The notes under the pieces were generated by a model. It was not told the DNA's origin. It saw only the letters and a program-made list of their open reading frames with translations, and did no database searches. A stretch of DNA of 64,000 nucleotides from Chloroflexota bacterium (GTDB taxonomy: Bacteria; Chloroflexota; UBA5177; JAJPKF01). The position numbers and the translations under genes were made by a program. Each line of letters begins with the position of its first letter. Positions within the stretch are counted from its first letter, which is position 1. The stretch spans positions 1,814-65,813 of the forward strand of contig DASRCF010000089.1 in NCBI GenBank assembly GCA_035653255.1, read 5' to 3'. Of this stretch, positions 1-64,000 are shown piece by piece.

Positions 1-558
1 GTCGATGCCGCGGGAATCCCGTTCCCAGGTGAGACCATGCTGATTGCGGCAGCGGTATACGCCGGAAGCGGTGGCCTCCGGATCCCGTTCGTCATCCTTG
101 CCGCCGCCCTCGGCGCGTTCGCCGGCTTCTGCGTCAGCTACACCATCGGCCGGACTGGGGGCCGCGCGCTCGTGCTGCGCTACGGACACTTCGTGCGGCT
201 CGATCCGGCAAAGCTGGCCCGAGCCGAGACTTTCTTCCAGAAGTACGGCGATGCTACCGTCTTTCTTGGCCGGTTCGTGTCAGTAGGCCGTGCATTTGCC
301 GCGCTGCTGGCCGGCCTCAACCGCATGAACCTAGCCAAGTTCATGATCTTCAACGCGGCTGGGGCGGCAATCTGGGCCTGCCTATTCGGCGTCGCCGGCT
401 TCGAGCTGGGCCACGATCTGCCGCTTCTGCACCGACTGACACACGGCTTTGCCATCGGGGCCATCGTGATCGTGGTTGCTATCGTCGTAGGTGCTGTGCT
501 TTGGCACCTCATCCGACGCCGTCGAAGTCAGGAGAACGGCCCCGTTCGCGCGGAGTAA
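1..558 (+). CDS. DedA/SNARE-associated family membrane protein (5' partial; the ORF runs in from upstream of the window)
   Basis: The frame is open from base 1. The product shows multiple hydrophobic helices and the DedA-type motifs 'GETMLIAAAVYAGSGG...FLGRFVSVGRAFAALLAGL', with a C-terminal basic tail. Confidence 0.7.
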   Translation, partial: VDAAGIPFPGETMLIAAAVYAGSGGLRIPFVILAAALGAFAGFCVSYTIGRTGGRALVLRYGHFVRLDPAKLARAETFFQKYGDATVFLGRFVSVGRAFAALLAGLNRMNLAKFMIFNAAGAAIWACLFGVAGFELGHDLPLLHRLTHGFAIGAIVIVVAIVVGAVLWHLIRRRRSQENGPVRAE

Positions 559-652
559 TCACACCACTACCGGATCCAAAGGATTCTGGGCACGCTAATG
601 CGGCACCACATTCCTCCTCTGCGGTTTCGGTCTCCGGTGTTCTACTGATTGG

Positions 653-2056
653 TCAGAGAATGTTGGTGACGTCCAGCTCCGGGTACGTCGCCAGGTGGCG
701 CAGCATCAGGTCGCGGATCTCGTTCATTCGCGGCTCGGTCTTGGCCTCGAACCGCATGGTGAGGTTGGGCTCGGTATTGGATGCCCGAACGAGGCCCCAG
801 CCATCCCCGAAATCGACCCGGGCCCCGTCGAGGGTGATCACCTTGTGGTCGCGCTCAAAGTGAGCTCGGACGCTATCGACGACGCGGAACTTCTCGCTGT
901 CCGGACAGAAGAGGCGTTGCTCCGGCGTGGCGAAGTATCGAGGCGCCGAGGCCATGACGTGCGACAGGCTCTCCGGCTGCCGGCTCAGAAACTCAAGCAC
1001 GTTACAGGCGGTGAACGTTCCGTCGTCGAAATCTATGCGCGGGTCATCGAAAAACACGTGTCCACTAAATTCACCGGCCAGTGGTGCATGCTCCTGCTTC
1101 CGCTTCTCGGAGATGTTGGGATACCCCGTCTTCCACATCACCGGCACGCCCCCGTGGGCCTTGATATCCTCCTGCAACGCCAGGCTTGTCTTGACGTCGA
1201 AGACGATGGCGGACCCCGGGTCCTTGTGTAGTGCGCGGCGGGAGAGCGGAATGAGGTACTGATCGGGCCAGAGAATAGCGCCCGCGTCGTCGACGACGCC
1301 GCACCGGTCGCCGTCGCCGTCCAGCCCGATCCCGAGGTCGCACTTCTCTCGACGAACGGCGGCGATGAGGTCGACCAAATTCTCCTCCTTTAGAGGATTG
1401 GGAATGTGGTGCGGGAAGGTGGAGTCGGGCTCGATGTAGAGCGGCACGACTTCCATGCCCAGCTCTCGAAAGATGGTCAGACCCGTCGGCCCCGCGACTC
1501 CGTTGCCGGAGTCGAGAGCCACCTTTAACGGTCGTTCCACCACCACGCGACTCTTCACGTAGTCGATGTACTCGGGTAGGATGTCGTGCGTGTTGTAGCC
1601 GCCTTCCCCGCCTGCATAGTCGCCTGCATCGACGATGCGCCGCAGCTCCTGTACCTCGTCCGGATCCAGCGGAACGCTGGAGCCGCCTGAGCGCCAGCGC
1701 TGCTTCAGGCCGTTGAACTCAGGGGGATTGTGGCTGGCGGTAACTACCACCCCCCCGTCGCAGTCGAGGGCTCCGACGGAAAAGTAGAGGACGGGCGTCG
1801 GCACCTCGCCAACGTCGACCACCGTGTGACCGGTAGATCTGAGACCCCGGGTGAACGCTTCCGAAAAGTCTTTCGAGCTGGCTCGCACGTCTCTGCCGAT
1901 GACCACGCGTCCACACCGGCCGATCTTCCGTCGCAGGAGCGTGCCATAGGCCCGGCCCAAGAGCGTGAGAACGTCTGTGGTGAGGTCCTCGCCGACGATC
2001 CCACGGATGTCATACTCCCGAAAGATGGCCGGATTTACCTGCACTGAGGTTCCCAT
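653..2056 (-). CDS. phosphomannomutase/phosphoglucomutase (alpha-D-phosphohexomutase family)
   Basis: 467 aa. The N-terminus 'FREYDIRGIVGEDLT' and the catalytic phosphoserine loop 'VVVTASHNPPEFNGLK' are canonical PMM/PGM features. Confidence 0.85.
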   Translation of the reverse strand: MGTSVQVNPAIFREYDIRGIVGEDLTTDVLTLLGRAYGTLLRRKIGRCGRVVIGRDVRASSKDFSEAFTRGLRSTGHTVVDVGEVPTPVLYFSVGALDCDGGVVVTASHNPPEFNGLKQRWRSGGSSVPLDPDEVQELRRIVDAGDYAGGEGGYNTHDILPEYIDYVKSRVVVERPLKVALDSGNGVAGPTGLTIFRELGMEVVPLYIEPDSTFPHHIPNPLKEENLVDLIAAVRREKCDLGIGLDGDGDRCGVVDDAGAILWPDQYLIPLSRRALHKDPGSAIVFDVKTSLALQEDIKAHGGVPVMWKTGYPNISEKRKQEHAPLAGEFSGHVFFDDPRIDFDDGTFTACNVLEFLSRQPESLSHVMASAPRYFATPEQRLFCPDSEKFRVVDSVRAHFERDHKVITLDGARVDFGDGWGLVRASNTEPNLTMRFEAKTEPRMNEIRDLMLRHLATYPELDVTNIL

Positions 2057-2242
2057 GTCTCCCTCTCTGTCCTTTCTCGCATTCTCGCAGAAGGAGGCCC
2101 CGAGTCCCGACCCGAGGGAATCGGCCGAGTGAGGGTCTGAGGTCGAACGGCGAACGATGAGATGAAGGTCGAAAGCCTCCGCCCAACCAGGGACCTGAAG
2201 CCCGAAACCAACCTTGGGCCCGAAAGGTTGGGATCTTGCTTC

Positions 2243-3529
2243 TTAGATGCGGCCGGCGCGCCTCAGGGGGCCGGTGATATCGAACACGTAGCGGAGCATC
2301 TCGGTATGGACCTCCGTCCGCTCGACGTCTCGCCGGCTCATGGCGATCTGGGCAGTCTGCAGCATGCGCTCGAAATCGTACTCCTGGTAGGAGCCGTCGC
2401 CTCCCCAGACAAAGCACGGCACGACTTTCGGCAGCATGCCGCCACCAAAGAGATTGCACCCGGTCCCGATTGTGCTGCCGGAGTTCAGAAGGACGCCGAT
2501 ACCCAGCTTCACGTGGTCACCGACCAGAGCCCCGAGCTTCGTCAGCCCGGTGTCGAGCTGCCTGTCCTGCAGCTCGATCCGGATGGAACCGTAGGTATTT
2601 TTCAGATCGCTGGTGGTGGTCATGGCTCCGACGTTGACCCACTCGCCGAGATAGCTGTGCCCGACGAAGCCGTCATGGTACTTGTTCGTGTAGGCATGGA
2701 AGATTGAACACTCTACCTCGCCACCGACCCGGCAATACGGGCCTATGCTCGTGTCCTCCCGCACCTTGCCGCCGACGATGCGTACGTACCGTCCGATGTA
2801 GCATGGCCCTTGGACGAAGGAGAAGGGCTGAATGACGGCGCCCTCGTCTATGTAGATCGGTCCGTCCCTGGCGTCGAGCACGGCTCCCGCCATGATCTCG
2901 GCGCTCGGATCCACGAACACCCGGTCCCGGTTGTAAATTGCGGCGGCCGGATGTGGCTGGGCCTGTTCCGGGTCGAGCCGCTGCATATCGAAGTCAGCGA
3001 CGATCTCGCGTCCATTTCGGTGAATGAGATCCCAAGGATACGCGACCATCTCGACCTCCACCCGCTGGACGCGGACCTCCCTAGCGATGGTGGCCATGAC
3101 ACTCTCGGTGTCCTGCTCCGCCAGCCATTTCAGACCGATGGTCAACCGCGGACCCGACAATCGTGCGGCCACCAGGTCGTCTCCACAGACGTAGAGGGCG
3201 TCCTCGCCGTCCGGCGTGATTTCCAAGTCCAGGTCACGCCTGGCGAGCAGGCGTCCGTTCAGGAAGAGGATTTGCCCATACGACCGAAGCAGGTCGCGGG
3301 AGTTGCCGATGAGCGAGGGCTGATTTTGGGAATCCGCCACTCGAATCAGGTATGGCCTGCACAGCTGGCGGATGGTGCAACCGTTGTAGACCAGACTGAT
3401 CTTCTTGAACAGCGTACGCATGCCGCAACGGAGATCGAAGACGGGCCTTGTATACGCCAGGGGCAGAAAGTTCTCTGCCTTCTCGTCTTCGAACACGCAT
3501 ACCGTCGGGGCCGCCATGATCCGGGTCAC
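2243..3529 (-). CDS. NTP-transferase-like protein with C-terminal left-handed beta-helix (GlmU/GCD1-like), likely a sugar-phosphate nucleotidyltransferase or degenerate paralog
   Basis: 428 aa. The C-terminal half is built of hexapeptide repeats ('IGRYVRIVGGKV...IGPYCRVGGEV...VGHSYLGEWVNVGAMTT...LGIGVLLNSGSTIGTGCNLFGG'). The N-terminal half resembles a nucleotidyltransferase fold. It overlaps the upstream YvcK-like gene by 4 nt, so the two are in an operon. Confidence 0.6.
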   Translation of the reverse strand: MTRIMAAPTVCVFEDEKAENFLPLAYTRPVFDLRCGMRTLFKKISLVYNGCTIRQLCRPYLIRVADSQNQPSLIGNSRDLLRSYGQILFLNGRLLARRDLDLEITPDGEDALYVCGDDLVAARLSGPRLTIGLKWLAEQDTESVMATIAREVRVQRVEVEMVAYPWDLIHRNGREIVADFDMQRLDPEQAQPHPAAAIYNRDRVFVDPSAEIMAGAVLDARDGPIYIDEGAVIQPFSFVQGPCYIGRYVRIVGGKVREDTSIGPYCRVGGEVECSIFHAYTNKYHDGFVGHSYLGEWVNVGAMTTTSDLKNTYGSIRIELQDRQLDTGLTKLGALVGDHVKLGIGVLLNSGSTIGTGCNLFGGGMLPKVVPCFVWGGDGSYQEYDFERMLQTAQIAMSRRDVERTEVHTEMLRYVFDITGPLRRAGRI

Positions 3530-4761
3530 CCTGCCGCTGCGCGCGCCCGCGTTTGTGCGATGATCCCACGAAGCGCCCGTGCCAGCTTGGTGGAGTCGTG
3601 CCGGATCACCGTCACGGTTTGCTCACTGGCCGTGCCCAGCTCCGGATCCAGCGTCAGCCTGGTCTCATTGATGACGTCCATGATGTCCGCTTCGATGACC
3701 GTCGAGCCGGCAATGTTGAGCATCGTCGAGCCCGGGAAGCTTCCTCCCAGGACAACCTTGGAAGCGTCGATGTGCTCTTCGGGCGTCACCATGATCGGAA
3801 ATGAGCCCGTGACCTCGTAGCGGTTGAGGATGTGGGATCCCGGGTAGCTTCGGTTGACGATGGTGTATTGGGGCGCGAAGCCGGCAAAATCACGAAATCT
3901 GGAGATGAAATCGGTGACGGTCCAGCCATCAGTGCGACCGGGCTCGGTCATCACGTTGCATATGAAGATGGTTGCCGCTCGTGCGGCCGCGAGGCGCTCG
4001 CGCAGCTTCGGCACCAGAAGACAGGGCACGACGCTGGTGTAGAAAGACCCCGGCCCAAACACGATCAGGTCCGAAGACTTGATGGCGGTGTCCAACTCCT
4101 GAGGAACGGCCCACGAGGAGGTGTCGGCAGGTGTACGGCTATCGGAGGATAGGAAGAGCTCTTCGACCGGCTGGTGTAGATCACGCTCTATCTCCGCGGC
4201 GCCGGCCACCACCTGCCCATCGGTGAGCCGGGCACAAAGCTGGACATTTTCGGGCGTGGCGAACATTACACGGGCGTCGGGATGTGAGGTGCGCACAAGG
4301 CGTCCTATGGTGCGGTAGTCGCTGCCGACGGCCGGCACTGCTGCCACCCGCCCCACGCTGTCGCTCAGCGCATTCAAGACAATGAGCAGACCCATGTGGC
4401 CGCTGAATAGAGTGGCATCGGGCAGGCCCTGACGCGAAACCGCGCTCAGCACCATCGACTGCCCGGCCTGCTGCTCGACCAGAGATAGGGTGAGGCCAAA
4501 GCGCCCCCGGTGCAGTCGCCAGATTCCAACCAGGACAAGAAGCAGGCCGAGGCCGAAGATCGCGAGCCCCTGTACGATCTTGCCGGCAAAGCGCAGCGTG
4601 ATGTCGTCGACCGCGTTCGCCGGCAGGATATGTCGAAGCAGGTTTAGAACCACCTCGCCGAGGCCGGCTCCGAGCAGCATCACGCCGACGGCCAGCACCA
4701 CCAGCCAGAGGTTACCTGTGGCTCCAAATCCACGCCGTCGCATCAAGACCTCACACTCCAA
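3526..4761 (-). CDS. YvcK/UPF0052 (CofD-like, gluconeogenesis-factor family) paralog with an N-terminal two-helix membrane anchor and a degenerate glycine-rich loop
   Basis: The C-terminal family motifs are intact ('DLIVFGPGSFYTSVVPCLLVP', 'ICNVMTEPGRTDGWT'). The usual 'IGGGTG' loop reads 'FSGHMGL'. The first ~100 aa contain two strongly hydrophobic segments. Confidence 0.75.
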   Translation of the reverse strand: MECEVLMRRRGFGATGNLWLVVLAVGVMLLGAGLGEVVLNLLRHILPANAVDDITLRFAGKIVQGLAIFGLGLLLVLVGIWRLHRGRFGLTLSLVEQQAGQSMVLSAVSRQGLPDATLFSGHMGLLIVLNALSDSVGRVAAVPAVGSDYRTIGRLVRTSHPDARVMFATPENVQLCARLTDGQVVAGAAEIERDLHQPVEELFLSSDSRTPADTSSWAVPQELDTAIKSSDLIVFGPGSFYTSVVPCLLVPKLRERLAAARAATIFICNVMTEPGRTDGWTVTDFISRFRDFAGFAPQYTIVNRSYPGSHILNRYEVTGSFPIMVTPEEHIDASKVVLGGSFPGSTMLNIAGSTVIEADIMDVINETRLTLDPELGTASEQTVTVIRHDSTKLARALRGIIAQTRARAAAG

Positions 4762-4915
4762 GCCCAGGCGATTTCACAATGATGCGAGATCAGCGGCTGC
4801 ACCTCTCGGGCCGGTCTCCGGTGGTGGCGAGTCAGGCGGCGTTTCAGCCCGCTTCGGCCGGCTCTCAAGAGCCGGACAGGCCGCACTCGCGAAGTGCCCT
4901 ACCATCGATTAGCCT

Positions 4916-5950
4916 GTGGGAGTATATCAACCTTCGCCGCCGCCGTCAACAGTACCGAGAGCAGCACGTGTGCTGTTCATCGGCGGCGGCACTGGTGCGC
5001 CTGAGCTTCTCGTCGCCCTTCGCGACCGCCTCCCTGAGTCGGTGTGCTCCATTGTCGTGCCTGTGACCGATACCGGACGCAGCACTGGAGTAATCCGCCG
5101 CGTACTGGGCATTCCGGCTCCGGGGGACCTGCGTCACTGCCTCACCACCCTGGCCGGCTCCCGCTCGGAGTGGGGACGAACACTTGAGCGCCGGCTGCGC
5201 GCTCCCCCGGATGGCGGCTTTGACGGCATGGCGGTCGGCAACCTCGTGCTCGGGGCACTGACCCAGGAGACGGGCAACATCGGTCTGGCTGCCGGGCGAC
5301 TCTCCTCAATGCTCGGCGTGGCCGAGCAGGTGCTCCCGGTCAGCTTGGAAGACATCCACCTGTCAGCCGAGCTGGAGGACGGCACCAGGGTGCACGGCGA
5401 GTACGAGGTACGGCGCCCGGGCAAACAGGCCATCCGCTCGCTGTTCATTGAGGGTCAGCAAGAGGGAGCATGGGAGCCCGTTCGCACTGCCATCGAGGAG
5501 GCGACCCACTGCGTGCTGGGGCCCGGAAGCTTGTGGACGAGTCTTGGAGCGGTCCTGGAAGTCAGAGGCATTCGTGAAGCGCTGGCAACCTCGAGCGCTC
5601 GGATCCTATTCGTCTGCAACACCACCACCCAGCCCGGTCAGACCGATGGGCTCGACTTTCAAGGTCACATCGGGGTGGTGACCCGTCTCTCCGGTCGCGC
5701 GCCGGATGTCGTGCTTGCCAACACCGGCCAGCCCGAGCCGGACCTGGAAGAGGACCTGGCCCTCCATGATCTGCACATGGTGTACCCGCCGGCCATGGCC
5801 GGCCAGGATTCCGCCAGCGTCATCATCGGCAAGGACTTCCTGGCACGGTCGCGACCCGACAGGGACTGGCAGAAGCTGCACACTGCCTATCACGACATGA
5901 ACAAGGTGGCCGCCGCCCTGGTTCCGCTCATTCAGGAGGGCGCGGAGTGA
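4916..5950 (+). CDS. YvcK/UPF0052 family protein (canonical)
   Basis: The family motifs are all present: 'VLFIGGGTGAPELL', 'VTDTGRSTGVIRRVLGIPAPGDLRHCL', 'LGPGSLWTSL', 'FVCNTTTQPGQTDG'. The gene is divergent from the other YvcK paralog. Its start is either GTG 4916 or GTG 4970. Confidence 0.8.
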   Translation: MGVYQPSPPPSTVPRAARVLFIGGGTGAPELLVALRDRLPESVCSIVVPVTDTGRSTGVIRRVLGIPAPGDLRHCLTTLAGSRSEWGRTLERRLRAPPDGGFDGMAVGNLVLGALTQETGNIGLAAGRLSSMLGVAEQVLPVSLEDIHLSAELEDGTRVHGEYEVRRPGKQAIRSLFIEGQQEGAWEPVRTAIEEATHCVLGPGSLWTSLGAVLEVRGIREALATSSARILFVCNTTTQPGQTDGLDFQGHIGVVTRLSGRAPDVVLANTGQPEPDLEEDLALHDLHMVYPPAMAGQDSASVIIGKDFLARSRPDRDWQKLHTAYHDMNKVAAALVPLIQEGAE

Positions 5951-5980
5951 ACCCGGCCTTCAGAGTTTGTCTGCTGGGAT

Positions 5981-6003
5981 GGTTGCTGAATCCGGAAGCA
6001 ACC
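5981..6003 (+). terminator. stem-loop (7-bp stem GGTTGCT/AGCAACC, 9-nt loop) 31 nt after the YvcK2 stop, with no U-tract
   Basis: This is a perfect inverted repeat read directly from the sequence. It is not followed by a T-rich run, so a terminator role is uncertain. Confidence 0.25.
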
Positions 6004-6446
6004 TCCCGAACGCTTCCGCGGCGGTGACTCCCGGTGCACTCGTCCTCTGTACAAGCCAGAAAGGGCAGGCCGTAACACCGGCAGTATTCCCCTCCTCGAA
6101 CCCCAACCCGTGGGGAAGTTGGCGGGCCGACGCAAAAGTCTTCCCGCTCCCGCGTTCGGACCTCGTGACGTACCCCACACCCGACCAGGGCCCTTCGGCT
6201 GCTATTCGGCGTCGGCATTTTCTGCTGCCCCCGGCCGAATGCCGAGCCATGGTAGAGTGACACCTGCGCAGTCGCTTTGATGGGGCCAATCTTCCTACAG
6301 GCGACGAGTCCAGCGATGGGGGAGGTGTCTGCGAGCCAGGCTCACGGCGCCGGCGGCTCGTCCCCGCATCTCGCGCGCCCTATGCCATCTACCCCGTGGG
6401 GTGGAGACCGCGCGTCCTTCGACTCACCTCTAGGAGGATCATCGAA

Positions 6447-7664
6447 ATGGGACCTACGCGACTCATCCGGATCGCAGTCATGCCGCTCGCTCTGGCCCTC
6501 ACTCTGACTCTTCCCCTGCTCGGTTTCTCGCCGGCGGCCACGGGTGCTCCAGTGACACGGCACCTGGTATCCAGCGCCGTCAAAATAGAGATCCCCTTCG
6601 CTTTGTGGCCGTGTTCATGTGACAAGCGCAGCTTCGATCCCCAGCAGATTCGGAGCCAGAGCTCGAACCCCAACGCCGCCTACCACCGCGACCAGTACCA
6701 GAACGTGGATTCGGCATTGTTCCAGTACCGCGATGTCCCTCTAAACATCGGGAGTCAGACCATCCACCAGACCTGGCTCGCCACCCGTTACGCCGGCTCA
6801 GAAAACGCCTCAGACAGTCTCGACGACGCGACTTCGAACCTTGATGGACAGGGGAACTCGCAGCAGGGGTGCACGGATCAGAACAACCAGGCCGTGTCCA
6901 ACTGTGCCATTTATCTTCTGAGTCTGCGGGACGGGGACGGCAACCCCACGTCTTACGTTCTGTACGCCATATTCGCCATCGGCGCCACCGTCGGCGAGGT
7001 CAATCAGCACTACACGCTCGCCCAGTACGACGACAGCCACATTCAGGCAGCCCTGGACCGAGACTTCTTCCTGCTCCTCTCGGCGGCTTTGTCGGCGGTC
7101 CGCGCGGGTGGAAGTGGAATCAACCAGGGAGCTTGGCCCAGCCCGGAGTCCATGAACGCGCGCCTCTCGGCTGCCCAGGCTGACAGCGTCAAGATCAACC
7201 CGATTCCCTCACCCCTACGCAACCAGACCTACGCTAAGAGCGGGATGACAGCAGGTGTGCTGGAACGTGAGGTCTTGGCCGTTGGGCCGGGCAATCTCTA
7301 CAGTGGGATCTGGCTCGGATCGCTGTACTCATCTGCGGCCAAGGCAGCCGCAAGATACCAGAGGATCGAGACCTACCTAGGCAGCGGATCCTTCCGTGGA
7401 AGCTGTAGCAAGCCGAGCGGGAAGAGTGGTGCCACACCAAGCTGCGCCTTTTGGCAGCTCCCACCGGGCACACGAGGCATCTCCAATGGAGTCCTTTACG
7501 GTATTTTTGCCGTCGGCAACACCGTCGGTGAGGTCGCGGTGCTCGGAAGTCCGGCTGACTTCTCCAACAGCAGCCGCTTACAAATCCTCAAGAAAGCGTT
7601 TCGATCGCTGCTCACGGGCGGACTCGAAGCTGAGTACCAAGCCAACGGGCTCCAGGTGCCCTAA
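6447..7664 (+). CDS. secreted hypothetical protein made of two tandem copies of a Cys-pair / 'Y-x-F-A-[VI]-x-x-T-V-G-E-V' module
   Basis: SD 'TAGGAGGA' lies 8 nt before ATG 6447. The N-terminus is a signal peptide ('MGPTRLIRIAVMPLALALTLTLPLLGFSPAATGA'). The internal repeats are 'CTDQNNQAVSNC...YVLYAIFAIGATVGEV' and 'CSKPSGKSGATPSC...VLYGIFAVGNTVGEV'. The ORF track starts the frame at 6396. Confidence 0.6.
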   Translation: MGPTRLIRIAVMPLALALTLTLPLLGFSPAATGAPVTRHLVSSAVKIEIPFALWPCSCDKRSFDPQQIRSQSSNPNAAYHRDQYQNVDSALFQYRDVPLNIGSQTIHQTWLATRYAGSENASDSLDDATSNLDGQGNSQQGCTDQNNQAVSNCAIYLLSLRDGDGNPTSYVLYAIFAIGATVGEVNQHYTLAQYDDSHIQAALDRDFFLLLSAALSAVRAGGSGINQGAWPSPESMNARLSAAQADSVKINPIPSPLRNQTYAKSGMTAGVLEREVLAVGPGNLYSGIWLGSLYSSAAKAAARYQRIETYLGSGSFRGSCSKPSGKSGATPSCAFWQLPPGTRGISNGVLYGIFAVGNTVGEVAVLGSPADFSNSSRLQILKKAFRSLLTGGLEAEYQANGLQVP

Positions 7665-7720
7665 GGGCAGCAACCTCCCGTCGTCGCAGAATAGACTTTT
7701 GACCAGAGCCTGAACACGCT

Positions 7721-7749
7721 TTGCACAGCTTGAAGCCGGTCAGTACAAT
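7721..7749 (+). promoter_or_regulatory. sigma70-like promoter candidate (-35 TTGCAC, 17-nt spacer, -10 TACAAT) upstream of the S53 gene
   Basis: The hexamers are read directly from the sequence and sit about 45 nt upstream of ATG 7794. Confidence 0.3.
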
Positions 7750-7793
7750 GCACACGTTGCTGTGTGCACCATTGCAAATCTGCAGCAACCAGG

Positions 7794-10439
7794 ATGGATA
7801 GTTACGTGCGTGATACCCCTCTTAGAAGAGTCGTAAGCGTTCTCTCATCGCTCGCTCTGGCATCAAGCGCCGTTTTCGGGGCGGGTGCCGTTGCTTCACT
7901 GGCGGCGTCGCCATCACACGGGGCCACCCTCAGGGGCCAGGCTGTCATTCGCGGCGAGGTCGCACCACCGATCCTCAACCATGCGGCCAGGCTGATAGGC
8001 GCTCGCAACCCGGCGTCACGCATGGGAGTCTCGGTGGCCCTGCCGCTCCGTCATCCGGCCGAGCTGGACCGGCTGATCAATCGTATTGAGCTGGGCCAAG
8101 CCCGTCCCATCAGTCAAGCTCAGTTCGATGCCCGCTATGGGCAGCCGGCGGCCCGGGTCGTCGCCGTCACGCGCTGGGCCGCCTCGTATGGACTCCATGT
8201 CATCTATCACAGTCCGGACGGCCTTGACGTCAGCCTAGACGGAACTACTCAAGCCTTCGACCGAGCGCTCCGAATCCGCGTCAACGACTATCGCCTGGGA
8301 AGCCGGAGATTTTTCGCGGCAGCATCCAACCCGTGGGTGCCGGCGAAGCTTCACATCATGACCATCGTCGGTCTCAACAGCCTGATTCACGGCTACGCTC
8401 TCGGCCTGCATCGGCGAAGCTTTCCCGCCGGCGGTTACACTCCCAAGGAGCTTCGGGCCGCCTACGACGTGTCTCAGCACGCCGGCAGTGGCGCCGGCCA
8501 GACAATCGGCTTCACCCTTTGGGGCTCACCCACCCCCGCGGCCGACTTCAACAAGTTCTCCACCGTGACCGGCGATGCCCACATCACGCAATGCGCCGCC
8601 ACCACGACCGTCCCCACGCCCGCGGCCTGCCAGGGGACACACGCCGCCAACACCATCCAGTGGGTGCAGCTCGACGGCAAGAGCAACGACCTCCGCGGCA
8701 ATGACGAGACTGCGATGGATGTCGAGGAAGCGCACGGCATAGCGCCCAACAGTCACCTCAAGTACTTCCTGGGCGACGACGGCTCAGGCCAGGGTCTCGT
8801 CGATGTGATCGCGGCGGCGGCCAACGATACCGACAAGACCCTGCACGCAGTCAGCAACAGCTGGGGTGCCTGCGGTCCGGGACCCGGTGCCGGAGGCTGC
8901 ACCAGCCTGGTCAACGCGCAGACCAGCGAATTCAAACATGCCGTGGCTACCGGGAGAACCTTCTTCTTCTCCAGCGGCGACTCCGCCGCCTTTTCGGGCT
9001 GCCCGCGCCACGGCACCGAGCTACAGGTCACCTGCAACGGCACGCCCGAGCCGAGTTGGCCCGCCGACAGCCCGTTGGTGGTCGCCGTCGGAGGCACCAA
9101 CCTGCAGATGAACAGCAGCTTCACCGCCTATTCTTCTGAGAGCGTCTGGAGCAACCTCCAGTTCGGAAACTCCAGCGCCTACTCGGTCTCCGGGGGCGGC
9201 AGCGGTTGCGCCTCCTTCTTCGGCCGCCCACTGTTTCAGCAGGGCGTGGCCGGCGTGACCGCGAACGCTACGTGCGCGGGCCGTGCCGAGCCGGACGTCG
9301 CCGCCGATGCCGACGCCTCGAGCGGTGTGCTCGAGATCGCCACCTCGACCAACCAGAACAACCAGAATCCCAAGCAGGTCCAGTTCGTCGACGGCGGGAC
9401 GAGCCTGGCGGCACCACTCTGGACGGGAATGTCCGCCGACACCAACAATTTCCTGCTGGCACACCACAGGGCACTCCAAGGATTCTGGGCGCCGGAGATC
9501 TACAAGCTGGCGCAGACGGCCAGGTACGACAGCTACTTCCACGACGTGGTCTGCGGCTTCAACGGGTCTCCTGCCTCTCTCGGCTGGGACCAGGCGACCG
9601 GTTGGGGAAGCCCTGACTGGTTCAATCTGACCGAAGGCATCGCCGGCATAGCCGTGGGCGCCAAGCCGGCGCCTTCGAATTGCCAGATTCCGGCCTCAGA
9701 AGCGGTGGCGACGGCCGAGGCCAGCCTCAAGCTGCCCTTCAAGTTCTGGCCTCCAGGCACCGAAGCCAGCACCGAGCGGGTTCGCAGTGCGGGTGACAGC
9801 ATCTTCGACGATGCCACCTGCGATCAAACGAGTTGCAACAACTTCTTCCGCCAGTTCCATGGGCACAGCTACGCCAGCTTCGGCTTCAAGGGCGGAGCCG
9901 AGGAGCAGGCGGTGTTCACGATCGGGGGCGACTCAAGCAGCCCATTCGCCTTTTTCGCCGGCAGTTACTACCCCAACAGTCTCGACGCGCACAGGGTCAT
10001 CGAGGATGCGGTGGCGCACGCCAATAGCGCCTTTCACATAGGCAGCTTCGATTGCTCGGTCAACCTGGAGGGCGTCAGCACGCTGACGCCGGATTGCAAG
10101 GCGATGCAGTTCCAGTTCCCCGGCCCTCCGGTCGTCGACGCCACCATCTATCTCTTTGCAGTGAACAACACCGTCGGCGAGCTGATCGTTGAGGCCAACG
10201 ATAGCACAGTGAGCGCCAGCCAGAGCAATACCAACACCTATCTTGCTGATTCGGACCACTTAGCCGGGTTCGAGATTGCGCAGCTCTACGTGGCCTCGAA
10301 CGCTACCTCCGTGGTCTATCCGGCGCCGTCACTCCGACACCGGGCGTTAGGTCCGCTGAAATTCGATGCCGTGCCCAGCCTTCGCCTCTCAGAAGGGCCC
10401 GCACGAGATCTGCCTACCCCTTCCTCTATCAGTCGATAG
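7794..10439 (+). CDS. S53 family serine-carboxyl peptidase (sedolisin/kumamolisin-like) with a ~300-aa C-terminal extension
   Basis: It has a signal peptide, a pro-kumamolisin-type activation region, and a catalytic domain with 'GGTSLAAPLWTG' (the SGTSxAAP serine motif). The C-terminal extension carries 'CDQTSCNNF...DCKAMQFQFPGPPVVDATIYLFAVNNTVGEL', which is homologous to the repeats of the upstream ORF. An alternative start is GTG 7764. Confidence 0.85.
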   Translation: MDSYVRDTPLRRVVSVLSSLALASSAVFGAGAVASLAASPSHGATLRGQAVIRGEVAPPILNHAARLIGARNPASRMGVSVALPLRHPAELDRLINRIELGQARPISQAQFDARYGQPAARVVAVTRWAASYGLHVIYHSPDGLDVSLDGTTQAFDRALRIRVNDYRLGSRRFFAAASNPWVPAKLHIMTIVGLNSLIHGYALGLHRRSFPAGGYTPKELRAAYDVSQHAGSGAGQTIGFTLWGSPTPAADFNKFSTVTGDAHITQCAATTTVPTPAACQGTHAANTIQWVQLDGKSNDLRGNDETAMDVEEAHGIAPNSHLKYFLGDDGSGQGLVDVIAAAANDTDKTLHAVSNSWGACGPGPGAGGCTSLVNAQTSEFKHAVATGRTFFFSSGDSAAFSGCPRHGTELQVTCNGTPEPSWPADSPLVVAVGGTNLQMNSSFTAYSSESVWSNLQFGNSSAYSVSGGGSGCASFFGRPLFQQGVAGVTANATCAGRAEPDVAADADASSGVLEIATSTNQNNQNPKQVQFVDGGTSLAAPLWTGMSADTNNFLLAHHRALQGFWAPEIYKLAQTARYDSYFHDVVCGFNGSPASLGWDQATGWGSPDWFNLTEGIAGIAVGAKPAPSNCQIPASEAVATAEASLKLPFKFWPPGTEASTERVRSAGDSIFDDATCDQTSCNNFFRQFHGHSYASFGFKGGAEEQAVFTIGGDSSSPFAFFAGSYYPNSLDAHRVIEDAVAHANSAFHIGSFDCSVNLEGVSTLTPDCKAMQFQFPGPPVVDATIYLFAVNNTVGELIVEANDSTVSASQSNTNTYLADSDHLAGFEIAQLYVASNATSVVYPAPSLRHRALGPLKFDAVPSLRLSEGPARDLPTPSSISR

Positions 10440-10590
10440 CTTACAGCACAGCGAGAGGCCGGCCGCGCTCGAGGGAGCGTGGCCGGCCTATGTTTTTCAT
10501 TCAGTAAGCCCACACGGTCAAAGCCCCGCCGCCTGCTTCCATCCAACCCAGTAGCCGACGGCGCCTTCCGACCCGCTCGCGACAACAGAA

Positions 10591-10616
10591 AATCCCGGAG
10601 CATATGCTCCGGGATT
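10591..10616 (-). terminator. intrinsic terminator for the small minus-strand ORF (13-bp perfect stem AATCCCGGAGCAT/ATGCTCCGGGATT followed on the minus strand by TTTCTGTTG)
   Basis: It is a perfect palindrome. On the minus strand it runs straight into a T-rich tract, 28 nt after the ORF stop. Confidence 0.5.
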
Positions 10617-10643
10617 CTGTGCGACGAGTACTACTGAGGTGGT

Positions 10644-10802
10644 CTAGGAGCAGGGAATACTGCAGCCACTGGTGTGGGTGCTGTTGCAGCTGGTGACGGC
10701 GTGAACCTCCAGGCGGCCCCGATACACGATCGCCGGGGTCTCATACGGCTTGCGCTCCTGGGGGTTCGCCTTCTGCTCGGACGCCTTGGGATTCTCGCTC
10801 AC
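10644..10802 (-). CDS. 52-aa peptide with a Ser/Thr/Cys-rich C-terminus (MSENPKASEQKANPQERKPYETPAIVYRGRLEVHAVTSCNSTHTSGCSIPCS)
   Basis: A GTG start lies 5 nt after the SD GGGAGGAG. The ORF has its own terminator and is not in the ORF track because it is under 60 aa. Its organisation is leader-like N-terminal part plus a core-like C-terminal part. Confidence 0.45.
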   Translation of the reverse strand: MSENPKASEQKANPQERKPYETPAIVYRGRLEVHAVTSCNSTHTSGCSIPCS

Positions 10803-11161
10803 AGGTGCTCCTCCCTATCTCAACTGGTCATGTAACAGATTACAGCAGGTGACCAATTTCGCGCTATTCGTCGGTATCCCCTCCGGCACGATCGGTTCAA
10901 TTCCACTGTACCAAGGCATCTCTCCGATGTAAAGTGTCGGTCGCGGGCTCGCTCGCGAGCGGCCACCCTCAGACCCTCCTTGCCAGCCTCGAAGCAGACC
11001 GAAGTATCTTGGAAGAGCGCCTGAGCGCGGACGGAGGAGATGTCCGAGGGTGCTTCAGGGCGGGGTCTGCCGATCGAGGCTGCCGTACGGACGGTAACAC
11101 GAGCCTCCGTGTGGCCCCTACGCCACCCGAATGCCTGATGCCATTTTTTGAGAGGAATGAG

Positions 11162-12877
11162 ATGTTTGAAGAACTTCCCGAGAATGCCTCCGGAATCCTC
11201 ACCTGGACCTGGCCGGACTTCGAGCCGTACTTCCTGGAGCTGCTGGCGCTCGAGCTCACACCCCAGACACTGAACACGTACCTCCAAAGCTGGACACGGT
11301 TCGGGACCCTCATCGGAGAGGTCTATCAGCGTCTCTACGTCGCCAAGACGCGTAACACTGCGGACCCCGAGGTCGAGGATTGGTTCAACACGTATCTCGA
11401 GACGACGTACAGCATGGCCGAGGAGGCGGACCAACGCCTAAAGGAGAAGCTCCTCGACTCCGGTCTTGAACCCGAAGGCTTCGACATTCCACTCAAGAAG
11501 ATGCGGGCCGATGCCGAGCTGTTTCGCGACGAGAATCTCCCTCTGCAAACGGCGGAAGAGAAGATGGCATCCGAATACGATGAGATTGTCGGCCGGCAGA
11601 CGATCATCTGGAACGGGACCGAGCTGCCGCTCCCACAGGCTCGAGTGCTCCTACAGGATCCAGAGAGGATGGTCCGTGAGCAATCATGGACGTTGACCAT
11701 GGAGCGGCAGTTAGCCGATAGGGGCGCCATCAACGAGCTCTGGAAGCGCAAGCTGGACAATCGCCTACGCCAAGCCTCAAATGCCGGTTTCTCCGACTAT
11801 CGCTCATACATGTGGCTGCAGAAGCACCGCTTCGACTACGGGCCTGAGGAGTCAGTCGCGTTTCAGAACGGTGTCGCCGAGGTGGTCGTTCCCGCGGCCG
11901 AGCGGCTGAGGCATCGCCGGCGGGAGTCCTTGGGACTCGACCGCCTGAGACCTTGGGACCTCGACGTGGACGAAGACGGCAAGGATCGACTCCGCCCCTT
12001 CGAGACTGCGACAGAGCTGATTGAAGGTACCGGAAGAATGTTCAACCAGGTCGACCGGAGGCTGGGCGACTACTTCCAGATCATGGTGGACGGCTCTCTG
12101 CTGGACCTCGACAGTCGGAAGAACAAGGCTCCCGGCGGCTACTGCACCACGTTCGCGGCCGCTCAAAGGCCGTTCATCTTCATGAACGCTGCCGGCACGC
12201 ATCGCGATGTAGAAACGCTGCTGCATGAGGGCGGCCACGCGTTTCACAGCTTCCAGGTACGACATCTGCCCTATGCTCAGCAGCGGTCGGTTGGGCACGA
12301 GTTCGCCGAAGTGGCGTCAATGTCGATGGAGCTGCTCGCGGCGCCCTATCTCTCTCGACAGGAGGGTGGGTTCTACTCGCCCGCGGAAGCCGCTCGCGCG
12401 AGAAGGCAGCATCTCGAGCGAGTGATCACGTTGTTGACCTCGGTGGCCCTCGTCGACGGGTTCCAGCACTGGGTCTACTCCAACCCTGACCTGGCAGAGC
12501 AGCCCGATCGGTGCGACGAGCAATGGAGCCTGCTGTTTGAGCGCTACAACCCGGGGGTAGATTGGAGCGGCTACGAGGATGAGCTATCCACCGGTTGGCA
12601 TCGCATCCTCCACATCCATCAGGTCCCGCTTTACTACATCGAGTACGGAATCGCCCAGCTCGCGGCCATCAAGGTATGGGAGCAGGCGAGGGAGGATCAG
12701 GGGCGGGCGGTCGACCGTTACCTCTACGCCCTCTCATTGGGTGGGACGAGATCCCTGCCGGAGCTGTTCCAAGCCATCGGAGCGGACTTTGACTTCACGG
12801 CCCGTGCCTTCCGGCCAACCGTAGCCCTGTTGGAGCAGACAATCGAAGATCTGCGCCAGGTCGAGGCAGCTGCCTGA
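11162..12877 (+). CDS. pepF: oligoendopeptidase F (M3 family zinc metallopeptidase)
   Basis: The zinc motif 'HEGGHAFHSF' (HExxH) is present, along with PepF-like overall similarity. The internal ATG 11162, with SD 'GAGAGG', gives the typical ~570 aa. The ORF track opens the frame at 10934. Confidence 0.85.
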   Translation: MFEELPENASGILTWTWPDFEPYFLELLALELTPQTLNTYLQSWTRFGTLIGEVYQRLYVAKTRNTADPEVEDWFNTYLETTYSMAEEADQRLKEKLLDSGLEPEGFDIPLKKMRADAELFRDENLPLQTAEEKMASEYDEIVGRQTIIWNGTELPLPQARVLLQDPERMVREQSWTLTMERQLADRGAINELWKRKLDNRLRQASNAGFSDYRSYMWLQKHRFDYGPEESVAFQNGVAEVVVPAAERLRHRRRESLGLDRLRPWDLDVDEDGKDRLRPFETATELIEGTGRMFNQVDRRLGDYFQIMVDGSLLDLDSRKNKAPGGYCTTFAAAQRPFIFMNAAGTHRDVETLLHEGGHAFHSFQVRHLPYAQQRSVGHEFAEVASMSMELLAAPYLSRQEGGFYSPAEAARARRQHLERVITLLTSVALVDGFQHWVYSNPDLAEQPDRCDEQWSLLFERYNPGVDWSGYEDELSTGWHRILHIHQVPLYYIEYGIAQLAAIKVWEQAREDQGRAVDRYLYALSLGGTRSLPELFQAIGADFDFTARAFRPTVALLEQTIEDLRQVEAAA

Positions 12878-12885
12878 CCGATGGA

Positions 12886-12902
12886 GGCTGAAGCTTTCAG
12901 CC
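12886..12902. terminator. hairpin between the convergent pepF and MFS genes (GGCTGAA gct TTCAGCC)
   Basis: The inverted repeat overlaps the stop codon of the MFS gene. No clear U-tract follows. Confidence 0.25.
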
Positions 12903-14168
12903 TGCAGGCTCAAGGGTGCGTGAAGACCTGCGGCCTCTCATTCGCCAGATGTAGATGGCGATCGTGCATGCCAGGGTGATACCCGCGCCCAGGGCAAAGG
13001 CGGCAGGGCTCCCCGCAGTCTGTGCCACCGCTCCGGCGAGAAGACTGCCAATGGGCGTGACTCCGAGAAACATCAGCGAGTACACGCTCATCACCCGGCC
13101 CTGAAGGCTCACCGGGGTCAGCTCCAGCACCCGCGTGTTGGCGGTGGTGGTGAAGAGTGTAGCGGCCAGACCAGTCGGGAAGAGAATGAGCAGTGCGACG
13201 GGGTAGCTGCGCACGAAGGCGAAGATCAGCTCGAGGATGAGGAAGCCGAACGCGCCGCCATATATCAGCCGCCTCGAGAACTCGCGCGAGGTCCAGAAGG
13301 ACAAGAGAACAGCACCCGCGAGCGATCCGGCGCCCTGAAAGGCGAGGAGAACACCGAAGCCGCTTGACTGTTGATGGAGGATATACCGAGCGAAGACCGG
13401 CAGAAGCGTGGTGAAGTTGAGAGCGAAGAGGCTGGCGATGCCCACCAGAGCAAGAATGACCAGCACTCTGACGTCGCGGAAGATGTACCGTATTCCCTCA
13501 AACAGATCGGCTAAGTACGTGGCCGGCTCACGCGTCTCTACGGCGCCTTCTGCTTTCGGAGTCTTAATGAGCATCAGTCCGCCGATGACAGCCAGGTAGC
13601 TGGCGGCGTTCACATAGAAGGCCATCGCCGGGCCGACGGCCGCATACAGCAGGCCTCCTAAGGCGGGTCCGACCACTCGAGCAGCATTGAATATGGCCGA
13701 GTTGAGCGCCACGGCGTTCATCAGGTGCTGCCGCGGGACCAGCTGAGGAACGAACGACTGCCGAGTGGGGGTATAGAAGGCGTTCACCAGGCCAAGAGCT
13801 CCGGCCAAGAGAAGGATATGCCAGAAGCGCACCAGGTGAAACAGCGTGAGTGTTGCCAGAATGGTGGCCAGGACGAGCGAAGCGACCTGTGTCAGCAGTA
13901 GGAGAAATCGCTTATCAACGCGATCCGCTACCGGTCCGGTGAAGAGCACCAATACCAGCAGCGGCATGAACTGAACGGTGACCACCAGCCCAACCTGGAA
14001 GGCCGAATGCGTCAGCTGCAGCACCAGCCACTGCTGGGCAACGCTCTGCACCCAAGTACCGGTGAGTGAGATCGTCTGCCCAAACCAGAAGATCCGGAAG
14101 GGCCGGCTCTGAAGCGCGGGCAGGCGAATACGGGCGTCCGGCTCGTCCGCCTGGACGGGTTGAGTCAT
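12897..14168 (-). CDS. MFS transporter (EntS/MFS_3-like)
   Basis: The protein has 12 predicted TM segments and typical MFS N-terminal motifs ('FRIFWFGQTISLTGTW'). Confidence 0.8.
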   Translation of the reverse strand: MTQPVQADEPDARIRLPALQSRPFRIFWFGQTISLTGTWVQSVAQQWLVLQLTHSAFQVGLVVTVQFMPLLVLVLFTGPVADRVDKRFLLLLTQVASLVLATILATLTLFHLVRFWHILLLAGALGLVNAFYTPTRQSFVPQLVPRQHLMNAVALNSAIFNAARVVGPALGGLLYAAVGPAMAFYVNAASYLAVIGGLMLIKTPKAEGAVETREPATYLADLFEGIRYIFRDVRVLVILALVGIASLFALNFTTLLPVFARYILHQQSSGFGVLLAFQGAGSLAGAVLLSFWTSREFSRRLIYGGAFGFLILELIFAFVRSYPVALLILFPTGLAATLFTTTANTRVLELTPVSLQGRVMSVYSLMFLGVTPIGSLLAGAVAQTAGSPAAFALGAGITLACTIAIYIWRMRGRRSSRTLEPAG

Positions 14169-14255
14169 GAGCGACCTCGGCCGCGTACACGGGCATCACG
14201 CGGAGGGCTGCTTCAGTTTCTCACCAGCCTCGGGCGACTCTCGAGCCGCATTCGC

Positions 14256-15374
14256 CTACGCGAACGGCAGCACGAATATGAAACGCGAGCCGCGGCCCTC
14301 TTCGCTCACCACTCTTAGGTTGCTCCCATGAAGGCTCAGCAGATGGCGCGCGATGGCGAGCCCCAACCCGGTACCCTGATCGCGGCTCCGGCCCTCGTCG
14401 ACCTTGTAGAAGCGCTCGAAGATCCGGGCGGCCTGTCCTCTCGTCATACCGACGCCCGTGTCGACCACCTCGACATGTGCGCTGCGGCCGTCTCGACGGG
14501 CCCGTACGGTTGCCGAACCGCCCGCTGGTGTGAACTTGATGGCGTTATGAACGAGATTCATCAGGACCTGCTCGAGTGCGGAAGGATCAGCCAAAATCGG
14601 AGCCAATCCCGACTGCACGTCCGCAACCAGATGCACGCCCTTCTCCTCGGCGGCCATGGCCAGGCGGCTCATGACCTCATCCACAACATGACCAAGCTCG
14701 ACCGCTTCGAGCTGGAGGCTGAGCCTACCCGACTCGAGCCGCGACAGCTCTAGCAACTCCTCCACCAGCCGGTTCATGGAGTGTGTCTCCACCTGAATCC
14801 GATGGAGAAAGTGCGCCCGGGCATCCGGTTCCGCGTCGGCGCCACTGGCGAGGGTCTCGACCAGGAGATTGATCGATGCCAGTGGCGTCCTCAGCTCGTG
14901 CGACACGTTGGCGACGAAGTCGCGACGAACGGTTTCGAGGTGGCGCAGTCTGGTCACGTCCGTGACCGAAACGATGGCATAAAGGGCCTGCCCACCGGGG
15001 TCGAGGATGGGCACGATTTCGAACACGAGAATCCTGTCCGGATCGGGCAGGAAGGCTTCATGAGTAACCTTGCGCCGGTCATGAATGGCATCGCCGATGG
15101 CGAAGCCGGCGTTCACGTCACGGATGGCATCTCCCACCCGGCAGGGAACCTGTCCCTCGTACCCCAGCAGCATCCGGGCGGCTGGGTTCAGCTCCAACAC
15201 GCTGCGGCGGCTGTTGACAACCAGCAGGCCGCGAGCGTCCTGCTCCATGAACTGGCGGAATGCCTGCCCATAATCGGGCAGCTCCGGGTCGGAGGTCAGG
15301 TCGACGCTGCCCTGAACCTCCTGAGCTGAACTGTGTCCTGTCTTCTCGCCGCGCCTGGCTGCGGTCGTGCTCAC
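14256..15374 (-). CDS. phoR: sensor histidine kinase (PAS-HisKA-HATPase), PhoR/SenX3-like
   Basis: It carries an H-box 'HELRTPLASI' and a C-terminal HATPase_c domain with N/G1/G2 boxes. It is co-oriented with the response regulator and pstS. Confidence 0.8.
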   Translation of the reverse strand: MSTTAARRGEKTGHSSAQEVQGSVDLTSDPELPDYGQAFRQFMEQDARGLLVVNSRRSVLELNPAARMLLGYEGQVPCRVGDAIRDVNAGFAIGDAIHDRRKVTHEAFLPDPDRILVFEIVPILDPGGQALYAIVSVTDVTRLRHLETVRRDFVANVSHELRTPLASINLLVETLASGADAEPDARAHFLHRIQVETHSMNRLVEELLELSRLESGRLSLQLEAVELGHVVDEVMSRLAMAAEEKGVHLVADVQSGLAPILADPSALEQVLMNLVHNAIKFTPAGGSATVRARRDGRSAHVEVVDTGVGMTRGQAARIFERFYKVDEGRSRDQGTGLGLAIARHLLSLHGSNLRVVSEEGRGSRFIFVLPFA

Positions 15375-16072
15375 GATGAAGGTGAAGGCTTGGGCGCGAT
15401 CTCGAACACATAGCCGACGCCATGGACTGTCCGAATTGCCTGGCTGTGCCCGGTGCCCTCGAGCTTGGCCCGCACCCTCCGCACATGCACGTCGACCGTC
15501 CGTTCGCCAACGAATTCATGGCCCCAGACTGCAGAAAGCAGGCGACCTCGGCTCAGCACGGTGTCCGGATGGCGCACGAAGTAGGCCAGGAGATCGAACT
15601 CACGCGGCTGGAAGCTGATCTGAACGCCGTCAATCACCACCTTGCGGCCCCGAGGGTCCACAACCAGCCCGTCATGTTCAATCGGCGCCTCGTCCTCCAG
15701 GCCCCTGTCCATCGCGACCCGTCGTAGGTTGGCTTTGATACGCGCCAGCAGCTCACGGAGCGCGAACGGCTTGGTTACGTAATCGTCCGCCCCGATCTCG
15801 AGGCCGACGACGCGGTCGACATCCTCTACCCGCGCAGTCATGATGATGATGGGTGCAGTGCTGAATGCGCGGATGCTGCGGCAGACATCGAACCCGTTGC
15901 CTCTGGGAAGCATGAGATCGAGCAGGATGAGATCGGGGCTCTCCTGCCGCGCCAAGATCAGGGCACTCTCGGCGTCCTCGGCCGTGATCGGTGTGTAATC
16001 CTCCCGGCGGAGGTTGTATGTCAGCGCGTCGCGAAGACTGCGGTCGTCTTCGACGACAAGGATCTTGGTCAA
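15371..16072 (-). CDS. phoP: OmpR/PhoB-family response regulator, PhoP/RegX3-like
   Basis: A receiver domain ('ILVVEDD...LILLDLMLP') is followed by a winged-helix trans_reg_C domain. It overlaps the kinase gene by 4 nt. Confidence 0.85.
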   Translation of the reverse strand: MTKILVVEDDRSLRDALTYNLRREDYTPITAEDAESALILARQESPDLILLDLMLPRGNGFDVCRSIRAFSTAPIIIMTARVEDVDRVVGLEIGADDYVTKPFALRELLARIKANLRRVAMDRGLEDEAPIEHDGLVVDPRGRKVVIDGVQISFQPREFDLLAYFVRHPDTVLSRGRLLSAVWGHEFVGERTVDVHVRRVRAKLEGTGHSQAIRTVHGVGYVFEIAPKPSPSS

Positions 16073-16128
16073 GCTGCTAGTACCTGGCTCATCCTACTGG
16101 TTGGATTCCTCACGTGGCCGAATTGCAA

Positions 16129-16159
16129 AGAGGCCGGCCTCGATTTGAGGCCGGCCTCT
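16129..16159 (-). terminator. terminator after pstS (13-bp stem AGAGGCCGGCCTC / GAGGCCGGCCTCT, loop GATTT, then TTTGCAATT on the minus strand)
   Basis: The stem is perfect and GC-rich. It lies 19 nt after the pstS stop. Confidence 0.5.
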
Positions 16160-16177
16160 CTGCTGTTTCGTCGACAG

Positions 16178-17230
16178 CTAACCCTTGACCTGAGCAAGCT
16201 GCTTCGTGTCGTACTTCCTGATCGCCTTCGGAAGGGGCACGTAGTCATTTGGCTTGCTGTACTTCTGCCCCGTATTGACGAGCCAGCGGAACAGACCAAC
16301 GAGCGCGGTCCTCTTTGCCTTGTCCGGGTTGACCTTGTAGACTCCCACCCAGCTGTACCCGGAGATGGGGTAGCTGGCTTTGCCCTTGGCATTCACGATG
16401 CTGAAGTGCGTGGCGGAGATATTCGGAAGCTTGCGGGCATCGGTGAGCACACTCTGCAGCGTGGCGTGCACGAACTTGCCGGCACGATTCTCGATGGCCG
16501 CAGTGGCAATCTTGTTCTGCAGCGCATAGGCAAGCTCGACGTAGCCAATGCCACCCTCGGTGCTCTTAACCAGAGCCGACACCTGAGAGCTGCCCTTGCC
16601 GGCGGAGCCGGTGGGCCATGGCGGAGTCTTCGACGTGCCGACCGCCTTCTTCCAGGCTTTGCTCACGTTGCTGAGGTAGTCGGTAAAGATGTATGAGGTG
16701 CCACTGCTGTCGGAGCGATGAACCACGGCAATGGCCTCATTGGGCAGTTTCTTGCCCTTGTTGAGCTTCTTGATGGCCTTGTCGTTCCATTTGGTGATCT
16801 TGCCCATGTAGATGTTCGCGAGCACCGGTCCCGACAGCTTCAGGCCGCTGACGCCTTTGACGTGGTAGATGATCGACACACCGCCGAGGGTGACCGGGAA
16901 CTGGACGATGGGGCCCTTCGCCGCGTGAAGGTCGGCCTTCATCATTGGAACATCGAAGGCTCCGAAGTCGTCGAGCTTCGCTTCCAGATTCTTCTGTCCG
17001 GTCCCGCTGCCGACAGGATCATAGCTCACGGTTACGCCGTGGCCATAGTGAGGAAATGCGGCCGCGAACAGCGGCGCGTCGAACGTCGAGCCGGAGCCGT
17101 TCAGCCGGACGGTGGAACTCCGGGAATGCAACTCCGAGGGTCGCGAGGCCAACGCCGAGCTGATGGATATGCCGGCAACCGCAGCGAGAGCGCCGAGGGT
17201 AAGCAGGATCGATATGAGGCGTTTCGTCAC
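16178..17230 (-). CDS. pstS: phosphate ABC transporter substrate-binding protein
   Basis: It has a signal peptide and the PstS N-terminal signature 'GSGSTF...GSGTGQ'. Confidence 0.85.
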   Translation of the reverse strand: MTKRLISILLTLGALAAVAGISISSALASRPSELHSRSSTVRLNGSGSTFDAPLFAAAFPHYGHGVTVSYDPVGSGTGQKNLEAKLDDFGAFDVPMMKADLHAAKGPIVQFPVTLGGVSIIYHVKGVSGLKLSGPVLANIYMGKITKWNDKAIKKLNKGKKLPNEAIAVVHRSDSSGTSYIFTDYLSNVSKAWKKAVGTSKTPPWPTGSAGKGSSQVSALVKSTEGGIGYVELAYALQNKIATAAIENRAGKFVHATLQSVLTDARKLPNISATHFSIVNAKGKASYPISGYSWVGVYKVNPDKAKRTALVGLFRWLVNTGQKYSKPNDYVPLPKAIRKYDTKQLAQVKG

Positions 17231-17258
17231 GTGTCTATATCTCCTTTGTTTTTGCCTG

Positions 17259-17300
17259 ATTGCACCTCATTGTCAAGAGAAAGACATTTCGGAATTGTTA
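17259..17300 (-). promoter_or_regulatory. putative Pho-box-like repeats upstream of pstS (TAACAAT...GACAAT(10)GCAAT on the minus strand)
   Basis: This is an AT-rich patch with repeated (A/C)ACAAT units 30-70 bp upstream of pstS. The heptamer TAACAAT recurs upstream of pstC (19523-19533). Confidence 0.25.
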
Positions 17301-17386
17301 CCGAGGCTTTGCCGAAGAGTTTCAGCCTTCAGGATGTCCCGCACCATGTCGGAGAGCGAGACCCGCGACTTGTCATTCCCGGAGGT

Positions 17387-18343
17387 CTAGGAAAGGTCGA
17401 GATTGCGCGAGAGGGTCCGGGCTCGTGAGAGAAGCACCTGAACCTTTTCCGGACCGGCCCGCCCAAGATAGTGAGGCCAGGACAGAGTCACCGTCAGCAG
17501 CTCTGCTGAAGCTGCTCCGATGCGCAGTGCCTGGTCATCTATCGATCGGCCGTGTACCTCTACGACCTCCTCGACATACCAATCGAGAAGCGTCTGATCG
17601 TGGAACTGTGCACCGTCCGCTGTCGACCGAGTGAAGAATTGGGCGACATCCTCCGGACCACGAGCTCGCCGTACTTCCTGCCAGTCGATCCAAACAACGT
17701 CGCCGCCGTCGTCTCGAAGTAGGTTTCCAGCATGGAAGTCCCCGTGTCCGAGCGTCTCCGGCAGTATTTCGATCCGGTCGAGGAGAAGGGGAACCGACTC
17801 AAAAAGGCGCCCGAGAAAGTGGGATGCTTGCCTTTTGTCGACTGAGTTGGTTACCTCCGGTCTCTCAAGAACGTCTCGCCAGGCTGTCGCAGCACCTTGC
17901 GTGGCTTCCGCATCCGCAGTCCATGTCCATCTGCCGAGCCAGTCCCATGACTCAAGCTCTCGGGAATCTTCCCAGAACATCGCCTGGAGCCGGCCCAGAC
18001 CTCGGAATGCGTCCTCCAGGAGGCGGTACGGCCATCGGTCGACTGACTGCAGCGGATGATATGCCTTCAAGACAAGCCCGACCCAATCCGGTTCCACCCT
18101 GAGGTCCAGGACCTCCGGCACGCGAATGGGCACGATGGGCCCAAGCTCCGAATAGAACCGTGCCTCGCGCATCGATCTGTCACGGCTGGTGCTTCCGAGT
18201 AACGGCGTGAACTTGAGCACCGCCGCGGTGTCTGCCCTCCACACCGGCACCACGGAGGCACCGGACACTGCCGGACCTGAAAGCCCTAACTCGTCCTCAC
18301 GTAGACGGAGGCGCATTAGGTCGATTGCTTCTTCGAGGCTCAT
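17387..18343 (-). CDS. phosphotransferase-family protein (APH/ChoK-like kinase fold)
   Basis: It contains the Brenner motif 'HGDFHAGNLL' and 'VWIDWQ'. The start is set at the internal ATG 'MSLEEAIDL'. The ORF track extends the frame to 18415. Confidence 0.7.
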   Translation of the reverse strand: MSLEEAIDLMRLRLREDELGLSGPAVSGASVVPVWRADTAAVLKFTPLLGSTSRDRSMREARFYSELGPIVPIRVPEVLDLRVEPDWVGLVLKAYHPLQSVDRWPYRLLEDAFRGLGRLQAMFWEDSRELESWDWLGRWTWTADAEATQGAATAWRDVLERPEVTNSVDKRQASHFLGRLFESVPLLLDRIEILPETLGHGDFHAGNLLRDDGGDVVWIDWQEVRRARGPEDVAQFFTRSTADGAQFHDQTLLDWYVEEVVEVHGRSIDDQALRIGAASAELLTVTLSWPHYLGRAGPEKVQVLLSRARTLSRNLDLS

Positions 18344-18425
18344 GCTGCTCAGTATCGTCGGTTGCGGCCGCCCCCGATATCCGCACCGAGAAGATTGAAA
18401 CCGAACTGCAACCATCGCAACACAT

Positions 18426-19493
18426 ATGCAACCAGTTTTTGCCGCCGCCAGCGATATGCTTGACGTATCACGTGGCCAGAACGGGCTAGCCCAAGCGGGC
18501 CGGTGGCGGGCAGCCTCTCAATCTGGGAACCCTTTCCAAGTGCACCCGGGAGAACATTTGATGGAGAAACCGGGGGGAGACCGCATCGAACGCCGTCGAA
18601 ACCCCCGTCCTTCGCGGGACCGGCAGCATGATCCGGTTGTCTCGGCGTTCGTGGTGGCCGTACGTCTGATGGAGGCGGGGAGGGCCAGCCTGCTGGTCAA
18701 GCGGAACGGTGAGCCCATCCTCACGATTGAGGCGGCGGTCGGCATTCCCCCGGCGGAAGTGCCCGGCATCAGAGTCCCCATGGGGTACGGCATAGCGGGC
18801 TTTGTGGCCGAGCACGGCAAACCGCTGCTCGGAGCTCTGGCAAACGACACCTTCGTCAGCATTCCCGTGTTTACCACTCGGGGTGTCGAAGGCGTCCTGA
18901 ACATGACCGACCGTCTCGGCGGCAGACCGTACACTCGCGACGATATGGGCTCCAGCAAGGTGTTCGCCAAACACATTGGCGATGTGCTGGAGTACCGTCG
19001 GGAAAGCCACATTAACGTGATCTCGGGATTGCCGGACCGTGCGGCCTTCGAGGAGGCCCTGGAGCGAGAGCTCAACCGCGCCGAGCGCAGCGGCGCGGCC
19101 TTCACGCTGGTTTTTCTGGACATGGATGGGCTGAAGTGGGTCAACGATCATTACGGCCATGATCGGGGCGACGAGCTGATTCGGACGGTCGCCGAAACCA
19201 TAACCCAAGCGATACGGCCCTACGACTTCGCCGCTCACCTCAGCGGCGACGAATTCGCTCTCCTGCTGGCAGATACGCACGATGGCGAGATCAGTATCGT
19301 CGAGCGGCTCCAGCAGGCTCCTGTCGCGCTCGACGGACGCCTGGAGTTTTCGGTGAGCATCGGAACCGCTCGATATCCTGACGACGGTATGACCGCCGAT
19401 CAGCTTCTCAAGAGTGCGGATCAACGGATGTACGAGTACAAGCGGACCCATCCGAGTCCCTATCGACGGCCCGAGGAGGATCAGGACTCGTAA
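18426..19493 (+). CDS. GAF-GGDEF diguanylate cyclase (SGDEF variant with RxxD I-site)
   Basis: The N-terminal half is GAF-like. The GGDEF domain carries 'RPYDFAAHLSGDEFALLL'. An alternative start at ATG 18561 has a better SD. Confidence 0.75.
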   Translation: MQPVFAAASDMLDVSRGQNGLAQAGRWRAASQSGNPFQVHPGEHLMEKPGGDRIERRRNPRPSRDRQHDPVVSAFVVAVRLMEAGRASLLVKRNGEPILTIEAAVGIPPAEVPGIRVPMGYGIAGFVAEHGKPLLGALANDTFVSIPVFTTRGVEGVLNMTDRLGGRPYTRDDMGSSKVFAKHIGDVLEYRRESHINVISGLPDRAAFEEALERELNRAERSGAAFTLVFLDMDGLKWVNDHYGHDRGDELIRTVAETITQAIRPYDFAAHLSGDEFALLLADTHDGEISIVERLQQAPVALDGRLEFSVSIGTARYPDDGMTADQLLKSADQRMYEYKRTHPSPYRRPEEDQDS

Positions 19494-19533
19494 CAGGGAG
19501 GTCACAGCCCCGTAACAGTTTGTTAACAATCGC
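19491..19533 (+). promoter_or_regulatory. three direct TAACA(G/A) repeats at 22- and 11-bp spacing upstream of pstC (putative PHO boxes)
   Basis: The units are gTAACAGggag, cgTAACAGtttg and tTAACAATcgc. The 11-bp periodicity is typical of PhoP/PhoB-type direct-repeat operators. Confidence 0.25.
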
Positions 19534-19695
19534 CCGCGTACGCTCGGATGAGCGGCATGCGGGGCCGCCTGCAAAGGCGACAGCTGAAGCGGAGACGCTA
19601 CAGGAGTCGGGCGGATTGGGGTTTGTAAGTATCGTACGTCTGCGCCCAGCGGACCGTAGGAAGGTGGGAGGCGTCCCTCGCGGCGGCCGGCTTCG

Positions 19696-20715
19696 ATGAC
19701 GGCGCTGAGCTCGGGGGTGACCTCCCTGGCAAGCCGGCCGAATGACGGAACATCCGAGCCGCTGAAGCAACCATCACGCCGCCCTCACGAGCAGGCTTCG
19801 AGCAGGAATTTGGGCGACCGCATCTTCGGTGCCGTGACCGGCGTCTTCGCGGCAGCGATCATTGCCGTTGCCGCTCTTATCTTCATCGTTCTGCTGGTGG
19901 ATTCGCTTCAACCACTGTCTCGTTTTGGCCTCGGATTCCTCAGCGGGACCAGTTGGAACGTCGTCACCCTCCAGTTTGGACTGGCGCCGGCCCTGATCGG
20001 CACGCTGTATGTCTCCTTCCTGGCCCTATTGATCGCAGCTCCGGTTGGCTTGCTGATTGCAGTGTTTCTTTCGGAGACGGCGCCGCGCCAAATTCGGACG
20101 GTGCTCGGGTTTGTCATAGAGCTGCTGGCCGCGGTTCCCAGCATCGTCTACGGTTTGTGGGCGCTCCTCGTTCTGGTACCGCTGCTGGCGCGATTCGAGC
20201 CCACGATCTCGAGCCACTTTGGCGGCTTCTTCCTCTTCTCCGGCGCATCGCCGACGGGCCAGGGGATTCTGGCGGCGGTTCTCATCCTGTCCATCATGAT
20301 CCTGCCCACGATTGCCGCGATCAGCCGTGACGTTATGATAGCCGTTCCCAACGCCCAACGGGAGGCGATGCTGGCTCTCGGAGCAACCCGATGGGAGACG
20401 ACGTGGAAGGTTATAGTTCCGTACGCCCGGGCCGGAATCATCGGCGGCATCTTACTGGCTCTCGGTCGTGCCGTGGGCGAAACCATGGCGGTGCAAATGG
20501 TGATCGGCTCGTCCCAATCCCTCAATTTCTCGCTCTTGGGCCTCGGCACCACCATACCGGCAACTCTTGTCAATCAGTTCGCAGAGGCTACTCCCGGGAG
20601 CCTCTTCGCCAACGTTCTGATCGAGGCGGCACTTGTTCTGTTCATCCTCAGCGTCATCATCAACGCCTCCGCCAGACTTCTGGTTTGGCGGGTCAACCGG
20701 AAGTTCTCGGCATGA
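19696..20715 (+). CDS. pstC: phosphate ABC transporter permease
   Basis: It is a polytopic membrane protein with an ABC permease EAA-like loop, sitting in the pst operon. Confidence 0.85.
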   Translation: MTALSSGVTSLASRPNDGTSEPLKQPSRRPHEQASSRNLGDRIFGAVTGVFAAAIIAVAALIFIVLLVDSLQPLSRFGLGFLSGTSWNVVTLQFGLAPALIGTLYVSFLALLIAAPVGLLIAVFLSETAPRQIRTVLGFVIELLAAVPSIVYGLWALLVLVPLLARFEPTISSHFGGFFLFSGASPTGQGILAAVLILSIMILPTIAAISRDVMIAVPNAQREAMLALGATRWETTWKVIVPYARAGIIGGILLALGRAVGETMAVQMVIGSSQSLNFSLLGLGTTIPATLVNQFAEATPGSLFANVLIEAALVLFILSVIINASARLLVWRVNRKFSA

Positions 20716-21578
20716 TCTCAACCCTCCCGCCCAGGTTCCGCCGGCGAAAGGCGTTTGATGCCCTCGGCCGGACAGTGGCGGTCCTCGCCGTAATGCTCGC
20801 CCTCATCCCCCTCGGGGCGATGATCTTCTACGTGCTCCAGCAGGGTGCGGGAAGCCTCAACCTTAACTTCTTCACCGCCGACGCCTTGGGACTGGGGCAG
20901 CCGGGAGGCGGATACCACGCCATGATCATCGGTACGCTCCTGCTCATCGGCGTCAGCTCGGTCATCGGCATTCCCATCGGTCTGCTCAGCGGTATCCACC
21001 TGGCCGGGAGGGGCCAAACCCGGTTCGCTCAGACGGTACGATTCGTGACCGATGTGGTGGCCGGCACGCCCTCGATCATCGCAGGCATCCTCGCGTTCGC
21101 GCTCATCGTGGAGGCAACGGGAAGCTTCTCGGCTCTCGCCGGCGGCGTGGCTCTGGCTCTACTTATGTTTCCAACCGTCACTCGAGCAACAGAAGCGGCG
21201 ATCGCGGCAGTGCCGTCGGAGATTCGAGAGGCCTCACTTGCACTCGGCGCCTCCGAGTGGAAGACCATGCTGCGGGTCATTCTCCCAGCCGCTGCCAGCG
21301 GGGTTGTTACCGCAATCATACTCGGTGTGGCGCGAGTGGCAGGCGAGACCGCACCGCTGGTATTCACTGTCGGCTACAGTCAGTTCACATCGACCAACAT
21401 CTTCGGTCAGATCGGCACCATGCCCGTTCAGATCTGGGATCAGGCGCAGTCGGCGTACCCGAACGACATTCATCAGGCCTGGGCGGGCGCATTTGTGCTC
21501 TTCATGCTCATCCTCGTTCTCAATCTGCTGGCGCGTCTGCTCACCTACCGTCTGACGCGGCGAGTACAGAATGCATAA
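20712..21578 (+). CDS. pstA: phosphate ABC transporter permease
   Basis: ATG 20712 overlaps the pstC stop in an ATGA junction. The ORF track extends the frame upstream to 20391 inside pstC. Confidence 0.85.
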   Translation: MISTLPPRFRRRKAFDALGRTVAVLAVMLALIPLGAMIFYVLQQGAGSLNLNFFTADALGLGQPGGGYHAMIIGTLLLIGVSSVIGIPIGLLSGIHLAGRGQTRFAQTVRFVTDVVAGTPSIIAGILAFALIVEATGSFSALAGGVALALLMFPTVTRATEAAIAAVPSEIREASLALGASEWKTMLRVILPAAASGVVTAIILGVARVAGETAPLVFTVGYSQFTSTNIFGQIGTMPVQIWDQAQSAYPNDIHQAWAGAFVLFMLILVLNLLARLLTYRLTRRVQNA

Positions 21579-22554
21579 GAACGGAGCCCACGCTTTGGAG
21601 ATGACCACCACGATGGATCAAGAGCAAGAGGCAGGAAGCGCGAAGGCTCCCCACCTCACGACCGAGTTCGCAGATTCCCCGCAGGCGGTGGATTTCGGTT
21701 TCGACACCCTCGCTCCGCAATCGATGGCGGCGGATGACGGCGGGACGGCTACCAGGGCCGCTGACCTGCCCCAGCCGCGTGGCGAAGCGGTGCGGGCCGA
21801 GCAGGTGTCGGCTTGGTACGGCAAGAAGCTTGCTATCCGTGACATCACCATCACCATGGAGCCGTTGAAGGTGACCGCACTGATCGGACCCTCCGGCTGT
21901 GGGAAATCCACATTTCTTCGATCCATCAACCGGCTGCATGAGGTGATCCCCGGCGCGCGCGTCGCAGGAGACATCTGGGTGGGAGACGAAAACGTTTATG
22001 CCAAGGGCATGGACCCGGTACAGGTGCGGGCACACATCGGCATGGTGTTTCAGCGTCCGCACCCGTTCCCCACAATGTCCATCTATGACAACGTGGCCTC
22101 CGGTCCTCGATTGAGCGGGAAGGGCCGCCGGGGGCGGCAGCTTGATCAGCTGGTCGAGCAGAGTCTCCGACAGGCAGCGCTGTGGGATGAGGTAAAGGAC
22201 CGCCTCAAGGACCCGGCGACGGGGCTATCCGGAGGCCAGCAGCAGCGCCTCTGCATTGCCCGCGCGCTGGCGATGCGGCCGGGGGTGATCCTGCTGGACG
22301 AGCCGTCTTCGGCGCTGGATCCTATCGCGTCCTTCAAGATCGAGGAGCTCCTACTCCAGCTCAAGCAGAGCTACACCGTCGTGATCGTTACCCACAACAT
22401 GCAGCAGGCAGCGCGGATCGCGGATAACACCGCCTTCATGCTCTCAGGCTCCGACTACGTGGGTGAGCTGGTGGAATATGGTCCCACAACACGAATCTTC
22501 TCCAATCCCAGCGATCCTCGAACGCAAGACTACATCACCGGTCGGTTCGGATAG
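21571..22554 (+). CDS. pstB: phosphate ABC transporter ATP-binding protein with a ~65-aa acidic N-terminal extension
   Basis: Walker A 'GPSGCGKST', the signature 'LSGGQQQRL' and Walker B 'ILLDEP' are present. Its start overlaps the pstA stop. Confidence 0.9.
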   Translation: MHKNGAHALEMTTTMDQEQEAGSAKAPHLTTEFADSPQAVDFGFDTLAPQSMAADDGGTATRAADLPQPRGEAVRAEQVSAWYGKKLAIRDITITMEPLKVTALIGPSGCGKSTFLRSINRLHEVIPGARVAGDIWVGDENVYAKGMDPVQVRAHIGMVFQRPHPFPTMSIYDNVASGPRLSGKGRRGRQLDQLVEQSLRQAALWDEVKDRLKDPATGLSGGQQQRLCIARALAMRPGVILLDEPSSALDPIASFKIEELLLQLKQSYTVVIVTHNMQQAARIADNTAFMLSGSDYVGELVEYGPTTRIFSNPSDPRTQDYITGRFG

Positions 22555-22624
22555 AAATGTGGACCACCCGGCCTTCGGCTGAGGCGCATCCGGAAGTAGC
22601 CGGTCGTCGGGGCGCCGAGTCTCG

Positions 22625-23308
22625 ATGACCCGGGAACACTACCTGGAGCTGCTCGGTCAGCTGGATCATGCCATGCAGGAGTTGGGAGATCTGGTCGAGC
22701 ACACGATTGACGCTGCCATGCTGGCTCTGAACTCTGGCGACGTGGCATCGGCACAGAAGTTGATCGAGGGAGACAACGAGATCGACCGGCGGCGCCACGA
22801 GATCGACGAGCAGGCGTTCGCCATCATCGCCACCCAACAGCCAGTGGCCAGTGATCTGCGGCTCCTCACCAGTGCCTTCACCATCTCCGCCGAGCTCGAG
22901 CGCATTGGAGATTACGCCGCCGGGATCGCGAAGCTCACGCTTCAGATGGCGGCAGAGTCGCTACCGCGAAGGCTTGAGGACATCGAGAGTATGGCAATAA
23001 TTACAGGCGACCTCCTGCACCGAGCAATGCGCGCGTTCAAGGATCGAGATGTTGCCGCCGCGGCTGCCGTTTGGGGCCGAGACGACGAGGTCGACGAGCT
23101 TTACGAGTCTGTCTTCAAGCACGAGGTAAATGAAATGGCCCGCGACACAGCCTCGATTCGTCGAGGAACTTACCTCCTCTGGGTGGCGCACAACATCGAA
23201 CGCATGGCCGACCGGGTCACCAATATCGCCGAGAACGTCGCCTTTGTCGTCACCGGGGATGTTCCGACATTTCGTGAGGGGATCAGATCGGCTTCCCTCC
23301 CCGGCTGA
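22625..23308 (+). CDS. phoU: phosphate signalling complex protein PhoU
   Basis: It has two PhoU repeats ('...DNEIDRRRHEIDEQ...' and 'DDEVDELYESVF'). Confidence 0.9.
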   Translation: MTREHYLELLGQLDHAMQELGDLVEHTIDAAMLALNSGDVASAQKLIEGDNEIDRRRHEIDEQAFAIIATQQPVASDLRLLTSAFTISAELERIGDYAAGIAKLTLQMAAESLPRRLEDIESMAIITGDLLHRAMRAFKDRDVAAAAAVWGRDDEVDELYESVFKHEVNEMARDTASIRRGTYLLWVAHNIERMADRVTNIAENVAFVVTGDVPTFREGIRSASLPG

Positions 23309-23380
23309 CCGCCACGCAACACAGTACAGAGACTTCGCGGTCAAGGCTGATGCACGGCCGGCGGCTCTGGTGAAAGCCCG

Positions 23381-24334
23381 TTGACGCTTCTCCAGGCGAT
23401 CGTCATCAGCATACTCCAGGGCGTGTCCGAACTGTTTCCGGTCTCCAGCCTGGGCCACGCCGTCATTCTGCCCAAGCTGCTGCATTGGAATATCAACGAG
23501 TCGGGCAAGACCTGGCTGGCCTTTCTGGTTGCTCTGCATGTAGGAACGGCGACCGCCCTCCTGATCTACTTTTGGAGCGATTGGCGGGCTGTTCTTCTAG
23601 CCTTTGTCCGTAGCGTGCAGAAGGCTGAGATTGGGGCCGATCAGGATCAGCGTCTGGCGTGGATGGTGGTCCTTGGGACTGTACCGGCAGGCCTCGTCGG
23701 CTCGATTCTTCAGAAGCCGCTGCGGTCTCTATTCGCCTCTCCCTACATCGCGGCGGCGTTTCTCATCGTCAACGGCGCCATCATGTTCCTGGGAGAGTGG
23801 CTGCTTCAACGGCAGCTGGCAGCCTCGGCCGGCGCCGGCGCCACACAACCCGCTATAGCAATGGCGGGAGGCAGCGGCCAGGTGAGTCGGACTTCACCTC
23901 AGGCCGAGGTGGCCGACTCAGCCTTCGGTGGGGAGCGGTACAGAGACATTACCCAGCTGAGCTGGCGTGATGCCGCGGTAGTAGGATTCGCTCAGATAGG
24001 CGCCTTGATTCCGGGCATTTCCCGCTCCGGCATTACCATGGTGGCGGGATTGGCGGCGGGGTTGACCCACGAGGCAGCTGCCCGCTACGCATTCCTCTTG
24101 GCAACACCCATCATCGCAGCGGCCGGTCTTCTCGAGCTGCCCGATCTCTTCTCCAGTCACGCCCGTTCGATCCTTGGCTACGCCGTCATCGGCATGGTGC
24201 TGGCCGGCATCGCCGCGTATCTGTCCGTTCGCTACCTCATGCGCTACTTCGAGTTCGGGCGTCTCTACCCCTTCGCGTATTATTGCGTTGGGGCAGGAGC
24301 ATTGAGTCTAATCCTCCTCAGCGCCCACCTCTAA
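23381..24334 (+). CDS. uppP: undecaprenyl-diphosphatase (BacA/UppP), with a ~40-aa low-complexity insertion
   Basis: The family motifs 'SELFPVSSLGH' and 'SRSGITMVAGLAAGL' are present. Confidence 0.85.
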   Translation: MTLLQAIVISILQGVSELFPVSSLGHAVILPKLLHWNINESGKTWLAFLVALHVGTATALLIYFWSDWRAVLLAFVRSVQKAEIGADQDQRLAWMVVLGTVPAGLVGSILQKPLRSLFASPYIAAAFLIVNGAIMFLGEWLLQRQLAASAGAGATQPAIAMAGGSGQVSRTSPQAEVADSAFGGERYRDITQLSWRDAAVVGFAQIGALIPGISRSGITMVAGLAAGLTHEAAARYAFLLATPIIAAAGLLELPDLFSSHARSILGYAVIGMVLAGIAAYLSVRYLMRYFEFGRLYPFAYYCVGAGALSLILLSAHL

Positions 24335-24386
24335 CTGACTCCGCCCGCTGACAGCGCGTCTAACCCAATTTGCTTACGAGGAAGAA

Positions 24387-24602
24387 ATGAACCGAACTAC
24401 GCTTTTTGGCCTGGCCGTCATCGCCGGCATTGTCTTCATCGTGCTGGTGGTCCTGGCATGGACGGGAGCAGCTCCTTTCGGTCATCACAAGGACGGGCCA
24501 ATGGGGATACAGAACTTCAAGCACGGCATTCTCTTCGTGGTTCTGGCCATCGTCTGTTTCGTGTTCGCGGCCGCTACGCGGCCTACTAGCCGCGCGTCCT
24601 AA
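24387..24602 (+). CDS. small two-TM membrane protein (hypothetical)
   Basis: SD GAGGAAG lies 5 nt before ATG. The 71-aa product has two hydrophobic helices. Confidence 0.5.
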   Translation: MNRTTLFGLAVIAGIVFIVLVVLAWTGAAPFGHHKDGPMGIQNFKHGILFVVLAIVCFVFAAATRPTSRAS

Positions 24603-24694
24603 CAGCCTGACATCGGCCGCTCCCACTCTAGACCTCGACGCATTCATGGGTTTCGTGGTTACGGACCGGTGATACCTCCCGCGGCGGCCTACCA

Positions 24695-25681
24695 GTGGTC
24701 TGCGGCGGCGGCCGTCTCGACGAGCAAACCTGGTTGACCACCAACCAGGAGCCAGAGGTGCGACCGGGTCACTCACGCTCCGGCAGCGACAACCGGCCTC
24801 TGGCTGTCATCGACATCGGATCGAACACCGTACGACTGTTGGTGGCTCTTGCGGTTGATGGCAAACTTTTGACGCTGACGGATCAGAGCCGCTTTGTCCG
24901 GCTTGGCAGAGGTGTTGACGCGTCCGGGAATCTCAGTCCGGATCGGCAGCAGGCAGCGCTCGTCGCAGTCCGGGAGCTGGCGGCCGTGGCTCAAGGGTAC
25001 GGAGCCCGTAGCATGGTTGCGATCGCTACCAGCGCCGTGCGTGACGCTGCCAACGGTCCCGAGTTCGTGAGTAACCTCCGACGAGAAGCAGGCATCGCCG
25101 CTCGCATCCTCACAGGTGAGGAGGAAGCGAGGCTCACTTTTCTCGGAGCAAGCGCCGGGATTGAGATTCGCCAGGTCGCGCTCGTCTGCGACCTGGGTGG
25201 TGGCAGCACGGAGCTGGTGGCAGCCCGCGAGCAAGAGGTCCTTTGGGGTCGTTCACTTCAACTCGGCTCCGGCAGGCTGACGGAGCTGTTTGTCCATTCT
25301 GATCCGCCGGCCGAGAAGGAGCGACGCGCCATCAGAAGGCACGTTCTGGAGGCATTGCGTCAGCTCCCACGGGTGCGCCCCGAGATCCTCATCCTCACTG
25401 GAGGAACTGCCACCCATGCCGCCCTACTCTCAGGCCTGGAGTCGGGTGCGGGCGAGCTGCGGGCAGATGCTCTCCAGCAAGTAGAGGAGCGGCTCTACAC
25501 CACCCCCTCGTCGACCGTCGCCACCGAGGCGGGATTCGGACACGAGCGCGCGCAGGTGCTGCCCGCCGGAGTCACCGCGTTATGCACCATGCAGAATCAT
25601 TTCCAACCGTCATCGTCTGTAGTGACTCGCCGCGGTCTGCGGGAGGGAGCCATCCTCGATGAGCTAAGCCGGAGTGCGTGA
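24695..25681 (+). CDS. ppx: exopolyphosphatase / guanosine pentaphosphate phosphohydrolase (Ppx/GppA family)
   Basis: It has the ASKHA-type N-terminus 'LAVIDIGSNTVRLLVA' and '...LVCDLGGGSTELV'. Confidence 0.85.
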   Translation: MVCGGGRLDEQTWLTTNQEPEVRPGHSRSGSDNRPLAVIDIGSNTVRLLVALAVDGKLLTLTDQSRFVRLGRGVDASGNLSPDRQQAALVAVRELAAVAQGYGARSMVAIATSAVRDAANGPEFVSNLRREAGIAARILTGEEEARLTFLGASAGIEIRQVALVCDLGGGSTELVAAREQEVLWGRSLQLGSGRLTELFVHSDPPAEKERRAIRRHVLEALRQLPRVRPEILILTGGTATHAALLSGLESGAGELRADALQQVEERLYTTPSSTVATEAGFGHERAQVLPAGVTALCTMQNHFQPSSSVVTRRGLREGAILDELSRSA

Positions 25682-25922
25682 CCAACCGGCTGGGACCTGC
25701 AACTCGCGAACACGAAAACTGGACCACGGTGCGGGGGGCCATGGTCCAGTAAGGAGATGAAGCTGATGTCTGGGCGACCGTTGCGGCTGATTCCAATTGA
25801 CTCTATTGCCAGAGATGTTATCGAGTTGTTGCCGGGGCATTGCGGACCAGTTTCGGCTTCGAGGAAACACACCCCATACAGAGCATCAGAATTCCTCGGC
25901 TAAGCCCTCCCGAACGGCGCAC

Positions 25923-26119
25923 GTAGCCCGGCCCCTCTGTGGCCGGGCGTCGTCACGACTCGGCCTCGACCGGGCATCCGCAAAACCGGCGAGAACCGCC
26001 GAATGCCGGATTATGCCCAACTCGTGCAACGATCTCTCTTCCGGGTTGAGCATGCTTTCCTAACTCCCATACACCTGCGAACGGTCTCGCCACGCCCGGC
26101 CACAGAGGGGCCGGGCTAC
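25923..26119. repeat. 27-bp perfect inverted repeat pair (GTAGCCCGGCCCCTCTGTGGCCGGGCG at 25923-25949; its reverse complement at 26093-26119) flanking a 143-bp spacer
   Basis: The two arms are exact reverse complements, and imperfect complementarity extends a further ~10 bp on each side. The pair sits in the ~600-bp gap between the convergent ppx and ybeY genes. Confidence 0.7.
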
Positions 26120-26199
26120 GTTCGGAACCTAAAGCCGGATGTTCGGAACGGAAACCCGGATGTTCGGAACGGAGACCCAGACGTTCGGAAAGGGGAATC
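26116..26199. repeat. four tandem 21-bp direct repeats (iteron-like), core (g)ATGTTCGGAACGGA
   Basis: GTTCGGAA(C/A) starts at 26120, 26141, 26162 and 26183, an exact 21-bp period. The first unit overlaps the right arm of the inverted repeat. Confidence 0.7.
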
Positions 26200-26275
26200 G
26201 GAGCTCCCCCAGGTGTATCGGAATCGGACTTCGATCCTGCAGGTCAAGCGGATCGAGGCAGACTTCCGAGGAAGG

Positions 26276-26764
26276 TCACCCGAGCCTTGAATCGGTGAGC
26301 TGCACGGATTGCATGCCCAGATCCCGTAAGATGCGAGATTCCACCCGCGACATTTCCTTAGCCTCTTCGGGAGTATCGTGTCGGTATCCCAGGAGCTGGA
26401 GGGTTCCGTGCACGACCAGCCAAGCAACCTCTTCATCGACCGGGTGTCCCAGTTCTTGAGCCTGCGCCACTGCCCGGGGGTAGCTGATCACCACGTCGCC
26501 AAGCGGAGCCAGAGCCTCCAATGGGTCTCCTGTTGGAGACTCGGCGGGTTCGAAGAGGCCGAAGGACAGCACGTCGGTCGTCTGATCCAGGCCGCGGTAG
26601 CGAGCATTCAGGTCCTGCACCTCGGCATCGTCAGTGAGGACTATGGTCAACTCGTCCCTCCCGCCTCTCCCAGCTGCCTCCACGGCAGCCGAGGCCGCGC
26701 GCATCAGCCCTGCGCGGTCTATCTGAAGCACGACGTCCCGTCGAACGACCACCTCAGCGGCCAA
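26276..26764 (-). CDS. ybeY: endoribonuclease YbeY (rRNA maturation factor)
   Basis: The zinc motif 'HGTLQLLGYRH' is present and the size is typical. Confidence 0.85.
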   Translation of the reverse strand: MAAEVVVRRDVVLQIDRAGLMRAASAAVEAAGRGGRDELTIVLTDDAEVQDLNARYRGLDQTTDVLSFGLFEPAESPTGDPLEALAPLGDVVISYPRAVAQAQELGHPVDEEVAWLVVHGTLQLLGYRHDTPEEAKEMSRVESRILRDLGMQSVQLTDSRLG

Positions 26765-26765
26765 A

Positions 26766-28859
26766 TTAGGCGCCGACGGTGTCTCGCGGAATCGAGAGCG
26801 GCGCCGGGGCCGGGTACTCGATGCGCGGGTGATACATGCCGATCAAGGCGTCCACAAAGGATCGACGCACGGCGTCCAGATCCCGCAGGGTCAGCTGACA
26901 CTCGGCCAGCTGCCCTCCGGCGACGCGTTCGTCGATGATGCGGTTGACGATGTCTCGAATTGTCTCGGGAGTATGTATCACGCTGGCCCGCACCGCCGTC
27001 TCGCAGCCGTCGGCCAGCATGACCAGGCCGCACTCCTTGGTCTGAGGCTTCGGGCCGGGATAGGTGAAGAGGGCCGCGTCGACGTTCGGATCTTCTTGCA
27101 ATGCTCGATTGAGAAAGTAGGCCATGGTAGTGGTCCCGTGATGCTGCAGAATGGCGTCGCGAATTGATGCCGGGAGCCGGTGTTGACGGGCCAGATGTAC
27201 ACCATGGGTTACGTGCCCGCGTATGATCTCCGCGCTCTCCCGTGGCAGGAGATCGTCGTGAATATTTGCGGAACCCATCTGGTTCTCGATGAAGCACAGC
27301 GGATTGGCCATCTTCCCGATATCGTGGTAGAGCGCCATCACCCTGGCGAGAAGCGCGTTGGCGTCAATCTCTCTGGCCGCCGACTCGACCATCGATCCCA
27401 GGATCAGACTATGGTTGTAGGTACCGGGCGCCTCGGACATCAGCCGGCGCAGCAGCGGTTGGTCGGGATGTCCGAGCTCCAAGAGATGAAGGGTGGTGGT
27501 GACGCCAAAGGCATTGCCCAGCATGACGAAACCGGCGAATGCCAGGGCGCCGGAGAGAAGGCCGTTCAGTGCGGCAGCCGCAGCGTAGTTCCTGAGAGCT
27601 TGACCATCGTAACCGCCTGCCAGGAGCACGAATGCACCGAGGACGAGTGCGGCCGTGCCCCCAATGAAGGCTCCGGCCAGGATGAAATCATTCAGCTTGC
27701 GAAGGTGGCGGACGGCCAGTGCTCCGGCGACACCCGACAAGAGGTAGTAGCAGGTCAGCTCGAATGACCCGCCGATCACCCACCCGAGAATTAAGCCGAG
27801 CACCACGGCAAGACTGACGCCGGCCTCGGTCGGTAGAAGCAGCCCACAAAGCGCCGTTGCGCCCGCCACCGGAAAGAAATACGGCAGCAGAACATGCCCC
27901 GGGAGCGCGAACTTGCCCGCAACGGCCACCAGCAAGATCATGGCGTCCATGAGGAACATGAGCCGGACGTTCGCTGTGGCATCCGGGTTGAAGACGCGGA
28001 GATACCAGAGTAGCAGGACGACCACCACCCCGGTGAAGAGCACCGTACCGAGGCGCTGATTCCAGCTCGCGCCGACGCTCGGCAGTCCCACAGCCTGCAG
28101 CTCCTGCATGACCGCAGGCGTGACCTGCTGGCCGCGCCTCACCACGATCGTACCGGCGGGAACGGTTACCGTTATCGCTTTGACCCCGGCCGCTGCCTGC
28201 TGCTGTCGACGTCCCGTGGCGACGAGATTCGGAGTACGCGTGGGCACCAGGAATGACCGCACGAGAGTCGATACTGCCTGACGCGTCGACGGCCCCATCA
28301 GACGCGGCAAGCCGTTGAAGAGGAAGCGCTCGACGTTGAAAAGCTGGGAGGAGTCGAACGGCGGTAAGCTCAGACTCTCATCGAGGAGCCGGACGGTCCA
28401 ATGCTGGACGCGTCGCCAGTCAGAGGCCGGCAAAGTGGGGAAACGAGTCGCCGAGATGGATGCCGAGCGCAACAGCGCGGCGATAGCCACCTGCCTCTCA
28501 GCGCGGCTGTGGTGGGTATTCACCAACTCCCCATCAATATTCTGAAAGAGCAGGTCGGCCTGTTGGATGCTGTTCTCAGCTGCGGTCCTGTTGCTTTGGT
28601 AGACCGTGGGGACCGCCGCTTCGACCTGAGCCTTCAGCCGGTTCGTCGCCGCCACGTCGATATACGTCACGCGGCTTTGTGCCCTGACCGTGACCGGCGA
28701 CGGCCGGTCGAGGGCGGGCAGAGCGTTGGCCTGAAAGGGTGCGCTGACAAGCAGTGCCACTCCGCCGACGATGACCAGGCCGTGAAACACCAGCCACATC
28801 AGCTGACCGCGTTGTCCCCAGCGGCTATTCACCCGGCTGGTCCTCGTGCCCGGGCTCAC
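26766..28859 (-). CDS. 7TM receptor with intracellular HD hydrolase (PgpH/YqfF-like)
   Basis: A large extracytoplasmic N-domain and seven TM helices are followed by an HD domain '...LYHDIGKM...'. The gene is directly upstream of ybeY, matching the conserved synteny. Confidence 0.8.
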   Translation of the reverse strand: MSPGTRTSRVNSRWGQRGQLMWLVFHGLVIVGGVALLVSAPFQANALPALDRPSPVTVRAQSRVTYIDVAATNRLKAQVEAAVPTVYQSNRTAAENSIQQADLLFQNIDGELVNTHHSRAERQVAIAALLRSASISATRFPTLPASDWRRVQHWTVRLLDESLSLPPFDSSQLFNVERFLFNGLPRLMGPSTRQAVSTLVRSFLVPTRTPNLVATGRRQQQAAAGVKAITVTVPAGTIVVRRGQQVTPAVMQELQAVGLPSVGASWNQRLGTVLFTGVVVVLLLWYLRVFNPDATANVRLMFLMDAMILLVAVAGKFALPGHVLLPYFFPVAGATALCGLLLPTEAGVSLAVVLGLILGWVIGGSFELTCYYLLSGVAGALAVRHLRKLNDFILAGAFIGGTAALVLGAFVLLAGGYDGQALRNYAAAAALNGLLSGALAFAGFVMLGNAFGVTTTLHLLELGHPDQPLLRRLMSEAPGTYNHSLILGSMVESAAREIDANALLARVMALYHDIGKMANPLCFIENQMGSANIHDDLLPRESAEIIRGHVTHGVHLARQHRLPASIRDAILQHHGTTTMAYFLNRALQEDPNVDAALFTYPGPKPQTKECGLVMLADGCETAVRASVIHTPETIRDIVNRIIDERVAGGQLAECQLTLRDLDAVRRSFVDALIGMYHPRIEYPAPAPLSIPRDTVGA

Positions 28860-28974
28860 CTGACCGGCACATTGTGGAGCTGCTCCGTGCGCGCTCTCGG
28901 CTCGGGAATGGCCTCAAGCGAGAGCGATCCTCTACGTCGATCAACGGCATAACAAAGCCGAATGCGGACAGGAG

Positions 28975-29451
28975 CTACCTCCCTTCGGATAGAGCGGAAC
29001 GCGCCATTGCACTCACCGTGCCACCCTCCGCCCGGCCTCCCGTCTGCGCCATGACCTTCTTGATCAATGGACCAAGGGCAGCCCGCGGATTGTCGCGCTG
29101 CTCCGGTGTCAGCTCGGCGAGGGCCAAGTTGATCATTGTGCGGAGCTGGTCCTCGTCGAGCTCAGCAGGCAAATACCCGTTGAGCACGTCGAGTGCGGTC
29201 CGCTCTCTGGCGGCCAGGTCCTGACGTCCTCCGCGCTCGAACTCATCTCTCGATTCCCGCCGCACTTTGGCTTCTCTCCTGAGAACCGCCAGTGCCTCAT
29301 CCTCGGTTAGCGGCGCACGCTTTACGATCTCGGCATTTTGGATCGCTGCCTTGAGCATTCGCAGCGTGGAGACCGTATCGGAGTCACGCGCCTTGAGCGC
29401 AGCCTTGTAGTCTGCCTCAACACGGTCACGCATTCCGGTGTCGTCGGTCAT
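28975..29451 (-). CDS. yqeY: GatB/YqeY domain protein
   Basis: The N-terminus 'DYKAALKARD...TLRMLKAAIQNAEI' is YqeY-like, and the gene sits in the yqeY-7TMHD-ybeY synteny. Confidence 0.75.
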   Translation of the reverse strand: MTDDTGMRDRVEADYKAALKARDSDTVSTLRMLKAAIQNAEIVKRAPLTEDEALAVLRREAKVRRESRDEFERGGRQDLAARERTALDVLNGYLPAELDEDQLRTMINLALAELTPEQRDNPRAALGPLIKKVMAQTGGRAEGGTVSAMARSALSEGR

Positions 29452-29548
29452 GAGGAATCTCTGGAGCTCTGGGGACTCGTCGCCAGAGCCGCAATCACTT
29501 ATTGTAAATCCGCCATCGTCATCATTCCGTGTACGGGTAGATTTGGGT

Positions 29549-29779
29549 ATGCCTGAGGGCCTCGAGGAGCGTGTTCAGGTGGCGGTGGATCGGGCAGAGT
29601 GTATCGGCTCCGGACAGTGTGTCATCATCGCACCGCGGGCATTTCGGCTGGACGACGCCATGAAAGCCGAGATCGTCGACCCCGGCGGTGAGGAGCTGGA
29701 TGTCCTGTTGGAGGCTGCCTACGCCTGTCCAACTCAGGCAATCTATGTATCTCGGGCCGGGGCTTCGCTCTTTCCTTGA
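29549..29779 (+). CDS. ferredoxin (single [3Fe-4S]/[4Fe-4S], actinobacterial Fdx type)
   Basis: The cluster-binding motif is 'CIGSGQC...CP'. The start is uncertain. The ORF track opens the frame at 29438. Confidence 0.6.
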   Translation: MPEGLEERVQVAVDRAECIGSGQCVIIAPRAFRLDDAMKAEIVDPGGEELDVLLEAAYACPTQAIYVSRAGASLFP

Positions 29780-29870
29780 GGGTCCGTCCCTACAGCGACA
29801 ACACGGACATGGGGGGCAAAGGAGCCGGCATCAGAGCAAGCCGCTCGCCATCTTCGTCGAGACCCAAACG

Positions 29871-31169
29871 CTAGACCATGTCAGGCGCCTCCGGCTCCGC
29901 CTCAACGGCGACGGTGCCGGCAGGTGAGTTGCCTCCTGGCGCGTAACCATACTTCCTCACTGTGGGAGAGACCAGCGCCACGAGGCCGGTGATCAGGACC
30001 GTGGCGATACCGCCGGCCGCCACCGCTTCTCGGGTGCCGATTGCAGCCGCCAGCAACCCCGCCTCCACGTTCCCGAGCTGCGGTCCACCGGCCACAAACA
30101 TCGTGTTCACCGCCGTGACCCGGCCCCGGAGCCGGTCAGGCGTTGCCAGCTGAGAAATGGTGCCGCGCAGCGAGGCGCTCACGGCGTCGGCCGCACCCGA
30201 CAAGGCGAGAAAGCCGAGTCCAACATAGAACCAGGGTGCGAAGCCGAAGGCGGCGATGGCAAGACCGTACACGGCAACTGATGCCAGGACCACTGCGCCC
30301 TGGCGGCGTGCGCGACTGAAGGCCCCGAAAATCAGTGCGCCGGCGACCGCCCCTGCGGAGCCGGCGGCGTAGAGAAGTCCAAGGCCTTGAGGCCCGACAT
30401 GGTATATGGTGCGGGCGAACACCGGAAACAGCACCGCTGAGGCGGCGAAGAAGTTGGCCAGGAAATCGAGTCCCTGAACCGAAAGAATGATGCGGTTACG
30501 AAGAATGAACCTCCAGCCTTCCGTTAGGGCCGCAAGGTTTACCTGCCGGGTAGCGACATGCCCCACCCGCGTCCGCATCAGTAGGACGGCAGCCAGCACA
30601 AACCCATAGGAGACGGCGTCGAGGACATACACCGGCGTCACACCGGCCAGAGCAATGACCAGCCCTCCGATGGCCGGGCCCGTTACAGTCGCGAACTCGC
30701 GGATGGCAACATTTAGCGCCAAGGCGCTGGGGAGCGCCGGGCGAGAAACCAGGCTCGGAATCAACGCCGACCGTGACGGCTGATCCAGCCCCTGTGCAAT
30801 CGCGGCGAAACCGATGGTGAGGTATATTGCCGGGGCTGAGATCAGTCCGGCAAGCGTAAGCGCCGCGAGAAAAGCCGAGGTCGAAGCCAGGATGAGCTGA
30901 GTTGCGATGAGGGTTTTGCGACGGTCAAAAGCATCGGCGAGAACTCCCGATCCGAGGCTGGAGACGATCAGAGGTAAGCCTCGCGCGACGCCGATGAGGC
31001 CTAGAGCCAGCTTGGAATTCGTCAGCAGGTATATCTGCCAGGCCACCGCGACGACCTGCATTTGAGTACCAATGTTCGAGACCAGCTGACCGCCGGCGAG
31101 AAGGCGGAAGTCTGGGAATCTCAGCGCCTGGCCGACAAAGCGGCCGGAACCGCGGGACGACGATTGCAT
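29871..31169 (-). CDS. MFS transporter
   Basis: It has 12 predicted TM helices with an MFS_3-like N-terminus. Confidence 0.8.
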   Translation of the reverse strand: MQSSSRGSGRFVGQALRFPDFRLLAGGQLVSNIGTQMQVVAVAWQIYLLTNSKLALGLIGVARGLPLIVSSLGSGVLADAFDRRKTLIATQLILASTSAFLAALTLAGLISAPAIYLTIGFAAIAQGLDQPSRSALIPSLVSRPALPSALALNVAIREFATVTGPAIGGLVIALAGVTPVYVLDAVSYGFVLAAVLLMRTRVGHVATRQVNLAALTEGWRFILRNRIILSVQGLDFLANFFAASAVLFPVFARTIYHVGPQGLGLLYAAGSAGAVAGALIFGAFSRARRQGAVVLASVAVYGLAIAAFGFAPWFYVGLGFLALSGAADAVSASLRGTISQLATPDRLRGRVTAVNTMFVAGGPQLGNVEAGLLAAAIGTREAVAAGGIATVLITGLVALVSPTVRKYGYAPGGNSPAGTVAVEAEPEAPDMV

Positions 31170-31332
31170 ACTTCGCTTCCAGCGTATTCATCGAGGACTC
31201 TCGACTCATCGTCTCATCCGCATCCTGGTGTAGGGTGAAGTGGGCTAGGCAACGGCAGACGCCTTTGCCGGACGCCAAACGATTTCCCGCCTAAGCGGGT
31301 TCGGCGACTCATCCTTTGTTGATTCGTGGGGG

Positions 31333-32247
31333 ATGACTGTGACGACGATTACCCGCGACGAGAACACCTGGTTGGCGGAAGCCGACATCAAAGCCGTTAT
31401 CGCCGAGCTGGTGGGTACCTTCTTGTTCGTCTTCATCGGCGCCGGCGCAGTGGTGACCAGCAGCTTCATCCACGCGGCGGGAAATGGGCCTGGACTCCTG
31501 ATCGCCGCCTTCGCCAATGGCTTGGCGCTGGCGCTCGCCATCACCGCGGTGGGTCACGTGTCCGGCGGCCACCTCAACCCAGCCGTCACTATCGCGCTCT
31601 GGGTGAGTCAGCGTATCGCCTCGGTGCTCGCGGTTGCCTACATCGTAGCTCAGCTGGTGGGCGCAATTTTGGCTGGATTGGCTCTTCGGCTCATCTTCTC
31701 CAGCGCCATCTGGACTCCCGTGCACCTTGGTGCGCCGTCACTGGCGCCTCAGGTTTCATTCGGGACCGGTGTACTGATCGAAGCCATCATGACCTTCTTT
31801 CTGGTATTCGCCGTCTTCGGAACGGCCGTCGATCCACGGCACCCGCAGGTAGGCGGCTTCGGCATCGGCCTCGTTGTCTTTGTCGACGTTCTCGTCGCCG
31901 GACCGCTCACGGGCGCAGCCATGAACCCTGCAAGGGCTTTCGGGCCTTGGGTCGCCGGAGGATACTGGAGCTCAAATGACCTCGTCTACTGGATCGGTCC
32001 GATTCTGGGAGCGATCATCGCCAGCCTGATCTACGGCTACGTGCTCATGCCGCACGAGGACATCGATATCGGGTCGGCGCCTCAGGTGCCGGGGGATGAT
32101 ATCCTGCCCGTTCCGGCTCCCGAGACCAACCCCTACCTCGATGAGCTGGCCGAAGGCCAGCTGGAGGGTGGGGACACCGAGGTGATCGTCGAGGAATTCG
32201 ACGCCGCTGAAGGCCCGTCCGAACCTGGTCCACCGAGCACCGGCTGA
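31333..32247 (+). CDS. aquaporin/MIP family channel with an acidic ~65-aa C-terminal tail
   Basis: Two NPA boxes are present ('SGGHLNPAVT', 'GAAMNPARAFG'). The tail 'EGQLEGGDTEVIVEEFDAAEGPSEPG' follows TM6. Confidence 0.85.
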   Translation: MTVTTITRDENTWLAEADIKAVIAELVGTFLFVFIGAGAVVTSSFIHAAGNGPGLLIAAFANGLALALAITAVGHVSGGHLNPAVTIALWVSQRIASVLAVAYIVAQLVGAILAGLALRLIFSSAIWTPVHLGAPSLAPQVSFGTGVLIEAIMTFFLVFAVFGTAVDPRHPQVGGFGIGLVVFVDVLVAGPLTGAAMNPARAFGPWVAGGYWSSNDLVYWIGPILGAIIASLIYGYVLMPHEDIDIGSAPQVPGDDILPVPAPETNPYLDELAEGQLEGGDTEVIVEEFDAAEGPSEPGPPSTG

Positions 32248-32293
32248 GGCCGAGGGTTATCACTTTCGCCCTCAAGGCGAGTTGCGACCACCG

Positions 32294-33148
32294 CTATTGA
32301 CTGCGTTTCGCGGTGCTCCAGATCTTCATCAGCTCCGGCAAGCCGTTTACTGTTACGTTGGGGCGAATACGGCTGCTCGCGAGATCCTCTCTGGCCGTCA
32401 CTCCGGTGAGGACGAGGATCGACGTCATTTCCAGTCGTGCCGCGGCAGCGATATCGGTGTCGAGCCGGTCACCCAGCATGGCCGTGTTGTCGCGACTACC
32501 GCCGATCCGTTCCATGCCCAGCTCGAGCAGTAGCGGCTCAGGCTTTCCGATCACGAGGGGCTTCACCCCGGTAGTGGCAACGAGGGCCGCCTGAAGCGCA
32601 CCAGCTCCTGGAGCCTCGCCCTGCTCCACGGGAAGGCTGGCGTCGGCGTTGGTGGCGATGAATCTAGCGCCACGTTCCAGAGCGAAGGAGGCCATGCAGA
32701 GCTCTTCATAGGTGACGTGGCGGTCGAGTCCGGCAACCACCCAACTCACGCCCTCGGGATCGCGCACGACCTCCATCCCGGCGTTGGCAACCGCCTCTAC
32801 TAGGCCCTCCTCACCAATGACGAACGTCCGCTCGCCGCGCTCTGCATGGCGTTCCAGATACCGTCCCGTGGCCATTGCGCTCGTGAAGACGGCATCCAAG
32901 TCGACATGGATTCCCATGGCGGCCAGCAGGGCCGCGTTCTTCTCGGGGCTGGCCGTCGAGTTGTTGGTGATCAGCTGAAAGGCGATTCCATGATTCTGGA
33001 GCCAGGGTAGAAATCCACTTGCTCCGGGTAGAGCCGTGCCGCCCCGGAACAGGACTCCGTCCATATCGACGAGCAGATGGCTGACCCGGCCCAGCGTGGC
33101 GGCTGCCGTGTTCGAGCCGCGGTTGAAAGGCGTACCGAGAGACCTCAC
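32294..33148 (-). CDS. HAD-IIA family hydrolase (NagD-like sugar-phosphatase)
   Basis: It carries 'LLVDMDGVLF' (motif I), '...LITNNST...' and '...MLGDRLDTDI'. Confidence 0.75.
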   Translation of the reverse strand: MRSLGTPFNRGSNTAAATLGRVSHLLVDMDGVLFRGGTALPGASGFLPWLQNHGIAFQLITNNSTASPEKNAALLAAMGIHVDLDAVFTSAMATGRYLERHAERGERTFVIGEEGLVEAVANAGMEVVRDPEGVSWVVAGLDRHVTYEELCMASFALERGARFIATNADASLPVEQGEAPGAGALQAALVATTGVKPLVIGKPEPLLLELGMERIGGSRDNTAMLGDRLDTDIAAAARLEMTSILVLTGVTAREDLASSRIRPNVTVNGLPELMKIWSTAKRSQ

Positions 33149-33849
33149 GCGCCGGTGGCTGGAGTCGTCGGACTCGCCGGCGTATGCTCGTCATCGTCGG
33201 CATCGAGGAACTCCTCCAGAGGGATGCCGGCGATATCGCCGATCTTCGGCACCACCATGTCCGGTTTCGGGTTGGCTCGCAACCGAGCGTACTTACCCTG
33301 ACACACAAGGACGGCGATTACCCGTGGATAGCTGGTCTGGATATGGGCCAGGATGACGGCTTTGTCGTCGATGGCCACGTAGTGCCCGGCTGGGAATCGG
33401 TGGAATACCCGGGGGAGCTCGGTCTCCTTGTGAACCGTCAGCACCACGCGCCCGTGGACCCGCTCCCAGATACCGCTCCGCTCGATCTTCATCTTCTGGT
33501 ATACCGGATCTCCATCCGACACCACGATCGGAGTCCCGATTGAGGTCAGATGGTCGATCGCGGCCAGAGCCCCGGGATAGAGGTAGCCCGCGAACGGCAC
33601 GTCCATGACGAGGTCCCTCAAGCGTGCGTTCGACAGATCAGGGTGGTTTGTCTCGAATCGCGCGAGCGTGGCCGGATAGTCCACGACATCTTCGTCTTCT
33701 CGCACCGTTTCGTAGGTGCGCCAGAATTCCTCTGCCGCCTCCGCGCCCATCAAGACGTGGATCTGGCGATCGAGATCGGCCTTGAGCCGGTCGTTATCGA
33801 GCAGAGTGTTGTCGACGTCGAGCATGAAGACGGTCCGTGTCATACCCAT
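33145..33849 (-). CDS. HAD superfamily hydrolase
   Basis: Motif I 'MLDVDNTLLD' and 'VVSDGD' are present. It overlaps the downstream HAD gene by 4 nt. Confidence 0.65.
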   Translation of the reverse strand: MGMTRTVFMLDVDNTLLDNDRLKADLDRQIHVLMGAEAAEEFWRTYETVREDEDVVDYPATLARFETNHPDLSNARLRDLVMDVPFAGYLYPGALAAIDHLTSIGTPIVVSDGDPVYQKMKIERSGIWERVHGRVVLTVHKETELPRVFHRFPAGHYVAIDDKAVILAHIQTSYPRVIAVLVCQGKYARLRANPKPDMVVPKIGDIAGIPLEEFLDADDDEHTPASPTTPATGA

Positions 33850-33941
33850 TATTCGGGGAGGAGAGCCGGACCGGATAGAGGCGCCGATGGTGCCCGTGTC
33901 GGTGGTAGGGGAGAATTGAAAAAGGAGAGAGGAGACAGAAG

Positions 33942-34577
33942 ATGACCACCATCAGCGAATACGCCCAGGATCTCTACGGCACCACCGCGGACGAACTGCT
34001 GCGATCGCTTCCAGAGGAGGCGCAACGAGAGGGCTTGCCGGCCATTCATATTCCCGACGAGGTCGGCAGGCTGCTGCAGATTCTCATTCTCACGTCGGGA
34101 GTCAAGCGGATCCTCGAGCTGGGAACGCTTTTCGGCTACAGCTCCATCTGGATGGGACGGGTTCTGCCGGAGGACGGTCACATCGTGTCACTCGAGGCCG
34201 AGACGCGACACGTCGAAGTTTCGCGTCGGAACCATGCCCGCGCCGGCCTAGAGGGGAAGATCGAGGTGCGCACGGGAGCCGCACTCGACGTGCTGCCTCA
34301 ACTGGAGGGTCAAACCTTCGATCTCATCTTCATCGATGCCGATAAGGTCAACTACTCCAACTACCTCGATTGGTCGCTGAAACTCGCCCACAAGGGCACG
34401 CTCATCGTCGCCGACAACACCTGGCGGCATGGTGACGTTGCCGCGAGTGAGGCCGATGAGTCGGGCCGCGCCATGGCGGAGTTCAATCGCAAGCTGGCGG
34501 AGGATCGGCGACTGCTGTCTACGCTGATACCTACCCGTGACTGCGGCGACGCCGTTTCTGTGGCATACGTTCGCTAG
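33942..34577 (+). CDS. class I SAM-dependent O-methyltransferase (family 3, CCoAOMT-like)
   Basis: It has the SAM-binding motif 'ILELGTLFGYSSIW' and 'DLIFIDADKVNY'. Confidence 0.8.
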   Translation: MTTISEYAQDLYGTTADELLRSLPEEAQREGLPAIHIPDEVGRLLQILILTSGVKRILELGTLFGYSSIWMGRVLPEDGHIVSLEAETRHVEVSRRNHARAGLEGKIEVRTGAALDVLPQLEGQTFDLIFIDADKVNYSNYLDWSLKLAHKGTLIVADNTWRHGDVAASEADESGRAMAEFNRKLAEDRRLLSTLIPTRDCGDAVSVAYVR

Positions 34578-34606
34578 CGGAGTGCAGCTTCGAAAGGACT
34601 GCGCCG

Positions 34607-35218
34607 TTATGAGGCGCCGGCCGTCGCTTCCGGGGTTGGAGGAACATCTAGCGTCTTAGCCAGCTCGGGGAACTGCGCCTTCAAGGCGTTGATGATCTGC
34701 TCCAGCCGGGCGTCCTGAGCCGCCAAATGACTGTCCTGGACCAGCAGGTGGTCTTGGATCTGGTTGGCCTCGTGAAAGATCGCCTCGGCGTCGGCGTAGG
34801 TCTGCTCGGAGCGCTTATCGGACGCCTCACCCTGGATGTTCTGTCCGACGATGATCACCGGCAACAGGACCAGCTGGATGAAGGACTGGCTGATCCATGA
34901 AACGATGATGATCGGATTCTTTGTGGTGAATGAGGACGGCGCACTGACCAGAGAGATCAGGAGAAAGATGTACGCGCACCACATGGTCCCGACCACGCCG
35001 GTCACCAGAATCGCGATCTTCCCGTTGAGACCCACGTGCTCGTCTTTGACCTTCACCGGCTTCTCGTGGCGGTGGCGGAGGATATGGGGGTGAATCTCTC
35101 TGACGAAGTGGAACCGCTCGGAGAGGGACGTGCCGCTTGTCATCTCTTTTCTCCCTGGAAGGTTGCGTTCGACGGATGATAGCGCGTCCCTTTCCGTATC
35201 CGGGTACGGGGAACTCAT
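34607..35218 (-). CDS. DUF1003-like membrane protein (two TM helices plus a C-terminal coiled coil)
   Basis: A central pair of hydrophobic helices is followed by a polar helical tail. A likely alternative start is ATG 35143. Confidence 0.55.
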   Translation of the reverse strand: MSSPYPDTERDALSSVERNLPGRKEMTSGTSLSERFHFVREIHPHILRHRHEKPVKVKDEHVGLNGKIAILVTGVVGTMWCAYIFLLISLVSAPSSFTTKNPIIIVSWISQSFIQLVLLPVIIVGQNIQGEASDKRSEQTYADAEAIFHEANQIQDHLLVQDSHLAAQDARLEQIINALKAQFPELAKTLDVPPTPEATAGAS

Positions 35219-35379
35219 CGCAGCGGTAGAACCTGCGTTGTCCAGTGCGCGAGTTGTGCGGGTGAGGCCGGACTCCGATTCGAGGGAAGAGGGCCGAGCC
35301 CAGACATTGACGGCCGGCTCAACCTAGGGAAGATTCGGCGTCGGAGAGCCGGCTCTCCGACGCCGCTTCGTCACTCGCG

Positions 35380-35469
35380 TCAGCTGCTCTTGGTGGCGCA
35401 GCCGCAGCAGGTGCACGTGCCGTCATTCGGGCAAGTGCAGTCGCAGCACGTGCAGGCATTCTGTGCCAT
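35380..35469 (-). other. possible independently translated 29-aa metallothionein-like peptide (internal start inside the MerR frame)
   Basis: A perfect SD 'AAGGAGGT' sits 8 nt upstream of the in-frame ATG at 35469, inside the MerR coding sequence. Confidence 0.35.
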
Positions 35470-35898
35470 GAGCTCAACCTCCTTATGTGTCGGTAGCCAG
35501 CATTCACAGTCTCCGATTCGGCCGCAGCCCGGACCACCGGCGCTTCCGAGTCGAGCTTGAAGCGCTTCCAGCTCAACCCGCAGTGTCTCGAGCTCGTCGA
35601 TGCGGCGTTCTGTGTCGTGGAGTTTGTGTGCGATGGTATGACGCAGGCGCTGCCCGTCGGTGGCCGGGTCCGATGGCTCCTGCAGCAGCTGCTTGATCTC
35701 GCGAATCCCTAGACCCAGCGACTTCGCGCGCTGGATGAATCCAACCCGTCCCACGGCCGAACAGTCGTACAGCCTGTAGCCCGCGGCCGTGCGCCCCGAG
35801 GGAGCCAGAAGGCCCTCATCCTCGTAGTAGCGCAGGGCCGACCGGCTCACTCCGGTTTCCGCGCTGACATCCTTGATGGTCAGCTCGTCTGTTCTCAT
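35380..35898 (-). CDS. MerR-family metal-responsive regulator (CueR/ZntR-like) with a C-terminal metallothionein-like tail (11 Cys in 29 aa)
   Basis: It has the HTH 'LTIKDVSAETGVSRSALRYYEDEGLL', a dimerisation helix, a metal loop 'GCGRIGDCEC', then 'MAQNACTCCDCTCPNDGTCTCCGCATKSS'. The ORF track opens the frame at TTG 35973. Confidence 0.75.
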   Translation of the reverse strand: MRTDELTIKDVSAETGVSRSALRYYEDEGLLAPSGRTAAGYRLYDCSAVGRVGFIQRAKSLGLGIREIKQLLQEPSDPATDGQRLRHTIAHKLHDTERRIDELETLRVELEALQARLGSAGGPGCGRIGDCECWLPTHKEVELMAQNACTCCDCTCPNDGTCTCCGCATKSS

Positions 35899-36091
35899 AC
35901 TTCGACCGTATACCTTCAAGTGCGCTTGAAGGTCAAGTACCAGGTCTAGAGACTGGTAACGCCGGCTGCTCAATGCCCGCGCCGACGAGCTGGATCATCC
36001 GATAATCTGACAATGAGCTAATCGGCAACCGACTGACTGAAGCGGCCATGAACCGCGTACAAGTCCATTGCCAATAGTGCGGGGATAACCG

Positions 36092-36640
36092 ATGCCGGCA
36101 GGTCTGACCATCTTTGTGGCGACATATCTCGTGTTCATCGAGGCAGGGGTCGCCGTCTTAATTCTGGGCTGGCTTGCATACAACAAGCCGCGGGGCTGGC
36201 TTGTCCGCTGGGCCGTTGCCGCAATCTTGATCTTGGCGCTCAGCTACATCTTCGCCAAGATTGGAGGTGCGGTATACCGAGACCCAAGACCCTTTACCCA
36301 GGATCATGTCAAGCCGCTCATCTCGCACGCCCGCGACAACGGCTTCCCCTCCGACCACGCGTTGCTTGCGGCCGCTCTGGTGGCACTCCTCCTCTTTACC
36401 GGCGATTGGTGGTGGGCCGTGCCCTTAGCAGTTATGGCGGTGCTGGTCGATTGGGCCCGAGTCGGCAGCGGTCTTCACCATGTCGTCGATGTGGTCGGAA
36501 GCTCGCTGTTCGTGCTGGTCGCTATCCTCATCGCGGTGGCCGCCACACCATTCGTCGTCTCGCTGCTTTATCCGCATCTCCCCGCGGCGTTTCGGGAGGG
36601 CCTGAGCCCGCAAAGAGATACTTTGAAAAGTGGGACCTAG
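36092..36640 (+). CDS. PAP2-family membrane phosphatase (PgpB/undecaprenyl-diphosphatase-like)
   Basis: The motifs 'FPSDHA' and 'SGLHHVVDVVGS' are present (PAP2 boxes 2 and 3). Confidence 0.75.
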   Translation: MPAGLTIFVATYLVFIEAGVAVLILGWLAYNKPRGWLVRWAVAAILILALSYIFAKIGGAVYRDPRPFTQDHVKPLISHARDNGFPSDHALLAAALVALLLFTGDWWWAVPLAVMAVLVDWARVGSGLHHVVDVVGSSLFVLVAILIAVAATPFVVSLLYPHLPAAFREGLSPQRDTLKSGT

Positions 36641-36741
36641 ATGAGTGGTTGAGCCGGGACTCGGCGAGGGCGTACTGCCACGCGACACGGTGAGCCGGCA
36701 GTAGGGTTCGGCTGGCGGGGATCCGTGGACGGAGGATAAGA

Positions 36742-37662
36742 ATGGACGAAGCTTTAGATCGTTGGCCGGAGTTGCCGTTCGCCCGCTGGGAGGATACACA
36801 GGCCACGCTCCACATGTGGTGCCAGGTCGTCGGCAAGGTCAAGCTGAAGCTGACGCCGTTCCTGAACGAGTGGTGGAACGTCGCCTTCTTTGTGACCGCG
36901 CGGGGAATGACGACGGGGCTCATTCCCTACGGGCGGGGAGCCTTCCAGGTCGACTTCGACTTCATGAACCACTCGCTCGCGATACTGACGGATGCCGGAG
37001 TGAGCGAGGTCACGGCGCTGGGCCCACGCAGCGTAGCCGAGTTTTACCGCGACTTCATGGCGCGCTTGAAAGCCGCCGGGATCGATGTGGCCATTGATCC
37101 GGTACCGACGGAGGTACCGGCCCCGGTTCCATTTGACGTCGACCACACCCATGCTTCATATGACGCCGATTCCGTGAATCGCTTCTGGCGCATCCTCCTG
37201 CAGACGGACCTGGCCCTCCAGCGCTTCCGCTCCTCGTTCGTGGGCAAGAGCAGCCCCATCCACTTCTTCTGGGGCTCGTTTGACCTCGCCTACACGAGAT
37301 TCTCTGGACGTCCGGCACCGAAGCCCGAAGGCGCGCCGCACTTCTTCCAGCTGGCCGAGGACCAGGAGAACATCGCCTTCGGGTTCTGGCCAGGGAACGC
37401 AAACATGGCCGGGACACGGCTGGGAGAGCCGGCGTTCTACTCTTACATCTATCCGGCTCCGGGCGGGTATTCCAGAGCCACGGTCCACCCCGCAGGCGCC
37501 CATTTCAACGCCGCGCTGGGTGAGTTCATCCTGCCCTACGGCGACGTGAGGCAGGCTGCCTCTCCGAACGACCACCTGCTCACCTTCTTCCAGAGCGCCT
37601 ACCAAGTGGCCGCGGACCTCGCCGGCTGGGACCGACCGGCTCTCGAGCGTCAAGCCGGCTGA
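36742..37662 (+). CDS. conserved hypothetical protein (possibly DUF5996-like)
   Basis: It is a 306-aa soluble protein with no recognisable catalytic motif. The family assignment is tentative. Confidence 0.6.
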   Translation: MDEALDRWPELPFARWEDTQATLHMWCQVVGKVKLKLTPFLNEWWNVAFFVTARGMTTGLIPYGRGAFQVDFDFMNHSLAILTDAGVSEVTALGPRSVAEFYRDFMARLKAAGIDVAIDPVPTEVPAPVPFDVDHTHASYDADSVNRFWRILLQTDLALQRFRSSFVGKSSPIHFFWGSFDLAYTRFSGRPAPKPEGAPHFFQLAEDQENIAFGFWPGNANMAGTRLGEPAFYSYIYPAPGGYSRATVHPAGAHFNAALGEFILPYGDVRQAASPNDHLLTFFQSAYQVAADLAGWDRPALERQAG

Positions 37663-37677
37663 GCGACCCACTGGAGG

Positions 37678-38331
37678 TCAGCCAGGTGGGATCCCGCCGC
37701 TAGGATGAGCTTCGGAGGCCGTTGTCGATTCGGAGGTCAGCCGCGACTCAATCCTCCGATCGGGAATGAGCCAGAGAAGCGCCACGCCGACGTAGATGAC
37801 AACCGATCCCCAGGACGCGACGAATGCCAGCGGAGCGGCGACCAGATACGCAAGTGCCGATAACTTCCCCTTGAAGTCGCGACCCACCGCTCTGGCCAGA
37901 TCCGAGTCCGGTTGCTGTTGCCGAAGGATGACCCGCAGCAGGATGAAGTAGGCGATTGCCGCCATGAGCCCGACGAAACCGTACGCCGCCGTAGGAAGCG
38001 CCTCGAGGCCTTGCTCACCCAGCCATCGGGTCGCGAACGGAATGAGCGAGAGCCAGAACAGGAGATGGAGATTCGCCCACAGCACTCCTCCACTGATGCG
38101 TTCGACCATCGTGAACAGGTGATGGTGGTTGCTCCAGTAAATCCCCAGGAACACAAAGCTCAATAGATAGATCAGGACCAGTGGAAGCTCCCCACGGAGC
38201 GCCGTCCAACCCGCTCCTTTCGGAGTGGCCAGGGATAGCACCATGATGGTGATCAGAATGGCGATGACGCCGTCGCTGAATGTCTCCAGCCTGGCTGAGC
38301 TCAACTCACGATTCCCCGGCGAAGTTTCCAC
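37678..38331 (-). CDS. TMEM175/DUF1211-family membrane protein (putative K+ channel)
   Basis: TM1 carries the signature 'RLETFSDGVIAILITIMVL'. There are six predicted helices. Confidence 0.75.
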   Translation of the reverse strand: METSPGNRELSSARLETFSDGVIAILITIMVLSLATPKGAGWTALRGELPLVLIYLLSFVFLGIYWSNHHHLFTMVERISGGVLWANLHLLFWLSLIPFATRWLGEQGLEALPTAAYGFVGLMAAIAYFILLRVILRQQQPDSDLARAVGRDFKGKLSALAYLVAAPLAFVASWGSVVIYVGVALLWLIPDRRIESRLTSESTTASEAHPSGGIPPG

Positions 38332-38363
38332 TCAAGGCGGGGTTCTGTAGAAGCACCATCTAC

Positions 38364-39023
38364 TCAGACCGACGGCTGGGGGTCGAAGATTTGCTGTTCG
38401 GCCATGGCCTCCCAGGTCCGGCTGCAAAGCTCGATGGAGTCCGGGGTAGGAGCATCTGTTCGGCCCCGCAACAAGGAGTCAACAACACAGACGGGGAAGC
38501 CGACCACGTTGAGGTGGCAGCCCTCGACCGCCTTCACAAAGCTGCCGGCCAAACCCTGGATCGCATAGCCTCCGGCCTTGTCTAGGGGCTCGCCCGTGGC
38601 CACGTAGGCCATCAGCTCATCTTCGCGAATCGGCCGCATTGTGACCTCCGTCGTCATCGAAACTGCGACCGTCCGGCCATCCCGATGGACGGCCACGCCG
38701 GTGATGACTCGATGCGTACGCTCCGACAGCCGTCGCAACATCCGTGCGGCCCCTTCATCGTTGAGCGGCTTGCCCAGAGACTCCCCGTCCAGCTCGACCA
38801 CCGTATCGGCGGCGATGACGACGGAGTCCGGCCGCAAAGCCGCGACGGTCTCAGCCTTCGTTCTTGCCAGGGTCAAGGCCTGATCGACGGGCTCCAAGTG
38901 ATCGAAGCGTGATTCGTCGACATCACTTGCTACAGCCACAAAGGCTAGGCCTAACCAGGACATGATCGTTTGACGACGAGGTGACGTCGAGGCCAGGATA
39001 AGACTCCCGTGGTCACGCTTCAC
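38364..39023 (-). CDS. maf: Maf-like nucleoside triphosphate pyrophosphatase
   Basis: The Maf N-terminus 'LILASTSPRRQ' and 'KAGGYAIQG' are present. The start is set at GTG 39023 because the further N-terminal extension in the track (up to 39317) is Arg/Pro-rich non-coding-like sequence. Confidence 0.7.
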   Translation of the reverse strand: MKRDHGSLILASTSPRRQTIMSWLGLAFVAVASDVDESRFDHLEPVDQALTLARTKAETVAALRPDSVVIAADTVVELDGESLGKPLNDEGAARMLRRLSERTHRVITGVAVHRDGRTVAVSMTTEVTMRPIREDELMAYVATGEPLDKAGGYAIQGLAGSFVKAVEGCHLNVVGFPVCVVDSLLRGRTDAPTPDSIELCSRTWEAMAEQQIFDPQPSV

Positions 39024-39091
39024 CGTGCATCCTACCCCAAGCGACGGCGGCGGTCCATCCGATCGTCGGGGGCGGCAATCATAATCGATGT

Positions 39092-40426
39092 ATGGGTCTT
39101 CCGGTAACCTCTGTGCCGTCGCGGACGCAGCGACGGCAGCCCCGGCCGGCATCGCTCGAGGTGGGGGAGTTCGACGACCACGGCACGGCACGCGCGCAGC
39201 TCGAACATCGATCGGTCGAGGTCGAGCATGGTATCCCCGGCGAGACCGTGGCAGCGATGGTCTACGGGCGAAGACGGCAATGGGCGAAGATCCTGGAGAT
39301 CGAGGAGCGTTCCCCACATCGAGTCGAGGCTCCCTGCCCTCACTTTCATCAAGGTTGCGGAGGCTGCCAGTGGCAAATGCTCGACTATCGAAACCAGCTC
39401 GAACGCAAACTGCAGAGATCCAACGCGGAGCTGAGGCGTGCAGGCATTGGCCTTGACATCACCCGGCTGCACCCCATGGACCATCCGTGGCGATACCGTG
39501 TGACGGCCGGCATCTCACTCGGCCACGCTGCCGGCTTCCGGCGGCACGGCAGCCAGAGCATTGTGGGGCTGACCGACTGCCCCATCGCGCACCCACTCAT
39601 CGGCGACGTGGCGGCCCATATCAACCGTCAGCTCGAAGCCGGTGCCCTTCCCAACTTTCGAGGCGACATGGTGGTCGAGGTGCGTGTGCTCGAAGCCGGC
39701 TCGGCTGACAGTTTGCACCTGGCCATCGTTCCCAGCCCCGGATCCCAACATGCCTCCATCGACCAGGTTCTGCCACTGGCCAAATCCCTCGCGCGTCTTC
39801 CGGCTGTCGCGGGCATCGTGTACCGTCACCGTCAGGAGCTGCCGCAGCTCATCTTCGGTGAGCCGTATGGGACAACCGTTATCGAAGGCCGTCGATTCGC
39901 CGTCAGCGCCGCCACCTTCCTACAAACCAACACACGGATGCTGCCCGCCCTGCTCCGGTCAATGAGCGAGGCCCACCGATCGGTCTCCGGTGAGGTGGTC
40001 GTGGACGTCTACGGCGGCGTGGGGTTGTTCGGGCTGTTTCGGGCCCACGATGGGGCTAGGGTCATCGAGATCGAGCTCGACCCGGTCGGTATCGAGGCTG
40101 CCCAACTCTCGGCACAGTGGCAGAACCTCGACAGCGTCGAGTTCAGGGCGGGTACGGCGGAGACGGTGATGGGCCGGATTGAGCACGCGGACACGGTGAT
40201 CGTCGATCCTCCACGCTCGGGCTTGACGCCGAAGGTGGTGGATGCCATCGGCCGGCTTCGGCCTCACAGGATCCTGTACGTGTCATGCCTGGCCAGATCG
40301 CTGGCCCGAGATATCGTCGACCTGGCGCGCTTCGGCTACCGGCCCGGATGCGTCGAGGCCTTCGATTTCTACCCGCAGACCTACCATGTGGAGCTCTTTT
40401 CGCCGCTCGAGCTGGTTGATGGCTGA
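39092..40426 (+). CDS. rlmD: 23S rRNA (uracil-5-)-methyltransferase RlmD/RumA-like (TRAM + [4Fe-4S] + SAM-MTase)
   Basis: The Cys cluster 'CPHFHQGCGGCQWQ' and the MTase motif 'VDVYGGVGLFGL' are present. Confidence 0.8.
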   Translation: MGLPVTSVPSRTQRRQPRPASLEVGEFDDHGTARAQLEHRSVEVEHGIPGETVAAMVYGRRRQWAKILEIEERSPHRVEAPCPHFHQGCGGCQWQMLDYRNQLERKLQRSNAELRRAGIGLDITRLHPMDHPWRYRVTAGISLGHAAGFRRHGSQSIVGLTDCPIAHPLIGDVAAHINRQLEAGALPNFRGDMVVEVRVLEAGSADSLHLAIVPSPGSQHASIDQVLPLAKSLARLPAVAGIVYRHRQELPQLIFGEPYGTTVIEGRRFAVSAATFLQTNTRMLPALLRSMSEAHRSVSGEVVVDVYGGVGLFGLFRAHDGARVIEIELDPVGIEAAQLSAQWQNLDSVEFRAGTAETVMGRIEHADTVIVDPPRSGLTPKVVDAIGRLRPHRILYVSCLARSLARDIVDLARFGYRPGCVEAFDFYPQTYHVELFSPLELVDG

Positions 40427-41411
40427 GGCCTCGGAGCGGGCCGTGCCGGCGCCCAAGGCCACCCTCAGATCCAGCCTCCTGGCGCCACTCAAGAGTCCGG
40501 CCGTCCGCATCCTGCTCACGATTGCACTGGTCGCCGTCGTAATCTGGCGATCGGAGCCGCAGCGGCTTCTCGCTGACGCGCCAAGGTTCGGCATCGCAAC
40601 ATTGGCCGTGGGGCTATTGCTGACGGTGCCCTTCCTCTACCTCAAATCCTTGCGCTGGATGTACATGCTCCGCTACGCCGGTATTGAGGTCGGCTTTCGG
40701 GAAGCCAGCCTATCTCTGCTTGGCGGAATGGGACTGGCGCTGCTCACGCCGGCAAGGCTGGGTGAGGTCGCTCGGGTGGTCTACCTGCGCGACCCTCGGA
40801 AGCTGCGCCTGTCGGCGCTGGTGATGCTGGACAAGCTCTTCGACGTCCTGGTCCTGGTATTGCTCTCAATTGCCGGCGCCTGGCGAATCATAGGCTGGCC
40901 CGTGGGCGCGGTGTTTGCGCTGATAGGACTGACCGGGCTTGTCGCCGTGCTGTTTCCACGGACCCTCCACCGCCTGTTCGTCCCTGTCGAGGGGCGGTTC
41001 CCCTGGAATGGCCGCACGCGAGAGATCGTCGCCTCGCTCGAGAGCCTCTCCTTCGCGGCCTCGCTGCTCTACCTCTCACTCACCGTCGTCGCCTTCGCGG
41101 TCGTAATGCTGCAGTTCGGGATCATCATCCACGGCAGCGCGCACGTGAATCCGGGAGTCGGGCTGCTCACCTTTCCGCTGGTGATCCTCACCAACGTCAT
41201 TCCGCTGACCATCGCCGGCGTCGGCATTCGAGAGGGCGCCGCGGTCCTGCTTCTGGGTCAGTTCCACGTTGCCGCCGCCATCGCTGCCATCTCGGCATTT
41301 GCGATGTTCTTCCTGAACACGGCACTGCCGGGAATCGTCGGCGCGCTGCTGGCGCCCATCATGCTGCGCCGTCGCGTCGACCCGCTCCCGGATACGGCTC
41401 TGCCTCGATGA
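40419..41411 (+). CDS. UPF0104/lysylphosphatidylglycerol-synthase-TM-like (flippase-like) membrane protein
   Basis: ATG 40419 overlaps the rlmD stop. The polytopic protein has the family-typical 'LRWMYMLRYAGIEV...GEVARVVYL'. Confidence 0.65.
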   Translation: MAEASERAVPAPKATLRSSLLAPLKSPAVRILLTIALVAVVIWRSEPQRLLADAPRFGIATLAVGLLLTVPFLYLKSLRWMYMLRYAGIEVGFREASLSLLGGMGLALLTPARLGEVARVVYLRDPRKLRLSALVMLDKLFDVLVLVLLSIAGAWRIIGWPVGAVFALIGLTGLVAVLFPRTLHRLFVPVEGRFPWNGRTREIVASLESLSFAASLLYLSLTVVAFAVVMLQFGIIIHGSAHVNPGVGLLTFPLVILTNVIPLTIAGVGIREGAAVLLLGQFHVAAAIAAISAFAMFFLNTALPGIVGALLAPIMLRRRVDPLPDTALPR

Positions 41412-42205
41412 GGGTCACGCACGCGGCGATGACGTTCAACAGCGTCTGGCACAACCTGACTCAGGAGCCTGGCCTCTACGTCTGGAGAGTCGCCGGCTCT
41501 CTCATCATCGTGGCACTGAGCCTCTTTCTGGGCAGGATTGCCGAGGGTCGGGTGCGCCGGAGCAGCCATCTCACCACTCTCGGTCCGAATCCATCCGTCC
41601 TGCTGGCGCGCATGGTCCGGTTCACCATATGGCTCCTCGGGCTGCTCTGGATTCTAGCGATCTTCAGTGTTCCATTCACCGCCCTCGCCGCGGTGGTCGG
41701 CGTAGCAGCCCTGGCCCTTAGCCTTTCCCTGCAAGACCTGCTGAAGAACCTCATCGCGGGCATCTACATGCTGGCCGAGCGGCCGTTCCACATTGGCGAC
41801 GTCATCAGCGTTCAGGGCGTCACGGGGCTCATCGAAGACATCCAGATGCGGGTGACCTATCTCCGGACCGACCAGGGAGAACGCGTCGTCATCCCCAACC
41901 AGGTGGTGTTCACCCAGGTGGTCGTCAATACTACTCAGATGGGCAGTCAGGCCGCCTGCGTACAGGTGGAGGCGCCTCGGTCACTCAACGCTGATGATGT
42001 GAGCCGCCGCGTGCTCCAGGCGGTAGCCGGCGCTCCAGACGTGGTCAACGATCCCTCACCACGCCTCGAAACCACGTCCATAACGCCGGAAGCCGTGACG
42101 TGGGCCCTGCATGTCTGGCTCAAGCCGACCGGCAATGTTTCCGGTGTCGTCCTGGCGCTTGGACAGGCCATTCCCGAGGCCACGATCGGTCCTCCACCTG
42201 CGTGA
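41408..42205 (+). CDS. small-conductance mechanosensitive channel (MscS family)
   Basis: Its start overlaps the upstream stop. It carries the MscS core '...LQDLLKNLIAGIYMLAERPFHIGDVISV...'. Confidence 0.8.
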   Translation: MRVTHAAMTFNSVWHNLTQEPGLYVWRVAGSLIIVALSLFLGRIAEGRVRRSSHLTTLGPNPSVLLARMVRFTIWLLGLLWILAIFSVPFTALAAVVGVAALALSLSLQDLLKNLIAGIYMLAERPFHIGDVISVQGVTGLIEDIQMRVTYLRTDQGERVVIPNQVVFTQVVVNTTQMGSQAACVQVEAPRSLNADDVSRRVLQAVAGAPDVVNDPSPRLETTSITPEAVTWALHVWLKPTGNVSGVVLALGQAIPEATIGPPPA

Positions 42206-42254
42206 GCCAGGCAGCAATGGCCCTCACTGGTCGACAACCACCGGAGCCTCAGGG

Positions 42255-42896
42255 GTGTTGACCTTCGAGGTTGTGCCCGGGCGGCGGCGAGTTGGGGTCT
42301 TGGGCGGCACCTTCGACCCCATCCACACGGGTCATCTGGCGGCGGCCAACGAGGTTCGCCATCAGCTCGGCCTGGAGATTGTGCTCTTCATCCCCAACCG
42401 CATTCCGCCGCACAAGCTCGATCGCCCCGTTACCAGGGAGGAGGACCGAACAGCCATGGTGCGGCTGGCGGTGGCCTCGAACCCCACCTTCGACCTGGAC
42501 ACCGCCGAGCTCGACCGGGCGGGCCCTTCTTACTCACTCGAAACGCTCAGGGGGTTACGGCGCCGGTATGGAGAGGACGTGGATCTCGTCTTCATGGTCG
42601 GTATCGATGCTCTGCGTGAACTTCACACGTGGCACGAGCCTGACGCCATTCTGGCGGAGTTCGGCCTGGTGGTGATGGACCGGGCGGATGAGGGCAGAGA
42701 TGGGCAGGTCGACGCGTTCAACGAGGTGGCCGCTCACTTCTCCAACATCCGCGAGCAGACCCGGATCGTGCACGTCCCTCAGCTGGCGATCTCATCGGCC
42801 GAGATCCGGCGGCGAGTACGAGAGGGAGCGCCAATTCGCTACCTGGTTCCCCTGGAGGTCGAGGACTACATCGGCGAGCGCGGCCTCTACCGGTAA
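42255..42896 (+). CDS. nadD: nicotinate-nucleotide adenylyltransferase
   Basis: The motif 'VGVLGGTFDPIHTGHL' is present. The start is uncertain (GTG 42255 or GTG 42273). The ORF track begins at 42111 inside mscS. Confidence 0.8.
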   Translation: MLTFEVVPGRRRVGVLGGTFDPIHTGHLAAANEVRHQLGLEIVLFIPNRIPPHKLDRPVTREEDRTAMVRLAVASNPTFDLDTAELDRAGPSYSLETLRGLRRRYGEDVDLVFMVGIDALRELHTWHEPDAILAEFGLVVMDRADEGRDGQVDAFNEVAAHFSNIREQTRIVHVPQLAISSAEIRRRVREGAPIRYLVPLEVEDYIGERGLYR

Positions 42897-42935
42897 AGCC
42901 AGATCGAGTTTGAACCGGTGACGAGGACGGCCGCT

Positions 42936-44447
42936 CTATTTCTGTCGTCGAATCGGTATCTCGTACAGCTTGATGAGTCCGATGGTTTGGAAACGATCGG
43001 CCCGTGCGACCACCTTCTGAGTGGCTTTCGGCCATTTCCGTCGCGGCCAGGAGCCCGGCTCGACGATGAGGAAGACCGTTCCCGCCTTCGAGACCGGCGG
43101 ATGACCGAGCCGGCTCAGGACGTAGTGGTAGCCCGCCGGATAGTTGAGATATGACGCCATGCGCAGCTCGAAGGGGCGCCCCTTGGACCGGCTCACGATC
43201 TTCCGGTCGACTCGCAGCACGTGGCCGTAGGTATCGTCGGGCTGGAGATCGTTTCTGGTGATCGCGGCATCGGCCACGGTGGACTTGGGGGTGACGAAGC
43301 TGTAGGTCCAGGTCTGACGAGTGCCCACTACAACAAGGGCCGCCACAAGTATCACTCCAACCGCTTTGCCGGCACGGTACCGGCCGACCAGCCAGAGCAA
43401 CGCCCCCAAGAGCACAAACGGAATCACGAAAAGGCAGACCATGTACTGCTCGAACACCTGCTTGCGATAGATCTCAAAGCCCACGGCGGCGACGACCAGG
43501 AGCAGCATGGCCAGCCTCACTTCCCAGTTGGCCTCGCCGGACAACGACCGCAACCCACTGACGGCAAGCCCGGCAGCGCCAAGGCAGACCGTTAAGACCA
43601 CCGTCAAGGGTACATTCGGAACCGACAGCGCTCGGTAGAAGAGGTTGAAGAGCAGCTTGAGGCTGGAGGCGCCCCTGCTCGGCGCGTTGCTCTTTCCATG
43701 GATGAGCACCGCCAGCCAAGCCTTCAGATTCGCCAGGTTGTGGGTTCCGTCGTAGATGAGCAACGGCGAGGAGATCACGACGAAGATGATGACTGCACCA
43801 CAGAGAAGTGCGGCCGAGGGCCGTGGGGGTCGAGCCCAAAGAATGAAGACCAGAGCGACCGGAATCACGAAGAGGTTGACCGGCTGAAGCTGAACGAGAC
43901 AGGCGAGAGATGCGGCCACGACCAGAATCGATTCGGTTCGTCCTCGCTTCCACGAAACGAGCGCCCATAGGAGCGCCAGGGTGAAGAAGGGGGTGATGGT
44001 GGGGTTCCAGGGCCGTCTCGAATACTCGACCATGAGGAAGGAAGCCGCCATCACCAGGGCTGCTCCTCCGGCCGGCAGTGATCCCAGAGGTGCTTTCAGG
44101 TACAGAAAGAGCATGACCGTGGCGGCCACGCCGAAGATCCCCACCAAGATGGTTGGACCGACGGGCGAACCGTTCGACAGCCACATCGGTATCGCTTCCA
44201 GGTAGTAGAACAGCGGGCCTAGGTGCAGAGTATGGCCGATGGAAAGGCTGGGACCGAGCAGCGGCAGTTTCCCGTGGATGAGGCTCCATTCGGCGGCGCT
44301 CTCTCGCCCCTCATCGCCCATGAAGTGGAAGTCCGTGCCGATCATCCAGAACCGGAGGACCGAGCCGAGAGCCACCACCAGGACGAGGAGGGCATACCCG
44401 AGATCGAAGTTGCTTGCGGGTCGCCGGTCACTGAATCGGCGGATCAT
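42936..44447 (-). CDS. GT-C fold membrane glycosyltransferase (ArnT/PMT-like, GT39/GT83 family)
   Basis: There are 11-13 TM helices. The first periplasmic loop carries a 'DE' motif ('FHFMGDEGRE'). Confidence 0.7.
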   Translation of the reverse strand: MIRRFSDRRPASNFDLGYALLVLVVALGSVLRFWMIGTDFHFMGDEGRESAAEWSLIHGKLPLLGPSLSIGHTLHLGPLFYYLEAIPMWLSNGSPVGPTILVGIFGVAATVMLFLYLKAPLGSLPAGGAALVMAASFLMVEYSRRPWNPTITPFFTLALLWALVSWKRGRTESILVVAASLACLVQLQPVNLFVIPVALVFILWARPPRPSAALLCGAVIIFVVISSPLLIYDGTHNLANLKAWLAVLIHGKSNAPSRGASSLKLLFNLFYRALSVPNVPLTVVLTVCLGAAGLAVSGLRSLSGEANWEVRLAMLLLVVAAVGFEIYRKQVFEQYMVCLFVIPFVLLGALLWLVGRYRAGKAVGVILVAALVVVGTRQTWTYSFVTPKSTVADAAITRNDLQPDDTYGHVLRVDRKIVSRSKGRPFELRMASYLNYPAGYHYVLSRLGHPPVSKAGTVFLIVEPGSWPRRKWPKATQKVVARADRFQTIGLIKLYEIPIRRQK

Positions 44448-46291
44448 CGACGAATGTAGAGGGCGTCGCAGGATGCGACCTGACCGGGGGGACAGAAGTA
44501 GGCCTTGAGCAGCCGGTAGTGGGTGTGAACCCAGGTGGCGAATGGAGCCATCTCAACCGACCGGAACCGCGGCCACATGGCGACGACCGCCGGCCGGTAC
44601 CGGCGCACATCCGTGATTGCCTCGGTCGCGCTCAACTTACCAGTCGCCATCCGCACGTAGGAGGTGTCGACGAGGTCGGGAACGCAGAGTCGGTCTGCTT
44701 CGACGCAGATCAGAGGGTCGGCGGTTGCCACCATCTGGTCGGGCGCCGTTCGGCTTCGGATCACCGCCGCGGCCAGACTCCGGTCATCGATCCCCGGTTT
44801 CACCAGAAGGCCGCTGTAGGAGCTGACCAGCCGGGGTAGCAGCAGGAGGTAGACAACCGTCGCGCTCACCGCCAAGACCCGTAGGAGTCGGCCCGAGGCT
44901 AATGGAAGTGCCGGACGCCGTGATGCGTCCCCGGACGCCGGCTCGCCTTGAGGCGACTGAAAGGGCGAGACGGAGCGCCGATAGGCGTCCGGCGTGTGGA
45001 CGCTGCCCGTAGCCGGGTTGCCCAGCTGGCCAGGCAAGACGAACGCGACCGCGATGCCGGCGAGGACGGCCGCCGGGAGCAACACGATGGCCGGATGGTG
45101 GCCCATGAGCGGATGGTACGCCGCTAGGAGGATCAGCGTTCCCAGGGCCCACGTGTCGAGGATGAGTCCCATCCGCCAGTCCCACACCAGCAGCAGCAGT
45201 CCACCGGCCAGCGCGAGCACCACCAAACCGATATCGGGCGACAGGAAGCTGAGCACCATGTGCACGTTCGACGCCGACTGAAGCCCGGCCGACTGACTGC
45301 TGGCATGGAGGCGATCGGACACCATCTGGGACCACTCCTGGGGTCCGAACCATAGCAGCGATGCCACAAATGGAGCGGCCGCGACAATCACAAAGGCCAA
45401 CGCCGACGACAGCACGGGCATGACCGTATCACGCCGGTCCCGCGCATCCCACAGCACTATCAGGAGCGTCACGCCGAGCGGGGCCAGGAGCGCGAAGGCA
45501 AAGAACTTGGTGAGCACCGCGAGAGCGAAGAAGAGCCCGGATGCGGCTGACCAGCCCAGCTTGCGCTGCCTCAGCCAGAGCAGCAGGAAGGCCATGCTGA
45601 GGCCCGAGAGTGCCATCATCGGCACCTCCTCCTCGACGGCATGGCTATACACCAGAAACTCCGGCGAGACCGCCAGGACGAGGGCGGCCCCGCCGGCCGC
45701 GACCGTGCCTCTCGCGAGTCCTGCTATCCCGAACGCTCCCAGGAGCGCCAGCACCGCGAAGATCAGCACCGCCAGTCGCGCCTGCCAGATTCCCTCACCA
45801 AGGAGGCGGTAGGCTGCCAAGATAGCGGCGACGAAGAGCGGAGGCTGCGCATTGTAGATCTGGGTGTACAACCGGTACCCATGGGCCATGAGCGCTGCGG
45901 TGGCCATGTAGACGCCCTCGTCATAGTCGTTGACGGCGGCACTGCCGAACGTGAAGCCCGTCAGGTGAAGGCTCTCGTAGGCGACGACGATAGCGACGCC
46001 GGCCAGCAGCATCAGCAGCGGGAGCCAGATGAGGACCGGCCGCGCGAAGGACGGGAAGGCTTTGGCGGCGCGTTCAGACGGTGCCAGGATCACGCTTCTC
46101 GGCCATCCCTCCATCGAGGCGCCGAGACACCGCCGCCGCACCCCCTCCTGTGGCTCGCGCCGCGTCATTATAGGAACCCGAAGACACCTGGGAGGTTCCG
46201 AGCTCTCAAGAGTCTCAGCGACCGGTCGACGCACGAGTTCGGGACCGGAGATGCGTCGTCGTAGGGGAGGACGAACCGTAGCGGAAGGCAA
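44444..46291 (-). CDS. GT-C fold membrane glycosyltransferase (ArnT/PMT-like), second paralog
   Basis: Loop 1 carries 'NDYDEGVYMATA' (DE motif). It overlaps the downstream GT by 4 nt. The start is uncertain (possibly ATG 46114). Confidence 0.7.
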   Translation of the reverse strand: MPSATVRPPLRRRISGPELVRRPVAETLESSEPPRCLRVPIMTRREPQEGVRRRCLGASMEGWPRSVILAPSERAAKAFPSFARPVLIWLPLLMLLAGVAIVVAYESLHLTGFTFGSAAVNDYDEGVYMATAALMAHGYRLYTQIYNAQPPLFVAAILAAYRLLGEGIWQARLAVLIFAVLALLGAFGIAGLARGTVAAGGAALVLAVSPEFLVYSHAVEEEVPMMALSGLSMAFLLLWLRQRKLGWSAASGLFFALAVLTKFFAFALLAPLGVTLLIVLWDARDRRDTVMPVLSSALAFVIVAAAPFVASLLWFGPQEWSQMVSDRLHASSQSAGLQSASNVHMVLSFLSPDIGLVVLALAGGLLLLVWDWRMGLILDTWALGTLILLAAYHPLMGHHPAIVLLPAAVLAGIAVAFVLPGQLGNPATGSVHTPDAYRRSVSPFQSPQGEPASGDASRRPALPLASGRLLRVLAVSATVVYLLLLPRLVSSYSGLLVKPGIDDRSLAAAVIRSRTAPDQMVATADPLICVEADRLCVPDLVDTSYVRMATGKLSATEAITDVRRYRPAVVAMWPRFRSVEMAPFATWVHTHYRLLKAYFCPPGQVASCDALYIRR

Positions 46292-46386
46292 GCAGTGGCA
46301 GCCGGCTTGGGTATAAGTGGGGCAATGCTAACGAATGTGACGGCAGGCGGACCACCACCGACGTTCACGCATCCCCGAGGTGCCCT

Positions 46387-48066
46387 TTGAAGCGCTGGCT
46401 GGCCCTTCCGCCCGCCGTTTCGCTGACCTTGCTCTCGTTCGCGGTCTACATGCTGACCCTGCCGGCTGATCTTCGTAACAATGCCGATACCGTGGACCGC
46501 TTTTTCGTCACCCGTAGCCTCCTCCACGGTCACCTCAGCATTGTCTGCGGTCAGCTGAAGAACGCCGACACGCGACTTGCTTTCGGACGGCACCACTGTC
46601 TCTACGCCGTCTACGCTCCTGGCCAGTCGCTGCTGATGGCGCCGCTCTATGTCGCCGGCAAGATCGCTGCCCTCATCACCCAGGCTCCGTCGGCCTTCGC
46701 AGTCGCCATCTCGGTCAGATCTCTCGACGCCGTTCTGGCTGCCCTCTGCGTCGCCGTGTTCTTCTTCCTCTGTGTCGAGGCCGGCTACAGCCGTCGCACC
46801 GCCATCATCCTTGGATTGATCCTGGCCTTCGCCTCCACCCTCTGGCCGGATCAACAGAGCGGTCAGGAGCACACCCAGGTAACGCTTGCTCTTCTGGTCT
46901 CGGGATATGCCGCGCTGAAGTCAGTACGGCTGCCGCGCTCACGCCCCTCCGAGCGCGACGCACCGCCGTCTAGGTGGCGCACCTCGGAAGTCTGGACCTA
47001 TGGCTCGGGGGCCGCGGCTGGGTTCGGCCTGCTCACCCGCTACGACTTCGCGGTTTCCGCGGCCATCGTCTTCCTGTTCTTGGCCTGGGCTTCAAGTCGT
47101 GACTCGTGGCGAACCACGGCGGAGACCGGCGTCCGTTTCATGGTGGGAATGCTGCCATTCCTGGTGGCCGACGGGCTCTGGAATCTCGTTCGCTTCGGCT
47201 CTTTCTTCAGCACTGGACGTGCGCCCGCCGACCAGTTCGGCTTTCCCATCTGGCAGGGCATCGCCAACCTGCTGGCGAGCCCAGGCAAGGGGATCATCTG
47301 GTATGTCCCGCTGGTTTGGTTGCTACCGCTGGCCGCGGCGTCGTTCTTCCGGCGCTCGCGTCCACTGTTCTGGTTGTGCGCGGGTCTGGTCGCGAGCGCG
47401 GTGCTGTTCTATGCCAACGTCATCTACTGGCACGGAGATCCGGGATGGGGACCGCGGTACCTCTTTCCCGTCGTTCCATTTGTCGTCTTACCCCTCGGTG
47501 AGCTGCTGGAGCGCTGGAAGAAATATCGAGGTTGGCTCAGGGGCTCCATCATCGCTGTTGTGGGTCTGAGCCTGGTTCTCCAGCTGGCCGCCGTCTCGGT
47601 GGATCCCTGGCGGTTCTGGTATCACCTGATTCACCAGCGCCAGAGCCAGGGGCAGGTCTGGGTCTGGAGCCCGACGCACTACAGCTACTACTGGAATCTT
47701 GCCGACGCTCCCGAACTGTACCAGTTCGTCGCCGCCAAGGACGTGCTCGATATCGCGCTCGGCAACAAGCAGGCCTACATTAGGCCGGTGGCCGCCTGCT
47801 TCTCAGGCCGAAACACCGGCACGCTCGGCGGCGTCTCGTGCCGGCCGCTCGATACCATCAGTCCCATCTGGCTCAACGACCGTTACCAGTGGGTGACGCC
47901 GGGGCCGGTGGCGCTTTCCCTGCCCGAACGCGTCATCATCGTCGGCGTGCTGCTCCTCATTGCCGGATACGGAGGGCTAGCCCTTGGGCTGTACGGGCCG
48001 GCAAGGACCGAAGCGTCGAAGCTGAACCGTAGCTCAAGGGTATTGCAGCCCGGTCCACCGGCCTGA
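46387..48066 (+). CDS. polytopic membrane protein, GT-C-like (third putative glycosyltransferase)
   Basis: The 559-aa protein has more than 10 TM helices and a large C-terminal periplasmic-type domain. It is divergent from the two GT-C genes. Confidence 0.55.
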   Translation: MKRWLALPPAVSLTLLSFAVYMLTLPADLRNNADTVDRFFVTRSLLHGHLSIVCGQLKNADTRLAFGRHHCLYAVYAPGQSLLMAPLYVAGKIAALITQAPSAFAVAISVRSLDAVLAALCVAVFFFLCVEAGYSRRTAIILGLILAFASTLWPDQQSGQEHTQVTLALLVSGYAALKSVRLPRSRPSERDAPPSRWRTSEVWTYGSGAAAGFGLLTRYDFAVSAAIVFLFLAWASSRDSWRTTAETGVRFMVGMLPFLVADGLWNLVRFGSFFSTGRAPADQFGFPIWQGIANLLASPGKGIIWYVPLVWLLPLAAASFFRRSRPLFWLCAGLVASAVLFYANVIYWHGDPGWGPRYLFPVVPFVVLPLGELLERWKKYRGWLRGSIIAVVGLSLVLQLAAVSVDPWRFWYHLIHQRQSQGQVWVWSPTHYSYYWNLADAPELYQFVAAKDVLDIALGNKQAYIRPVAACFSGRNTGTLGGVSCRPLDTISPIWLNDRYQWVTPGPVALSLPERVIIVGVLLLIAGYGGLALGLYGPARTEASKLNRSSRVLQPGPPA

Positions 48067-48090
48067 TACTGTAAAGCGACCGGGAGGGCA

Positions 48091-49767
48091 GTGATGTCTG
48101 CGATTGTGATGCCGATACGTGTGCTGGTCGCCGCACTCGCGGCTTTTCTCGGGGCGACATTGCTCGTACAGTATGTTGCGCCATCTACCCGCGGCGCCGC
48201 TCCGGCTCGCTCGCGGCCGGCGCCCGGCTCGGCTGCCGGCCTGGTGCAGCACGGAACGGGAGTGCTGTCGGCCTATCGAGACCTCGGCTCCGTGACCAGA
48301 GGTCAGGTGTCACTGGTCTTGACCATGCGCACGCGACGATTCTCGAGCCGGTCGAAGGGGTCAATGCTCCACGTCGATCCCTTCCGTTCGCGGTACGCTC
48401 CCTCCGCCCATTCTTTGCGGCGCGTCGAGCGCTACCTCCGACTTCGTGGGCTCGGGGTTGCGCCGCAGCTCGACGGCGCGTGGCTCCTTGTTCGCGGGGC
48501 GGTGGACCGAGTGGACCGAATCTTCCACATCGACGTTCACCGCTATGGACGGAGACATCTGCCGGCGTTCGAGTCGAGCTCGCCCGGCACCGTGCCCACC
48601 GATATTCGAGGGATGGTCTCCGGGGCGGGCCGCATCTCGACGATGCCCATCCGGACCGACATCGTCCCGGCCGGCGGGTTCAGCCCCTCCGGAATCCAGG
48701 CGGCCTATGACATCACCCCGTTGATCAATCAGGGTATTGACGGCCGGGGCCAGACCGTCGTCTTCGTCGAGATCGACGGGCTCGACGGTGCGTCGCTCAA
48801 GGCCTACGCCGCTCGTTTCCACCTGCCACCCTTCCACATCACCGTTCACGGACCGGCCTTCCAGCCGGGAGATGAAGCCACCATGGATGTCGAGGTCGTT
48901 CATGCCATCGCGCCCATGGCCAAGCTTGTCGTGTACAACATCCCTGGAAATACCAGCAACGCGGAATGGGACAGCAGGACCGCCCAGATGATCTCCCACG
49001 TCTCCGGAGACGTCATCAGCGAGAGCGTCGGGCTCTGCGAATCCGACTGGAGCGCGGCGGATTTGCGGGCCCTTCAGCTCGCGTATGTCAAGGCTGACCT
49101 CAGTGGCGAGGCGCCGTTCGCTTCCACCGGAGACAATGGCGCCTTCGGCTGCATTCAAAACGGGCAGGTTCCGTCGACCTCCAATCTCGGCATCCAGGTT
49201 CCCGCCGGCTGTCCCGGCGTCACGGCCGTGGGCGGAACGCGTCTCAGCGTGACGTCAAGCGGCTCATGGTTTGATGAGACGGCGTGGGAGGATCCCATCG
49301 AAACGGGCGGAAGCGGCGGCGGGCCCAGCATCTTCTTCAAGCAGCCGGGCTGGCAGAAGGCGCCCGGCGTAGCCGCTCAGGACATCCTGAACAATCCGAG
49401 CCATGGACGCATGGTTCCGGATGTCTCCGCCGATGCCGACAACGCGAGCGGCATGGACATCAATCTCACCGGAGGGCGGAGCGAAGGCGGAGGCACCAGC
49501 CAGGCGGCGCCGATATGGGCGGCCATCACCGCCCTGGCCGACGAGTACCTCGGGAGCCATCACCACGCCCCGGTCGGCTGGATGAATCCGGCGCTCTACC
49601 ACTTGGCCTCGACGAAGCAACCCTTTCCGCCATTCCACGACGTCGTCACGGGGACCAACCTCAACTACCCCGCGGCGACGGGCTATGACATGGCCACCGG
49701 CCTCGGATCACCCGATGCCTACAACCTGGCCCGGGACCTACTTCATTACTCGCCGGCCCACCCGTGA
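48091..49767 (+). CDS. S53 family peptidase (sedolisin), second copy
   Basis: It has a signal/TM N-terminus, a pro-domain, the catalytic 'GGTSQAAPIWAA', and an Asp/Glu triad context ('EATMDVE'). Confidence 0.85.
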   Translation: MMSAIVMPIRVLVAALAAFLGATLLVQYVAPSTRGAAPARSRPAPGSAAGLVQHGTGVLSAYRDLGSVTRGQVSLVLTMRTRRFSSRSKGSMLHVDPFRSRYAPSAHSLRRVERYLRLRGLGVAPQLDGAWLLVRGAVDRVDRIFHIDVHRYGRRHLPAFESSSPGTVPTDIRGMVSGAGRISTMPIRTDIVPAGGFSPSGIQAAYDITPLINQGIDGRGQTVVFVEIDGLDGASLKAYAARFHLPPFHITVHGPAFQPGDEATMDVEVVHAIAPMAKLVVYNIPGNTSNAEWDSRTAQMISHVSGDVISESVGLCESDWSAADLRALQLAYVKADLSGEAPFASTGDNGAFGCIQNGQVPSTSNLGIQVPAGCPGVTAVGGTRLSVTSSGSWFDETAWEDPIETGGSGGGPSIFFKQPGWQKAPGVAAQDILNNPSHGRMVPDVSADADNASGMDINLTGGRSEGGGTSQAAPIWAAITALADEYLGSHHHAPVGWMNPALYHLASTKQPFPPFHDVVTGTNLNYPAATGYDMATGLGSPDAYNLARDLLHYSPAHP

Positions 49768-50912
49768 GCGAGCAGAGCCTCCCTCCCACCGAAAAGATCT
49801 GCCCCGTCTGTGGCCAGGACGTTCCCGCAGGCGAGTACTGCGGCGCCTGCGGAGCGTACCTGAGAACCGGTTCGGCGGCGCGTAGCCACGCTTTCGCCGC
49901 TCACCCCGAGGAGCACCTCTTCCATCCGGGAATCATCTCCACGCTCTTCCCGCATCTGCCCAGGCGGCATGCAGCCCCATTCCGGCTGGCACTGCTCGCC
50001 GGCGTCGTCGTTCTGGTGGTCTTCGGACTACTTGGTTTGACCGGTGCCGGGATCGCTACAGCGGCGCTCGTAGTGCCCTTGCTCTATCTCATCTACCTGT
50101 ACGAGGTGGACGTCTACGAGGACGAGCCGCTCATCGTCATCGGGTCAACTTTCATTTTGGGACTCCTGATCGGGATTCCCTGGGCTCTCTACACGGGGCA
50201 TTTCAGCACAGACACCCTGGTTGCCAACGCCACCTTCGGCGCTCCGCTCTGGAAGATCCTTGCCTACGGCCCCGGTCTTTCGCTGGCGGCTCAGGCCCTA
50301 ATGCTGGTCGGATGCCTGGTCATCTATGCCCGCAAGCGCTATGACGAGGTGCTGGACGGCTTTGTCTTCGGCGCCGCAGGAGCGCTCGGGTTCACGCTGG
50401 CGGTCACGGTGGTCGAGCTGTGGCCGCAGCTCAGCCAGGGAGTCAGGAGCGGGGCACCGACCGTCGACAACACCCTGGCGATCCTCGGCCGCGGCCTTCT
50501 CCTACCCTTCATTGCCGCCACCGCGACAGGGTTGATCGGCGGCGCCCTCTGGCTTCGCCGTGGCAAGACCAGGCCGGCAACGGCCTTTGGCTGGACGACA
50601 AGAATCGACTCCGTCGTGCTGCTGGTGATCTGCCTCTGGGTCGGCCTGGGCCTGGTCAATGTATTGGTGACCTCGATCGTGGTCACGGTGTGCATCTACG
50701 CGGCTGTCGCGATGGTGTTGTTGCTAGCGGCTCGGGTCGCGCTGCACCACATGCTGCTGGCCGAGGCCGTCGATACCAGGGTCGGGCCTGACACCGTCTG
50801 TTTTCACTGCCATCATTCCGTGCCACGAATGGCGTTCTGTCCCCATTGCGGCGTCGCTACCAGAGCCACGCCGAAGACCGGTCATGGCCGGCTGGAGAGG
50901 GCGTACCGATGA
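49764..50912 (+). CDS. membrane protein with N- and C-terminal zinc-ribbon motifs, possibly a PrsW-family intramembrane protease
   Basis: The N-terminus carries 'CPVCG...CGACG' and the C-terminus 'CFHCHH...CPHCG'. The 'DGFVFGAAGALGF...E' motif is PrsW-like. It overlaps the S53 stop by 4 nt. Confidence 0.5.
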   Translation: MSEQSLPPTEKICPVCGQDVPAGEYCGACGAYLRTGSAARSHAFAAHPEEHLFHPGIISTLFPHLPRRHAAPFRLALLAGVVVLVVFGLLGLTGAGIATAALVVPLLYLIYLYEVDVYEDEPLIVIGSTFILGLLIGIPWALYTGHFSTDTLVANATFGAPLWKILAYGPGLSLAAQALMLVGCLVIYARKRYDEVLDGFVFGAAGALGFTLAVTVVELWPQLSQGVRSGAPTVDNTLAILGRGLLLPFIAATATGLIGGALWLRRGKTRPATAFGWTTRIDSVVLLVICLWVGLGLVNVLVTSIVVTVCIYAAVAMVLLLAARVALHHMLLAEAVDTRVGPDTVCFHCHHSVPRMAFCPHCGVATRATPKTGHGRLERAYR

Positions 50913-50964
50913 GCGGTCGAGGGATGCTTGATGTGCGCGGTCCGATGATACCCGGAGCGAGCGC

Positions 50965-51654
50965 ATGAGTGTCGCCGCTGCCACCCTTCCTGTTCCGCAG
51001 AAGGCGCACCGCCATCATATTTGGCTGACTGCCGGTGGAGTACTGGTCGCATTCATCGTGTTGTTGAACATCCTCGCGGCTCTGGGTCAAAGCGCCAACA
51101 AATGCGTCCACTCGTGCCGCATCCCACCGCCGCCGGTCTCGTCTCCGGCAGCTGCGTCATCAAGATTCCACAGCTCGGGACTGGGCTTCACTCTCTCCTA
51201 TGACAAGAGCGTCACCGGCTCCCCCAGCAACCAGACCGGCAGCTCCGTGGCCTGGCAGTGGCCGCTAAAGAGTGGCGGCTATTTCGACGCGCAGTTTCAG
51301 GGCAGCCGTGCGCGGGGAACCTCGCCCCTTCAGCTCGTCAACGCCCTCCACGGCAGAAGCTTCTCGCAGTTCCAACCCATATATCCGGTGGCCGGAGCCG
51401 AGATCGGATACGTTCTTGGTGCCGGCGAGGTATACGAGGGCCAGTGGACACCGCTCCAGGGTCAGAGCCAGACTGAGCGCATGGTGATCATGGCCGCGAT
51501 CAAGGGCGGCGTCGGAGTGACCTTGGTGTGCGAGGGGCCAAAGACGGCCGATAACGGGTCGCATCCCAATCCGGCCCAGATCGGCGTCGGCGCCGACCAA
51601 TGGTGCGACCAGACGCTGAATACGGTCACGTGGCCGGGGGAAAAGCCTCTCTAG
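50965..51654 (+). CDS. hypothetical membrane-anchored protein
   Basis: A single N-terminal TM helix precedes an otherwise unrecognised domain. Confidence 0.5.
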   Translation: MSVAAATLPVPQKAHRHHIWLTAGGVLVAFIVLLNILAALGQSANKCVHSCRIPPPPVSSPAAASSRFHSSGLGFTLSYDKSVTGSPSNQTGSSVAWQWPLKSGGYFDAQFQGSRARGTSPLQLVNALHGRSFSQFQPIYPVAGAEIGYVLGAGEVYEGQWTPLQGQSQTERMVIMAAIKGGVGVTLVCEGPKTADNGSHPNPAQIGVGADQWCDQTLNTVTWPGEKPL

Positions 51655-51737
51655 CGCTTCTAGCTCCCACGCCCCACCGTTTAGCGCGCATCTTCGCTGA
51701 GCTCGCCAGCGGGCACGGTGGCCGGCTCAGCGGAGAG

Positions 51738-51812
51738 TGGAGGCGACGGCCGGAATCGAACCGGCGATAGAGGTTTTGCAGACCTCCGCCTTAACCACTT
51801 GGCCACGTCGCC
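51738..51812 (-). tRNA. tRNA-Cys (GCA)
   Basis: The cloverleaf was folded by hand. It has acceptor GGCGACG/CGTCGCC, anticodon loop CTGCAAA, T-loop TTCGATT and an encoded CCA. Confidence 0.85.
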
Positions 51813-51822
51813 GAAATAAAAA

Positions 51823-51897
51823 TGGAGCGGAAGACGAGGTTCGAACTCGCGACCTTCTCCTTGGCAAGGAGACGCGCTACCACTGCGCCACTTCCGC
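51823..51897 (-). tRNA. tRNA-Gly (GCC)
   Basis: It has acceptor GCGGAAG/CTTCCGC, anticodon loop TTGCCAA, T-loop TTCGAAC and an encoded CCA. Confidence 0.85.
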
Positions 51898-52148
51898 TCG
51901 CGGGCGCTCTCCGGCGCCGCTTCACCCTCTGTTGTACCATCGCCGACCGCCCCGGTCAAGCACCTGAACGCTTCCGACGTTGCCGAGGGCAGCGTCTTCG
52001 CTGTCGACTGGATCATGCCTCAGTCATACGACCGCAGATGAACTTCAGGCTGAAGGTGGTCATTAGGTAGGCAACGTAGAATGAGGACAGCACCGACCCG
52101 CAGAGGTCGTGGCCATGTCCTGAGCTTGGCCGCTCGAAAGGACATGAC

Positions 52149-53204
52149 ATGAGCTCGATTTTCTTCCGCCCTTCGAGCACCTTGCTTGAGACGCACGGCT
52201 GGGACGGCACCTCGGTCTTTGCCCTGCTGTCTCCGGGGCGCCTGGCTCGGCTGACCCAAACCACTCCAGATGCCCTTCCCAGCGAGTGTGGGCCTGGAGA
52301 GTGGCTGCCCTCGACAGAATGGCGGCGGGAAGACGCGGACTTTGCTGCCGTTTCCACGGACGAGCTGTTTGACTGCCTGCCGAGATGGGAGGCTGCCGTC
52401 CATCGGTGCGCTTTCGAAGGCCAACGAGGAAAGTATGGGCGCCCCGCGGCGGGTCGCCTCCGGCTGCTGAGTCGCGTGGAACGGTGGAGCCGTCGGGACC
52501 TGTGGCTATGGTGCTGGCAGCAGGTGCAGGCCTGTCTCGATCATCTCAACCCTCAACCGTCCGACGACGGCCGGTTGATCGCCGCGGTCGAGGCGGCCAG
52601 AGACCACCACGAGGGGAGGACCAGCCTCGACGCGCTGGCCGAGGCTCGGCGCCGGGCCAAGGAGTTCTACGCCGAGATCCCTCCGGAAGACTATTCAGAG
52701 CGGCGTTCATGGATCCCCATGCGCCGGGCGGCCTATGCTGCTCGTGCCTCCATCCTGATCGCCACGCCGAATCCAGGCCACTACCCGTCGGGCTACACGG
52801 CCATGGCCGCGGCCCAGATCGCCCACGACATGCACAACCAGCATCCAGAGGGGTATATCTCGACGAAATGGCTGGGTGTCAGCCGGATCGCCAGCTTCCT
52901 CGACTGGCTGGACGCCGGAGAGCTTTGGGAGCGCGACCTCATCAGGCACGACCTGTGGCCGGATGGCCAGGGTCGCCGGGCGCCCATCGACCTGCCTATT
53001 CTGCCGGGTGATCCGGCGATCCGCTCTTTCGACTGGGAAGCCGGGCACAGCGCGGTTCAACCGATTCGAACCGATCAGTACGAAGGCGTGCTGCAGCCGC
53101 GGTCTTGCATCGCCCCCGAGGGCAATTCCTATCTAGAACAGGATGGCGTGCCCGCCACCCGACGCTACCGACCCGGCCTCTTGGCGCTCGACCTACAGAG
53201 ATAG
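52149..53204 (+). CDS. hypothetical protein
   Basis: SD AAAGGA lies 7 nt before ATG. The 351-aa product has no recognisable family. It is adjacent to the tRNA pair. Confidence 0.55.
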   Translation: MSSIFFRPSSTLLETHGWDGTSVFALLSPGRLARLTQTTPDALPSECGPGEWLPSTEWRREDADFAAVSTDELFDCLPRWEAAVHRCAFEGQRGKYGRPAAGRLRLLSRVERWSRRDLWLWCWQQVQACLDHLNPQPSDDGRLIAAVEAARDHHEGRTSLDALAEARRRAKEFYAEIPPEDYSERRSWIPMRRAAYAARASILIATPNPGHYPSGYTAMAAAQIAHDMHNQHPEGYISTKWLGVSRIASFLDWLDAGELWERDLIRHDLWPDGQGRRAPIDLPILPGDPAIRSFDWEAGHSAVQPIRTDQYEGVLQPRSCIAPEGNSYLEQDGVPATRRYRPGLLALDLQR

Positions 53205-54593
53205 CGCGGTCAACGGGTGCAGGAAGTCGTAGATGGGAATGCCACATTCCAAACACCTGTCCTCAGCAGCCACAGCTGGCACTCCCACCTCCGACCCCAC
53301 TTCTGGACGAGGCCCAAATTACGCCACCCTGTCCAAGATGTAACTGCTTCCTTGGCGAACTCGCGAGATGCCATCCCGGGGCTGCTGACCAGGATTGGAC
53401 GTGGAAGAACTTCTCTATCGATTTGGTCTCGACTAAGAGTCTGCGTGACACTACAGCACGCTGCATCCGAGTCGTAGCGGCCTCCAAGCGGAATAAGGCT
53501 TCCGCACGGGGTCTCCGTCAGAAGCCGAACTCAGCGCCTGGATGCCTCGTCCGCCCAACTTTCGCTCCTCGAACGGGAGTTAGCCGTAGTAAGAAACGGG
53601 GAAAAGCCCGTATCATGACGCAAACGTCCAACCTGACCCGCTCGCCGAGGAAGTAGCAGAGCGTTTCAGCACGCGTTCGGAAGGGCACAAGAACCCAATG
53701 AAGACGCATATCGACAACGCCAAGTCGGCGCTTGACGCCTCGCTTCCCGAGCGGGTGCGGGAGCGAGCTGTCCTCGCGCTATCGAAGTAGTAGCGCCCCC
53801 CGTGAATCTCGGGCTGGCCGGGAAGACCTCCCGAAAGTAGCGTGAAGAAGAAGTTGACGAAGATGAACAGACCCAGACATATGGTTACGACACGAATCGG
53901 TCTCGGCAGCGCGCTGAGCAGCTGGATAGGAGACATCGCACGCGCCCTCCATCGCCCACCCTTCGTTCCGCTGGGACGGGACCGGCGCCACAGGAGCATT
54001 GCGAACCAGACCGGAAACAGCGCTGCGAACAGCGCTTCCTAAGTCCACGGTATGCAGCTGACGTCAACCGGCAGCCACGTAATCGCCGTCAACGCGGCGG
54101 CCGCGGCAAGCCCTATACCGCCGGCGGCCTGGAGCACCCAAAGCAGCACATCATCCCCTGTGGGCGGATCCTGTCTCTCTACTATCGATCAAGTCCAACC
54201 CTAAGCGGGTTACGTCCAGCCTGCCACAACACGCCACAAGGATTGTCTTGGGCTTTGTTGGATGGGGCATGCAGCCGAGATAATCCGTTAGACGGATGCC
54301 AGGTTGGCTTCGACGTTAGTTGAAAAGAGGCTTCCGGCACACTAGCGCAGCCTACCTAGGAGAAGACGCCCCACTCGGCCATGGGGTCTGTGTCAGGGCG
54401 GAATATCGCGACGGCGAGACCTGGGCTGAGCGTAACATCTACATGGCTCAGCTACGATTGGCTCGGCCCCCCTCTCTCGCTTCTTCCAAGGTCGATCGCC
54501 GGAAGCCGTTCTGGCACGGTAGTTGCGCACCATGATGCGAGCGCGAGTGCCTCATGAGTCCACTCGCCGAGGTCGGCAGCAAGGTGGCGAATC

Positions 54594-55070
54594 ATGACGT
54601 CGTGGTTTCGAGAGCACGTACACCCGGCGGCCTGGGGGGCAATCTTCGGGTTCGCGGCCACGATCCCTATGACCGGCTTCATGCTGCTGGCCCACAGGCT
54701 GCTGCCAAAGACGCAACAGTATGCCCTGCCACCCCAGCGGATCACCAACAGGCTGGCCGAACGAGCCGGCTTGCGAAAACACCTCGACCGCCGCCAGCTT
54801 CTGCTGGGCACGCTGGCATCGCATTTTGGATACGGAACGACCTGCGGCGCCGTCTACGGTCTGCTCCTGAGCAGGTTTGGGCGGTCCTGGCTCACTGCTC
54901 CGCTGTTCGGCCTGCTCGTTTGGGCCGTGAGCTATCTCGGCTGGCTGCCCGCCTTTCACATCCTGCCTCCGACGACCCAAGAGCCTCCGGGCCGTGGCCG
55001 GCTGATCGTCGGCGCCCACCTCGTGTGGGGCGGCTCGATGGGCGGCCTCTGGATGTTCAGGCGGTCTTGA
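54594..55070 (+). CDS. hypothetical small membrane protein
   Basis: SD AAGGTGG is followed by ATG. The 158-aa product has four predicted TM helices. Confidence 0.5.
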   Translation: MTSWFREHVHPAAWGAIFGFAATIPMTGFMLLAHRLLPKTQQYALPPQRITNRLAERAGLRKHLDRRQLLLGTLASHFGYGTTCGAVYGLLLSRFGRSWLTAPLFGLLVWAVSYLGWLPAFHILPPTTQEPPGRGRLIVGAHLVWGGSMGGLWMFRRS

Positions 55071-55311
55071 GCACCGGCTCCAGTTTCGTCAACGTGTCCT
55101 TGATAGCCGGAAATGCCGGCCGTCGGTACTCGATCCCTCTGCAACATTGTTAAAATTGCCCATTCCACGGGTCCCGAAGCCAAGGCCGAGGTGAGACCGC
55201 CCGGTCGAGGCGCAGCTAACGTTCGAAGCTCTCCTTTCGGTGACGCATATCGAGGGCAGCTTGAGCCTGACGGTGAGTCCATCCACGCCGCCGGCCGGCG
55301 TCCGTAACTGA

Positions 55312-55815
55312 AGCATTCAGACTCGGAGGACGCAACCCCCTATCGAACGAAACGTACGTCAACGTCGTCGGGCTGAGCTATCGCGTCACCTGCTCCGTGC
55401 ACGCGATTTCATCGATACGAACTACGACCGGGCGCTGTCGATACCAGCTATCGCCCGGGCAGCCCATCTGTCGTCAGCGCACTTTGCACGCCAGTTTCGG
55501 GCCGCGTTCGGCGAAACGCCCCATCAGTACCTCAGCAGCCGGCGACTGGAACGAGCCGCCTCCCTCCTCCGTAACACCGATTACTCGGTCGCGCGCGTTT
55601 GCATGTCCGTCGGCCTCACGAGCGTGGGCTCATTCGCCTCCGCCTTCGGACGGGCGTATGGGCTTGCACCGACCCGCTATCGGGCTCAGCACCTGCCGGC
55701 GCTGATGGCCCGGGTGATTCCCCCGTGTGTTCTGGAGGCGGTCGAGCGCCCGCAATTGAGCAGGATAGAAGAAGACAGAGCCACGGCCCGACGGATAGAA
55801 GTGGGTGTAGCTTAA
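55312..55815 (+). pseudogene. AraC/XylS-family HTH domain only, no canonical start codon (probable truncated regulator)
   Basis: The open frame from stop to stop translates to a complete AraC-type dual-HTH ('...FIDTNYDRALSIPAIARAAHLSSAHFARQFRAAFGETPHQYLSSRRLERAASLLRNTDYSVARVCMSVGLTSVGSFASAFGRAYGLAPTRYR'). There is no upstream ligand-binding domain and no ATG/GTG/TTG before the HTH. Confidence 0.45.
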
Positions 55816-55834
55816 TCCGTCAAAGGAGGCTGAG

Positions 55835-56251
55835 ATGACATTGCAGGTGAGTCACGCGACATTGTGGGTGCGCGACCAGAACGAGGCGCTGGAGTTCTTC
55901 AGGAAGCTGGGCTTTGAGGTCCGGGAAGATGTCACGAACGGCGACTTTCGGTGGCTCTCGGTCAGCTCGAAGGATCAGCCGGGCATTGCCGTCGTTCTTT
56001 CGAAGCCGGGGTTTCCGATGGATGAGGCGACGGCAGAGGACGTGGAGAACGCGGTAGCCAAGGGGATGCTGAGCTCCATAGTGTTCACGACCGACGACTG
56101 CTTTGCGTCCTATGAGGAACTGAAGGCGAAGGGCATCGAATTCACGCGGCCCGCGGAAGACCGCGGATACGGTATCGATGCCTCGTTTCGAGATCCGTCC
56201 GGGAACGAGTTCCGAATCCTGCAGCAGACGCGGCACCCGGCACAGGCATGA
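55835..56251 (+). CDS. VOC/glyoxalase-bleomycin-resistance family protein
   Basis: The 138-aa product has the VOC fold N-terminus 'HATLWVRDQNEALEFFRKLGFEV'. Confidence 0.75.
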   Translation: MTLQVSHATLWVRDQNEALEFFRKLGFEVREDVTNGDFRWLSVSSKDQPGIAVVLSKPGFPMDEATAEDVENAVAKGMLSSIVFTTDDCFASYEELKAKGIEFTRPAEDRGYGIDASFRDPSGNEFRILQQTRHPAQA

Positions 56252-56435
56252 CTACGTCCGATCCGATACTTTAGGAATAGATATTCGGGGTCACTCTCGA
56301 CGATTGACACCCGGAGGTACACCGGCGCTCCTGGACACGGGATTCCCAAGCTCTTCCCCGCGACGGCGCCAATACCGCTAACCGACGCGACCAAGGCGAA
56401 GATCTCCGCACCGGCGAGAAAAGCCGGGAACTGAG

Positions 56436-56469
56436 GTAGAAGAGCCGGCAAAATGGCCGGCTCTTCTAC
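56436..56469. terminator. strong 14-bp perfect hairpin (GTAGAAGAGCCGGC aaaatg GCCGGCTCTTCTAC) in a noncoding region
   Basis: It is read directly from the sequence. Its orientation and function are unclear, and no U-tract is immediately adjacent. Confidence 0.3.
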
Positions 56470-56600
56470 TACCAGCGTCGTTTTGCGAACCTCATTCGGG
56501 CGTCGGGCCAAACCTGCACTGGACGACGGGATCTAGGTGATGGGAGAAGGCGTCCTTGTCCCGAAGGACGGCGGAAGTACCCCTCTCACGACTCCGGCTC

Positions 56601-56628
56601 CAACTCCCAACTCCAAACTCGAAACTCG
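56601..56628. repeat. four tandem heptads (C/A)AACTC(C/G)
   Basis: The sequence is caactcc caactcc aaactcg aaactcg, lying in the 740-bp gap upstream of the ferric-reductase-like gene. Confidence 0.5.
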
Positions 56629-56987
56629 CCCTCCCTGTCATCAAACCATCATAAATCTCTCACCTGCCCGCCATGACCCGACTCGAAAATGAAGGTGTAG
56701 GGCGGGTCAGCCACCCACGTGTCTGCGAAGCTAGGGAGCTGGCCGCCGGCCCTAGCGCGCACTTCCTCCCATTCAGCGGCCGCGGGCCTTGGTGACCGGT
56801 CTGCGGCCGCCGCCACTCTCACCGTCGAATCCAACCCTGTGAGGCTGATATCGCCCGGCAGACGGCAGAACGTACCAACGCCCGCGGGACCCGGAAGCCG
56901 GTTCGCCAATCAAGCGGGACGCCCTATCGTCAGCGCCCCTCAGGCTCGTCAGTCCCGGCGCGGAACGAAGGCCGGCGCCTAGCTCGC

Positions 56988-58304
56988 TTGGGCGTGACCC
57001 GGCTGGTGCAGGGATTGCTCCTTGCCGGAGCGCTGGTCATCATAACGCTCTGGCTCCACGACGGCGGTATCTCGGGGGTCAACAGCGCCGCTACAGGGCT
57101 AAGCAGTGCCGGCCGCCTCACGGGCTTGCTGGCGGCTTATCTCCTTCCCGTTCAGGTGCTGATGCTCGCCAGGCTTCCTCTGCTCGAGTGGATTGCCGGT
57201 TTCGACCGTCTGACTCACTGGCACAAACTCAACGGCAAGATCGTTCTCTACCTGATCCTGGTGCACGTGGTCCTGATCACCGTCGGCTATGCCATGACGC
57301 GAAAGGTCTCGGTCCTCGCCGAATCCTCGATCCTGCTGTCGCAGTATTACGGGATCGTGGCCGCGCTGGTAGGAACGCTGCTAATCATCCTGGTGGTCGT
57401 GTCATCCCTCTTCATCGTGCGCCGCAGGCTGCGGTTCGAGACCTGGTACGCTGTCCACCTTGTGGCCTATGCCGGTGTCACCCTCACCTACTTCCATGAG
57501 ACCCGGACGGGCCTCGATTTCATAGCCAACCCACTGGCCGCCGCCTACTGGCTCGGGTTCTACCTCGTCACCCTACAGCTGGTCATCATCTTCCGGATCC
57601 TCCAGCCGGTCTTCCGTAACGGGTTTCATAAGCTTCGGGTGGGCCGGGTGGTGAAGGAGCCGGGACAGGCAACCTCGGTCTACGTCACCGGCAGGCACCT
57701 TGACTGGCTTAATGCCAAGGCGGGCCAGTTCTTCATATGGCGGTTCGCGACACCAGGACGGGTTTGGGAAGCGCACCCGTTCTCGCTCTCGGCTGCTCCC
57801 AACGGCCGTTGGCTGCGCTTGACGGCCAAGGCTGTCGGCGACTTCACCACCGGCCTCAACCGGCTGAAACCGGGTACGAGGGTCATCGTCGAAGGCCCGT
57901 TCGGCTCGATGACGGACGACATTCGGAGCCGGGACAAGGTTGCGCTGATCGCGGGGGGAATCGGCATCACTCCCCTACGCGCGCTTGCCGAAACCATGAC
58001 CGGCGACGTTGTGCTGATATACCGAGCCATGACCGATGCCGATATCGTGTTTCGCGAGGAGCTGGATGCTCTAGCCGAGAAGCGTCACTTCAGAGTCCAC
58101 TACATCGTCGGGGATCACCGCCTACCGGAGAATCGCGATCTGATGTCTCCGGCCCATCTGCGCCGTATCGTCCCCGATATCTCCGCTCGCGAGATCTACC
58201 TCTGCGGGCCGCCGGCGATGGTCGATGCCATCGAGGACGGCGTGCGGCACCTGGGGGTGCCGGACAAATGTATTCACGTCGAACGCTTTGCGTTCGCGAC
58301 CTAA
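56988..58304 (+). CDS. ferric-reductase-like transmembrane protein with FAD/NAD(P)-binding domain (NOX/FRE-like oxidoreductase)
   Basis: A 6-TM heme-type domain is followed by the FNR-like 'HPFSLSAAP' and '...GGIGITP...' NAD-binding motif. Confidence 0.75.
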   Translation: MGVTRLVQGLLLAGALVIITLWLHDGGISGVNSAATGLSSAGRLTGLLAAYLLPVQVLMLARLPLLEWIAGFDRLTHWHKLNGKIVLYLILVHVVLITVGYAMTRKVSVLAESSILLSQYYGIVAALVGTLLIILVVVSSLFIVRRRLRFETWYAVHLVAYAGVTLTYFHETRTGLDFIANPLAAAYWLGFYLVTLQLVIIFRILQPVFRNGFHKLRVGRVVKEPGQATSVYVTGRHLDWLNAKAGQFFIWRFATPGRVWEAHPFSLSAAPNGRWLRLTAKAVGDFTTGLNRLKPGTRVIVEGPFGSMTDDIRSRDKVALIAGGIGITPLRALAETMTGDVVLIYRAMTDADIVFREELDALAEKRHFRVHYIVGDHRLPENRDLMSPAHLRRIVPDISAREIYLCGPPAMVDAIEDGVRHLGVPDKCIHVERFAFAT

Positions 58305-58312
58305 AGGAGAAC

Positions 58313-58957
58313 ATGATGATTGCCAGAAAAGTAATCCCCGGGCTGCTCACGGCGGTGGGACTGGGGCTGCCCCTCGCCGTGACCGCCGAAGTGATCTCGC
58401 ATAACTCATTGGGTACCGTCGGAGGCGCCGCGCCTCCGAAGTCGACGCCGGCCACACAGACAGGCTCGGGCTCCGGCGCAGGATCGTCCGGAGCCTCAGG
58501 CTCGAACAGCTCGTCCGGATCGGGATCAAATTCGTCCGGGTCGGGATCAAGCTCGTCCGGCTCCGGATCAAGCTCGTCCGGATCCACGGGAAACTCAGGT
58601 ACATCTGGGAGTGGCCACAGCACGCATCATCAGACTCGACCGAGCGGTTCGACGCCAACCCCCCAACCCACCAAGGCGGGGAAGACGGGCACGTTTACCG
58701 GGCCTCCGGCGCAGGGCATGTTCGGGCCGGTACAGGCCAGGCTCATCGTCCGCAGCGGACGGATTACCGACGTCCAGATTTCGGCGCCGCAGGACAATCC
58801 CACCTCCGCCTATATCAATCAGCAGGCCGTCCCGCTGCTCCGCAGCGAGACACTTCAAGCCCAGAGCGCCAACATCAACGCCATATCCGGCGCGACCATC
58901 ACCAGCGACGCGTACTATCAGTCATTGGTCACGGCACTCAAAGAGGCAGGGATCTGA
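58313..58957 (+). CDS. secreted FMN-binding domain protein with a long Ser/Gly-rich linker
   Basis: SD AAGGAGA lies 4 nt before ATG. A signal peptide is followed by an (SGSGS)n linker and a C-terminal FMN_bind-type motif '...ISGATITSDAY'. The longer 57737 ORF in the track is an out-of-frame read-through over the upstream gene. Confidence 0.7.
   Translation: MMIARKVIPGLLTAVGLGLPLAVTAEVISHNSLGTVGGAAPPKSTPATQTGSGSGAGSSGASGSNSSSGSGSNSSGSGSSSSGSGSSSSGSTGNSGTSGSGHSTHHQTRPSGSTPTPQPTKAGKTGTFTGPPAQGMFGPVQARLIVRSGRITDVQISAPQDNPTSAYINQQAVPLLRSETLQAQSANINAISGATITSDAYYQSLVTALKEAGI
58508..58590 (+). repeat. coding tandem repeat (~24-bp units, agctcgtccgg(a/c)tc(g/c)ggatcaa) encoding the Ser/Gly linker
   Basis: Three to four near-identical DNA units are read directly from the sequence. 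This is a potential length-variable (VNTR-like) locus. Confidence 0.5.
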
Positions 58958-59001
58958 GCTTCGACACGTCCTACGTAGCAGCGTCCGACCGCTATGAGTC
59001 G

Positions 59002-59991
59002 ATGGACTACCGACGCAGTGGCAGCCGGGGGCTGAAGCTGCCGGCCGTCTCAATCGGGTTGTGGCAGAACTTCGGTGAAGCTCAGCCTCTCGAGACACAG
59101 CGGGCGGTGCTGCGACGGGCATTCGATCTGGGCGTCACCCACTTCGATCTCGCCAACAACTACGGCCCTCCCTATGGATCGGCCGAGGAGAACTTCGGCC
59201 GCCTGATGGCCAGTGACTTCCGTCCCTATAGAGACGAGCTGGTGATCTCAACCAAAGCGGGGTACGACATGTGGCCGGGCCCCTACGGTGAGTGGGGCTC
59301 TCGCAAGTACCTCCTATCTAGCCTCGATCAGTCGCTCAAGCGCATGGGCCTCGAGTACGTCGACATCTTCTACTCTCACCGCTTCGATCCGGAAACGGAC
59401 CTGGAGGAAACGATGGGTGCGCTCGACACGGCGGTGCGGTCCGGACGAGCACTCTATGCCGGCATCTCCTCGTACTCCGCCTCAAAGACCCGAGACGCAG
59501 CCCGGATCCTGGCATCCATGGGAACACCTCTGCTCATCCACCAACCCTCGTACTCGATGTTTAACCGGTGGATTGAGCCCCACCTGCTGGAGACACTGGG
59601 AGAGTTGGGTATAGGTTGTATCGTCTTCTCCCCACTGGCACAGGGATTGTTGACCGATAAGTACCTCAATGGAATCCCTGAGAACTCACGTGCCCGGGGA
59701 GGTGGCTCCCTTGCAGAGAGCATGCTGAGCGAGGAGAACCTCTCCCGGGTAAGGGCTCTCGACCAGATCGCGCGAGCGAGGAGTCAGTCGCTGGCACAAA
59801 TGGCCATTGCCTGGGCGCTGCGAGACAAGAGGGTAACGTCCGCGCTCATCGGGGCACGGAGCGTAAGACAGCTCGAGGATAGCCTGGGCGCTCTTCGCCG
59901 CCTGGATTTCTCGGACGAAGAGCTGCGGCAGATCGATCAGTATGCCGTCGAGGCGGGAATCAATCTCTGGGCCAGATCCAGCAGTGAATAG
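59002..59991 (+). CDS. aldo/keto reductase (YghZ/Tas-like)
   Basis: AKR signature regions are present: 'LGVTHFDLANNYG', '...ISTKAGY', 'IGCIVFSPLAQGLL'. Confidence 0.85.
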   Translation: MDYRRSGSRGLKLPAVSIGLWQNFGEAQPLETQRAVLRRAFDLGVTHFDLANNYGPPYGSAEENFGRLMASDFRPYRDELVISTKAGYDMWPGPYGEWGSRKYLLSSLDQSLKRMGLEYVDIFYSHRFDPETDLEETMGALDTAVRSGRALYAGISSYSASKTRDAARILASMGTPLLIHQPSYSMFNRWIEPHLLETLGELGIGCIVFSPLAQGLLTDKYLNGIPENSRARGGGSLAESMLSEENLSRVRALDQIARARSQSLAQMAIAWALRDKRVTSALIGARSVRQLEDSLGALRRLDFSDEELRQIDQYAVEAGINLWARSSSE

Positions 59992-61200
59992 CTAGATTGC
60001 CCCACGGCCGCCGAAGCGCTTCACCGACTGGCGATATTCCCACTCGATGGCGTCCTTCAGGGCATGGGCGAGGCGACCACCAATCGCAAAGCCGCGTATT
60101 TGAGCCACTCCGCTCCGGCCGACCGAAACCACGAACCCTCGGTCTCGGTAGCTGAACGGGCTGAGGGAACCTCCCTCGCTTTCCGCCTGCAGATTTTCTG
60201 CGACAGAATCTGCCTCCGCCAGTGCCACCTGTGCCAAGGGCGGTAGAGCCAGCCCGGTCTCCTCGTCGACCACTGAGGCAAGATCACCGACGACGTAGAT
60301 GTTGACATAGCCGAGAGCTCGCAGGTAAGGGTCGACTTTGATACGGCCGTTGTAGCCGACCTGGAGCCCGCAACCGGCGACGACGGGGTTGGCCTTCACG
60401 CCGCCCGCCCACACGTATGTGCCGGCCGAGACTAGCTCCCCACTCTTCAGTCGGAAGCCCTGAGGCAGGGCCTCGGCGATCACAGCATTGGTTCTCACCT
60501 GAACCTTCAGTTGCTGAAGGATCTGGCTGGCCTTGGCAATCAGCTCAGCTGAGGAGCCGCCAAGAATTGTGTGTCCGGCCTCGACGAGGACGACGCGGAC
60601 GAGAGCCGGATCAAGGCCGTGCTCGATCGCCAGCTGTGGCAGCTCCTCGGCAAACCCGCCGGCGATCTCTACCCCGCTTGCGCCTCCACCGCCGATTGCG
60701 ACCGTAAGCAGCCTTCGACGTTCCGCATCGTCGGGTGCCTGGGCCGCCGCGGACACGGCGTTGTTCACCGCCTCCCAGACTTCACGGGCGCCCTCCGGAG
60801 TGTAGGGATAAAGCACCTGCTCTGAGAGTCCGGCGATGTTGAAGTCATTCGGCCGGCTCCCGAGCGCCAGGACCAGCCGCTCATAGCCGATGCTTCCGGT
60901 CGTTGACTCCAGGCGGTTCTCGGCCGGACATATGGCGGTGATCTCGCTCTGCTTGAACTCGACCACAGTGCTCAGGACCTGCTCCAGATCGACCTGAACC
61001 TGTCCCACGGTTCGCTCGCCGCTGGTCACTCGCGGAAGCTCAGTGATGAGCTGGTGATAGGGATTCTGGTCCACCAGCATCAGCCGGATGTCGCTGTGCC
61101 GTCGAAGGAACGGCGCCATCCGCTGGGCCACGTGCAGACCGCCATAGCCGGCGCCGGCGATGACGATGGAGTGGTCTTGGTCCGAGTGAGTCTGGGTCAC
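59992..61200 (-). CDS. ndh: type II NADH dehydrogenase (NDH-2, FAD-dependent pyridine nucleotide-disulfide oxidoreductase)
   Basis: Two dinucleotide-binding motifs are present ('IVIAGAGYGG', 'VAIGGGGASGVE') with NDH-2-like overall similarity. It is convergent with the AKR gene and the two abut with zero gap. Confidence 0.8.
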   Translation of the reverse strand: MTQTHSDQDHSIVIAGAGYGGLHVAQRMAPFLRRHSDIRLMLVDQNPYHQLITELPRVTSGERTVGQVQVDLEQVLSTVVEFKQSEITAICPAENRLESTTGSIGYERLVLALGSRPNDFNIAGLSEQVLYPYTPEGAREVWEAVNNAVSAAAQAPDDAERRRLLTVAIGGGGASGVEIAGGFAEELPQLAIEHGLDPALVRVVLVEAGHTILGGSSAELIAKASQILQQLKVQVRTNAVIAEALPQGFRLKSGELVSAGTYVWAGGVKANPVVAGCGLQVGYNGRIKVDPYLRALGYVNIYVVGDLASVVDEETGLALPPLAQVALAEADSVAENLQAESEGGSLSPFSYRDRGFVVSVGRSGVAQIRGFAIGGRLAHALKDAIEWEYRQSVKRFGGRGAI

Positions 61201-61481
61201 GGGCCTCGCCGATGGCTTGATAGGCTACCGGATTGTAGGGCTGGGGCCAAGGGTTTGAGCCTCAGGGCGCTGTACAGGTTGCCGTGCCGCATCGCCTGTC
61301 GAACGCGGAGAATGCGGCATGAAAGTGCCGGAAATGGGCTGATCGTGGTAGAGTAAAGAGGCAAATCTAATACCGCATTCAAACGAGAAGTGGGATTGGT
61401 GCCCACTTCTTTTGCTATGCGGTGGATTGCCGTCCGGGCGCGGTCTTTCCGTCTCCGGAGGCTGGTAAGGAGACCACCAAG

Positions 61482-62561
61482 GTGGCGAACGAGCTGAGTA
61501 CGGCCATCCGCGCCATCACCGCGGAAAAGGACCTGCCCCGCGAGGTCGTGGTCGGAGCAGTCGAGGAGGCACTGGCGCAAACCTACAGGAAGCAGTACGG
61601 GACCGTTCCCGAGTCACGCGTGTCGATGGATGTCGAGACCGGACAATTTCGGGTGTTGGGCCAAAAGACCGTGGTGATCGACGTTCGCGATCCGCGAACC
61701 CAGATCACCTTGAAGGAAGCCCAGGCGCTCGAGGATCCGGGTGGCTTGGGTGACACGGTTGAGGTCGACATTACCCCTGGGGATTTCGGCCGGGTCGGAG
61801 CGCAATCCGCCCGTCAGGCGATCATTCAGCGCATCCATGAGGCTGAGCGAGACCTCTTGTACAACGAGTACGCGGGTAAGGAGGGTGAGCTGCTGACGGG
61901 AACGATCCAGCGGATCGACTCACGTGGGGTCATCCTTGACCTCGGCCGTGCCGAGGGGGTTCTCCCGCCCGCCGAGCAGGTTCCCCGCGAGCGCTACCGC
62001 ATCGGTCAGCGCCTCAAGGTCTATGTTGTCGAGGTGAGCAGAGGACCGCGAACGCCGGCCATTGTTCTGTCTCGGAGCCACAAGAACCTGGTGAAGCGGC
62101 TCTTCGAGCTCGAGGTTCCGGAGATATTTTCCGGCATTGTGGAGATCCGGTCCATTGCGCGCGAGCCCGGCAGTCGCTCCAAGATTGCGGTGGTCGCGCG
62201 TCAGCCGGGCGTCGACCCGGTCGGCGCCTGCGTCGGTCTTCGTGGCGCACGGATCCAGACCGTGGTTAACGAGTTGAGCAACGAGAAGATCGACGTGATC
62301 AACTACAGCGACGACCCGGCAACCTACGTGGCCAACGCCTTGAGCCCGGCCGAGATTACTCATGTAGGCATCGATCTGCCCAACAAGCGTGCCGAGGTGG
62401 TGGTGGCGGATTCCATGCTGTCCCTGGCCATCGGCAAGGAGGGCCAGAACGCCCGGCTGGCAGCCAAGCTTACCGGCTGGCGGGTTGACATCAAGGGTAA
62501 GGATGCACTGGAGCGAGCGGCACAGGGCGCGGGGATTACGGTGGAGGAGGCAGCGAGCTGA
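61482..62561 (+). CDS. nusA: transcription termination/antitermination factor NusA
   Basis: SD TAAGGAGA sits upstream of GTG 61482. It has the NusA N-terminal domain plus S1 and two KH domains ('...[12 protein letters not shown]...'). The ORF track starts at 61422. Confidence 0.85.
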
Positions 62562-62917
62562 AGCACGTTCCTCTTCGAACTTGCGTCGCGTGCCGGGAGA
62601 GCAAGCCCAAGCGTGAGCTGGTGCGCATCGTCCGCGTGACGCCTGACCTGGTTGAGGTCGACGTTACAGGACGCAAGAACGGACGCGGGGCCTATATCTG
62701 CCCGGCCCAGGAATGCTGGCATCTCGCCCAACGAAAGCGATCGTTGAACCGCGCACTGGAGATGAGCGTCCAGCCCGACAACTGGACCGAGCTATGGCAG
62801 TACGCCACCGGCCTGCCGGAGCACAAGGTTTTGACGCGGGCCCAGCGGGCAGAGTTGGAGACGGCGGGTGCCCCGGGCCCGGCCGGCACCCCCTTGATAG
62901 CAGAAGCGGCCGGCTGA
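62558..62917 (+). CDS. ylxR: YlxR/DUF448 family RNA-binding protein
   Basis: It carries the conserved '[22 protein letters not shown]' and sits between nusA and infB. The conserved Cys motif lies upstream of the GTG used by the ORF track (62621). The true start is non-canonical or uncertain. Confidence 0.55.
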
Positions 62918-62930
62918 AGAAGGAGAGTTT

Positions 62931-64000
62931 ATGACAAAGACATCGGTAGCGTCGCCGGCAGGCGGCGAGGGCACAGGACCCATAATCCTGCCGGGTGAGC
63001 TGACGGTTCGTGAGCTGGGAGAGGCTCTGCACGTCTCCCCAATTGAAATCATCAAGACCCTCATGAAAAACGGCATCATGGCCACCATCAACCAGCAGCT
63101 CGACTTCGACGCTGCCGCGGTAGTGGCTAATGACCTAGGTATCGACGTCCTCGAAGAGGGCGCGGTTGTGGAGCCGGAGCCCGAGCCTGAGCCTGAATTC
63201 GATCACTTGCGCGAGTTTGCGCTCGACCTTGAGGAGCCGCTTGACGAAGCTGTGCTGCCCGAGAGTGACGTCGAGCTGGATGAGGCGCCCAAGCGGCGGA
63301 AGCGGCGCCGGGCCGCGGAACCGGCGGAGAAGCCGGTCCCCGTGGTTGAGGTGGCGGAGCCCGCGACGGTTGTCGCGCAGGCGGAGATCGAGGAGCCGGA
63401 AGAGCCTCCGGATCCGGAGGAGAGTCTGGTCAAGCGTCCACCCGTGGTGACTGTGATGGGCCATGTCGACCACGGCAAGACGGCTTTGCTGGATCGTATC
63501 CGGTCGACCAACGTGGTGGCGGGCGAGGCCGGTGGGATCACCCAGCATATCGGCGCCTATCAGGTCGAGCACAACGGTGAGAAGATCACCTTTCTCGACA
63601 CTCCGGGGCACGCCGCGTTCACGGCCATGCGTGCCCGCGGCGCCAGGGTGACCGATATCGCCATCGTAGTGGTAGCGGCAAGTGAAGGCGTGATGCCGCA
63701 GACCCTGGAGGCCATCGACCATGCCAGGGCGGCTCAGGTTCCGATCATCGTGGCTCTGAACAAGATGGACCTCCCGGAAGCAAACCCCGACCGGGTCAAG
63801 GCGGAGCTTGCTGAGACCGGCCTCGGCTTGGTCGAATGGGGAGGCGACGTCGAGCTGAGGGCAGTATCGGCGAAGACGGGCGAGGGCATCGACGACCTCC
63901 TCGAAACCATCATCCTGACGGCCGAGCTGGCCGATGAGGGCAAGGGGCTGCGGGCGAATCCCAATCGCGACGCTTCCGGAACCGTAATCGAGGCCAGGAT
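62931..64000 (+). CDS. infB: translation initiation factor IF-2 (3' partial; runs off the window)
   Basis: SD GAAGGAGAG lies 6 nt before ATG. It has an IF2_N region, an acidic/Pro-rich linker, then the G-domain '[17 protein letters not shown]...DTPGHAAF...NKMD'. Confidence 0.85.

What the first reader, a model, noticed from the sequence alone, without database searches (positions are those of the whole stretch)
3526..5950. Divergent pair of YvcK (gluconeogenesis-factor) paralogs, one membrane-anchored with a degenerate ligand loop
Two UPF0052/YvcK proteins are encoded head-to-head 154 bp apart. The plus-strand copy is canonical (IGGGTG loop, VTDTGRSTG, GPGSLWTS). The minus-strand copy keeps the C-terminal family motifs but replaces GGGTG with SGHMG and gains an N-terminal ~100 aa with two TM helices. 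It heads an operon with a left-handed beta-helix nucleotidyltransferase-like protein and phosphomannomutase. YvcK homologs bind UDP-sugars and position cell-wall synthesis. A membrane-tethered, possibly ligand-blind paralog co-transcribed with sugar-nucleotide enzymes suggests a regulatory or scaffolding variant that is not described for this family.
Basis: partly seen in the sequence, partly recalled or inferred. Interest (0 to 1): 0.55.

Follow-up and report, generated by a model that had tools for sequence, protein, structure and literature searches.

The report
Membrane-anchored, cut-down GlmR/YvcK paralog pair
A Chloroflexota genome carries two diverged copies of the cell-wall-precursor regulator GlmR/YvcK side by side; one is tethered to the membrane, has lost its catalytic part but keeps the UDP-GlcNAc-binding residues, and is always encoded next to UDP-GlcNAc synthesis enzymes, which suggests a membrane-bound sensor or scaffold for that pathway.

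Summary
Two PF01933 (CofD/YvcK) genes diverge from one intergenic region. The minus-strand gene (3526-4743) has two conserved N-terminal TM helices and an invariant SGHMG loop in place of GGGTG. It heads an operon with a TIGR03991 'alternative GlmU' and a phosphohexomutase.

New findings:
- The TM paralog also lacks about 70 residues of the canonical fold and the Asp-Asp pair needed for GlmR uridyltransferase activity.
- It keeps the equivalents of N218, Y265 and R301, the residues shown to bind UDP-GlcNAc in B. subtilis. It is therefore not 'ligand-blind'.
- The 'canonical' soluble copy has lost Y265 and R301 (YHD replaces RHD).
- The TM-truncated type forms a small clade of about 15 clusters at 50% identity. 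Members with a taxon label are Chloroflexota or Chloroflexia.
- In 13 independent contexts it sits directly after glmS, inside glmS-X-glmM-glmU, next to a soluble paralog, or fused to a phosphohexomutase.
- TM anchoring alone is common in the family.

Best reading: a cytoplasm-facing, membrane-tethered, non-catalytic GlmR-like UDP-GlcNAc sensor or scaffold of the hexosamine pathway, paired with a feedback-insensitive soluble paralog. It is a new variant of a known kind, and its function is inferred, not shown.

The parts
3526..4743 (-). TM-anchored, truncated GlmR/YvcK-family paralog. It is 405 aa from ATG 4743; the longest ORF is 411 aa from TTG 4761, and residue numbers in this report use that ORF.
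   Evidence: PF01933 scores 114 bits over residues 151-326 only. TIGR01826 scores 113 bits, below the 196 cut-off. Nineteen homologs at 51-74% identity keep the whole architecture. The public annotation HZT96071.1 is 405 aa. The AF2 model has pLDDT 85.5, and the best fold matches are the YvcK structures 2ppv, 2o2z and 2hzb.
4642..4713 (-). TM helix 1 (residues 17-40, NLWLVVLAVGVMLLGAGLGEVVLN)
   Evidence: Kyte-Doolittle mean up to 2.35. The segment is conserved in homologs. It lies within AF2 helix 3-45. A basic N-terminus precedes it in the family.
4510..4578 (-). TM helix 2 (residues 62-84), followed by the basic stretch R82, R85, R87 and a disordered linker (92-107)
   Evidence: Kyte-Doolittle mean up to 2.55. 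It lies within AF2 helix 59-85, and the linker has pLDDT below 50. The charge distribution fits an N-in/C-in hairpin with the CofD-like domain in the cytoplasm.
4390..4404 (-). SGHMG loop (residues 120-124), which replaces the GGGTG glycine loop
   Evidence: G-H-M-G is invariant in 19 homologs, preceded by S in 18 and A in one. Profile-profile alignment places it on GGGTG at 100% probability. In the wider TM-truncated clade only the last Gly is invariant.
4318..4326 (-). G146-S147-D148, at the position of the canonical D-D-G of 'ADDGGS'. The catalytic Asp pair is absent.
   Evidence: Alignments; coordinates checked. D38A/D39A (B. subtilis) and D40A/D41A/N198A (Listeria) inactivate GlmR (PMC13046274, PMC10128056).
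3595..3603 (-). R387-H388-D389, the RHD motif. R387 is the equivalent of B. subtilis GlmR R301 (UDP-GlcNAc binding). Y315 (3817-3819) and N269 (3955-3957) are the equivalents of Y265 and N218.
   Evidence: Alignment to 2o2z with residue counting; MAFFT and hhalign alignments; conservation in the family, with Y315 and R387 invariant and N269 in 17 of 19 close homologs; mutant data in PMC5482804 and PMC7525490.
2243..3517 (-). Alternative bacterial GlmU candidate (NTP_transf_4 + left-handed beta-helix), 424 aa, 8 nt downstream of the TM paralog's stop codon
   Evidence: TIGR03991 scores 398 bits (cut-off 225); PF13562 and PF00132 also match. HZT96070.1 is 424 aa. The spacer was checked.
653..2056 (-). 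Phosphohexomutase (PGM/PMM/GlmM type), 467 aa, 186 bp downstream
   Evidence: All four PGM_PMM domains match. The best NCBIfam hits are PgmG (400 bits) and archaeal-type GlmM TIGR03990 (352 bits), both below their cut-offs, so the substrate is not assigned. The gene order is the same in L001, L003 and L005.
4921..4949 (-). Conserved sigma-70-type promoter of the TM-paralog operon (TTGACG, 17-nt spacer, extended -10 TG-n-TATACT), giving a leader of about 170 nt
   Evidence: Promoter scan, 10 of 12 matches with TG. The motif TGnTATACTCCCA(C/A)AGG(C/T)TA is conserved in five genomes whose proteins are only 50-74% identical.
4970..5950 (+). Soluble YvcK-family paralog, 326 aa from GTG 4970 (longest ORF from GTG 4916, 344 aa). 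It has GGGTG (4982-4996) and D52-T53 in 'DTGRS', and YHD (5888-5896) where the family has RHD.
   Evidence: PF01933 scores 215 bits; TIGR01826 scores 207 against a cut-off of 196. HZT96072.1 is 326 aa. YHD and Leu at the Y265 column are invariant in four orthologs.

Best explanation
The minus-strand gene encodes a cytoplasm-facing GlmR/YvcK-family protein. A two-helix N-in/C-in hairpin holds it on the membrane.

Compared with characterised GlmR it has lost three things:
- the Asp-Asp/Asn residues required for uridyltransferase activity;
- the GGGTG loop;
- a central sub-domain of about 70 residues.

It has kept the Asn/Tyr/Arg triad that binds UDP-GlcNAc in B. subtilis GlmR.

I infer that it is a non-catalytic UDP-GlcNAc sensor and/or scaffold. 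It would hold or regulate the hexosamine-pathway enzymes (GlmS, the GlmM-like mutase, the alternative GlmU) at the membrane, where UDP-GlcNAc is consumed for envelope synthesis.

The divergently transcribed soluble paralog has the opposite pattern. Its N-terminal half is intact and it keeps one Asp, but the Tyr and Arg of the ligand site are lost. The pair therefore looks like a sub-functionalised GlmR: a feedback-insensitive soluble part and a membrane-bound sensing part, possibly acting as a heteromer.

Shown: architecture, conservation, residue pattern, synteny and the fusion. Inferred: ligand binding, absence of catalysis, partners, and the direction of regulation.
For: Identity and fold:
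- PF01933 match.
- AF2 model with pLDDT 85.5 whose best fold matches are YvcK crystal structures (E about 1e-19, target TM-score 0.66).

The TM anchor is genuine:
- The N-terminus is conserved in 19 homologs and in a clade at about 25% identity.
- Substitutions against L001 in the N-terminal 95 codons fall 25/16/62 on codon positions 1/2/3.
- The public annotation is 405 aa.
- The positive-inside pattern fits a cytoplasmic domain.

Residue pattern:
- N269, Y315 and R387 correspond to N218, Y265 and R301. Y265A and R301A abolish UDP-GlcNAc binding, and T14A hardly affects it (PMC5482804, PMC7525490).
- The DD pair is replaced by G146-S147 and the N198 equivalent by C247. D38A/D39A and D40A/D41A/N198A inactivate GlmR (PMC13046274, PMC10128056).
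- Canonical residues about 64-133 are deleted.

Context:
- The same four-gene module occurs in L001, L003 and L005 with different flanks.
- The order glmS -> TM paralog -> GlmM-like -> TIGR03991 occurs in three Chloroflexia MAGs, with start and stop codons abutting.
- glmS, or its SIS-domain 3' end, lies directly upstream in L014, L017, L018 and L019.
- In L016 the gene sits between a mutase and an NTP_transf_4 gene.
- A soluble paralog is adjacent in L015 and L019.
- P0058 is a single 873-aa ORF that fuses the TM-truncated module to a complete phosphohexomutase.

Precedent: B. subtilis GlmR binds and stimulates GlmS, and UDP-GlcNAc switches this off (PMC7525490, PMC6171935).
Against: - No binding, activity or interaction was measured.
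- Residue equivalence rests on alignments at 20-30% identity. No model coordinates were available, so I could not check that N269, Y315 and R387 form one pocket.
- The deleted sub-domain and the altered loop may contribute to the UDP-sugar site, so binding could be lost or retargeted despite the conserved triad.
- Listeria GlmR naturally lacks Y265 (PMC10128056), so that Tyr is not universal.
- D148 is nearly invariant next to the lost DD pair and could rescue a metal site.
- In the window's own lineage glmS is not in the neighbourhood: none is found among ORFs of 230 residues or more in the 64-kb window.
- The fusion protein was seen on one contig only.
- The mutase's substrate is unassigned.
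- Gene adjacency is the only evidence for a heteromer with the soluble paralog.
Confidence: 0.5

Rival explanations
1. Ligand-blind scaffold. The TM paralog no longer binds any nucleotide sugar and only tethers partner enzymes, or the soluble paralog, to the membrane.
For: The GGGTG loop is replaced, about 70 core residues are missing and the DD pair is lost. The fusion to a phosphohexomutase fits a pure tether. The loop is variable across the wider clade.
Against: Y315 and R387 are invariant in the close homologs and N269, Y315 and R387 are nearly invariant in the wider clade, and H388-D389 is invariant. These are the positions whose mutation abolishes UDP-GlcNAc binding in B. subtilis (PMC5482804). 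GHMG is itself invariant in the subclade, which suggests a selected function rather than decay.
Confidence: 0.2
2. Active enzyme. The protein is either a membrane-bound uridyltransferase that supplements the alternative GlmU, or a CofD-like phosphotransferase that moves a sugar-phosphate from a nucleotide sugar onto a membrane acceptor.
For: GlmR homologs have uridyltransferase activity (PMC10128056, PMC13046274). CofD and FbiA, the founding members of PF01933, are phosphotransferases that use a nucleotide-activated donor, and they are detectable fold relatives. The invariant His122 and Asp148 could form a new active site. The membrane location suits a lipid acceptor.
Against: The residues shown to be needed for GlmR catalysis are absent: DD is replaced by GS and N198 by C/S/A. 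The central sub-domain is deleted. There is no match to the CofD equivalog TIGR01819. Two TM helices give no obvious lipid-substrate site.
Confidence: 0.15
3. Artefact or decaying duplicate. The hydrophobic N-terminus comes from a mis-called start and the real product is a soluble, degenerating YvcK remnant.
For: One database gene call for the identical sequence starts at Met103 (P0001, 309 aa).
Against: The N-terminal region is conserved at protein level in all homologs, including a clade at 25% identity. Third-codon-position changes dominate there. There is an SD-like GAGG before ATG 4743 and none before ATG 4455. PGAP aa. Many columns are invariant along the whole protein.
Confidence: 0.03
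4. The pair serves a different pathway, such as F420 biosynthesis (CofD) or general gluconeogenesis, and its position next to hexosamine genes is incidental.
For: The public name is '2-phospho-L-lactate transferase CofD family protein'. The mutase could be a PMM/PGM rather than a GlmM.
Against: TIGR01819 gives no hit for the TM paralog and 40 bits against a cut-off of 257 for the soluble one. Linkage to glmS and TIGR03991 recurs in lineages only about 25% identical.
Confidence: 0.05

Closest known systems
Bacillus subtilis GlmR (YvcK), a UDP-GlcNAc-binding activator of GlmS and accessory uridyltransferase
   Same: Same fold and family (PF01933; fold match to the B. halodurans ortholog 2O2Z). 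The GPGSxYTS and NxMTxPGxTDG motifs, the C-terminal RHD motif and the N218/Y265/R301 equivalents are conserved in the TM paralog. There is a functional link to UDP-GlcNAc synthesis, shown here by gene neighbourhood.
   Different: GlmR is soluble, about 317 aa, has GGGTG, ADDGGS and the central PPGDxRN...GHxxGNL segment, and is encoded in yvcJ-glmR-whiA. The TM paralog has a two-helix anchor, SGHMG, no DD pair, a deletion of about 70 residues and a longer C-terminal beta-meander. It lies in a glmU-like/mutase (or glmS) operon. No yvcJ or whiA occurs in the 64-kb window.
Listeria monocytogenes GlmR (accessory uridyltransferase; catalytic D40, D41, N198)
   Same: Same family, with a role in UDP-GlcNAc supply.
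   Different: Neither window paralog has the full D-D...N set: the TM paralog has G-S...C and the soluble paralog has D-T...V. Uridyltransferase activity is therefore not expected from the published model. This mapping was made by residue numbering through the B. halodurans structure, not by direct alignment to the Listeria sequence.
Full-length membrane-anchored YvcK homologs (e.g. P0020 and P0021, about 430 aa; uncharacterised)
   Same: An N-terminal two-TM hairpin followed by a cytoplasmic YvcK domain. The basic/hydrophobic motif (K/R)RW(L/F) precedes TM1.
   Different: These keep the complete canonical core (GGGTG, ADDGGSSG, PPGDIRN, GHxxGNL). The window protein's clade has lost all of these.
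CofD / FbiA (2-phospho-L-lactate transferase, F420 biosynthesis)
   Same: Same Pfam family and a detectable fold relationship (Foldseek E 1e-7 to 1e-5).
   Different: The relationship is much more distant (TM-score 0.34-0.47). There is no TIGR01819 match, the context differs, and CofD/FbiA are soluble.

Membership tests
PF01933 CofD/YvcK superfamily | Pfam domain score above the gathering threshold (30 bits) | tested here: met
   The TM paralog scores 114.4 bits, covering profile positions 103-273 of 290 only. The soluble paralog scores 214.6 bits over positions 1-261.
YvcK/GlmR subfamily (TIGR01826) | Whole-protein score above NCBIfam's curated cut-off (196 bits) | tested here: not met
   The TM paralog scores 113 bits, so the feature is not met. 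The soluble paralog scores 207.4 bits and passes narrowly.
YvcK/GlmR subfamily | N-terminal glycine loop GGGTG | tested here: not met
   The TM paralog has SGHMG; G-H-M-G is invariant in 19 homologs, and it aligns to GGGTG at 100% hhalign probability. The soluble paralog has GGGTG.
YvcK/GlmR subfamily | ADDGGS motif with the Asp pair required for uridyltransferase activity (Bs D38/D39, Lm D40/D41), plus Asn of LPNLL (Lm N198) | tested here: not met
   The TM paralog has G146-S147 and C247. The soluble paralog has D52-T53 and Val. Mutant data are in PMC10128056 and PMC13046274.
YvcK/GlmR subfamily | Central segment PPGDxRN ... GHxxGNL (about residues 50-100 of 2O2Z) | tested here: not met
   The segment is absent from the TM paralog and its whole clade. 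The HMM hits split into 2hzb 2-52 and 99-279, and hhalign shows a gap of about 70 columns. The segment is present in the soluble paralog, with Met for His.
YvcK/GlmR subfamily | UDP-GlcNAc-contacting residues N218, Y265 and R301 (B. subtilis numbering) | tested here: met
   The TM paralog has N269, Y315 and R387, with Y315 and R387 invariant in its close homologs and all three nearly invariant in the wider clade. The soluble paralog keeps N235, but has Leu at the Tyr column and YHD for RHD. This is by alignment only; binding itself was not tested.
YvcK/GlmR subfamily | Synteny with yvcJ (rapZ-like) and whiA/yvcL | tested here: not met
   Pfam scans of all window ORFs of 230 residues or more found no RapZ-like or WhiA domain. 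None is called in the related loci either.
YvcK/GlmR subfamily | Binds UDP-GlcNAc, stimulates GlmS, or has uridyltransferase activity | not testable with these tools
   This needs biochemistry. Only the residue pattern and gene neighbourhood are available.
CofD/FbiA 2-phospho-L-lactate transferase (TIGR01819) | Equivalog score of at least 257 bits | tested here: not met
   The TM paralog has no hit. The soluble paralog scores 40.1 bits.
GAK-system CofD-like protein (TIGR04357) | Score of at least 340 bits | tested here: not met
   The scores are 61.6 and 65.7 bits.

The most novel reading that the evidence does not exclude
In these Chloroflexota the two jobs of GlmR have been split between two paralogs that work together at the membrane. 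A soluble, feedback-insensitive 'effector' half-function pairs with a membrane-anchored, catalytically dead UDP-GlcNAc 'sensor' that also docks GlmS, the mutase and the alternative GlmU. Together they form a membrane-tethered hexosamine metabolon that couples precursor synthesis directly to envelope assembly. A still bolder variant is that the TM protein has evolved a new His/Asp active site and transfers a sugar-phosphate to a membrane acceptor.
Probability: 0.2. Interest if true: 0.7.

Novelty: new variant of a known kind. Interest (0 to 1): 0.5.

Why it matters
There is an open debate about GlmR/YvcK: is it mainly a UDP-GlcNAc-sensing regulator of GlmS, or an accessory uridyltransferase? 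The published answers come only from Firmicutes and Actinobacteria.

This clade offers natural separation-of-function variants. One copy keeps the ligand-site residues without the catalytic Asp pair. The other has the reverse pattern.

The clade also supplies independent comparative-genomic evidence that ties the family to the hexosamine pathway in a distant phylum. That evidence is glmS-X-glmM-glmU operons and a fusion to a phosphohexomutase, in organisms that use the uncharacterised 'alternative GlmU' (TIGR03991).

The finding gives concrete, testable constructs. It also hints that UDP-GlcNAc synthesis may be organised at the membrane.

Tried and rejected
- **Riboswitch or ribozyme in the leader.** I looked for one in the leader of about 170 nt between the conserved promoter and the TM gene. 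There was no Rfam hit even at E<=1. Folding energy was no better than shuffles (z = 0.25). Conservation beyond the promoter and start region was poor. Rejected.
- **PDB sequence search with the C-terminal 113-116 residues alone.** This was meant to map R301 directly. It was uninformative. The mapping was obtained instead from MAFFT and hhalign alignments.
- **Alternative placement of SGHMG.** hhalign with the narrow family profile A1 placed SGHMG on the G(H/M)xxGNL motif. I judged this an edge artefact for three reasons. The broader profile aligns it to GGGTG at 100% probability with a clean deletion. HMMER gives the same split. The AF2 secondary structure (strand, loop, helix, strand at 116-143) fits the beta1-loop-alpha1-beta2 unit.
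- **AlphaFold-database fold search.** It was meant to find cultured hosts. The library was unavailable.
- **Second word-indexed protein search with the clade profile.** It added no cultured organisms or informative names.
- **Search for glmS, yvcJ or whiA elsewhere in the window.** None was found.
- **Pocket geometry.** Model coordinates are not exposed, so I could not measure the geometry of the N269/Y315/R387 site.
- **Comparison of the Pfam-less ORFs upstream of the two sedolisin-like protease genes.** The ORFs are unrelated.

Full report
**What is in the sequence**

Window positions 653-5950 hold four genes. On the minus strand there are three:
- A PF01933 (CofD/YvcK) protein. The longest ORF is 3526-4761 (411 aa).
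- A protein with an NTP_transf_4 domain and a hexapeptide beta-helix. It matches NCBIfam TIGR03991, 'alternative bacterial GlmU', at 398 bits against a cut-off of 225.
- A four-domain phosphohexomutase (653-2056).

On the plus strand, diverging from the first gene, lies a second PF01933 protein (longest ORF 4916-5950).

Exact-sequence look-ups show that this contig is already public as a Chloroflexota MAG (contig 70,890 bp). It is annotated as follows:
- HZT96069.1, PMM/PGM, 467 aa.
- HZT96070.1, putative sugar nucleotidyl transferase, 424 aa, starting at ATG 3517.
- HZT96071.1, CofD family protein, 405 aa, starting at ATG 4743.
- HZT96072.1, gluconeogenesis factor YvcK family protein, 326 aa, starting at GTG 4970.

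With these starts the divergent gap is 226 bp, not 154 bp. The second minus-strand gene begins 8 nt after the first one's stop codon.

**The membrane anchor is real**

The evidence goes against that start:
- Nineteen homologs at 51-74% identity, called independently on many contigs, all carry the N-terminal extension of about 100 residues with conserved positions such as G31, G33, L83 and T91-L92-S93.
- A second clade, only about 25% identical, carries it too.
- Against the closest homolog, nucleotide differences in the 95 N-terminal codons fall 25/16/62 on codon positions 1/2/3. The rest of the gene gives 59/26/181, a similar pattern.
- ATG 4743 is preceded by an SD-like GAGG, and ATG 4455 has nothing comparable.

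Two segments (residues 17-40 and 62-84) reach Kyte-Doolittle means of 2.0-2.5. AlphaFold2 (pLDDT 85.5, pTM 0.74) models two long helices, a disordered linker (92-107) and a confident globular domain.

Basic residues sit before TM1 and after TM2. The connecting loop is short and nearly uncharged in most homologs. This fits an N-in/C-in hairpin with the CofD-like domain in the cytoplasm.

**What the TM paralog has lost and kept**

Foldseek places the model next to the YvcK crystal structures 2ppv, 2o2z and 2hzb (E about 1e-19, target TM-score 0.66). CofD and FbiA are much further away.

HMMER and hhalign agree that the core is interrupted:
- The clade profile matches 2hzb residues 2-52 and 99-279 as two separate pieces.
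- Profile-profile alignment to the soluble paralogs (probability 100%) aligns TM residues 111-160 to soluble residues 14-63. It then skips about 70 residues that contain PxPGDxR and G(H/M)xxGNL.

In the glycine loop, SGHMG replaces GGGTG. G-H-M-G is invariant in the close homologs, preceded by S in 18 and A in one. Across the wider clade the loop varies (GGEPG, GGDPG, GASTG, SGGIG, AGHRG) and only the last Gly is fixed.

The literature allows a functional reading:
- In B. subtilis GlmR, T14A (the loop Thr) and N218A only weaken UDP-GlcNAc binding, whereas Y265A and R301A abolish it. The corresponding NAD contacts in 2O2Z are T13, N217, Y264 and R300 (PMC5482804, PMC7525490).
- Counting along the phmmer alignment to 2o2z gives N269 = N217/218 and Y315 = Y264/265.
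- The C-terminal RHD motif, whose position from the C-terminus fits R301, aligns with R387-H388-D389.
- Y315 and R387 are invariant in the close homologs, N269 is kept in 17 of 19, and all three are nearly invariant in the wider clade.
- By contrast, the Asp pair of ADDGGS aligns with G146-S147, and the Asn of LPNLL (Lm N198) aligns with C247. The double mutants D38A/D39A (B. subtilis) and D40A/D41A (Listeria) inactivate GlmR (PMC13046274, PMC10128056).

The paralog is therefore not obviously ligand-blind. It looks like a GlmR that has lost its proposed catalytic centre and cap while keeping the UDP-GlcNAc site.

**The soluble copy is not truly canonical**

The soluble copy passes TIGR01826 by only 11 bits. 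It and its orthologs in L001, L003 and L005 share these departures from the canonical pattern:
- DTGRS instead of DDGGS.
- GM instead of GH in GHxxGNL.
- Val at the N198 column.
- Leu at the Y265 column.
- An invariant YHD where the family has RHD.

The two neighbours thus show roughly complementary losses.

**How widespread the type is, and in what context**

A full HMMER scan of 1.84 billion representatives with the family profile gave 4,332 hits. Only about 15 representatives match over the full length, meaning TM hairpin plus interrupted core plus extended C-terminus. Named members are Chloroflexota or Chloroflexia MAGs. Some record titles say 'proteobacterium' or 'Acidobacteriaceae', which conflicts with this.

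Membrane anchoring itself is common. Of the 118 best representatives of 300 aa or more, 49 have N-terminal hydrophobic segments together with an intact canonical core. P0020 and P0021 are examples. The hydrophobicity criterion used here is crude.

Gene neighbourhood is strikingly consistent:
- **Window clade.** The module 'soluble paralog <-> TM paralog, TIGR03991-like gene, phosphohexomutase' recurs in L001, L003/L004 and L005 with unrelated flanks.
- **Three Chloroflexia MAGs (L011-L013).** The order is glmS (TIGR01135, about 745 bits), TM paralog, GlmM-like mutase, TIGR03991 protein. The glmS stop codon and the TM-paralog start abut or overlap.
- **L014 and L018.** glmS lies directly upstream.
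- **L017 and L019.** The truncated upstream gene is an SIS-domain C-terminus, as in glmS. L019 continues with a soluble paralog.
- **L015.** A soluble paralog is followed by the TM paralog.
- **L016.** A mutase is followed by the TM paralog and then an NTP_transf_4 protein.
- **P0058/L020.** One ORF of 873 aa fuses the TM-truncated module to a complete phosphohexomutase through a short natural-looking linker. It was seen on one contig only.
- **P0092.** A separate family member fuses a full YvcK domain to an NTP_transferase/hexapeptide (GlmU-like) module and a HAD domain.

**Regulatory region**

A sigma-70-type promoter lies on the minus strand at 4949-4921: TTGACG, a 17-nt spacer and an extended -10 TG-n-TATACT. 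Its -10 and the following bases (TGnTATACTCCCA(C/A)AGG(C/T)TA) are conserved in five genomes whose proteins are 50-74% identical. This implies a leader of about 170 nt, overlapping divergent transcription with the soluble gene. The leader has no Rfam match and no unusual stability.

**Interpretation**

The best-supported explanation (confidence about 0.5) is that the TM paralog is a cytoplasm-facing, membrane-tethered, non-catalytic GlmR-like protein. It would sense UDP-GlcNAc and/or scaffold the hexosamine enzymes at the membrane. The soluble neighbour would be a feedback-insensitive partner.

This follows from three things: the residue pattern, the tight coupling to glmS, glmM-like and glmU-like genes, and the mutase fusion. 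It also follows from the B. subtilis precedent, in which GlmR binds and activates GlmS and UDP-GlcNAc releases it (PMC7525490, PMC6171935).

Rivals are a truly ligand-blind tether (0.2), an active membrane enzyme with a re-invented site (0.15), another pathway (0.05) and an artefact or decaying gene (0.03). Ligand binding, activity, partners and heteromer formation are all inferred; none is shown.

**Comparison with known systems, and novelty**

The TM paralog belongs to the PF01933 superfamily and folds like YvcK. It fails several defining features of the YvcK/GlmR subfamily:
- the TIGR01826 cut-off;
- the GGGTG loop;
- the DD pair;
- the central segment;
- yvcJ/whiA synteny.

It should therefore be filed as a distinct, truncated, membrane-anchored branch rather than as a GlmR ortholog. 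No paper in the searchable library connects YvcK/GlmR/CuvA with a transmembrane anchor or describes this branch.

I rate it a new variant of a known kind, with moderate interest (0.5). It offers natural separation-of-function variants for the regulator-versus-enzyme debate about GlmR. It also gives independent genomic evidence linking the family to UDP-GlcNAc synthesis in Chloroflexota. The functional claims remain untested.

Noticed in passing
window 4744-4949 (minus strand): The promoter and start region TGnTATACTCCCA(C/A)AGG(C/T)TA is strongly conserved across five genomes. It gives a leader of about 170 nt ahead of the TM-paralog operon and overlaps the 5' end of the longest ORF of the divergent soluble gene. 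The leader shows no Rfam hit and no unusual fold stability.
   Followed up: partly
L020 6001-8622 (protein P0058): A single 873-aa ORF fuses a TM-anchored truncated CofD-like module to a complete four-domain phosphohexomutase. This is a Rosetta-stone link between the two neighbours in the window. It was seen on one contig only.
   Followed up: partly
protein P0092 (932 aa) and P0159 (567 aa), from the representative search: There are other multidomain YvcK-family proteins. P0092 is full CofD + NTP_transferase + hexapeptide (GlmU-like) + HAD. P0159 is HAD + CofD. They further tie the family to sugar-nucleotide metabolism.
   Followed up: no
window 37-558 (+) and 23381-24334 (+): A DedA/VTT-domain protein (weak match to the undecaprenyl-phosphate transporter UptA, 92 bits against a cut-off of 250) lies convergent with the mutase; L001 has the same arrangement. 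A BacA/UppP undecaprenyl-diphosphatase lies 20 kb away. Both are lipid-carrier recycling functions near the hexosamine operon.
   Followed up: no
window 7764-10439 (+) and 48091-49767 (+): Two paralogous sedolisin-like proteases (Pro-kumamolisin activation domain + S8/S53 domain) are 29% identical over about 520 residues. Each is preceded by a large ORF with no Pfam hit (6396-7664 and 46387-48066). These upstream ORFs are unrelated to each other.
   Followed up: partly
L007-L010 record titles versus protein names: Close homologs sit in MAGs titled 'uncultured proteobacterium', 'Proteobacteria bacterium' or 'Acidobacteriaceae bacterium'. The window's own proteins and P0012 are labelled Chloroflexota in NCBI. 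The record titles look taxonomically unreliable.
   Followed up: no
window 3526-4761 (database entry P0001): Public gene calls for the identical sequence disagree on the start: 309 aa from Met103 in one source and 405 aa in PGAP. The short call would hide the membrane anchor.
   Followed up: yes
window 51741-51897 (-): Two adjacent tRNA genes are the only Rfam gathering-threshold hits in the window.
   Followed up: no
window 44444-46291 (-) and 42936-44447 (-): A PMT_2-type (dolichyl/polyprenyl-phosphate-mannose-dependent) glycosyltransferase is followed by a 503-aa ORF with no Pfam hit. This is another envelope-glycosylation function in the window.
   Followed up: no

Follow-up and report, generated by a model that had tools for sequence, protein, structure and literature searches.

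The extracellular sensor domain of the kinase PknH is stabilised by disulfides and has a conserved cleft, and a small ligand has been proposed for it (PMC3601408). The Pfam family PknH_C, named for this domain, includes Rv3705c (TiME) (PMC3726780), whose soluble domain assembles as 7- and 8-fold rings (PMC8378821). A module with a similar predicted fold occurs three times in two adjacent genes of a Chloroflexota bacterium. These genes, here called A and B, lie in a 64-kb window, which is the whole stretch of DNA that was analysed (64,000 nucleotides). Gene A encodes a secreted protein containing two copies of the module in tandem, and gene B encodes a sedolisin (MEROPS family S53) with one copy at its C-terminus (Table 1).

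The three copies are related to each other. The two halves of A align by BLASTP over 108 residues with an E-value of 4e-9, the second module of A aligns with the C-terminus of B over 138 residues (E-value 1e-7), and the first module gives a collinear alignment of 243 residues with the same region (E-value 0.012). A leave-one-out HMM, built without B from the four free modules of A and its sole close homologue P0002, matched residues ~679-820 of B with an E-value of 6.7e-7 (24.8 bits) in a search of the 758 six-frame ORFs of the window. No further module was found among these ORFs, the next best E-value being 0.56. An HMM of P0002 only recovered the copy in B with an E-value of 6e-7. At the DNA level the similarity among the copies is limited to the codons of the conserved motif, a 27-nt repeat found at positions 6972, 7506 and 10155. 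The initial annotation had proposed that the three segments are copies of one ~170-residue unit with a Cys-x9-11-Cys pair and this motif. The profile search upholds the relationship, and the Cys pair and the motif are present in all three copies, but the unit is ~183 residues long and its Cys spacings are x10, x12 and x13. The greater length follows from the module boundaries: the module opens with a strand of the pattern 'h-K-h-x-h-P-F-x-x-W-P' and closes with a long helix.

The product of gene A, which has 405 residues and not 406 as first counted, is identical to HZT96073.1, annotated as a hypothetical protein of a Chloroflexota MAG, and has no match in Pfam or NCBIfam. Its signal peptide has a basic n-region, a hydrophobic core (Kyte-Doolittle maximum of 2.18 over residues 6-20) and a putative cleavage site between ATGA and P. 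A lipoprotein anchor was considered and rejected, as there is no lipobox Cys near the cleavage site and the first Cys is residue 56. The first module contains the Cys pair C142-x10-C153 and the motif YAIFAIGATVGE at residues 173-184, together with an additional CxC (C56, C58) past the WP motif. In the second module, the Cys pair is C320-x12-C333 and the motif is YGIFAVGNTVGE at residues 351-362.

Gene B encodes 891 residues if read from the GTG at 7764, or 881 from the ATG at 7794 used by gene callers, and its sequence reads as having a signal peptide. The protein has the pro-domain, the subtilisin-like catalytic domain, the Glu-Asp-Ser triad and the oxyanion Asp by which MEROPS S53 is recognised. 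The catalytic domain matches PF00082 (Peptidase_S8) with an E-value of 1.1e-8. The catalytic residues E315 and D319 are situated in ETAMD (8706-8720), the nucleophile S547 in GGTS (9393-9404) and the oxyanion residue D406 in SSGDS (8970-8984); all four align with kumamolisin and are invariant. A five-sequence profile matches pro-kumamolisin (1t1e) among the PDB sequences with an E-value of 1.3e-59. The profile was required for this match, because a single-sequence phmmer search gave none. Judged from its sequence, B is a secreted pro-sedolisin, complete in its parts and apparently active.

The part of B extending past the kumamolisin-like catalytic domain is ~265 residues long, somewhat shorter than the ~300 residues first estimated, and consists of a ~25-residue linker, the ~200-residue module and a ~38-residue tail predicted to be disordered. 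The module, which had been correctly placed here together with its Cys pair, contains LKLPFKFWP at residues 655-663, the pair C764-x13-C778 and the motif YLFAVNNTVGE at residues 796-806. The extension does not match any PPC or pro-peptide model of Pfam, nor does the module match Pfam PPC, PKD, fn3 or CBM accessory domains. Residues C597 and C640 are invariant across the clade of long S53 peptidases (C18 and C61 of alignment A5) and may form a clade-specific tethering disulfide. The second S53 peptidase of the window (48091-49767, 558 residues) has a Thr in place of C597. It ends about 25 residues past TGLGSP and, as had been observed before, lacks the module.

Table 1. Features of the locus (positions in the window; residue numbers refer to the gene product)
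Feature	Position	Strand	Evidence
Gene A, secreted protein of two tandem modules, 405 aa	6447..7664	+	ORF; exact match in protein collection
A, Sec-type signal peptide, aa 1-34	6447..6548	+	Read from sequence
A, module copy 1, aa 44-226	6576..7124	+	HMM envelope
A, module copy 2, aa 223-405	7113..7661	+	
Promoter-like site TTTGCA-18-TACAAT in A-B spacer	7720..7749	+	Consensus match only
Gene B, pro-sedolisin (S53) with C-terminal module	7764..10439	+	ORF; Pfam Pro-kuma_activ and Peptidase_S8
B, N-terminal pro-kumamolisin activation (pro) domain, aa 79-206	7998..8381	+	PF09286, E 1.7e-12
B, S53 catalytic domain, about aa 222-626	8427..9641	+	Kumamolisin alignment, invariant columns
B, end of catalytic domain and linker, with C597 (in FHDVVCG) and C640 (linker)	9537..9686	+	
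B, module copy 3, aa 652-853	9717..10322	+	
B, Pro/Arg-rich C-terminal tail, predicted disordered, aa 854-891	10323..10436	+	pLDDT <50, model residues 220-254
Strong intrinsic-terminator-like hairpin 3' of B	10456..10489	+	15-bp stem, 12 GC pairs, then T-run

Only 65 relatives of the module were found when 1.84 billion proteins were searched exhaustively. Their architectures are of three kinds: modules in tandem, a single module followed by a C-terminal region rich in beta structure, and a module at the C-terminus of long S53 peptidases. The Cys pair is invariant in all 48 modules compared, 31 of which have just these two Cys, and 46 of the 48 have the Glu of NxVGE. Other conserved residues are W-P, Y, G and WLGS-Y. 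A simple hydropathy heuristic detected a signal-peptide-like hydrophobic N-terminal stretch in 38 of the 45 members with an intact N-terminus. All belong to MAGs from soil, which bear the label Chloroflexota or 'proteobacterium'. The long-read MAG MFD05502.bin.2.114 encodes four S53 peptidases with the module, and two of these genes are 13 kb apart. Scans of GTDB genomes and JGI metagenomes with the pattern FA[VI][GN][NA]TVGE added nothing to the known P0002 contig. No relevant Pfam match was obtained for any of the 48 module sequences with the threshold relaxed to E<=10, and a module profile had no match among all PDB sequences. By these comparisons the module constitutes a divergent sequence family without an earlier name, as the initial annotation had supposed, with no counterpart in Pfam, NCBIfam or the PDB sequences.

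The modules borne by S53 peptidases form one clade and those of the tandem-module proteins another. The modules of A are 22-28% identical to that of B and are closer to those of P0002, P0003, P0004, P0005 and P0007, while the module of B is closest to the modules of other S53 proteins (38% identity to P0008). The modules of the two genes belong to different deep clades. If A is a paralogue of the domain on the peptidase, as had been suggested, it is therefore not a recent one. A recent tandem duplication as the origin of the adjacency was rejected on the same separation of the clades and on the restriction of the DNA similarity to the 27-nt motif.

Two independent models of the module have as their best structural matches the extracellular sensor domain of PknH (4esq; Foldseek E-value 7e-5, probability 1.00) and TiME (7cu8), the latter ranking second in both. 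The predicted fold is that of a PknH-like extracellular domain within the PsbP/Mog1-type alpha/beta sandwich, and is therefore not a new one. It has long helices and differs from the all-beta sandwich of the PPC, PKD, fn3 and CBM type. However, neither A nor B matches PknH_C (PF14032) at E<=1, none of the 48 modules does so at E<=10, and the module profile found no PknH, TiME or Rv0999 chain among the PDB sequences at E<=10. The homology to PknH therefore rests on predicted structures, with 10-15% sequence identity. A match to a well-characterised domain, which had been named as an outcome that would refute the proposal, is approached at the level of the fold and not at that of the sequence. 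As to further features of PknH_C, the fold of the solved members is present in the models and the extracytoplasmic location agrees with the signal peptides of A, B and most of the family, but in place of two conserved intramolecular disulfides there is one invariant Cys pair.

Genes A and B are adjacent on the same strand, separated by 100-130 nt, and the spacer has no terminator-like hairpin. They were called as genes, and remain adjacent, in each of three assemblies (L003, L004 and L005) obtained independently for the organism. An Rfam scan of positions 5900-10950 found no RNA family. The two genes may be co-transcribed. Pure chance is an improbable reason for two genes of so rare a family to lie side by side, and a functional link in this lineage may still exist.

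This arrangement, its recurrence in three assemblies and the rarity of the family are what would be expected if A were dedicated to B as its inhibitor, decoy or chaperone, with the B-like modules of A binding the protease or competing for the protease's target. Such a relationship predicts a conserved pairing, however, and none was seen. There is no free module ORF within 6-8 kb of any of the ten other module-bearing S53 loci (L006, L007, L009 and L014-L020), and no S53 gene at either of the two other tandem-module loci. P0002, the closest homologue of A, and P0003 do not have an S53 neighbour, and the genes flanking L014, the closest S53 relative, are unrelated. The adjacency conserved across genomes by which cognate enzyme-inhibitor or immunity pairs are recognised is absent (0/10 and 0/2), and the idea that the two-repeat ORF always accompanies long-form S53 genes fails on the same counts. 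The decoy, inhibitor or chaperone relationship put forward in the initial annotation is therefore not supported; the distance between the A and B modules and the promoter-like site of B's own also speak against it, and it is considered improbable. The A-B adjacency is lineage-specific and does not represent a conserved two-gene system, and A and B are apparently not obligate partners. They may be co-anchored, both binding the same target. The adjacency might also be a coincidence in genomes where S53 and module genes are both expanded. This possibility, which is compatible with the explanation preferred below, agrees with the two S53 genes in the window, the MAG with four module-bearing S53 genes and the lack of conserved synteny, but leaves the shared strand, the short spacer and the missing terminator unaccounted for, and is judged to be rather unlikely.

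Two further alternatives concern the module itself. Many secreted subtilases have C-terminal extensions that serve as a removable pro-region or as a folding or secretion helper, and the module of B might similarly have no functional part in the mature enzyme. Many S53 genes found in the same motif scan have long and varied C-terminal extensions, in ORFs of up to 2859 codons, and the disordered tail and flexible linker of B could be processed. On the other hand, the module also makes up free-standing secreted proteins and is joined to a beta-rich domain in others, indicating a function independent of any protease. Moreover, the invariance of the catalytic-domain and linker Cys within the clade suggests a permanent tether, and Pfam has no PPC or pro-peptide model that matches. 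A removable extension is accordingly given little credence. The modules could also be oligomerisation units forming TiME-like rings or tubes, with the A and B copies co-assembling in an envelope structure. The rank of TiME among the structural matches and the rings formed by its soluble domain point in this direction, but A shows no N-terminal transmembrane helix except the cleavable signal peptide, and the synteny evidence against a partnership counts here too. This is the most improbable of the alternatives.

It is reasonably probable that the module represents an extracytoplasmic PknH-like family, of which the copy in B targets the protease while A belongs to a separate old branch, the two not being a conserved pair. 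The module would lie outside the cytoplasm, be stabilised by a single disulfide and most likely bind an extracellular ligand or polymer. As a C-terminal appendage of B it probably guides the protease towards a substrate or some component of the envelope, and the clade-specific disulfide may keep it in contact with the catalytic domain. A is a secreted protein of two modules only, from a different old branch of the family. The label 'binding domain' carries little specific content, as for PknH itself a small ligand is only proposed. A bolder and quite improbable version sees in the module a new extracytoplasmic recognition domain, belonging to a soil lineage about which little is known, that sends acid-active sedolisins to a specific polymer of the envelope or the environment. 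In this organism A, expressed together with B, would tune as a competitor or adaptor where, or whether, the protease acts. If true, this would be a protease-targeting system without a described counterpart.

The small family, made up of 'hypothetical' proteins that uncultured soil bacteria secrete, now has an assigned fold, which provides a working hypothesis, and the sedolisins gain a new domain combination, S53 with a PknH-like module. A distant branch of this fold on an enzyme with a readable activity could give independent access to what the fold recognises. The more exciting reading, a conserved pair of a protease and a decoy or inhibitor gene, is corrected by the 0/10 and 0/2 loci.

In comparison with kumamolisin and other sedolisins, the first ~625 residues of B form a complete pro-sedolisin with conserved catalytic residues. 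Kumamolisin stops at the start of the B linker, whereas B continues into its extension, and the residue after 'FHD-x-x' is replaced in B by the clade-conserved Cys. The PsbP/Mog1/LpqN/DcrB-type alpha-beta sandwich proteins are clearly more distant from the module than the PknH_C structures and have no sequence relationship to it. The module resembles the sensor domain of PknH (M. tuberculosis Rv1266c) in being extracytoplasmic and probably disulfide-stabilised, although their sequence identity is 11-15% and there is no HMM-level match between them. The PknH sensor sits on a Ser/Thr kinase of an actinomycetote, whereas the module occurs on a sedolisin, as a tandem repeat, or joined to a beta-rich domain in MAGs with other labels. 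TiME (7cu8, 7cu9), which belongs to PknH_C and assembles into rings and tubes in the envelope of mycobacteria, has a membrane-anchoring N-terminal helix that the module lacks. Both PknH and TiME have two disulfides, including a C-x16-C, and the first disulfide of TiME is missing from most members of the module family, which retain the one conserved Cys pair.

The protein encoded by gene A consists of a Sec-type signal peptide without a lipobox cysteine, followed by two collinear copies of a module. BLASTP relates its two halves to each other (E 4e-9) and module 2 to the last 300 residues of the S53 peptidase encoded by gene B (E 1e-7 across 138 residues). Module 1 is collinear with B across 243 residues, including the opening strand 'hKhxhPFxxWP'. 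A 27-nt DNA repeat, present in three copies in this window of about 62% G+C, corresponds to the codons of the module motif. The decisive test was a leave-one-out profile, built without B from four free modules, those of A and of P0002, the sole close homologue of A. It was run against all 758 six-frame ORFs in the window and detected the C-terminus of B at E 6.7e-7; no other hit was better than E 0.56. A profile of P0002 only matched the same region at E 6e-7. The BLASTP, profile and repeat results bear out the initial annotation of A as a two-repeat protein with a third module copy on B. Its dimensions require revision: the module has about 183 residues rather than about 170, A has 405 rather than 406, and the Cys pair, present in each copy, is spaced x10, x12 and x13 instead of x9-11. 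An extra CxC lies directly behind the WP motif of module 1 in A and P0002, and a C-x4-C pair occupies the same region in B and P0006; these are lineage-specific additions.

Features of the window around the module-bearing genes
Feature	Position	Strand	Remarks
CofD-family (YvcK-like) paralogue 1	3526-4761	-	directly upstream of A, divergent from paralogue 2
CofD-family (YvcK-like) paralogue 2	4916-5950	+	directly upstream of A, divergent from paralogue 1
Non-coding gap before A	5951-6446		~500 bp; no Rfam family found
Gene A, 405 aa	6447-7664	+	ORF; identical to HZT96073.1, hypothetical protein, Chloroflexota MAG
CxC of A (C56, C58)	6612-6620
Gene B, S53 + C-terminal module	7764/7794-10439	+	ORF
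B C597	9552-9554	+	in 'FHDxxCG' at catalytic-domain end; invariant in module-bearing S53
B C640	9681-9683	+	in linker; invariant in module-bearing S53
C-x4-C of B (C686, C691)	9819-9836
B C-terminal tail	10323-10436	+	38 residues, Pro/Arg-rich; predicted disordered
Palindrome	10586-10621		18+18 nt, near-perfect, no spacer
Genes at short S53 locus, in order	44444-46291; 46387-48066; 48091-49767; 49764-50912	-; +; +; +	short S53 is 48091-49767

Neither A nor the extension of B matches a Pfam or NCBIfam model, and when 1.84 billion representative proteins were searched exhaustively by HMMER, a five-module profile retrieved only 65 at E<=1e-3. At the level of sequence, the earlier statement that the module is not any named domain is thus upheld. 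Tandem modules are found in A, P0002, P0003, P0004, P0005 and P0007. Most of the family has one module, at the N-terminus, and behind it a beta-rich region of about 130 residues. In the third architecture the module is situated at about residues 635-825 of a long S53 peptidase (P0008, P0018, P0028, P0037 and fragments). Pfam recognised nothing except S53 parts in 62 full-length family hits. The Cys pair is present in 48/48 modules, separated by 3 to 22 residues, and the Glu of NxVGE in 46/48; among the 45 members whose N-terminus is intact, 38 have a signal-peptide-like hydrophobic stretch. The tandem sub-branch P0003, P0004, P0005 and P0007 has an extra Cys-rich insert (G-x-CG...P-x-P-x-x-C) within each module. 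The C-terminal ~100 residues of P0037 (848 aa) read as out-of-frame sequence, giving an apparent mid-module frameshift; P0013 comes from a nearly identical gene, of which it is a fragment in the correct frame.

The few members with names are from MAGs that bear the label Chloroflexota, which conflicts with the GTDB genome scan, where module-bearing S53 genes occur in only three MAGs, submitted as 'proteobacterium' (MFD05502.bin.2.114, MFD09603.bin.2.92 and Centralia_MAG_67; loci L014-L020). There the genes are multi-copy (one genome has four), and frameshifts break several of them in the long-read assemblies. In two Chloroflexota MAGs (L011, 5248-9266; L012, 2-3432) the gene of P0066 (421 aa, single module) has a 4-nt overlap with the end of a gene for a 918-aa BNR/Sortilin-like repeat protein, which could be a conserved pairing, in contrast to A and B.

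Pfam matches Pro-kuma_activ and Peptidase_S8 in B. Over both the pro-domain and the catalytic domain, a five-sequence profile aligns with pro-kumamolisin (1t1e) at E 1.3e-59; the catalytic Glu and Asp of ETAMD, the oxyanion Asp of SSGDS and the nucleophilic Ser of GGTS are aligned and invariant. B is a complete pro-sedolisin. Kumamolisin ends where the linker of B begins, whereas B continues into an extension of about 265 residues, not about 300 as first annotated. Two additional invariant Cys are shared by B and every one of its module-bearing relatives; in place of the first, at the end of the catalytic domain, the short S53 has Thr (FHDVVTGTN). This suggests a clade-specific disulfide, C597-C640, tethering the extension to the catalytic domain. 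As originally described, the short S53 lacks the module, stopping about 25 residues past TGLGSP. It is preceded by genes for a PMT_2 mannosyltransferase and a 559-aa polytopic membrane protein that has no Pfam match, and a PrsW-like protease gene begins before it ends. A PMT_2/YkcB_C gene (4115-6052) is also directly upstream in L014, the locus of the closest B relative; GT-C glycosyltransferases may be linked to secreted sedolisins. Pro/Arg-rich tails of about 30-50 residues follow the module in P0002, P0005, P0008, P0018 and P0028 as in B, unlike A, which has none. The tails terminate in R, H or K and might act as a signal for processing, sorting or wall binding.

With a 48-sequence alignment as input, AlphaFold2 modelled A module 2 confidently (pLDDT 89.3, pTM 0.87), as an antiparallel sheet packed on helices, with a long C-terminal helix at the end. 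The fold assignment, to that of the PknH sensor domain and TiME (Rv3705c), is highly probable. Rv3705c and LppH are annotated as Pfam PknH_C members (PMC3726780), and the PknH sensor is described as having a conserved cleft of unknown ligand (PMC3601408). By sequence the module is not a member of PF14032. It is thus a family that is new by sequence but known by fold, and the view of it as an unrecognised domain holds for the sequence but not for the structure.

The S53 gene directly follows A in three independent assemblies (L003, L004, L005), and the arrangement is thus not an assembly artefact. No terminator was found between A and B; the spacer has a promoter-like site ahead of B, and behind B lies a strong terminator; co-transcription is possible. 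A near-perfect palindrome (CAGAAAATCCCGGAGCAT/ATGCTCCGGGATTCTGTG), which may be an operator site, lies between this terminator and an M3 oligoendopeptidase gene. The proposed decoy, inhibitor, chaperone or co-anchoring relationship predicts that the A-B pairing is conserved across loci, and it is not. P0002, at 41% identity the closest A homologue, has no S53 gene in the available 386 nt upstream or in 3.9 kb downstream, and around P0003 there is none for 6 kb in either direction. In a six-frame HMM scan, none of ten other module-bearing S53 loci (L006, L007 and L009 from metagenomes, L014-L020 from GTDB genomes) had a free module ORF within 6-8 kb; the neighbours in L014, whose peptidase is 53% identical to B over the extension, are unrelated. 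A dedicated A-B partnership is therefore unsupported and unlikely. A neighbour-joining tree of 48 modules groups those borne by S53 peptidases in one clade, which includes P0013 and P0053, themselves S53 fragments; tandem-module proteins form a second and single-module proteins the remainder. The module of B shares 38% identity with the one on P0008 and only 22-28% with those of A. From the separate clades, low identity and unpaired loci it follows that the S53 fusion is old, that A is not a recent copy of the domain of B, and that the two genes are neighbours in this lineage specifically. Adjacency by chance, compatible with the binding role considered below, is somewhat doubtful.

The module would be an exported binding domain held by one disulfide. 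On B it would most probably serve in targeting or substrate recognition, as an appendage of an acid protease that is secreted and active, and A would be a secreted pair of binding units, perhaps for the same target or a related one. This view is suggested by the closest fold relatives, which are extracytoplasmic binding or sensor domains, by the occurrence of the module independently of any protease, and by its joining different partners, as is typical of binding modules. The Pfam description of PknH_C mentions fusions to trypsin-like peptidases, and such fusions would be a direct precedent for the module on a protease. The chances of a binding or targeting role are about even, and fold and role combined are the reasonably probable best explanation. 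That the module of B is a removable C-terminal pro-region is quite improbable, the module being found also on proteins other than proteases. Oligomerisation in the fashion of TiME, which forms rings (PMC8378821), is more improbable still.

The module is thus very rare and unnamed by sequence, yet its fold is known, and the two-gene interpretation is unsupported. Only one Cys pair is conserved in it, whereas PknH and TiME each have two disulfides (PMC3601408; PMC8378821), conserved in TiME.

Follow-up and report, generated by a model that had tools for sequence, protein, structure and literature searches.

A gene of 52 codons on the minus strand of the window (the whole 64-kb stretch of DNA analysed) probably encodes a precursor peptide, consisting of leader and core, for a modified product whose maturation operon is located on a different contig of this Chloroflexota genome; we estimate the probability of this reading at roughly three in four. 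The gene is read as an in-trans precursor because its homologues are operon-linked and because the operon on that contig (L008) has the enzymes without a precursor. The proposed link to the maturase is drawn from these homologues and from the assignment of L008 to the same genome. The features of the gene and its neighbours are as follows.

10644-10802, minus strand: 52-aa ORF, stop included (GTG start, 52 sense codons, TAG)
10802-10800, minus strand: GTG start codon
10646-10644, minus strand: TAG stop codon
10815-10808, minus strand: Shine-Dalgarno sequence GGGAGGAG, read from sequence
10584-10616, minus strand: intrinsic terminator (hairpin 10616-10591, U-rich tract to 10584)
10905-10933, minus strand: sigma-70-like promoter candidate TTTACA-17 nt-TACAGT with an extended-10 TG (consensus match only)
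10698-10802, minus strand: leader, residues 1-35 (alignments and HMM search)
10716-10745, minus strand: YxxPx[IVL]-type motif YETPAIVYRG, Y20-G29, the family's most conserved block
10647-10697, minus strand: predicted core, residues 36-52, VTSCNSTHTSGCSIPCS (alignments)
7764-10439: S53/pro-kumamolisin peptidase (family search)
10934-12877: M3 oligoendopeptidase (matches TIGR02289 'M3_not_pepF')
12897-14168: MFS_3 transporter (family search)

The 52-codon gene is real and self-contained. All of the signals named in the original prediction (a Shine-Dalgarno sequence, GTG, 52 codons, a stop and a terminator) are present, and the translation is exactly as given there. The spacer between GGGAGGAG and GTG is 5 nt (CACCT), and a GGAG or GGAGG is also found 5-9 nt before the start codon in all of the homologous precursor genes. 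The terminator stem, 27 nt from the TAG stop, is a perfect, GC-rich helix of 11 bp with a loop of 4 nt, followed by UUUUCUGUU. Folding of the 71-nt terminator region gave -34 kcal/mol compared with -16.4 +/- 2.6 kcal/mol for shuffled sequences (z = -6.7), with none of 200 shuffles as good. A simple terminator scan overlooked this hairpin and caught that of the convergent S53 gene (10456-10489), which opposes the micro-gene terminator. The presence of the intrinsic terminator at 10584-10616 indicates that the micro-gene is monocistronic. The candidate promoter sits between the divergently transcribed genes for the peptide and the M3 peptidase, in an intergenic region of 359 nt if the M3 start of the gene callers is used; from shuffled sequences 0.2 such sigma-70-like sites would be expected, compared with the one seen here. 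The ORF has a GC3 of 0.87 within a window of 62.8% GC, and Rfam had no match at the locus. The gene had been thought to be unannotated, whereas NCBI already holds it as the hypothetical protein VFB34_04475 / HZT96075.1 of a Chloroflexota MAG; the identical micro-gene was called in four independent assemblies.

The peptide is a member of a small family that has been seen in metagenomes alone. It is 57-67% identical to six full-length homologues, and remoter members have the leader in common and four to five other core types. Residues 1-19 of the leader form a variable, Lys/Glu-rich N-terminus, and residues 20-35 a conserved block, YETPAIVYRGRLEVHA, with V-H-A at its C-terminal end. Alignments and the HMM search revealed that Y20, E21 and A35 are invariant in the family and that the block is kept across at least five unrelated core types; P23, A24, G29, L31 and E32 reach a conservation of 90% or more among operon-attached peptides with differing cores (leader consensus YExPx[IV][VI][YFH][RK]Gx[LM]Ex[HY]A). 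The core is nearly fixed in the closest subgroup and wholly different in the peptides that other operons encode. Of the residue types, only Cys, Ser and Thr occur in every one of the ten cores compared, each of which has one to three Cys, and the first Cys lies 3-4 residues past the invariant Ala in nine of the ten. In the window peptide, the core contains Cys39, Cys47 and Cys51 in a regular spacing (C39-x3-H43-x3-C47-x3-C51), no acidic residue and an extra C-terminal Ser, which is absent from five of its six closest relatives. The Ser/Thr/Cys-rich C-terminus had been proposed to be a RiPP-type core, and the conserved leader, the hypervariable cores and the operon linkage in six of seven loci all agree with this. 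The alignments suggest that the leader/core boundary is better set after Ala35, the family's last invariant position, which would give a core of 17 aa and not the 15 aa originally predicted.

The family is under strong purifying selection, with pN/pS values of 0.08-0.26 at a pS of 0.55-0.86, that is, near-saturated synonymous divergence. For the window gene, comparison of 32 conserved codons with three homologues gave a pN/pS of 0.18-0.26 and a pS of 0.69-0.86. Neither the window peptide nor six other family members matched any Pfam or NCBIfam model, even at E <= 1, and a word-indexed search with the peptide alone as query matched only itself. Exhaustive HMMER searching brought in P0003, a true relative whose contig is riddled with indels; a further match, P0002, was rejected as spurious, being a protein with a threefold tandem repeat. 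The peptide alignment had no match in 185,579 species-representative genomes, nor in a metagenome scan.

In six of the seven distinct orthologous operons (L003, L006, L009, L010, L011/L012 and L014), a family peptide gene lies directly upstream of four genes encoding a radical-SAM/SPASM enzyme, an ScmC-like P-loop protein, a PqqD-type recognition protein and a Sec11/SipW-like peptidase, and the gap between precursor and radical-SAM/SPASM gene in these six loci is 28-110 nt. Each operon has only one radical-SAM enzyme; these form an orthologous clade of 52-89% identity, with the next relatives dropping to 38%. The enzyme carries CX3CX2C and seven invariant SPASM cysteines, and its AF2 model (pLDDT 90.3) has as best solved neighbours the RiPP maturases SkfB, PqqE, SuiB, CteB and TigE. 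It is, however, about equally far in the fold search from thioether-forming (SkfB and CteB) and C-C-forming (PqqE and SuiB) enzymes and falls under every NCBIfam cut-off. An assignment of the chemistry by homology was therefore rejected, as the fold search does not separate thioether from C-C or other radical-SAM/SPASM chemistries. The profile of the Sip-like protein matches SEC11A/C (E = 4e-6) with the SxSMxP, GD and HR boxes kept, and that of the ScmC-like protein aligns to the PEPCK/HprK P-loop core. No YcaO, LanB, LanC, LanM, LanKC or LanL was found in the seven operons or their flanks. The maturase alignment had no match in the 185,579 species-representative genomes, and its scan of metagenomes added only L014, duplicates and distant relatives. 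Most likely, the maturation enzymes constitute a small family without earlier description; no curated family covers the peptide or the enzymes.

The seventh orthologous operon, L008, encodes all four enzymes with no precursor in the usual position:

L008 935-2101: radical-SAM/SPASM enzyme
L008 2315-3103: ScmC-like protein
L008 3145-3369: PqqD protein
L008 3366-3809: Sip-like ORF, not called by the annotation

The domain scores were all above the cut-offs (69 bits for PF05402, 71 bits for PF04055 and 42 bits for PF13186). Several observations led us to assign L008 to the window's organism, on the understanding that this is not a closed genome. The peptide (HZT96075.1) and the radical-SAM enzyme (HZT97452.1) are both labelled 'MAG TPA Chloroflexota bacterium' and share an NCBI accession block, in keeping with a common assembly and binning. 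The peptide co-occurs with the L008 radical-SAM enzyme in the ENA assembly ERZ27279673 and with the operon in the JGI sample Ga0209810 (L093 and L015). The composition is also alike: the tetranucleotide correlation between L008 and the window was 0.985, compared with 0.965-0.98 within the window and at most 0.96 for other loci, and the GC content is 0.638 for L008 and 0.628 for the window. The distal modification enzymes anticipated in the original prediction have thus been located, as a radical-SAM/SPASM plus PqqD operon on another contig assigned to the same genome. No family peptide was found anywhere on the 11.6-kb L008 contig, and the window gene is the only family member in the examined contigs of this organism. 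The OsmC genes flanking L008 and L006 are orthologues (58% identity) but lie in opposite orientations, indicating a rearrangement exactly where the precursor would be expected. The contig ends ~200 nt beyond OsmC, and a second, cis-encoded precursor could lie past this end; all three assemblies are interrupted on the upstream side of OsmC. The promoter regions of the precursor gene and the L008 operon shared no regulatory motif (two common 8-mers against 1.1 expected).

The surroundings of the window gene are a different matter. We found neither radical-SAM nor YcaO or Lan enzymes in the 64 kb of the window, extending the original remark that none is adjacent, and no CX3CX2C motif occurs in any real coding frame of the window. 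The S53, M3 and MFS neighbours were as first described, except that the M3 enzyme is not PepF proper, because its match is TIGR02289 'M3_not_pepF'. These neighbours had been put forward for leader removal and export. We rejected them as members of the system: the surroundings of other stand-alone copies differ, the MFS proteins of the window and of L004 are unrelated, and the operons encode their own Sec11/SipW-like peptidase. The two S53 peptidases are ordinary paralogues, and the 422-aa protein of no assigned function adjoining the S53 peptidase is unrelated to the uncharacterised proteins encoded in L011 and close to the second S53 gene. Stand-alone copies of the peptide gene are present in other organisms too (L004 and L005), and a copper-binding-domain protein adjoins the L004 copy.

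The gene might instead be an evolutionary leftover, a displaced duplicate that is no longer processed or is rarely expressed, with an undetected cis or other copy as the true substrate. Its location away from the operon, amid unrelated housekeeping and peptidase genes, would agree with this, as would the lack of a promoter motif common to precursor gene and operon and the fact that the L008 contig stops ~200 nt upstream of OsmC, past which a further copy could lie. We nevertheless consider it unlikely, as the ORF, strong Shine-Dalgarno sequence, promoter-like site and terminator are all intact, every leader position that is invariant or at least 90% conserved in the family is kept, the gene is identical in the four assemblies, and no other family member was seen in this organism's examined contigs. 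Moreover, L004 and L005 suggest that standing alone is a normal arrangement and not decay. The likelihood that the region is a chance intergenic ORF is negligible: it is short, lacks a Pfam or NCBIfam match and lies in a GC-rich genome full of spurious ORFs, but the conserved family with its low pN/pS at near-saturated synonymous divergence effectively refutes this, and the Shine-Dalgarno sites in all members and the conserved position before radical-SAM genes add to the case.

Two other roles were considered for a genuine product. A peptide, a PqqD-type chaperone and a radical-SAM/SPASM enzyme are the same set as in PQQ and mycofactocin biosynthesis, MftC and PqqE models are among the NCBIfam matches, and two organisms have the redox-related OsmC gene beside the operon; a short part of the core could accordingly be excised after radical-SAM crosslinking and used as a redox cofactor by a partner oxidoreductase. 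The cofactor precursors PqqA and MftA, however, keep an invariant reactive core, whereas here the core differs completely between orthologous operons, with one to three Cys and, apart from Cys/Ser/Thr, no shared motif. We saw no conserved partner dehydrogenase, and the scores are far under the cut-offs (MftC 96.7 against 265 and PqqE 91.8 against 381), making a cofactor precursor quite improbable. The original prediction had also allowed for an unmodified Cys/His-rich micro-protein with a metal-binding or redox function, for which the regular spacing of the core and the copper-binding-domain protein beside L004 might speak. Such a role does not sit well with the conserved leader, the hypervariable cores and the linkage to operons, and we regard it as very improbable: His43 is replaced by Thr even in the closest relatives, other family members have a single Cys, it is chiefly the leader that is conserved, and in six operons the gene immediately precedes that of a peptide-modifying radical-SAM enzyme with an RRE.

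For a precursor matured in trans, the following route may be proposed. The PqqD protein would bind the conserved leader block YETPAIVYRG, its presumed binding site, and would then hand the 17-residue core VTSCNSTHTSGCSIPCS to the radical-SAM/SPASM enzyme. This enzyme would form at least one intramolecular crosslink, most likely a Cys-sulfur-to-carbon thioether, which is our leading guess. There is no support for azol(in)e or lanthionine chemistry, as first suggested, since YcaO and Lan enzymes are absent from the window and from all of the operons; a thioether may still be formed. The ScmC-like protein, using ATP, may modify a Ser/Thr hydroxyl, possibly that of the C-terminal Ser, although C-terminal phosphorylation cannot be general given that five of the six closest relatives are without this residue. 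Finally, the soluble Sec11/SipW-like serine peptidase would cut off the leader after V-H-A (-3/-1). More tentatively, and with some doubt on our part, the system could represent a new RiPP class limited to uncultured Chloroflexota-like bacteria, combining a radical-SAM/SPASM enzyme, an RRE-guided HprK/PEPCK-type kinase and a soluble Sec11-type leader peptidase. Such a class would install an undescribed set of modifications, for example a Cys crosslink plus Ser/Thr phosphorylation or phosphate-dependent chemistry, on a precursor that can be supplied entirely in trans. New radical-SAM RiPP families turn up regularly, and the present case is a solid lead and no surprise; the pairing of an HprK/PEPCK-like P-loop protein with a Sec11-type peptidase is unusual for radical-SAM RiPPs, and an anonymous 52-codon 'hypothetical protein' becomes a testable substrate for a defined set of four enzymes.

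Comparison with known systems showed partial likeness to several. Lasso leaders have a YxxPxL motif at -17 to -12 (PMC10368454), and the core here is preceded by a YxxPx[L/I/V] motif at a distance of ~16 residues, which corresponds to -16 to -11 for a cut after A35. HprK-like kinases phosphorylate linear lasso precursors, including at a C-terminal Ser, one of them with a PqqD-type RRE (PMC8498205 and PMC10368454). The lasso systems with B1 (PqqD) and HprK-like kinase tailoring (paeninodin, BsfA/BsfK) share with the present one a discrete PqqD-type RRE, and the window core likewise ends in Ser. In contrast with lasso peptides, this core has no Asp/Glu at position 7-9, indeed no acidic residue at all, and a radical-SAM enzyme takes the place of the lasso cyclase (Asn-synthetase-like) and the B2 transglutaminase-type protease, neither of which was found in the window or the operons. 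The sactipeptides and ranthipeptides (SkfA/SkfB, SCIFF CteA/CteB and subtilosin SboA/AlbA) are similar in having a short precursor whose N-terminal leader precedes a core with Cys, a maturase with CX3CX2C and a full seven-Cys SPASM, and PqqD-type RRE recognition, which is predicted here; SkfB is the nearest solved relative of the radical-SAM enzyme both by sequence (E = 1.7e-12) and by fold. They differ in that the present maturase is under the curated cut-offs (StsB 93.7 against 625, AlbA 74.7 against 850 and SkfB 51.9 against 300), its RRE is a separate protein and not part of the maturase, an HprK/PEPCK-like P-loop protein and a Sec11-type peptidase are also encoded in the operon, the precursor family is without a curated model and the thioether is only putative. 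PQQ and mycofactocin (PqqA/D/E and MftA/B/C) likewise combine a small peptide, a PqqD-family chaperone and a radical-SAM/SPASM enzyme, and PqqE was the second best fold match, but the core here is hypervariable without the PqqA/MftA reactive motifs, the accessory genes differ and the scores are below the cut-offs.

A further similar gene set is the SynChlorMet (SCM) cassette of Haft's TIGRFAMs/NCBIfam models, in which a P-loop ScmC is likewise combined with a PqqD-like protein (ScmD) and radical-SAM/SPASM enzymes (ScmE/ScmF). The best named accessory matches were ScmC (TIGR04249, and Pfam PF27840 in precomputed matches) and ScmD (TIGR04248), and ScmE was among the top radical-SAM matches. All these scores are far under the equivalog cut-offs, however (44.9 against 125 for ScmC, 47 against 100 for ScmD, and 108.6 and 72.4 against 400 for ScmE/F), and the present operons have one radical-SAM enzyme where the SCM models have two (ScmE and ScmF), as well as a Sec11-like peptidase. 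A literature search on ScmC, SynChlorMet and HprK plus PqqD plus SPASM found no paper, and the SCM cassette itself is apparently uncharacterised; the chemistry, if solved here, would inform these long-uncharacterised SynChlorMet-type cassettes.

RiPP precursors encoded away from their biosynthetic genes are known from the prochlorosins. The enzyme class is another one here, and a single stand-alone copy was detected in this organism, together with an operon that has no cis copy in the canonical position. The likeness to such trans precursors lies in a lone precursor gene with its own candidate promoter and terminator and its enzymes elsewhere, and in the coexistence of stand-alone and operon-linked copies in the family. 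RiPP mining tools based on adjacency would overlook this precursor altogether.

The micro-gene carries the full set of expression signals that the original prediction described, each of which was confirmed.

10815–10808, minus strand: Shine–Dalgarno sequence GGGAGGAG, 5 nt before the GTG
10802 (GTG) to 10646–10644 (TAG), minus strand: micro-gene ORF, 52 sense codons
27 nt 3′ of the micro-gene stop, minus strand: terminator hairpin with a GC-rich 11-bp stem, a 4-nt loop and a U-tract
10933–10905: candidate sigma-70-like promoter site upstream of the micro-gene
7764–10439: S53-type peptidase, convergent with the micro-gene
10934–12877: M3 oligoendopeptidase, divergent from the micro-gene

The translation is MSENPKASEQKANPQERKPYETPAIVYRGRLEVHAVTSCNSTHTSGCSIPCS. 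The folding energy of the terminator was −34 kcal/mol, compared with −16.4±2.6 for shuffles (z = −6.7), the GC3 of the gene was 0.87 in a window of 62.8% GC, and an Rfam search at the locus matched zero families. The gene had been described as unannotated, which was incorrect, as it is already annotated in NCBI, within a Chloroflexota MAG, under the name hypothetical protein VFB34_04475 / HZT96075.1.

A search for homologous small ORFs had been proposed, and a profile search yielded five full-length homologues of the peptide from JGI metagenomes (51–58 aa, 57–67% identity) and one further homologue (P0003) on the indel-ridden contig L003. Frameshifts riddle L003:1362–4296, as in a long-read assembly, so that the C-terminus of P0003 (81 aa as called) is unreliable beyond ‘SCNQT’ and the radical-SAM (rSAM) gene is distributed among three frames. 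Pairwise comparison of the precursor-family members over 32 alignable conserved codons gave a pS of 0.55–0.86, which is near saturation, against a pN of 0.04–0.18; the pN/pS ratio was 0.08–0.26, with the differences mostly at third codon positions. In every member a GGAG-type Shine–Dalgarno sequence lies 5–9 nt upstream of the start codon. A chance ORF is ruled out by these ratios at near-saturated pS and by the Shine–Dalgarno sequence in all members.

More distant family members came to light when the DNA 5′ of orthologous maturase genes was inspected and when all retrieved loci were searched with an HMM. In the family alignment, residues 1 to ~19 of the leader are variable and rich in Lys/Glu/Arg, and a block from Tyr20, YE-P-[AR]-[IV]-[VI]-[YFH]-[RK]-[GS]-x-[LM]-[ED]-x-[HY]-A, is common to all members, with Ala35 as the last invariant position. 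Beyond Ala35 the sequences split into mutually unrelated core types.

VTSCNxTTxxGCSIPC: window subgroup
YTNKLTSFTCLNITS: core type
DICPSHDPTNANYKS: core type
IVCTQKTVGCNGGTAST: core type
VSCLKDPVGCSATTPSTS: core type
GACxKTGAGxCGxGPYVS and ASCLKASTATAGCTTLLS: more distant loci

Only Cys, Ser and Thr were found in every one of the ten cores; the first Cys is placed 3–4 residues past Ala35 in nine, and the last residue is Ser or Thr in eight. Such a combination of hypervariable core and conserved leader is the hallmark of a RiPP precursor. Uncalled small ORFs 3′ of the rSAM gene in distant rSAM/SPASM loci (L022–L025 and L076, ~30% identity; for example L023:7133–7291) share this leader (KPYEKPxVVYRxKIEAxA) and carry cores with two Cys (GACxKTGAGxCGxGPYVS), indicating that the precursor family reaches beyond the window's clade.

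In other organisms the peptide family is genetically linked to a maturase operon. The L006 cluster has the order homologue, 44 nt, Radical_SAM+SPASM (393 aa), ScmC-family protein (271 aa), PqqD (88 aa) and, truncated at the contig end, a fourth gene. L003 holds the same gene set, and its indel-interrupted rSAM could be rebuilt from three frames (YRCNERCGMCY, LTGGEV, PYGEVHRAC, GNIRDKPFSEI, CNDCAIRDYCSACPG). With the L006 rSAM as query, a sharply delimited orthologous clade of 11 proteins was obtained (54–89% identity; next match 38%), and in each of L009, L010, L011/L012 and L014 a leader-family peptide (51–57 aa) lies 28–110 nt upstream of the rSAM gene. Accessory-protein HMMs showed that the four-gene module of rSAM/SPASM, ScmC-like, PqqD and ~145-aa peptidase-like proteins recurs in all these loci, and also, with altered gene order, in the distant relatives L016–L025 and L050, some of which encode leader-family peptides 3′ of the rSAM. 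A cis precursor is thus present in six of seven distinct orthologous operons, the exception being that of the window's organism.

The original prediction also proposed a search for distal modification enzymes, and such a four-gene operon was found on another contig of the same organism (L008; 203–3809 of contig k141_725160, ERZ27279673, with the same operon also in L007, L013 and L015).

L008:203–709: OsmC
L008:935–2101: rSAM/SPASM
L008:2315–3103: ScmC-like
L008:3145–3369: PqqD
L008:3366–3809: intact 147-aa Sec11/SipW-like ORF, missed by gene callers, its GTG start overlapping the PqqD stop codon

The rSAM of this operon (P0010, NCBI HZT97452.1) is 70% identical with that of L006, and bears the same organism label, ‘MAG TPA Chloroflexota bacterium’, as the window peptide HZT96075.1. 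The micro-gene locus tag corresponds to ~gene 895 of its submission, and by the numbering P0010 would come at about protein 2270 there. The ENA assembly ERZ27279673 contains both loci (contigs k141_428991 and k141_725160), as does the JGI sample Ga0209810 (the micro-gene on L093, its gene context being identical, and the operon on L015). The tetranucleotide correlation between L008 and the window was 0.985, compared with 0.965–0.98 for window pieces among themselves and at most 0.96 for the other loci. Together, the shared assembly, the shared sample and this correlation tie the micro-gene and operon loci to each other. No family peptide was detected on L008, L007 or L013, with the contig edge and the 225-nt gap before the rSAM gene included in the search, and the micro-gene is the sole family member found for this organism, which therefore has precursor and enzymes in trans. 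We consider it probable, at roughly 75%, that the micro-gene supplies the L008 radical-SAM system with its precursor in trans; another precursor copy may lie beyond the L008 end, ~200 nt past OsmC. In both organisms the operon lies next to a gene of the OsmC family (L006:1602–2042; L008:203–709). The two are orthologous (58% identity) yet opposite in orientation, so that L006 and L008 differ by a rearrangement exactly at the precursor's position in L006. Short CGAAAC-type repeats occur just upstream of the L008 rSAM gene (~855–895), and an apparently non-coding 21-nt tandem repeat in the window (26120–26190; GTTCGGAACCGAAACCCGGAT, ×3.4) resembles them; they may represent an intergenic repeat spread over the genome, or binding sites for a regulator.

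The rSAM has a CX3CX2C motif and seven further invariant Cys in a SPASM arrangement, and lacks a fused N-terminal RRE (PqqD-type recognition element). Its AF2 model (pLDDT 90.3, pTM 0.88) matches the folds of SkfB, PqqE, BlsE, SuiB, CteB, TigE and anSME (TM 0.52–0.64), SkfB being the closest relative by sequence (E = 1.7e-12), and its NCBIfam scores were far under every cut-off (top matches AhbD, NirJ2, TIGR04053 and ScmE). These features indicate a peptide-modifying rSAM/SPASM enzyme of a chemistry class not assignable by homology. The ScmC-like protein matched weakly to ScmC (TIGR04249) and to HprK-related kinases A and B, with invariant H118, G133, G138–K139 and D156. Its profile aligns with the nucleotide-binding core of ATP-PEPCK through ‘lHAS..vFfGlSGtGKTTl..liGDDe’, a P-loop signature that HPr kinase also has. 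In the fourth protein, S-x-S-M-x-P, GD, HR and GDA are all invariant; the best matches were the SEC11A/C signal-peptidase catalytic subunits (E = 4e-6), then LexA, and in NCBIfam archaeal-type signal peptidase I. No N-terminal membrane anchor was obvious on reading the sequence, and it therefore looks like a soluble Ser/His peptidase.

In the proposed pathway, PqqD would bind the leader block Y20–G29 and the rSAM/SPASM enzyme would crosslink the core. Among the possible crosslinks we favour a Cys thioether, at somewhat under even odds, because Cys occurs in every core type, in most cases at a constant spacing from the leader, and because SkfB, the closest solved relative, makes a thioether; C–C or other chemistry is also possible. 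By analogy with the HprK-like kinases of lasso pathways, whose phosphorylation of the precursor targets the C-terminal Ser or is RRE-assisted (PMC8498205; PMC10368454), the ScmC-like protein would phosphorylate, or otherwise ATP-activate, a Ser/Thr. The extra terminal Ser of the window core is missing from its five closest relatives, in which the last residue is Cys; phosphorylation of a C-terminal Ser therefore cannot be general. The Sec11-like peptidase would cleave after [AVT]-[HY]-A, at the last family-wide invariant position and in agreement with the −3/−1 rule that type I signal peptidases follow.

Judged by the leader/core family and its rSAM linkage, the original prediction was correct as to the kind of product, a RiPP, and mistaken in its lanthipeptide and azoline specifics. 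It had rightly noted no adjacent YcaO, Lan or radical-SAM gene: none was found in the window (scanned to about 53 kb), nor any CX3CX2C motif in a real reading frame across 64 kb, and the absence of YcaO/Lan enzymes there and from the seven operons with their flanks led us to reject both specific classes. The leader motif of this family resembles the YxxPxL that lasso leaders carry at −17 to −12, and lasso precursors are handled by PqqD-type B1 recognition proteins (PMC10368454); a lasso peptide was rejected since the core is without an acidic residue and the cyclase and B2 protease are absent. Sacti-/ranthipeptides, PQQ and mycofactocin share with this rSAM system the working principle of an RRE-dependent rSAM/SPASM pathway, and the uncharacterized SynChlorMet cassette (Haft) is nearest in gene content; under the curated NCBIfam criteria the system falls into none of these. 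In 185579 species-representative genomes, scans for the peptide family and for the maturase clade both came back empty; the precursor peptides match no curated model, and the literature searched contained no account of the system. We regard the precursor family as new and the accessory set as unusual, the precursor here being encoded apart from the enzymes as a self-contained unit. Novel rSAM RiPP families turn up regularly; this one is a good lead and experimentally tractable.

Of the neighbours named in the original prediction, the S53 peptidase, the M3 peptidase and an MFS_3 transporter are present, although the M3 enzyme is not PepF (103 bits): it matches TIGR02289 ‘M3_not_pepF’ at 435.7 bits, just under the cut-off of 442. 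In the gene callers' models its start lies 76 codons further in (571 aa), which lengthens the divergent intergenic region beside the micro-gene to 359 nt. The role suggested for these neighbours in leader removal and export finds no support: they are not conserved beside the stand-alone copies in other organisms, and the operons encode their own peptidase. The L004 copy adjoins a cupredoxin-like protein and an MFS_1 transporter unrelated to that of the window, and the L005 copy a PQQ-repeat protein and IS21 fragments. Two called small ORFs flank the L004 precursor (L004:11171–11326, 51 aa; L004:9545–9763, 72 aa), unmatched by the leader HMM. Large C25 (gingipain-like) peptidase genes adjoin three cis clusters.

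L009:2289–4946: C25 peptidase
L010:5041–8130: C25 peptidase
L011:1064–3238 and 4207–6663: C25 peptidases

This recurrence suggests that secreted proteases near precursor loci may not be pure coincidence, though the families differ (C25 compared with S53 in the window). The window has a second S53 (sedolisin-like) gene at 48091–49767, 29% identical with that at 7764–10439, and each is preceded by a family-less protein (46387–48066, 559 aa; 6396–7664, 422 aa), the two being mutually unrelated. Elsewhere, in the scan to about 53 kb, there are sugar-nucleotide genes, membrane proteins and two divergently transcribed CofD/YvcK-like paralogues (3526–4761, minus; 4916–5950, plus), one of which scores 207 bits against TIGR01826, above its cut-off, and its partner 113 bits, below it, both with weak matches to the ‘GAK system CofD-like’ model. 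A phosphate regulon block spans 14256–23308 (PhoR-like kinase, PhoB-like regulator, PstS, APH-family kinase, GGDEF protein, Pst permease, PstB and PhoU), and adjacent tRNA-Cys(GCA) and tRNA-Gly(GCC) genes lie at 51738–51897 on the minus strand.
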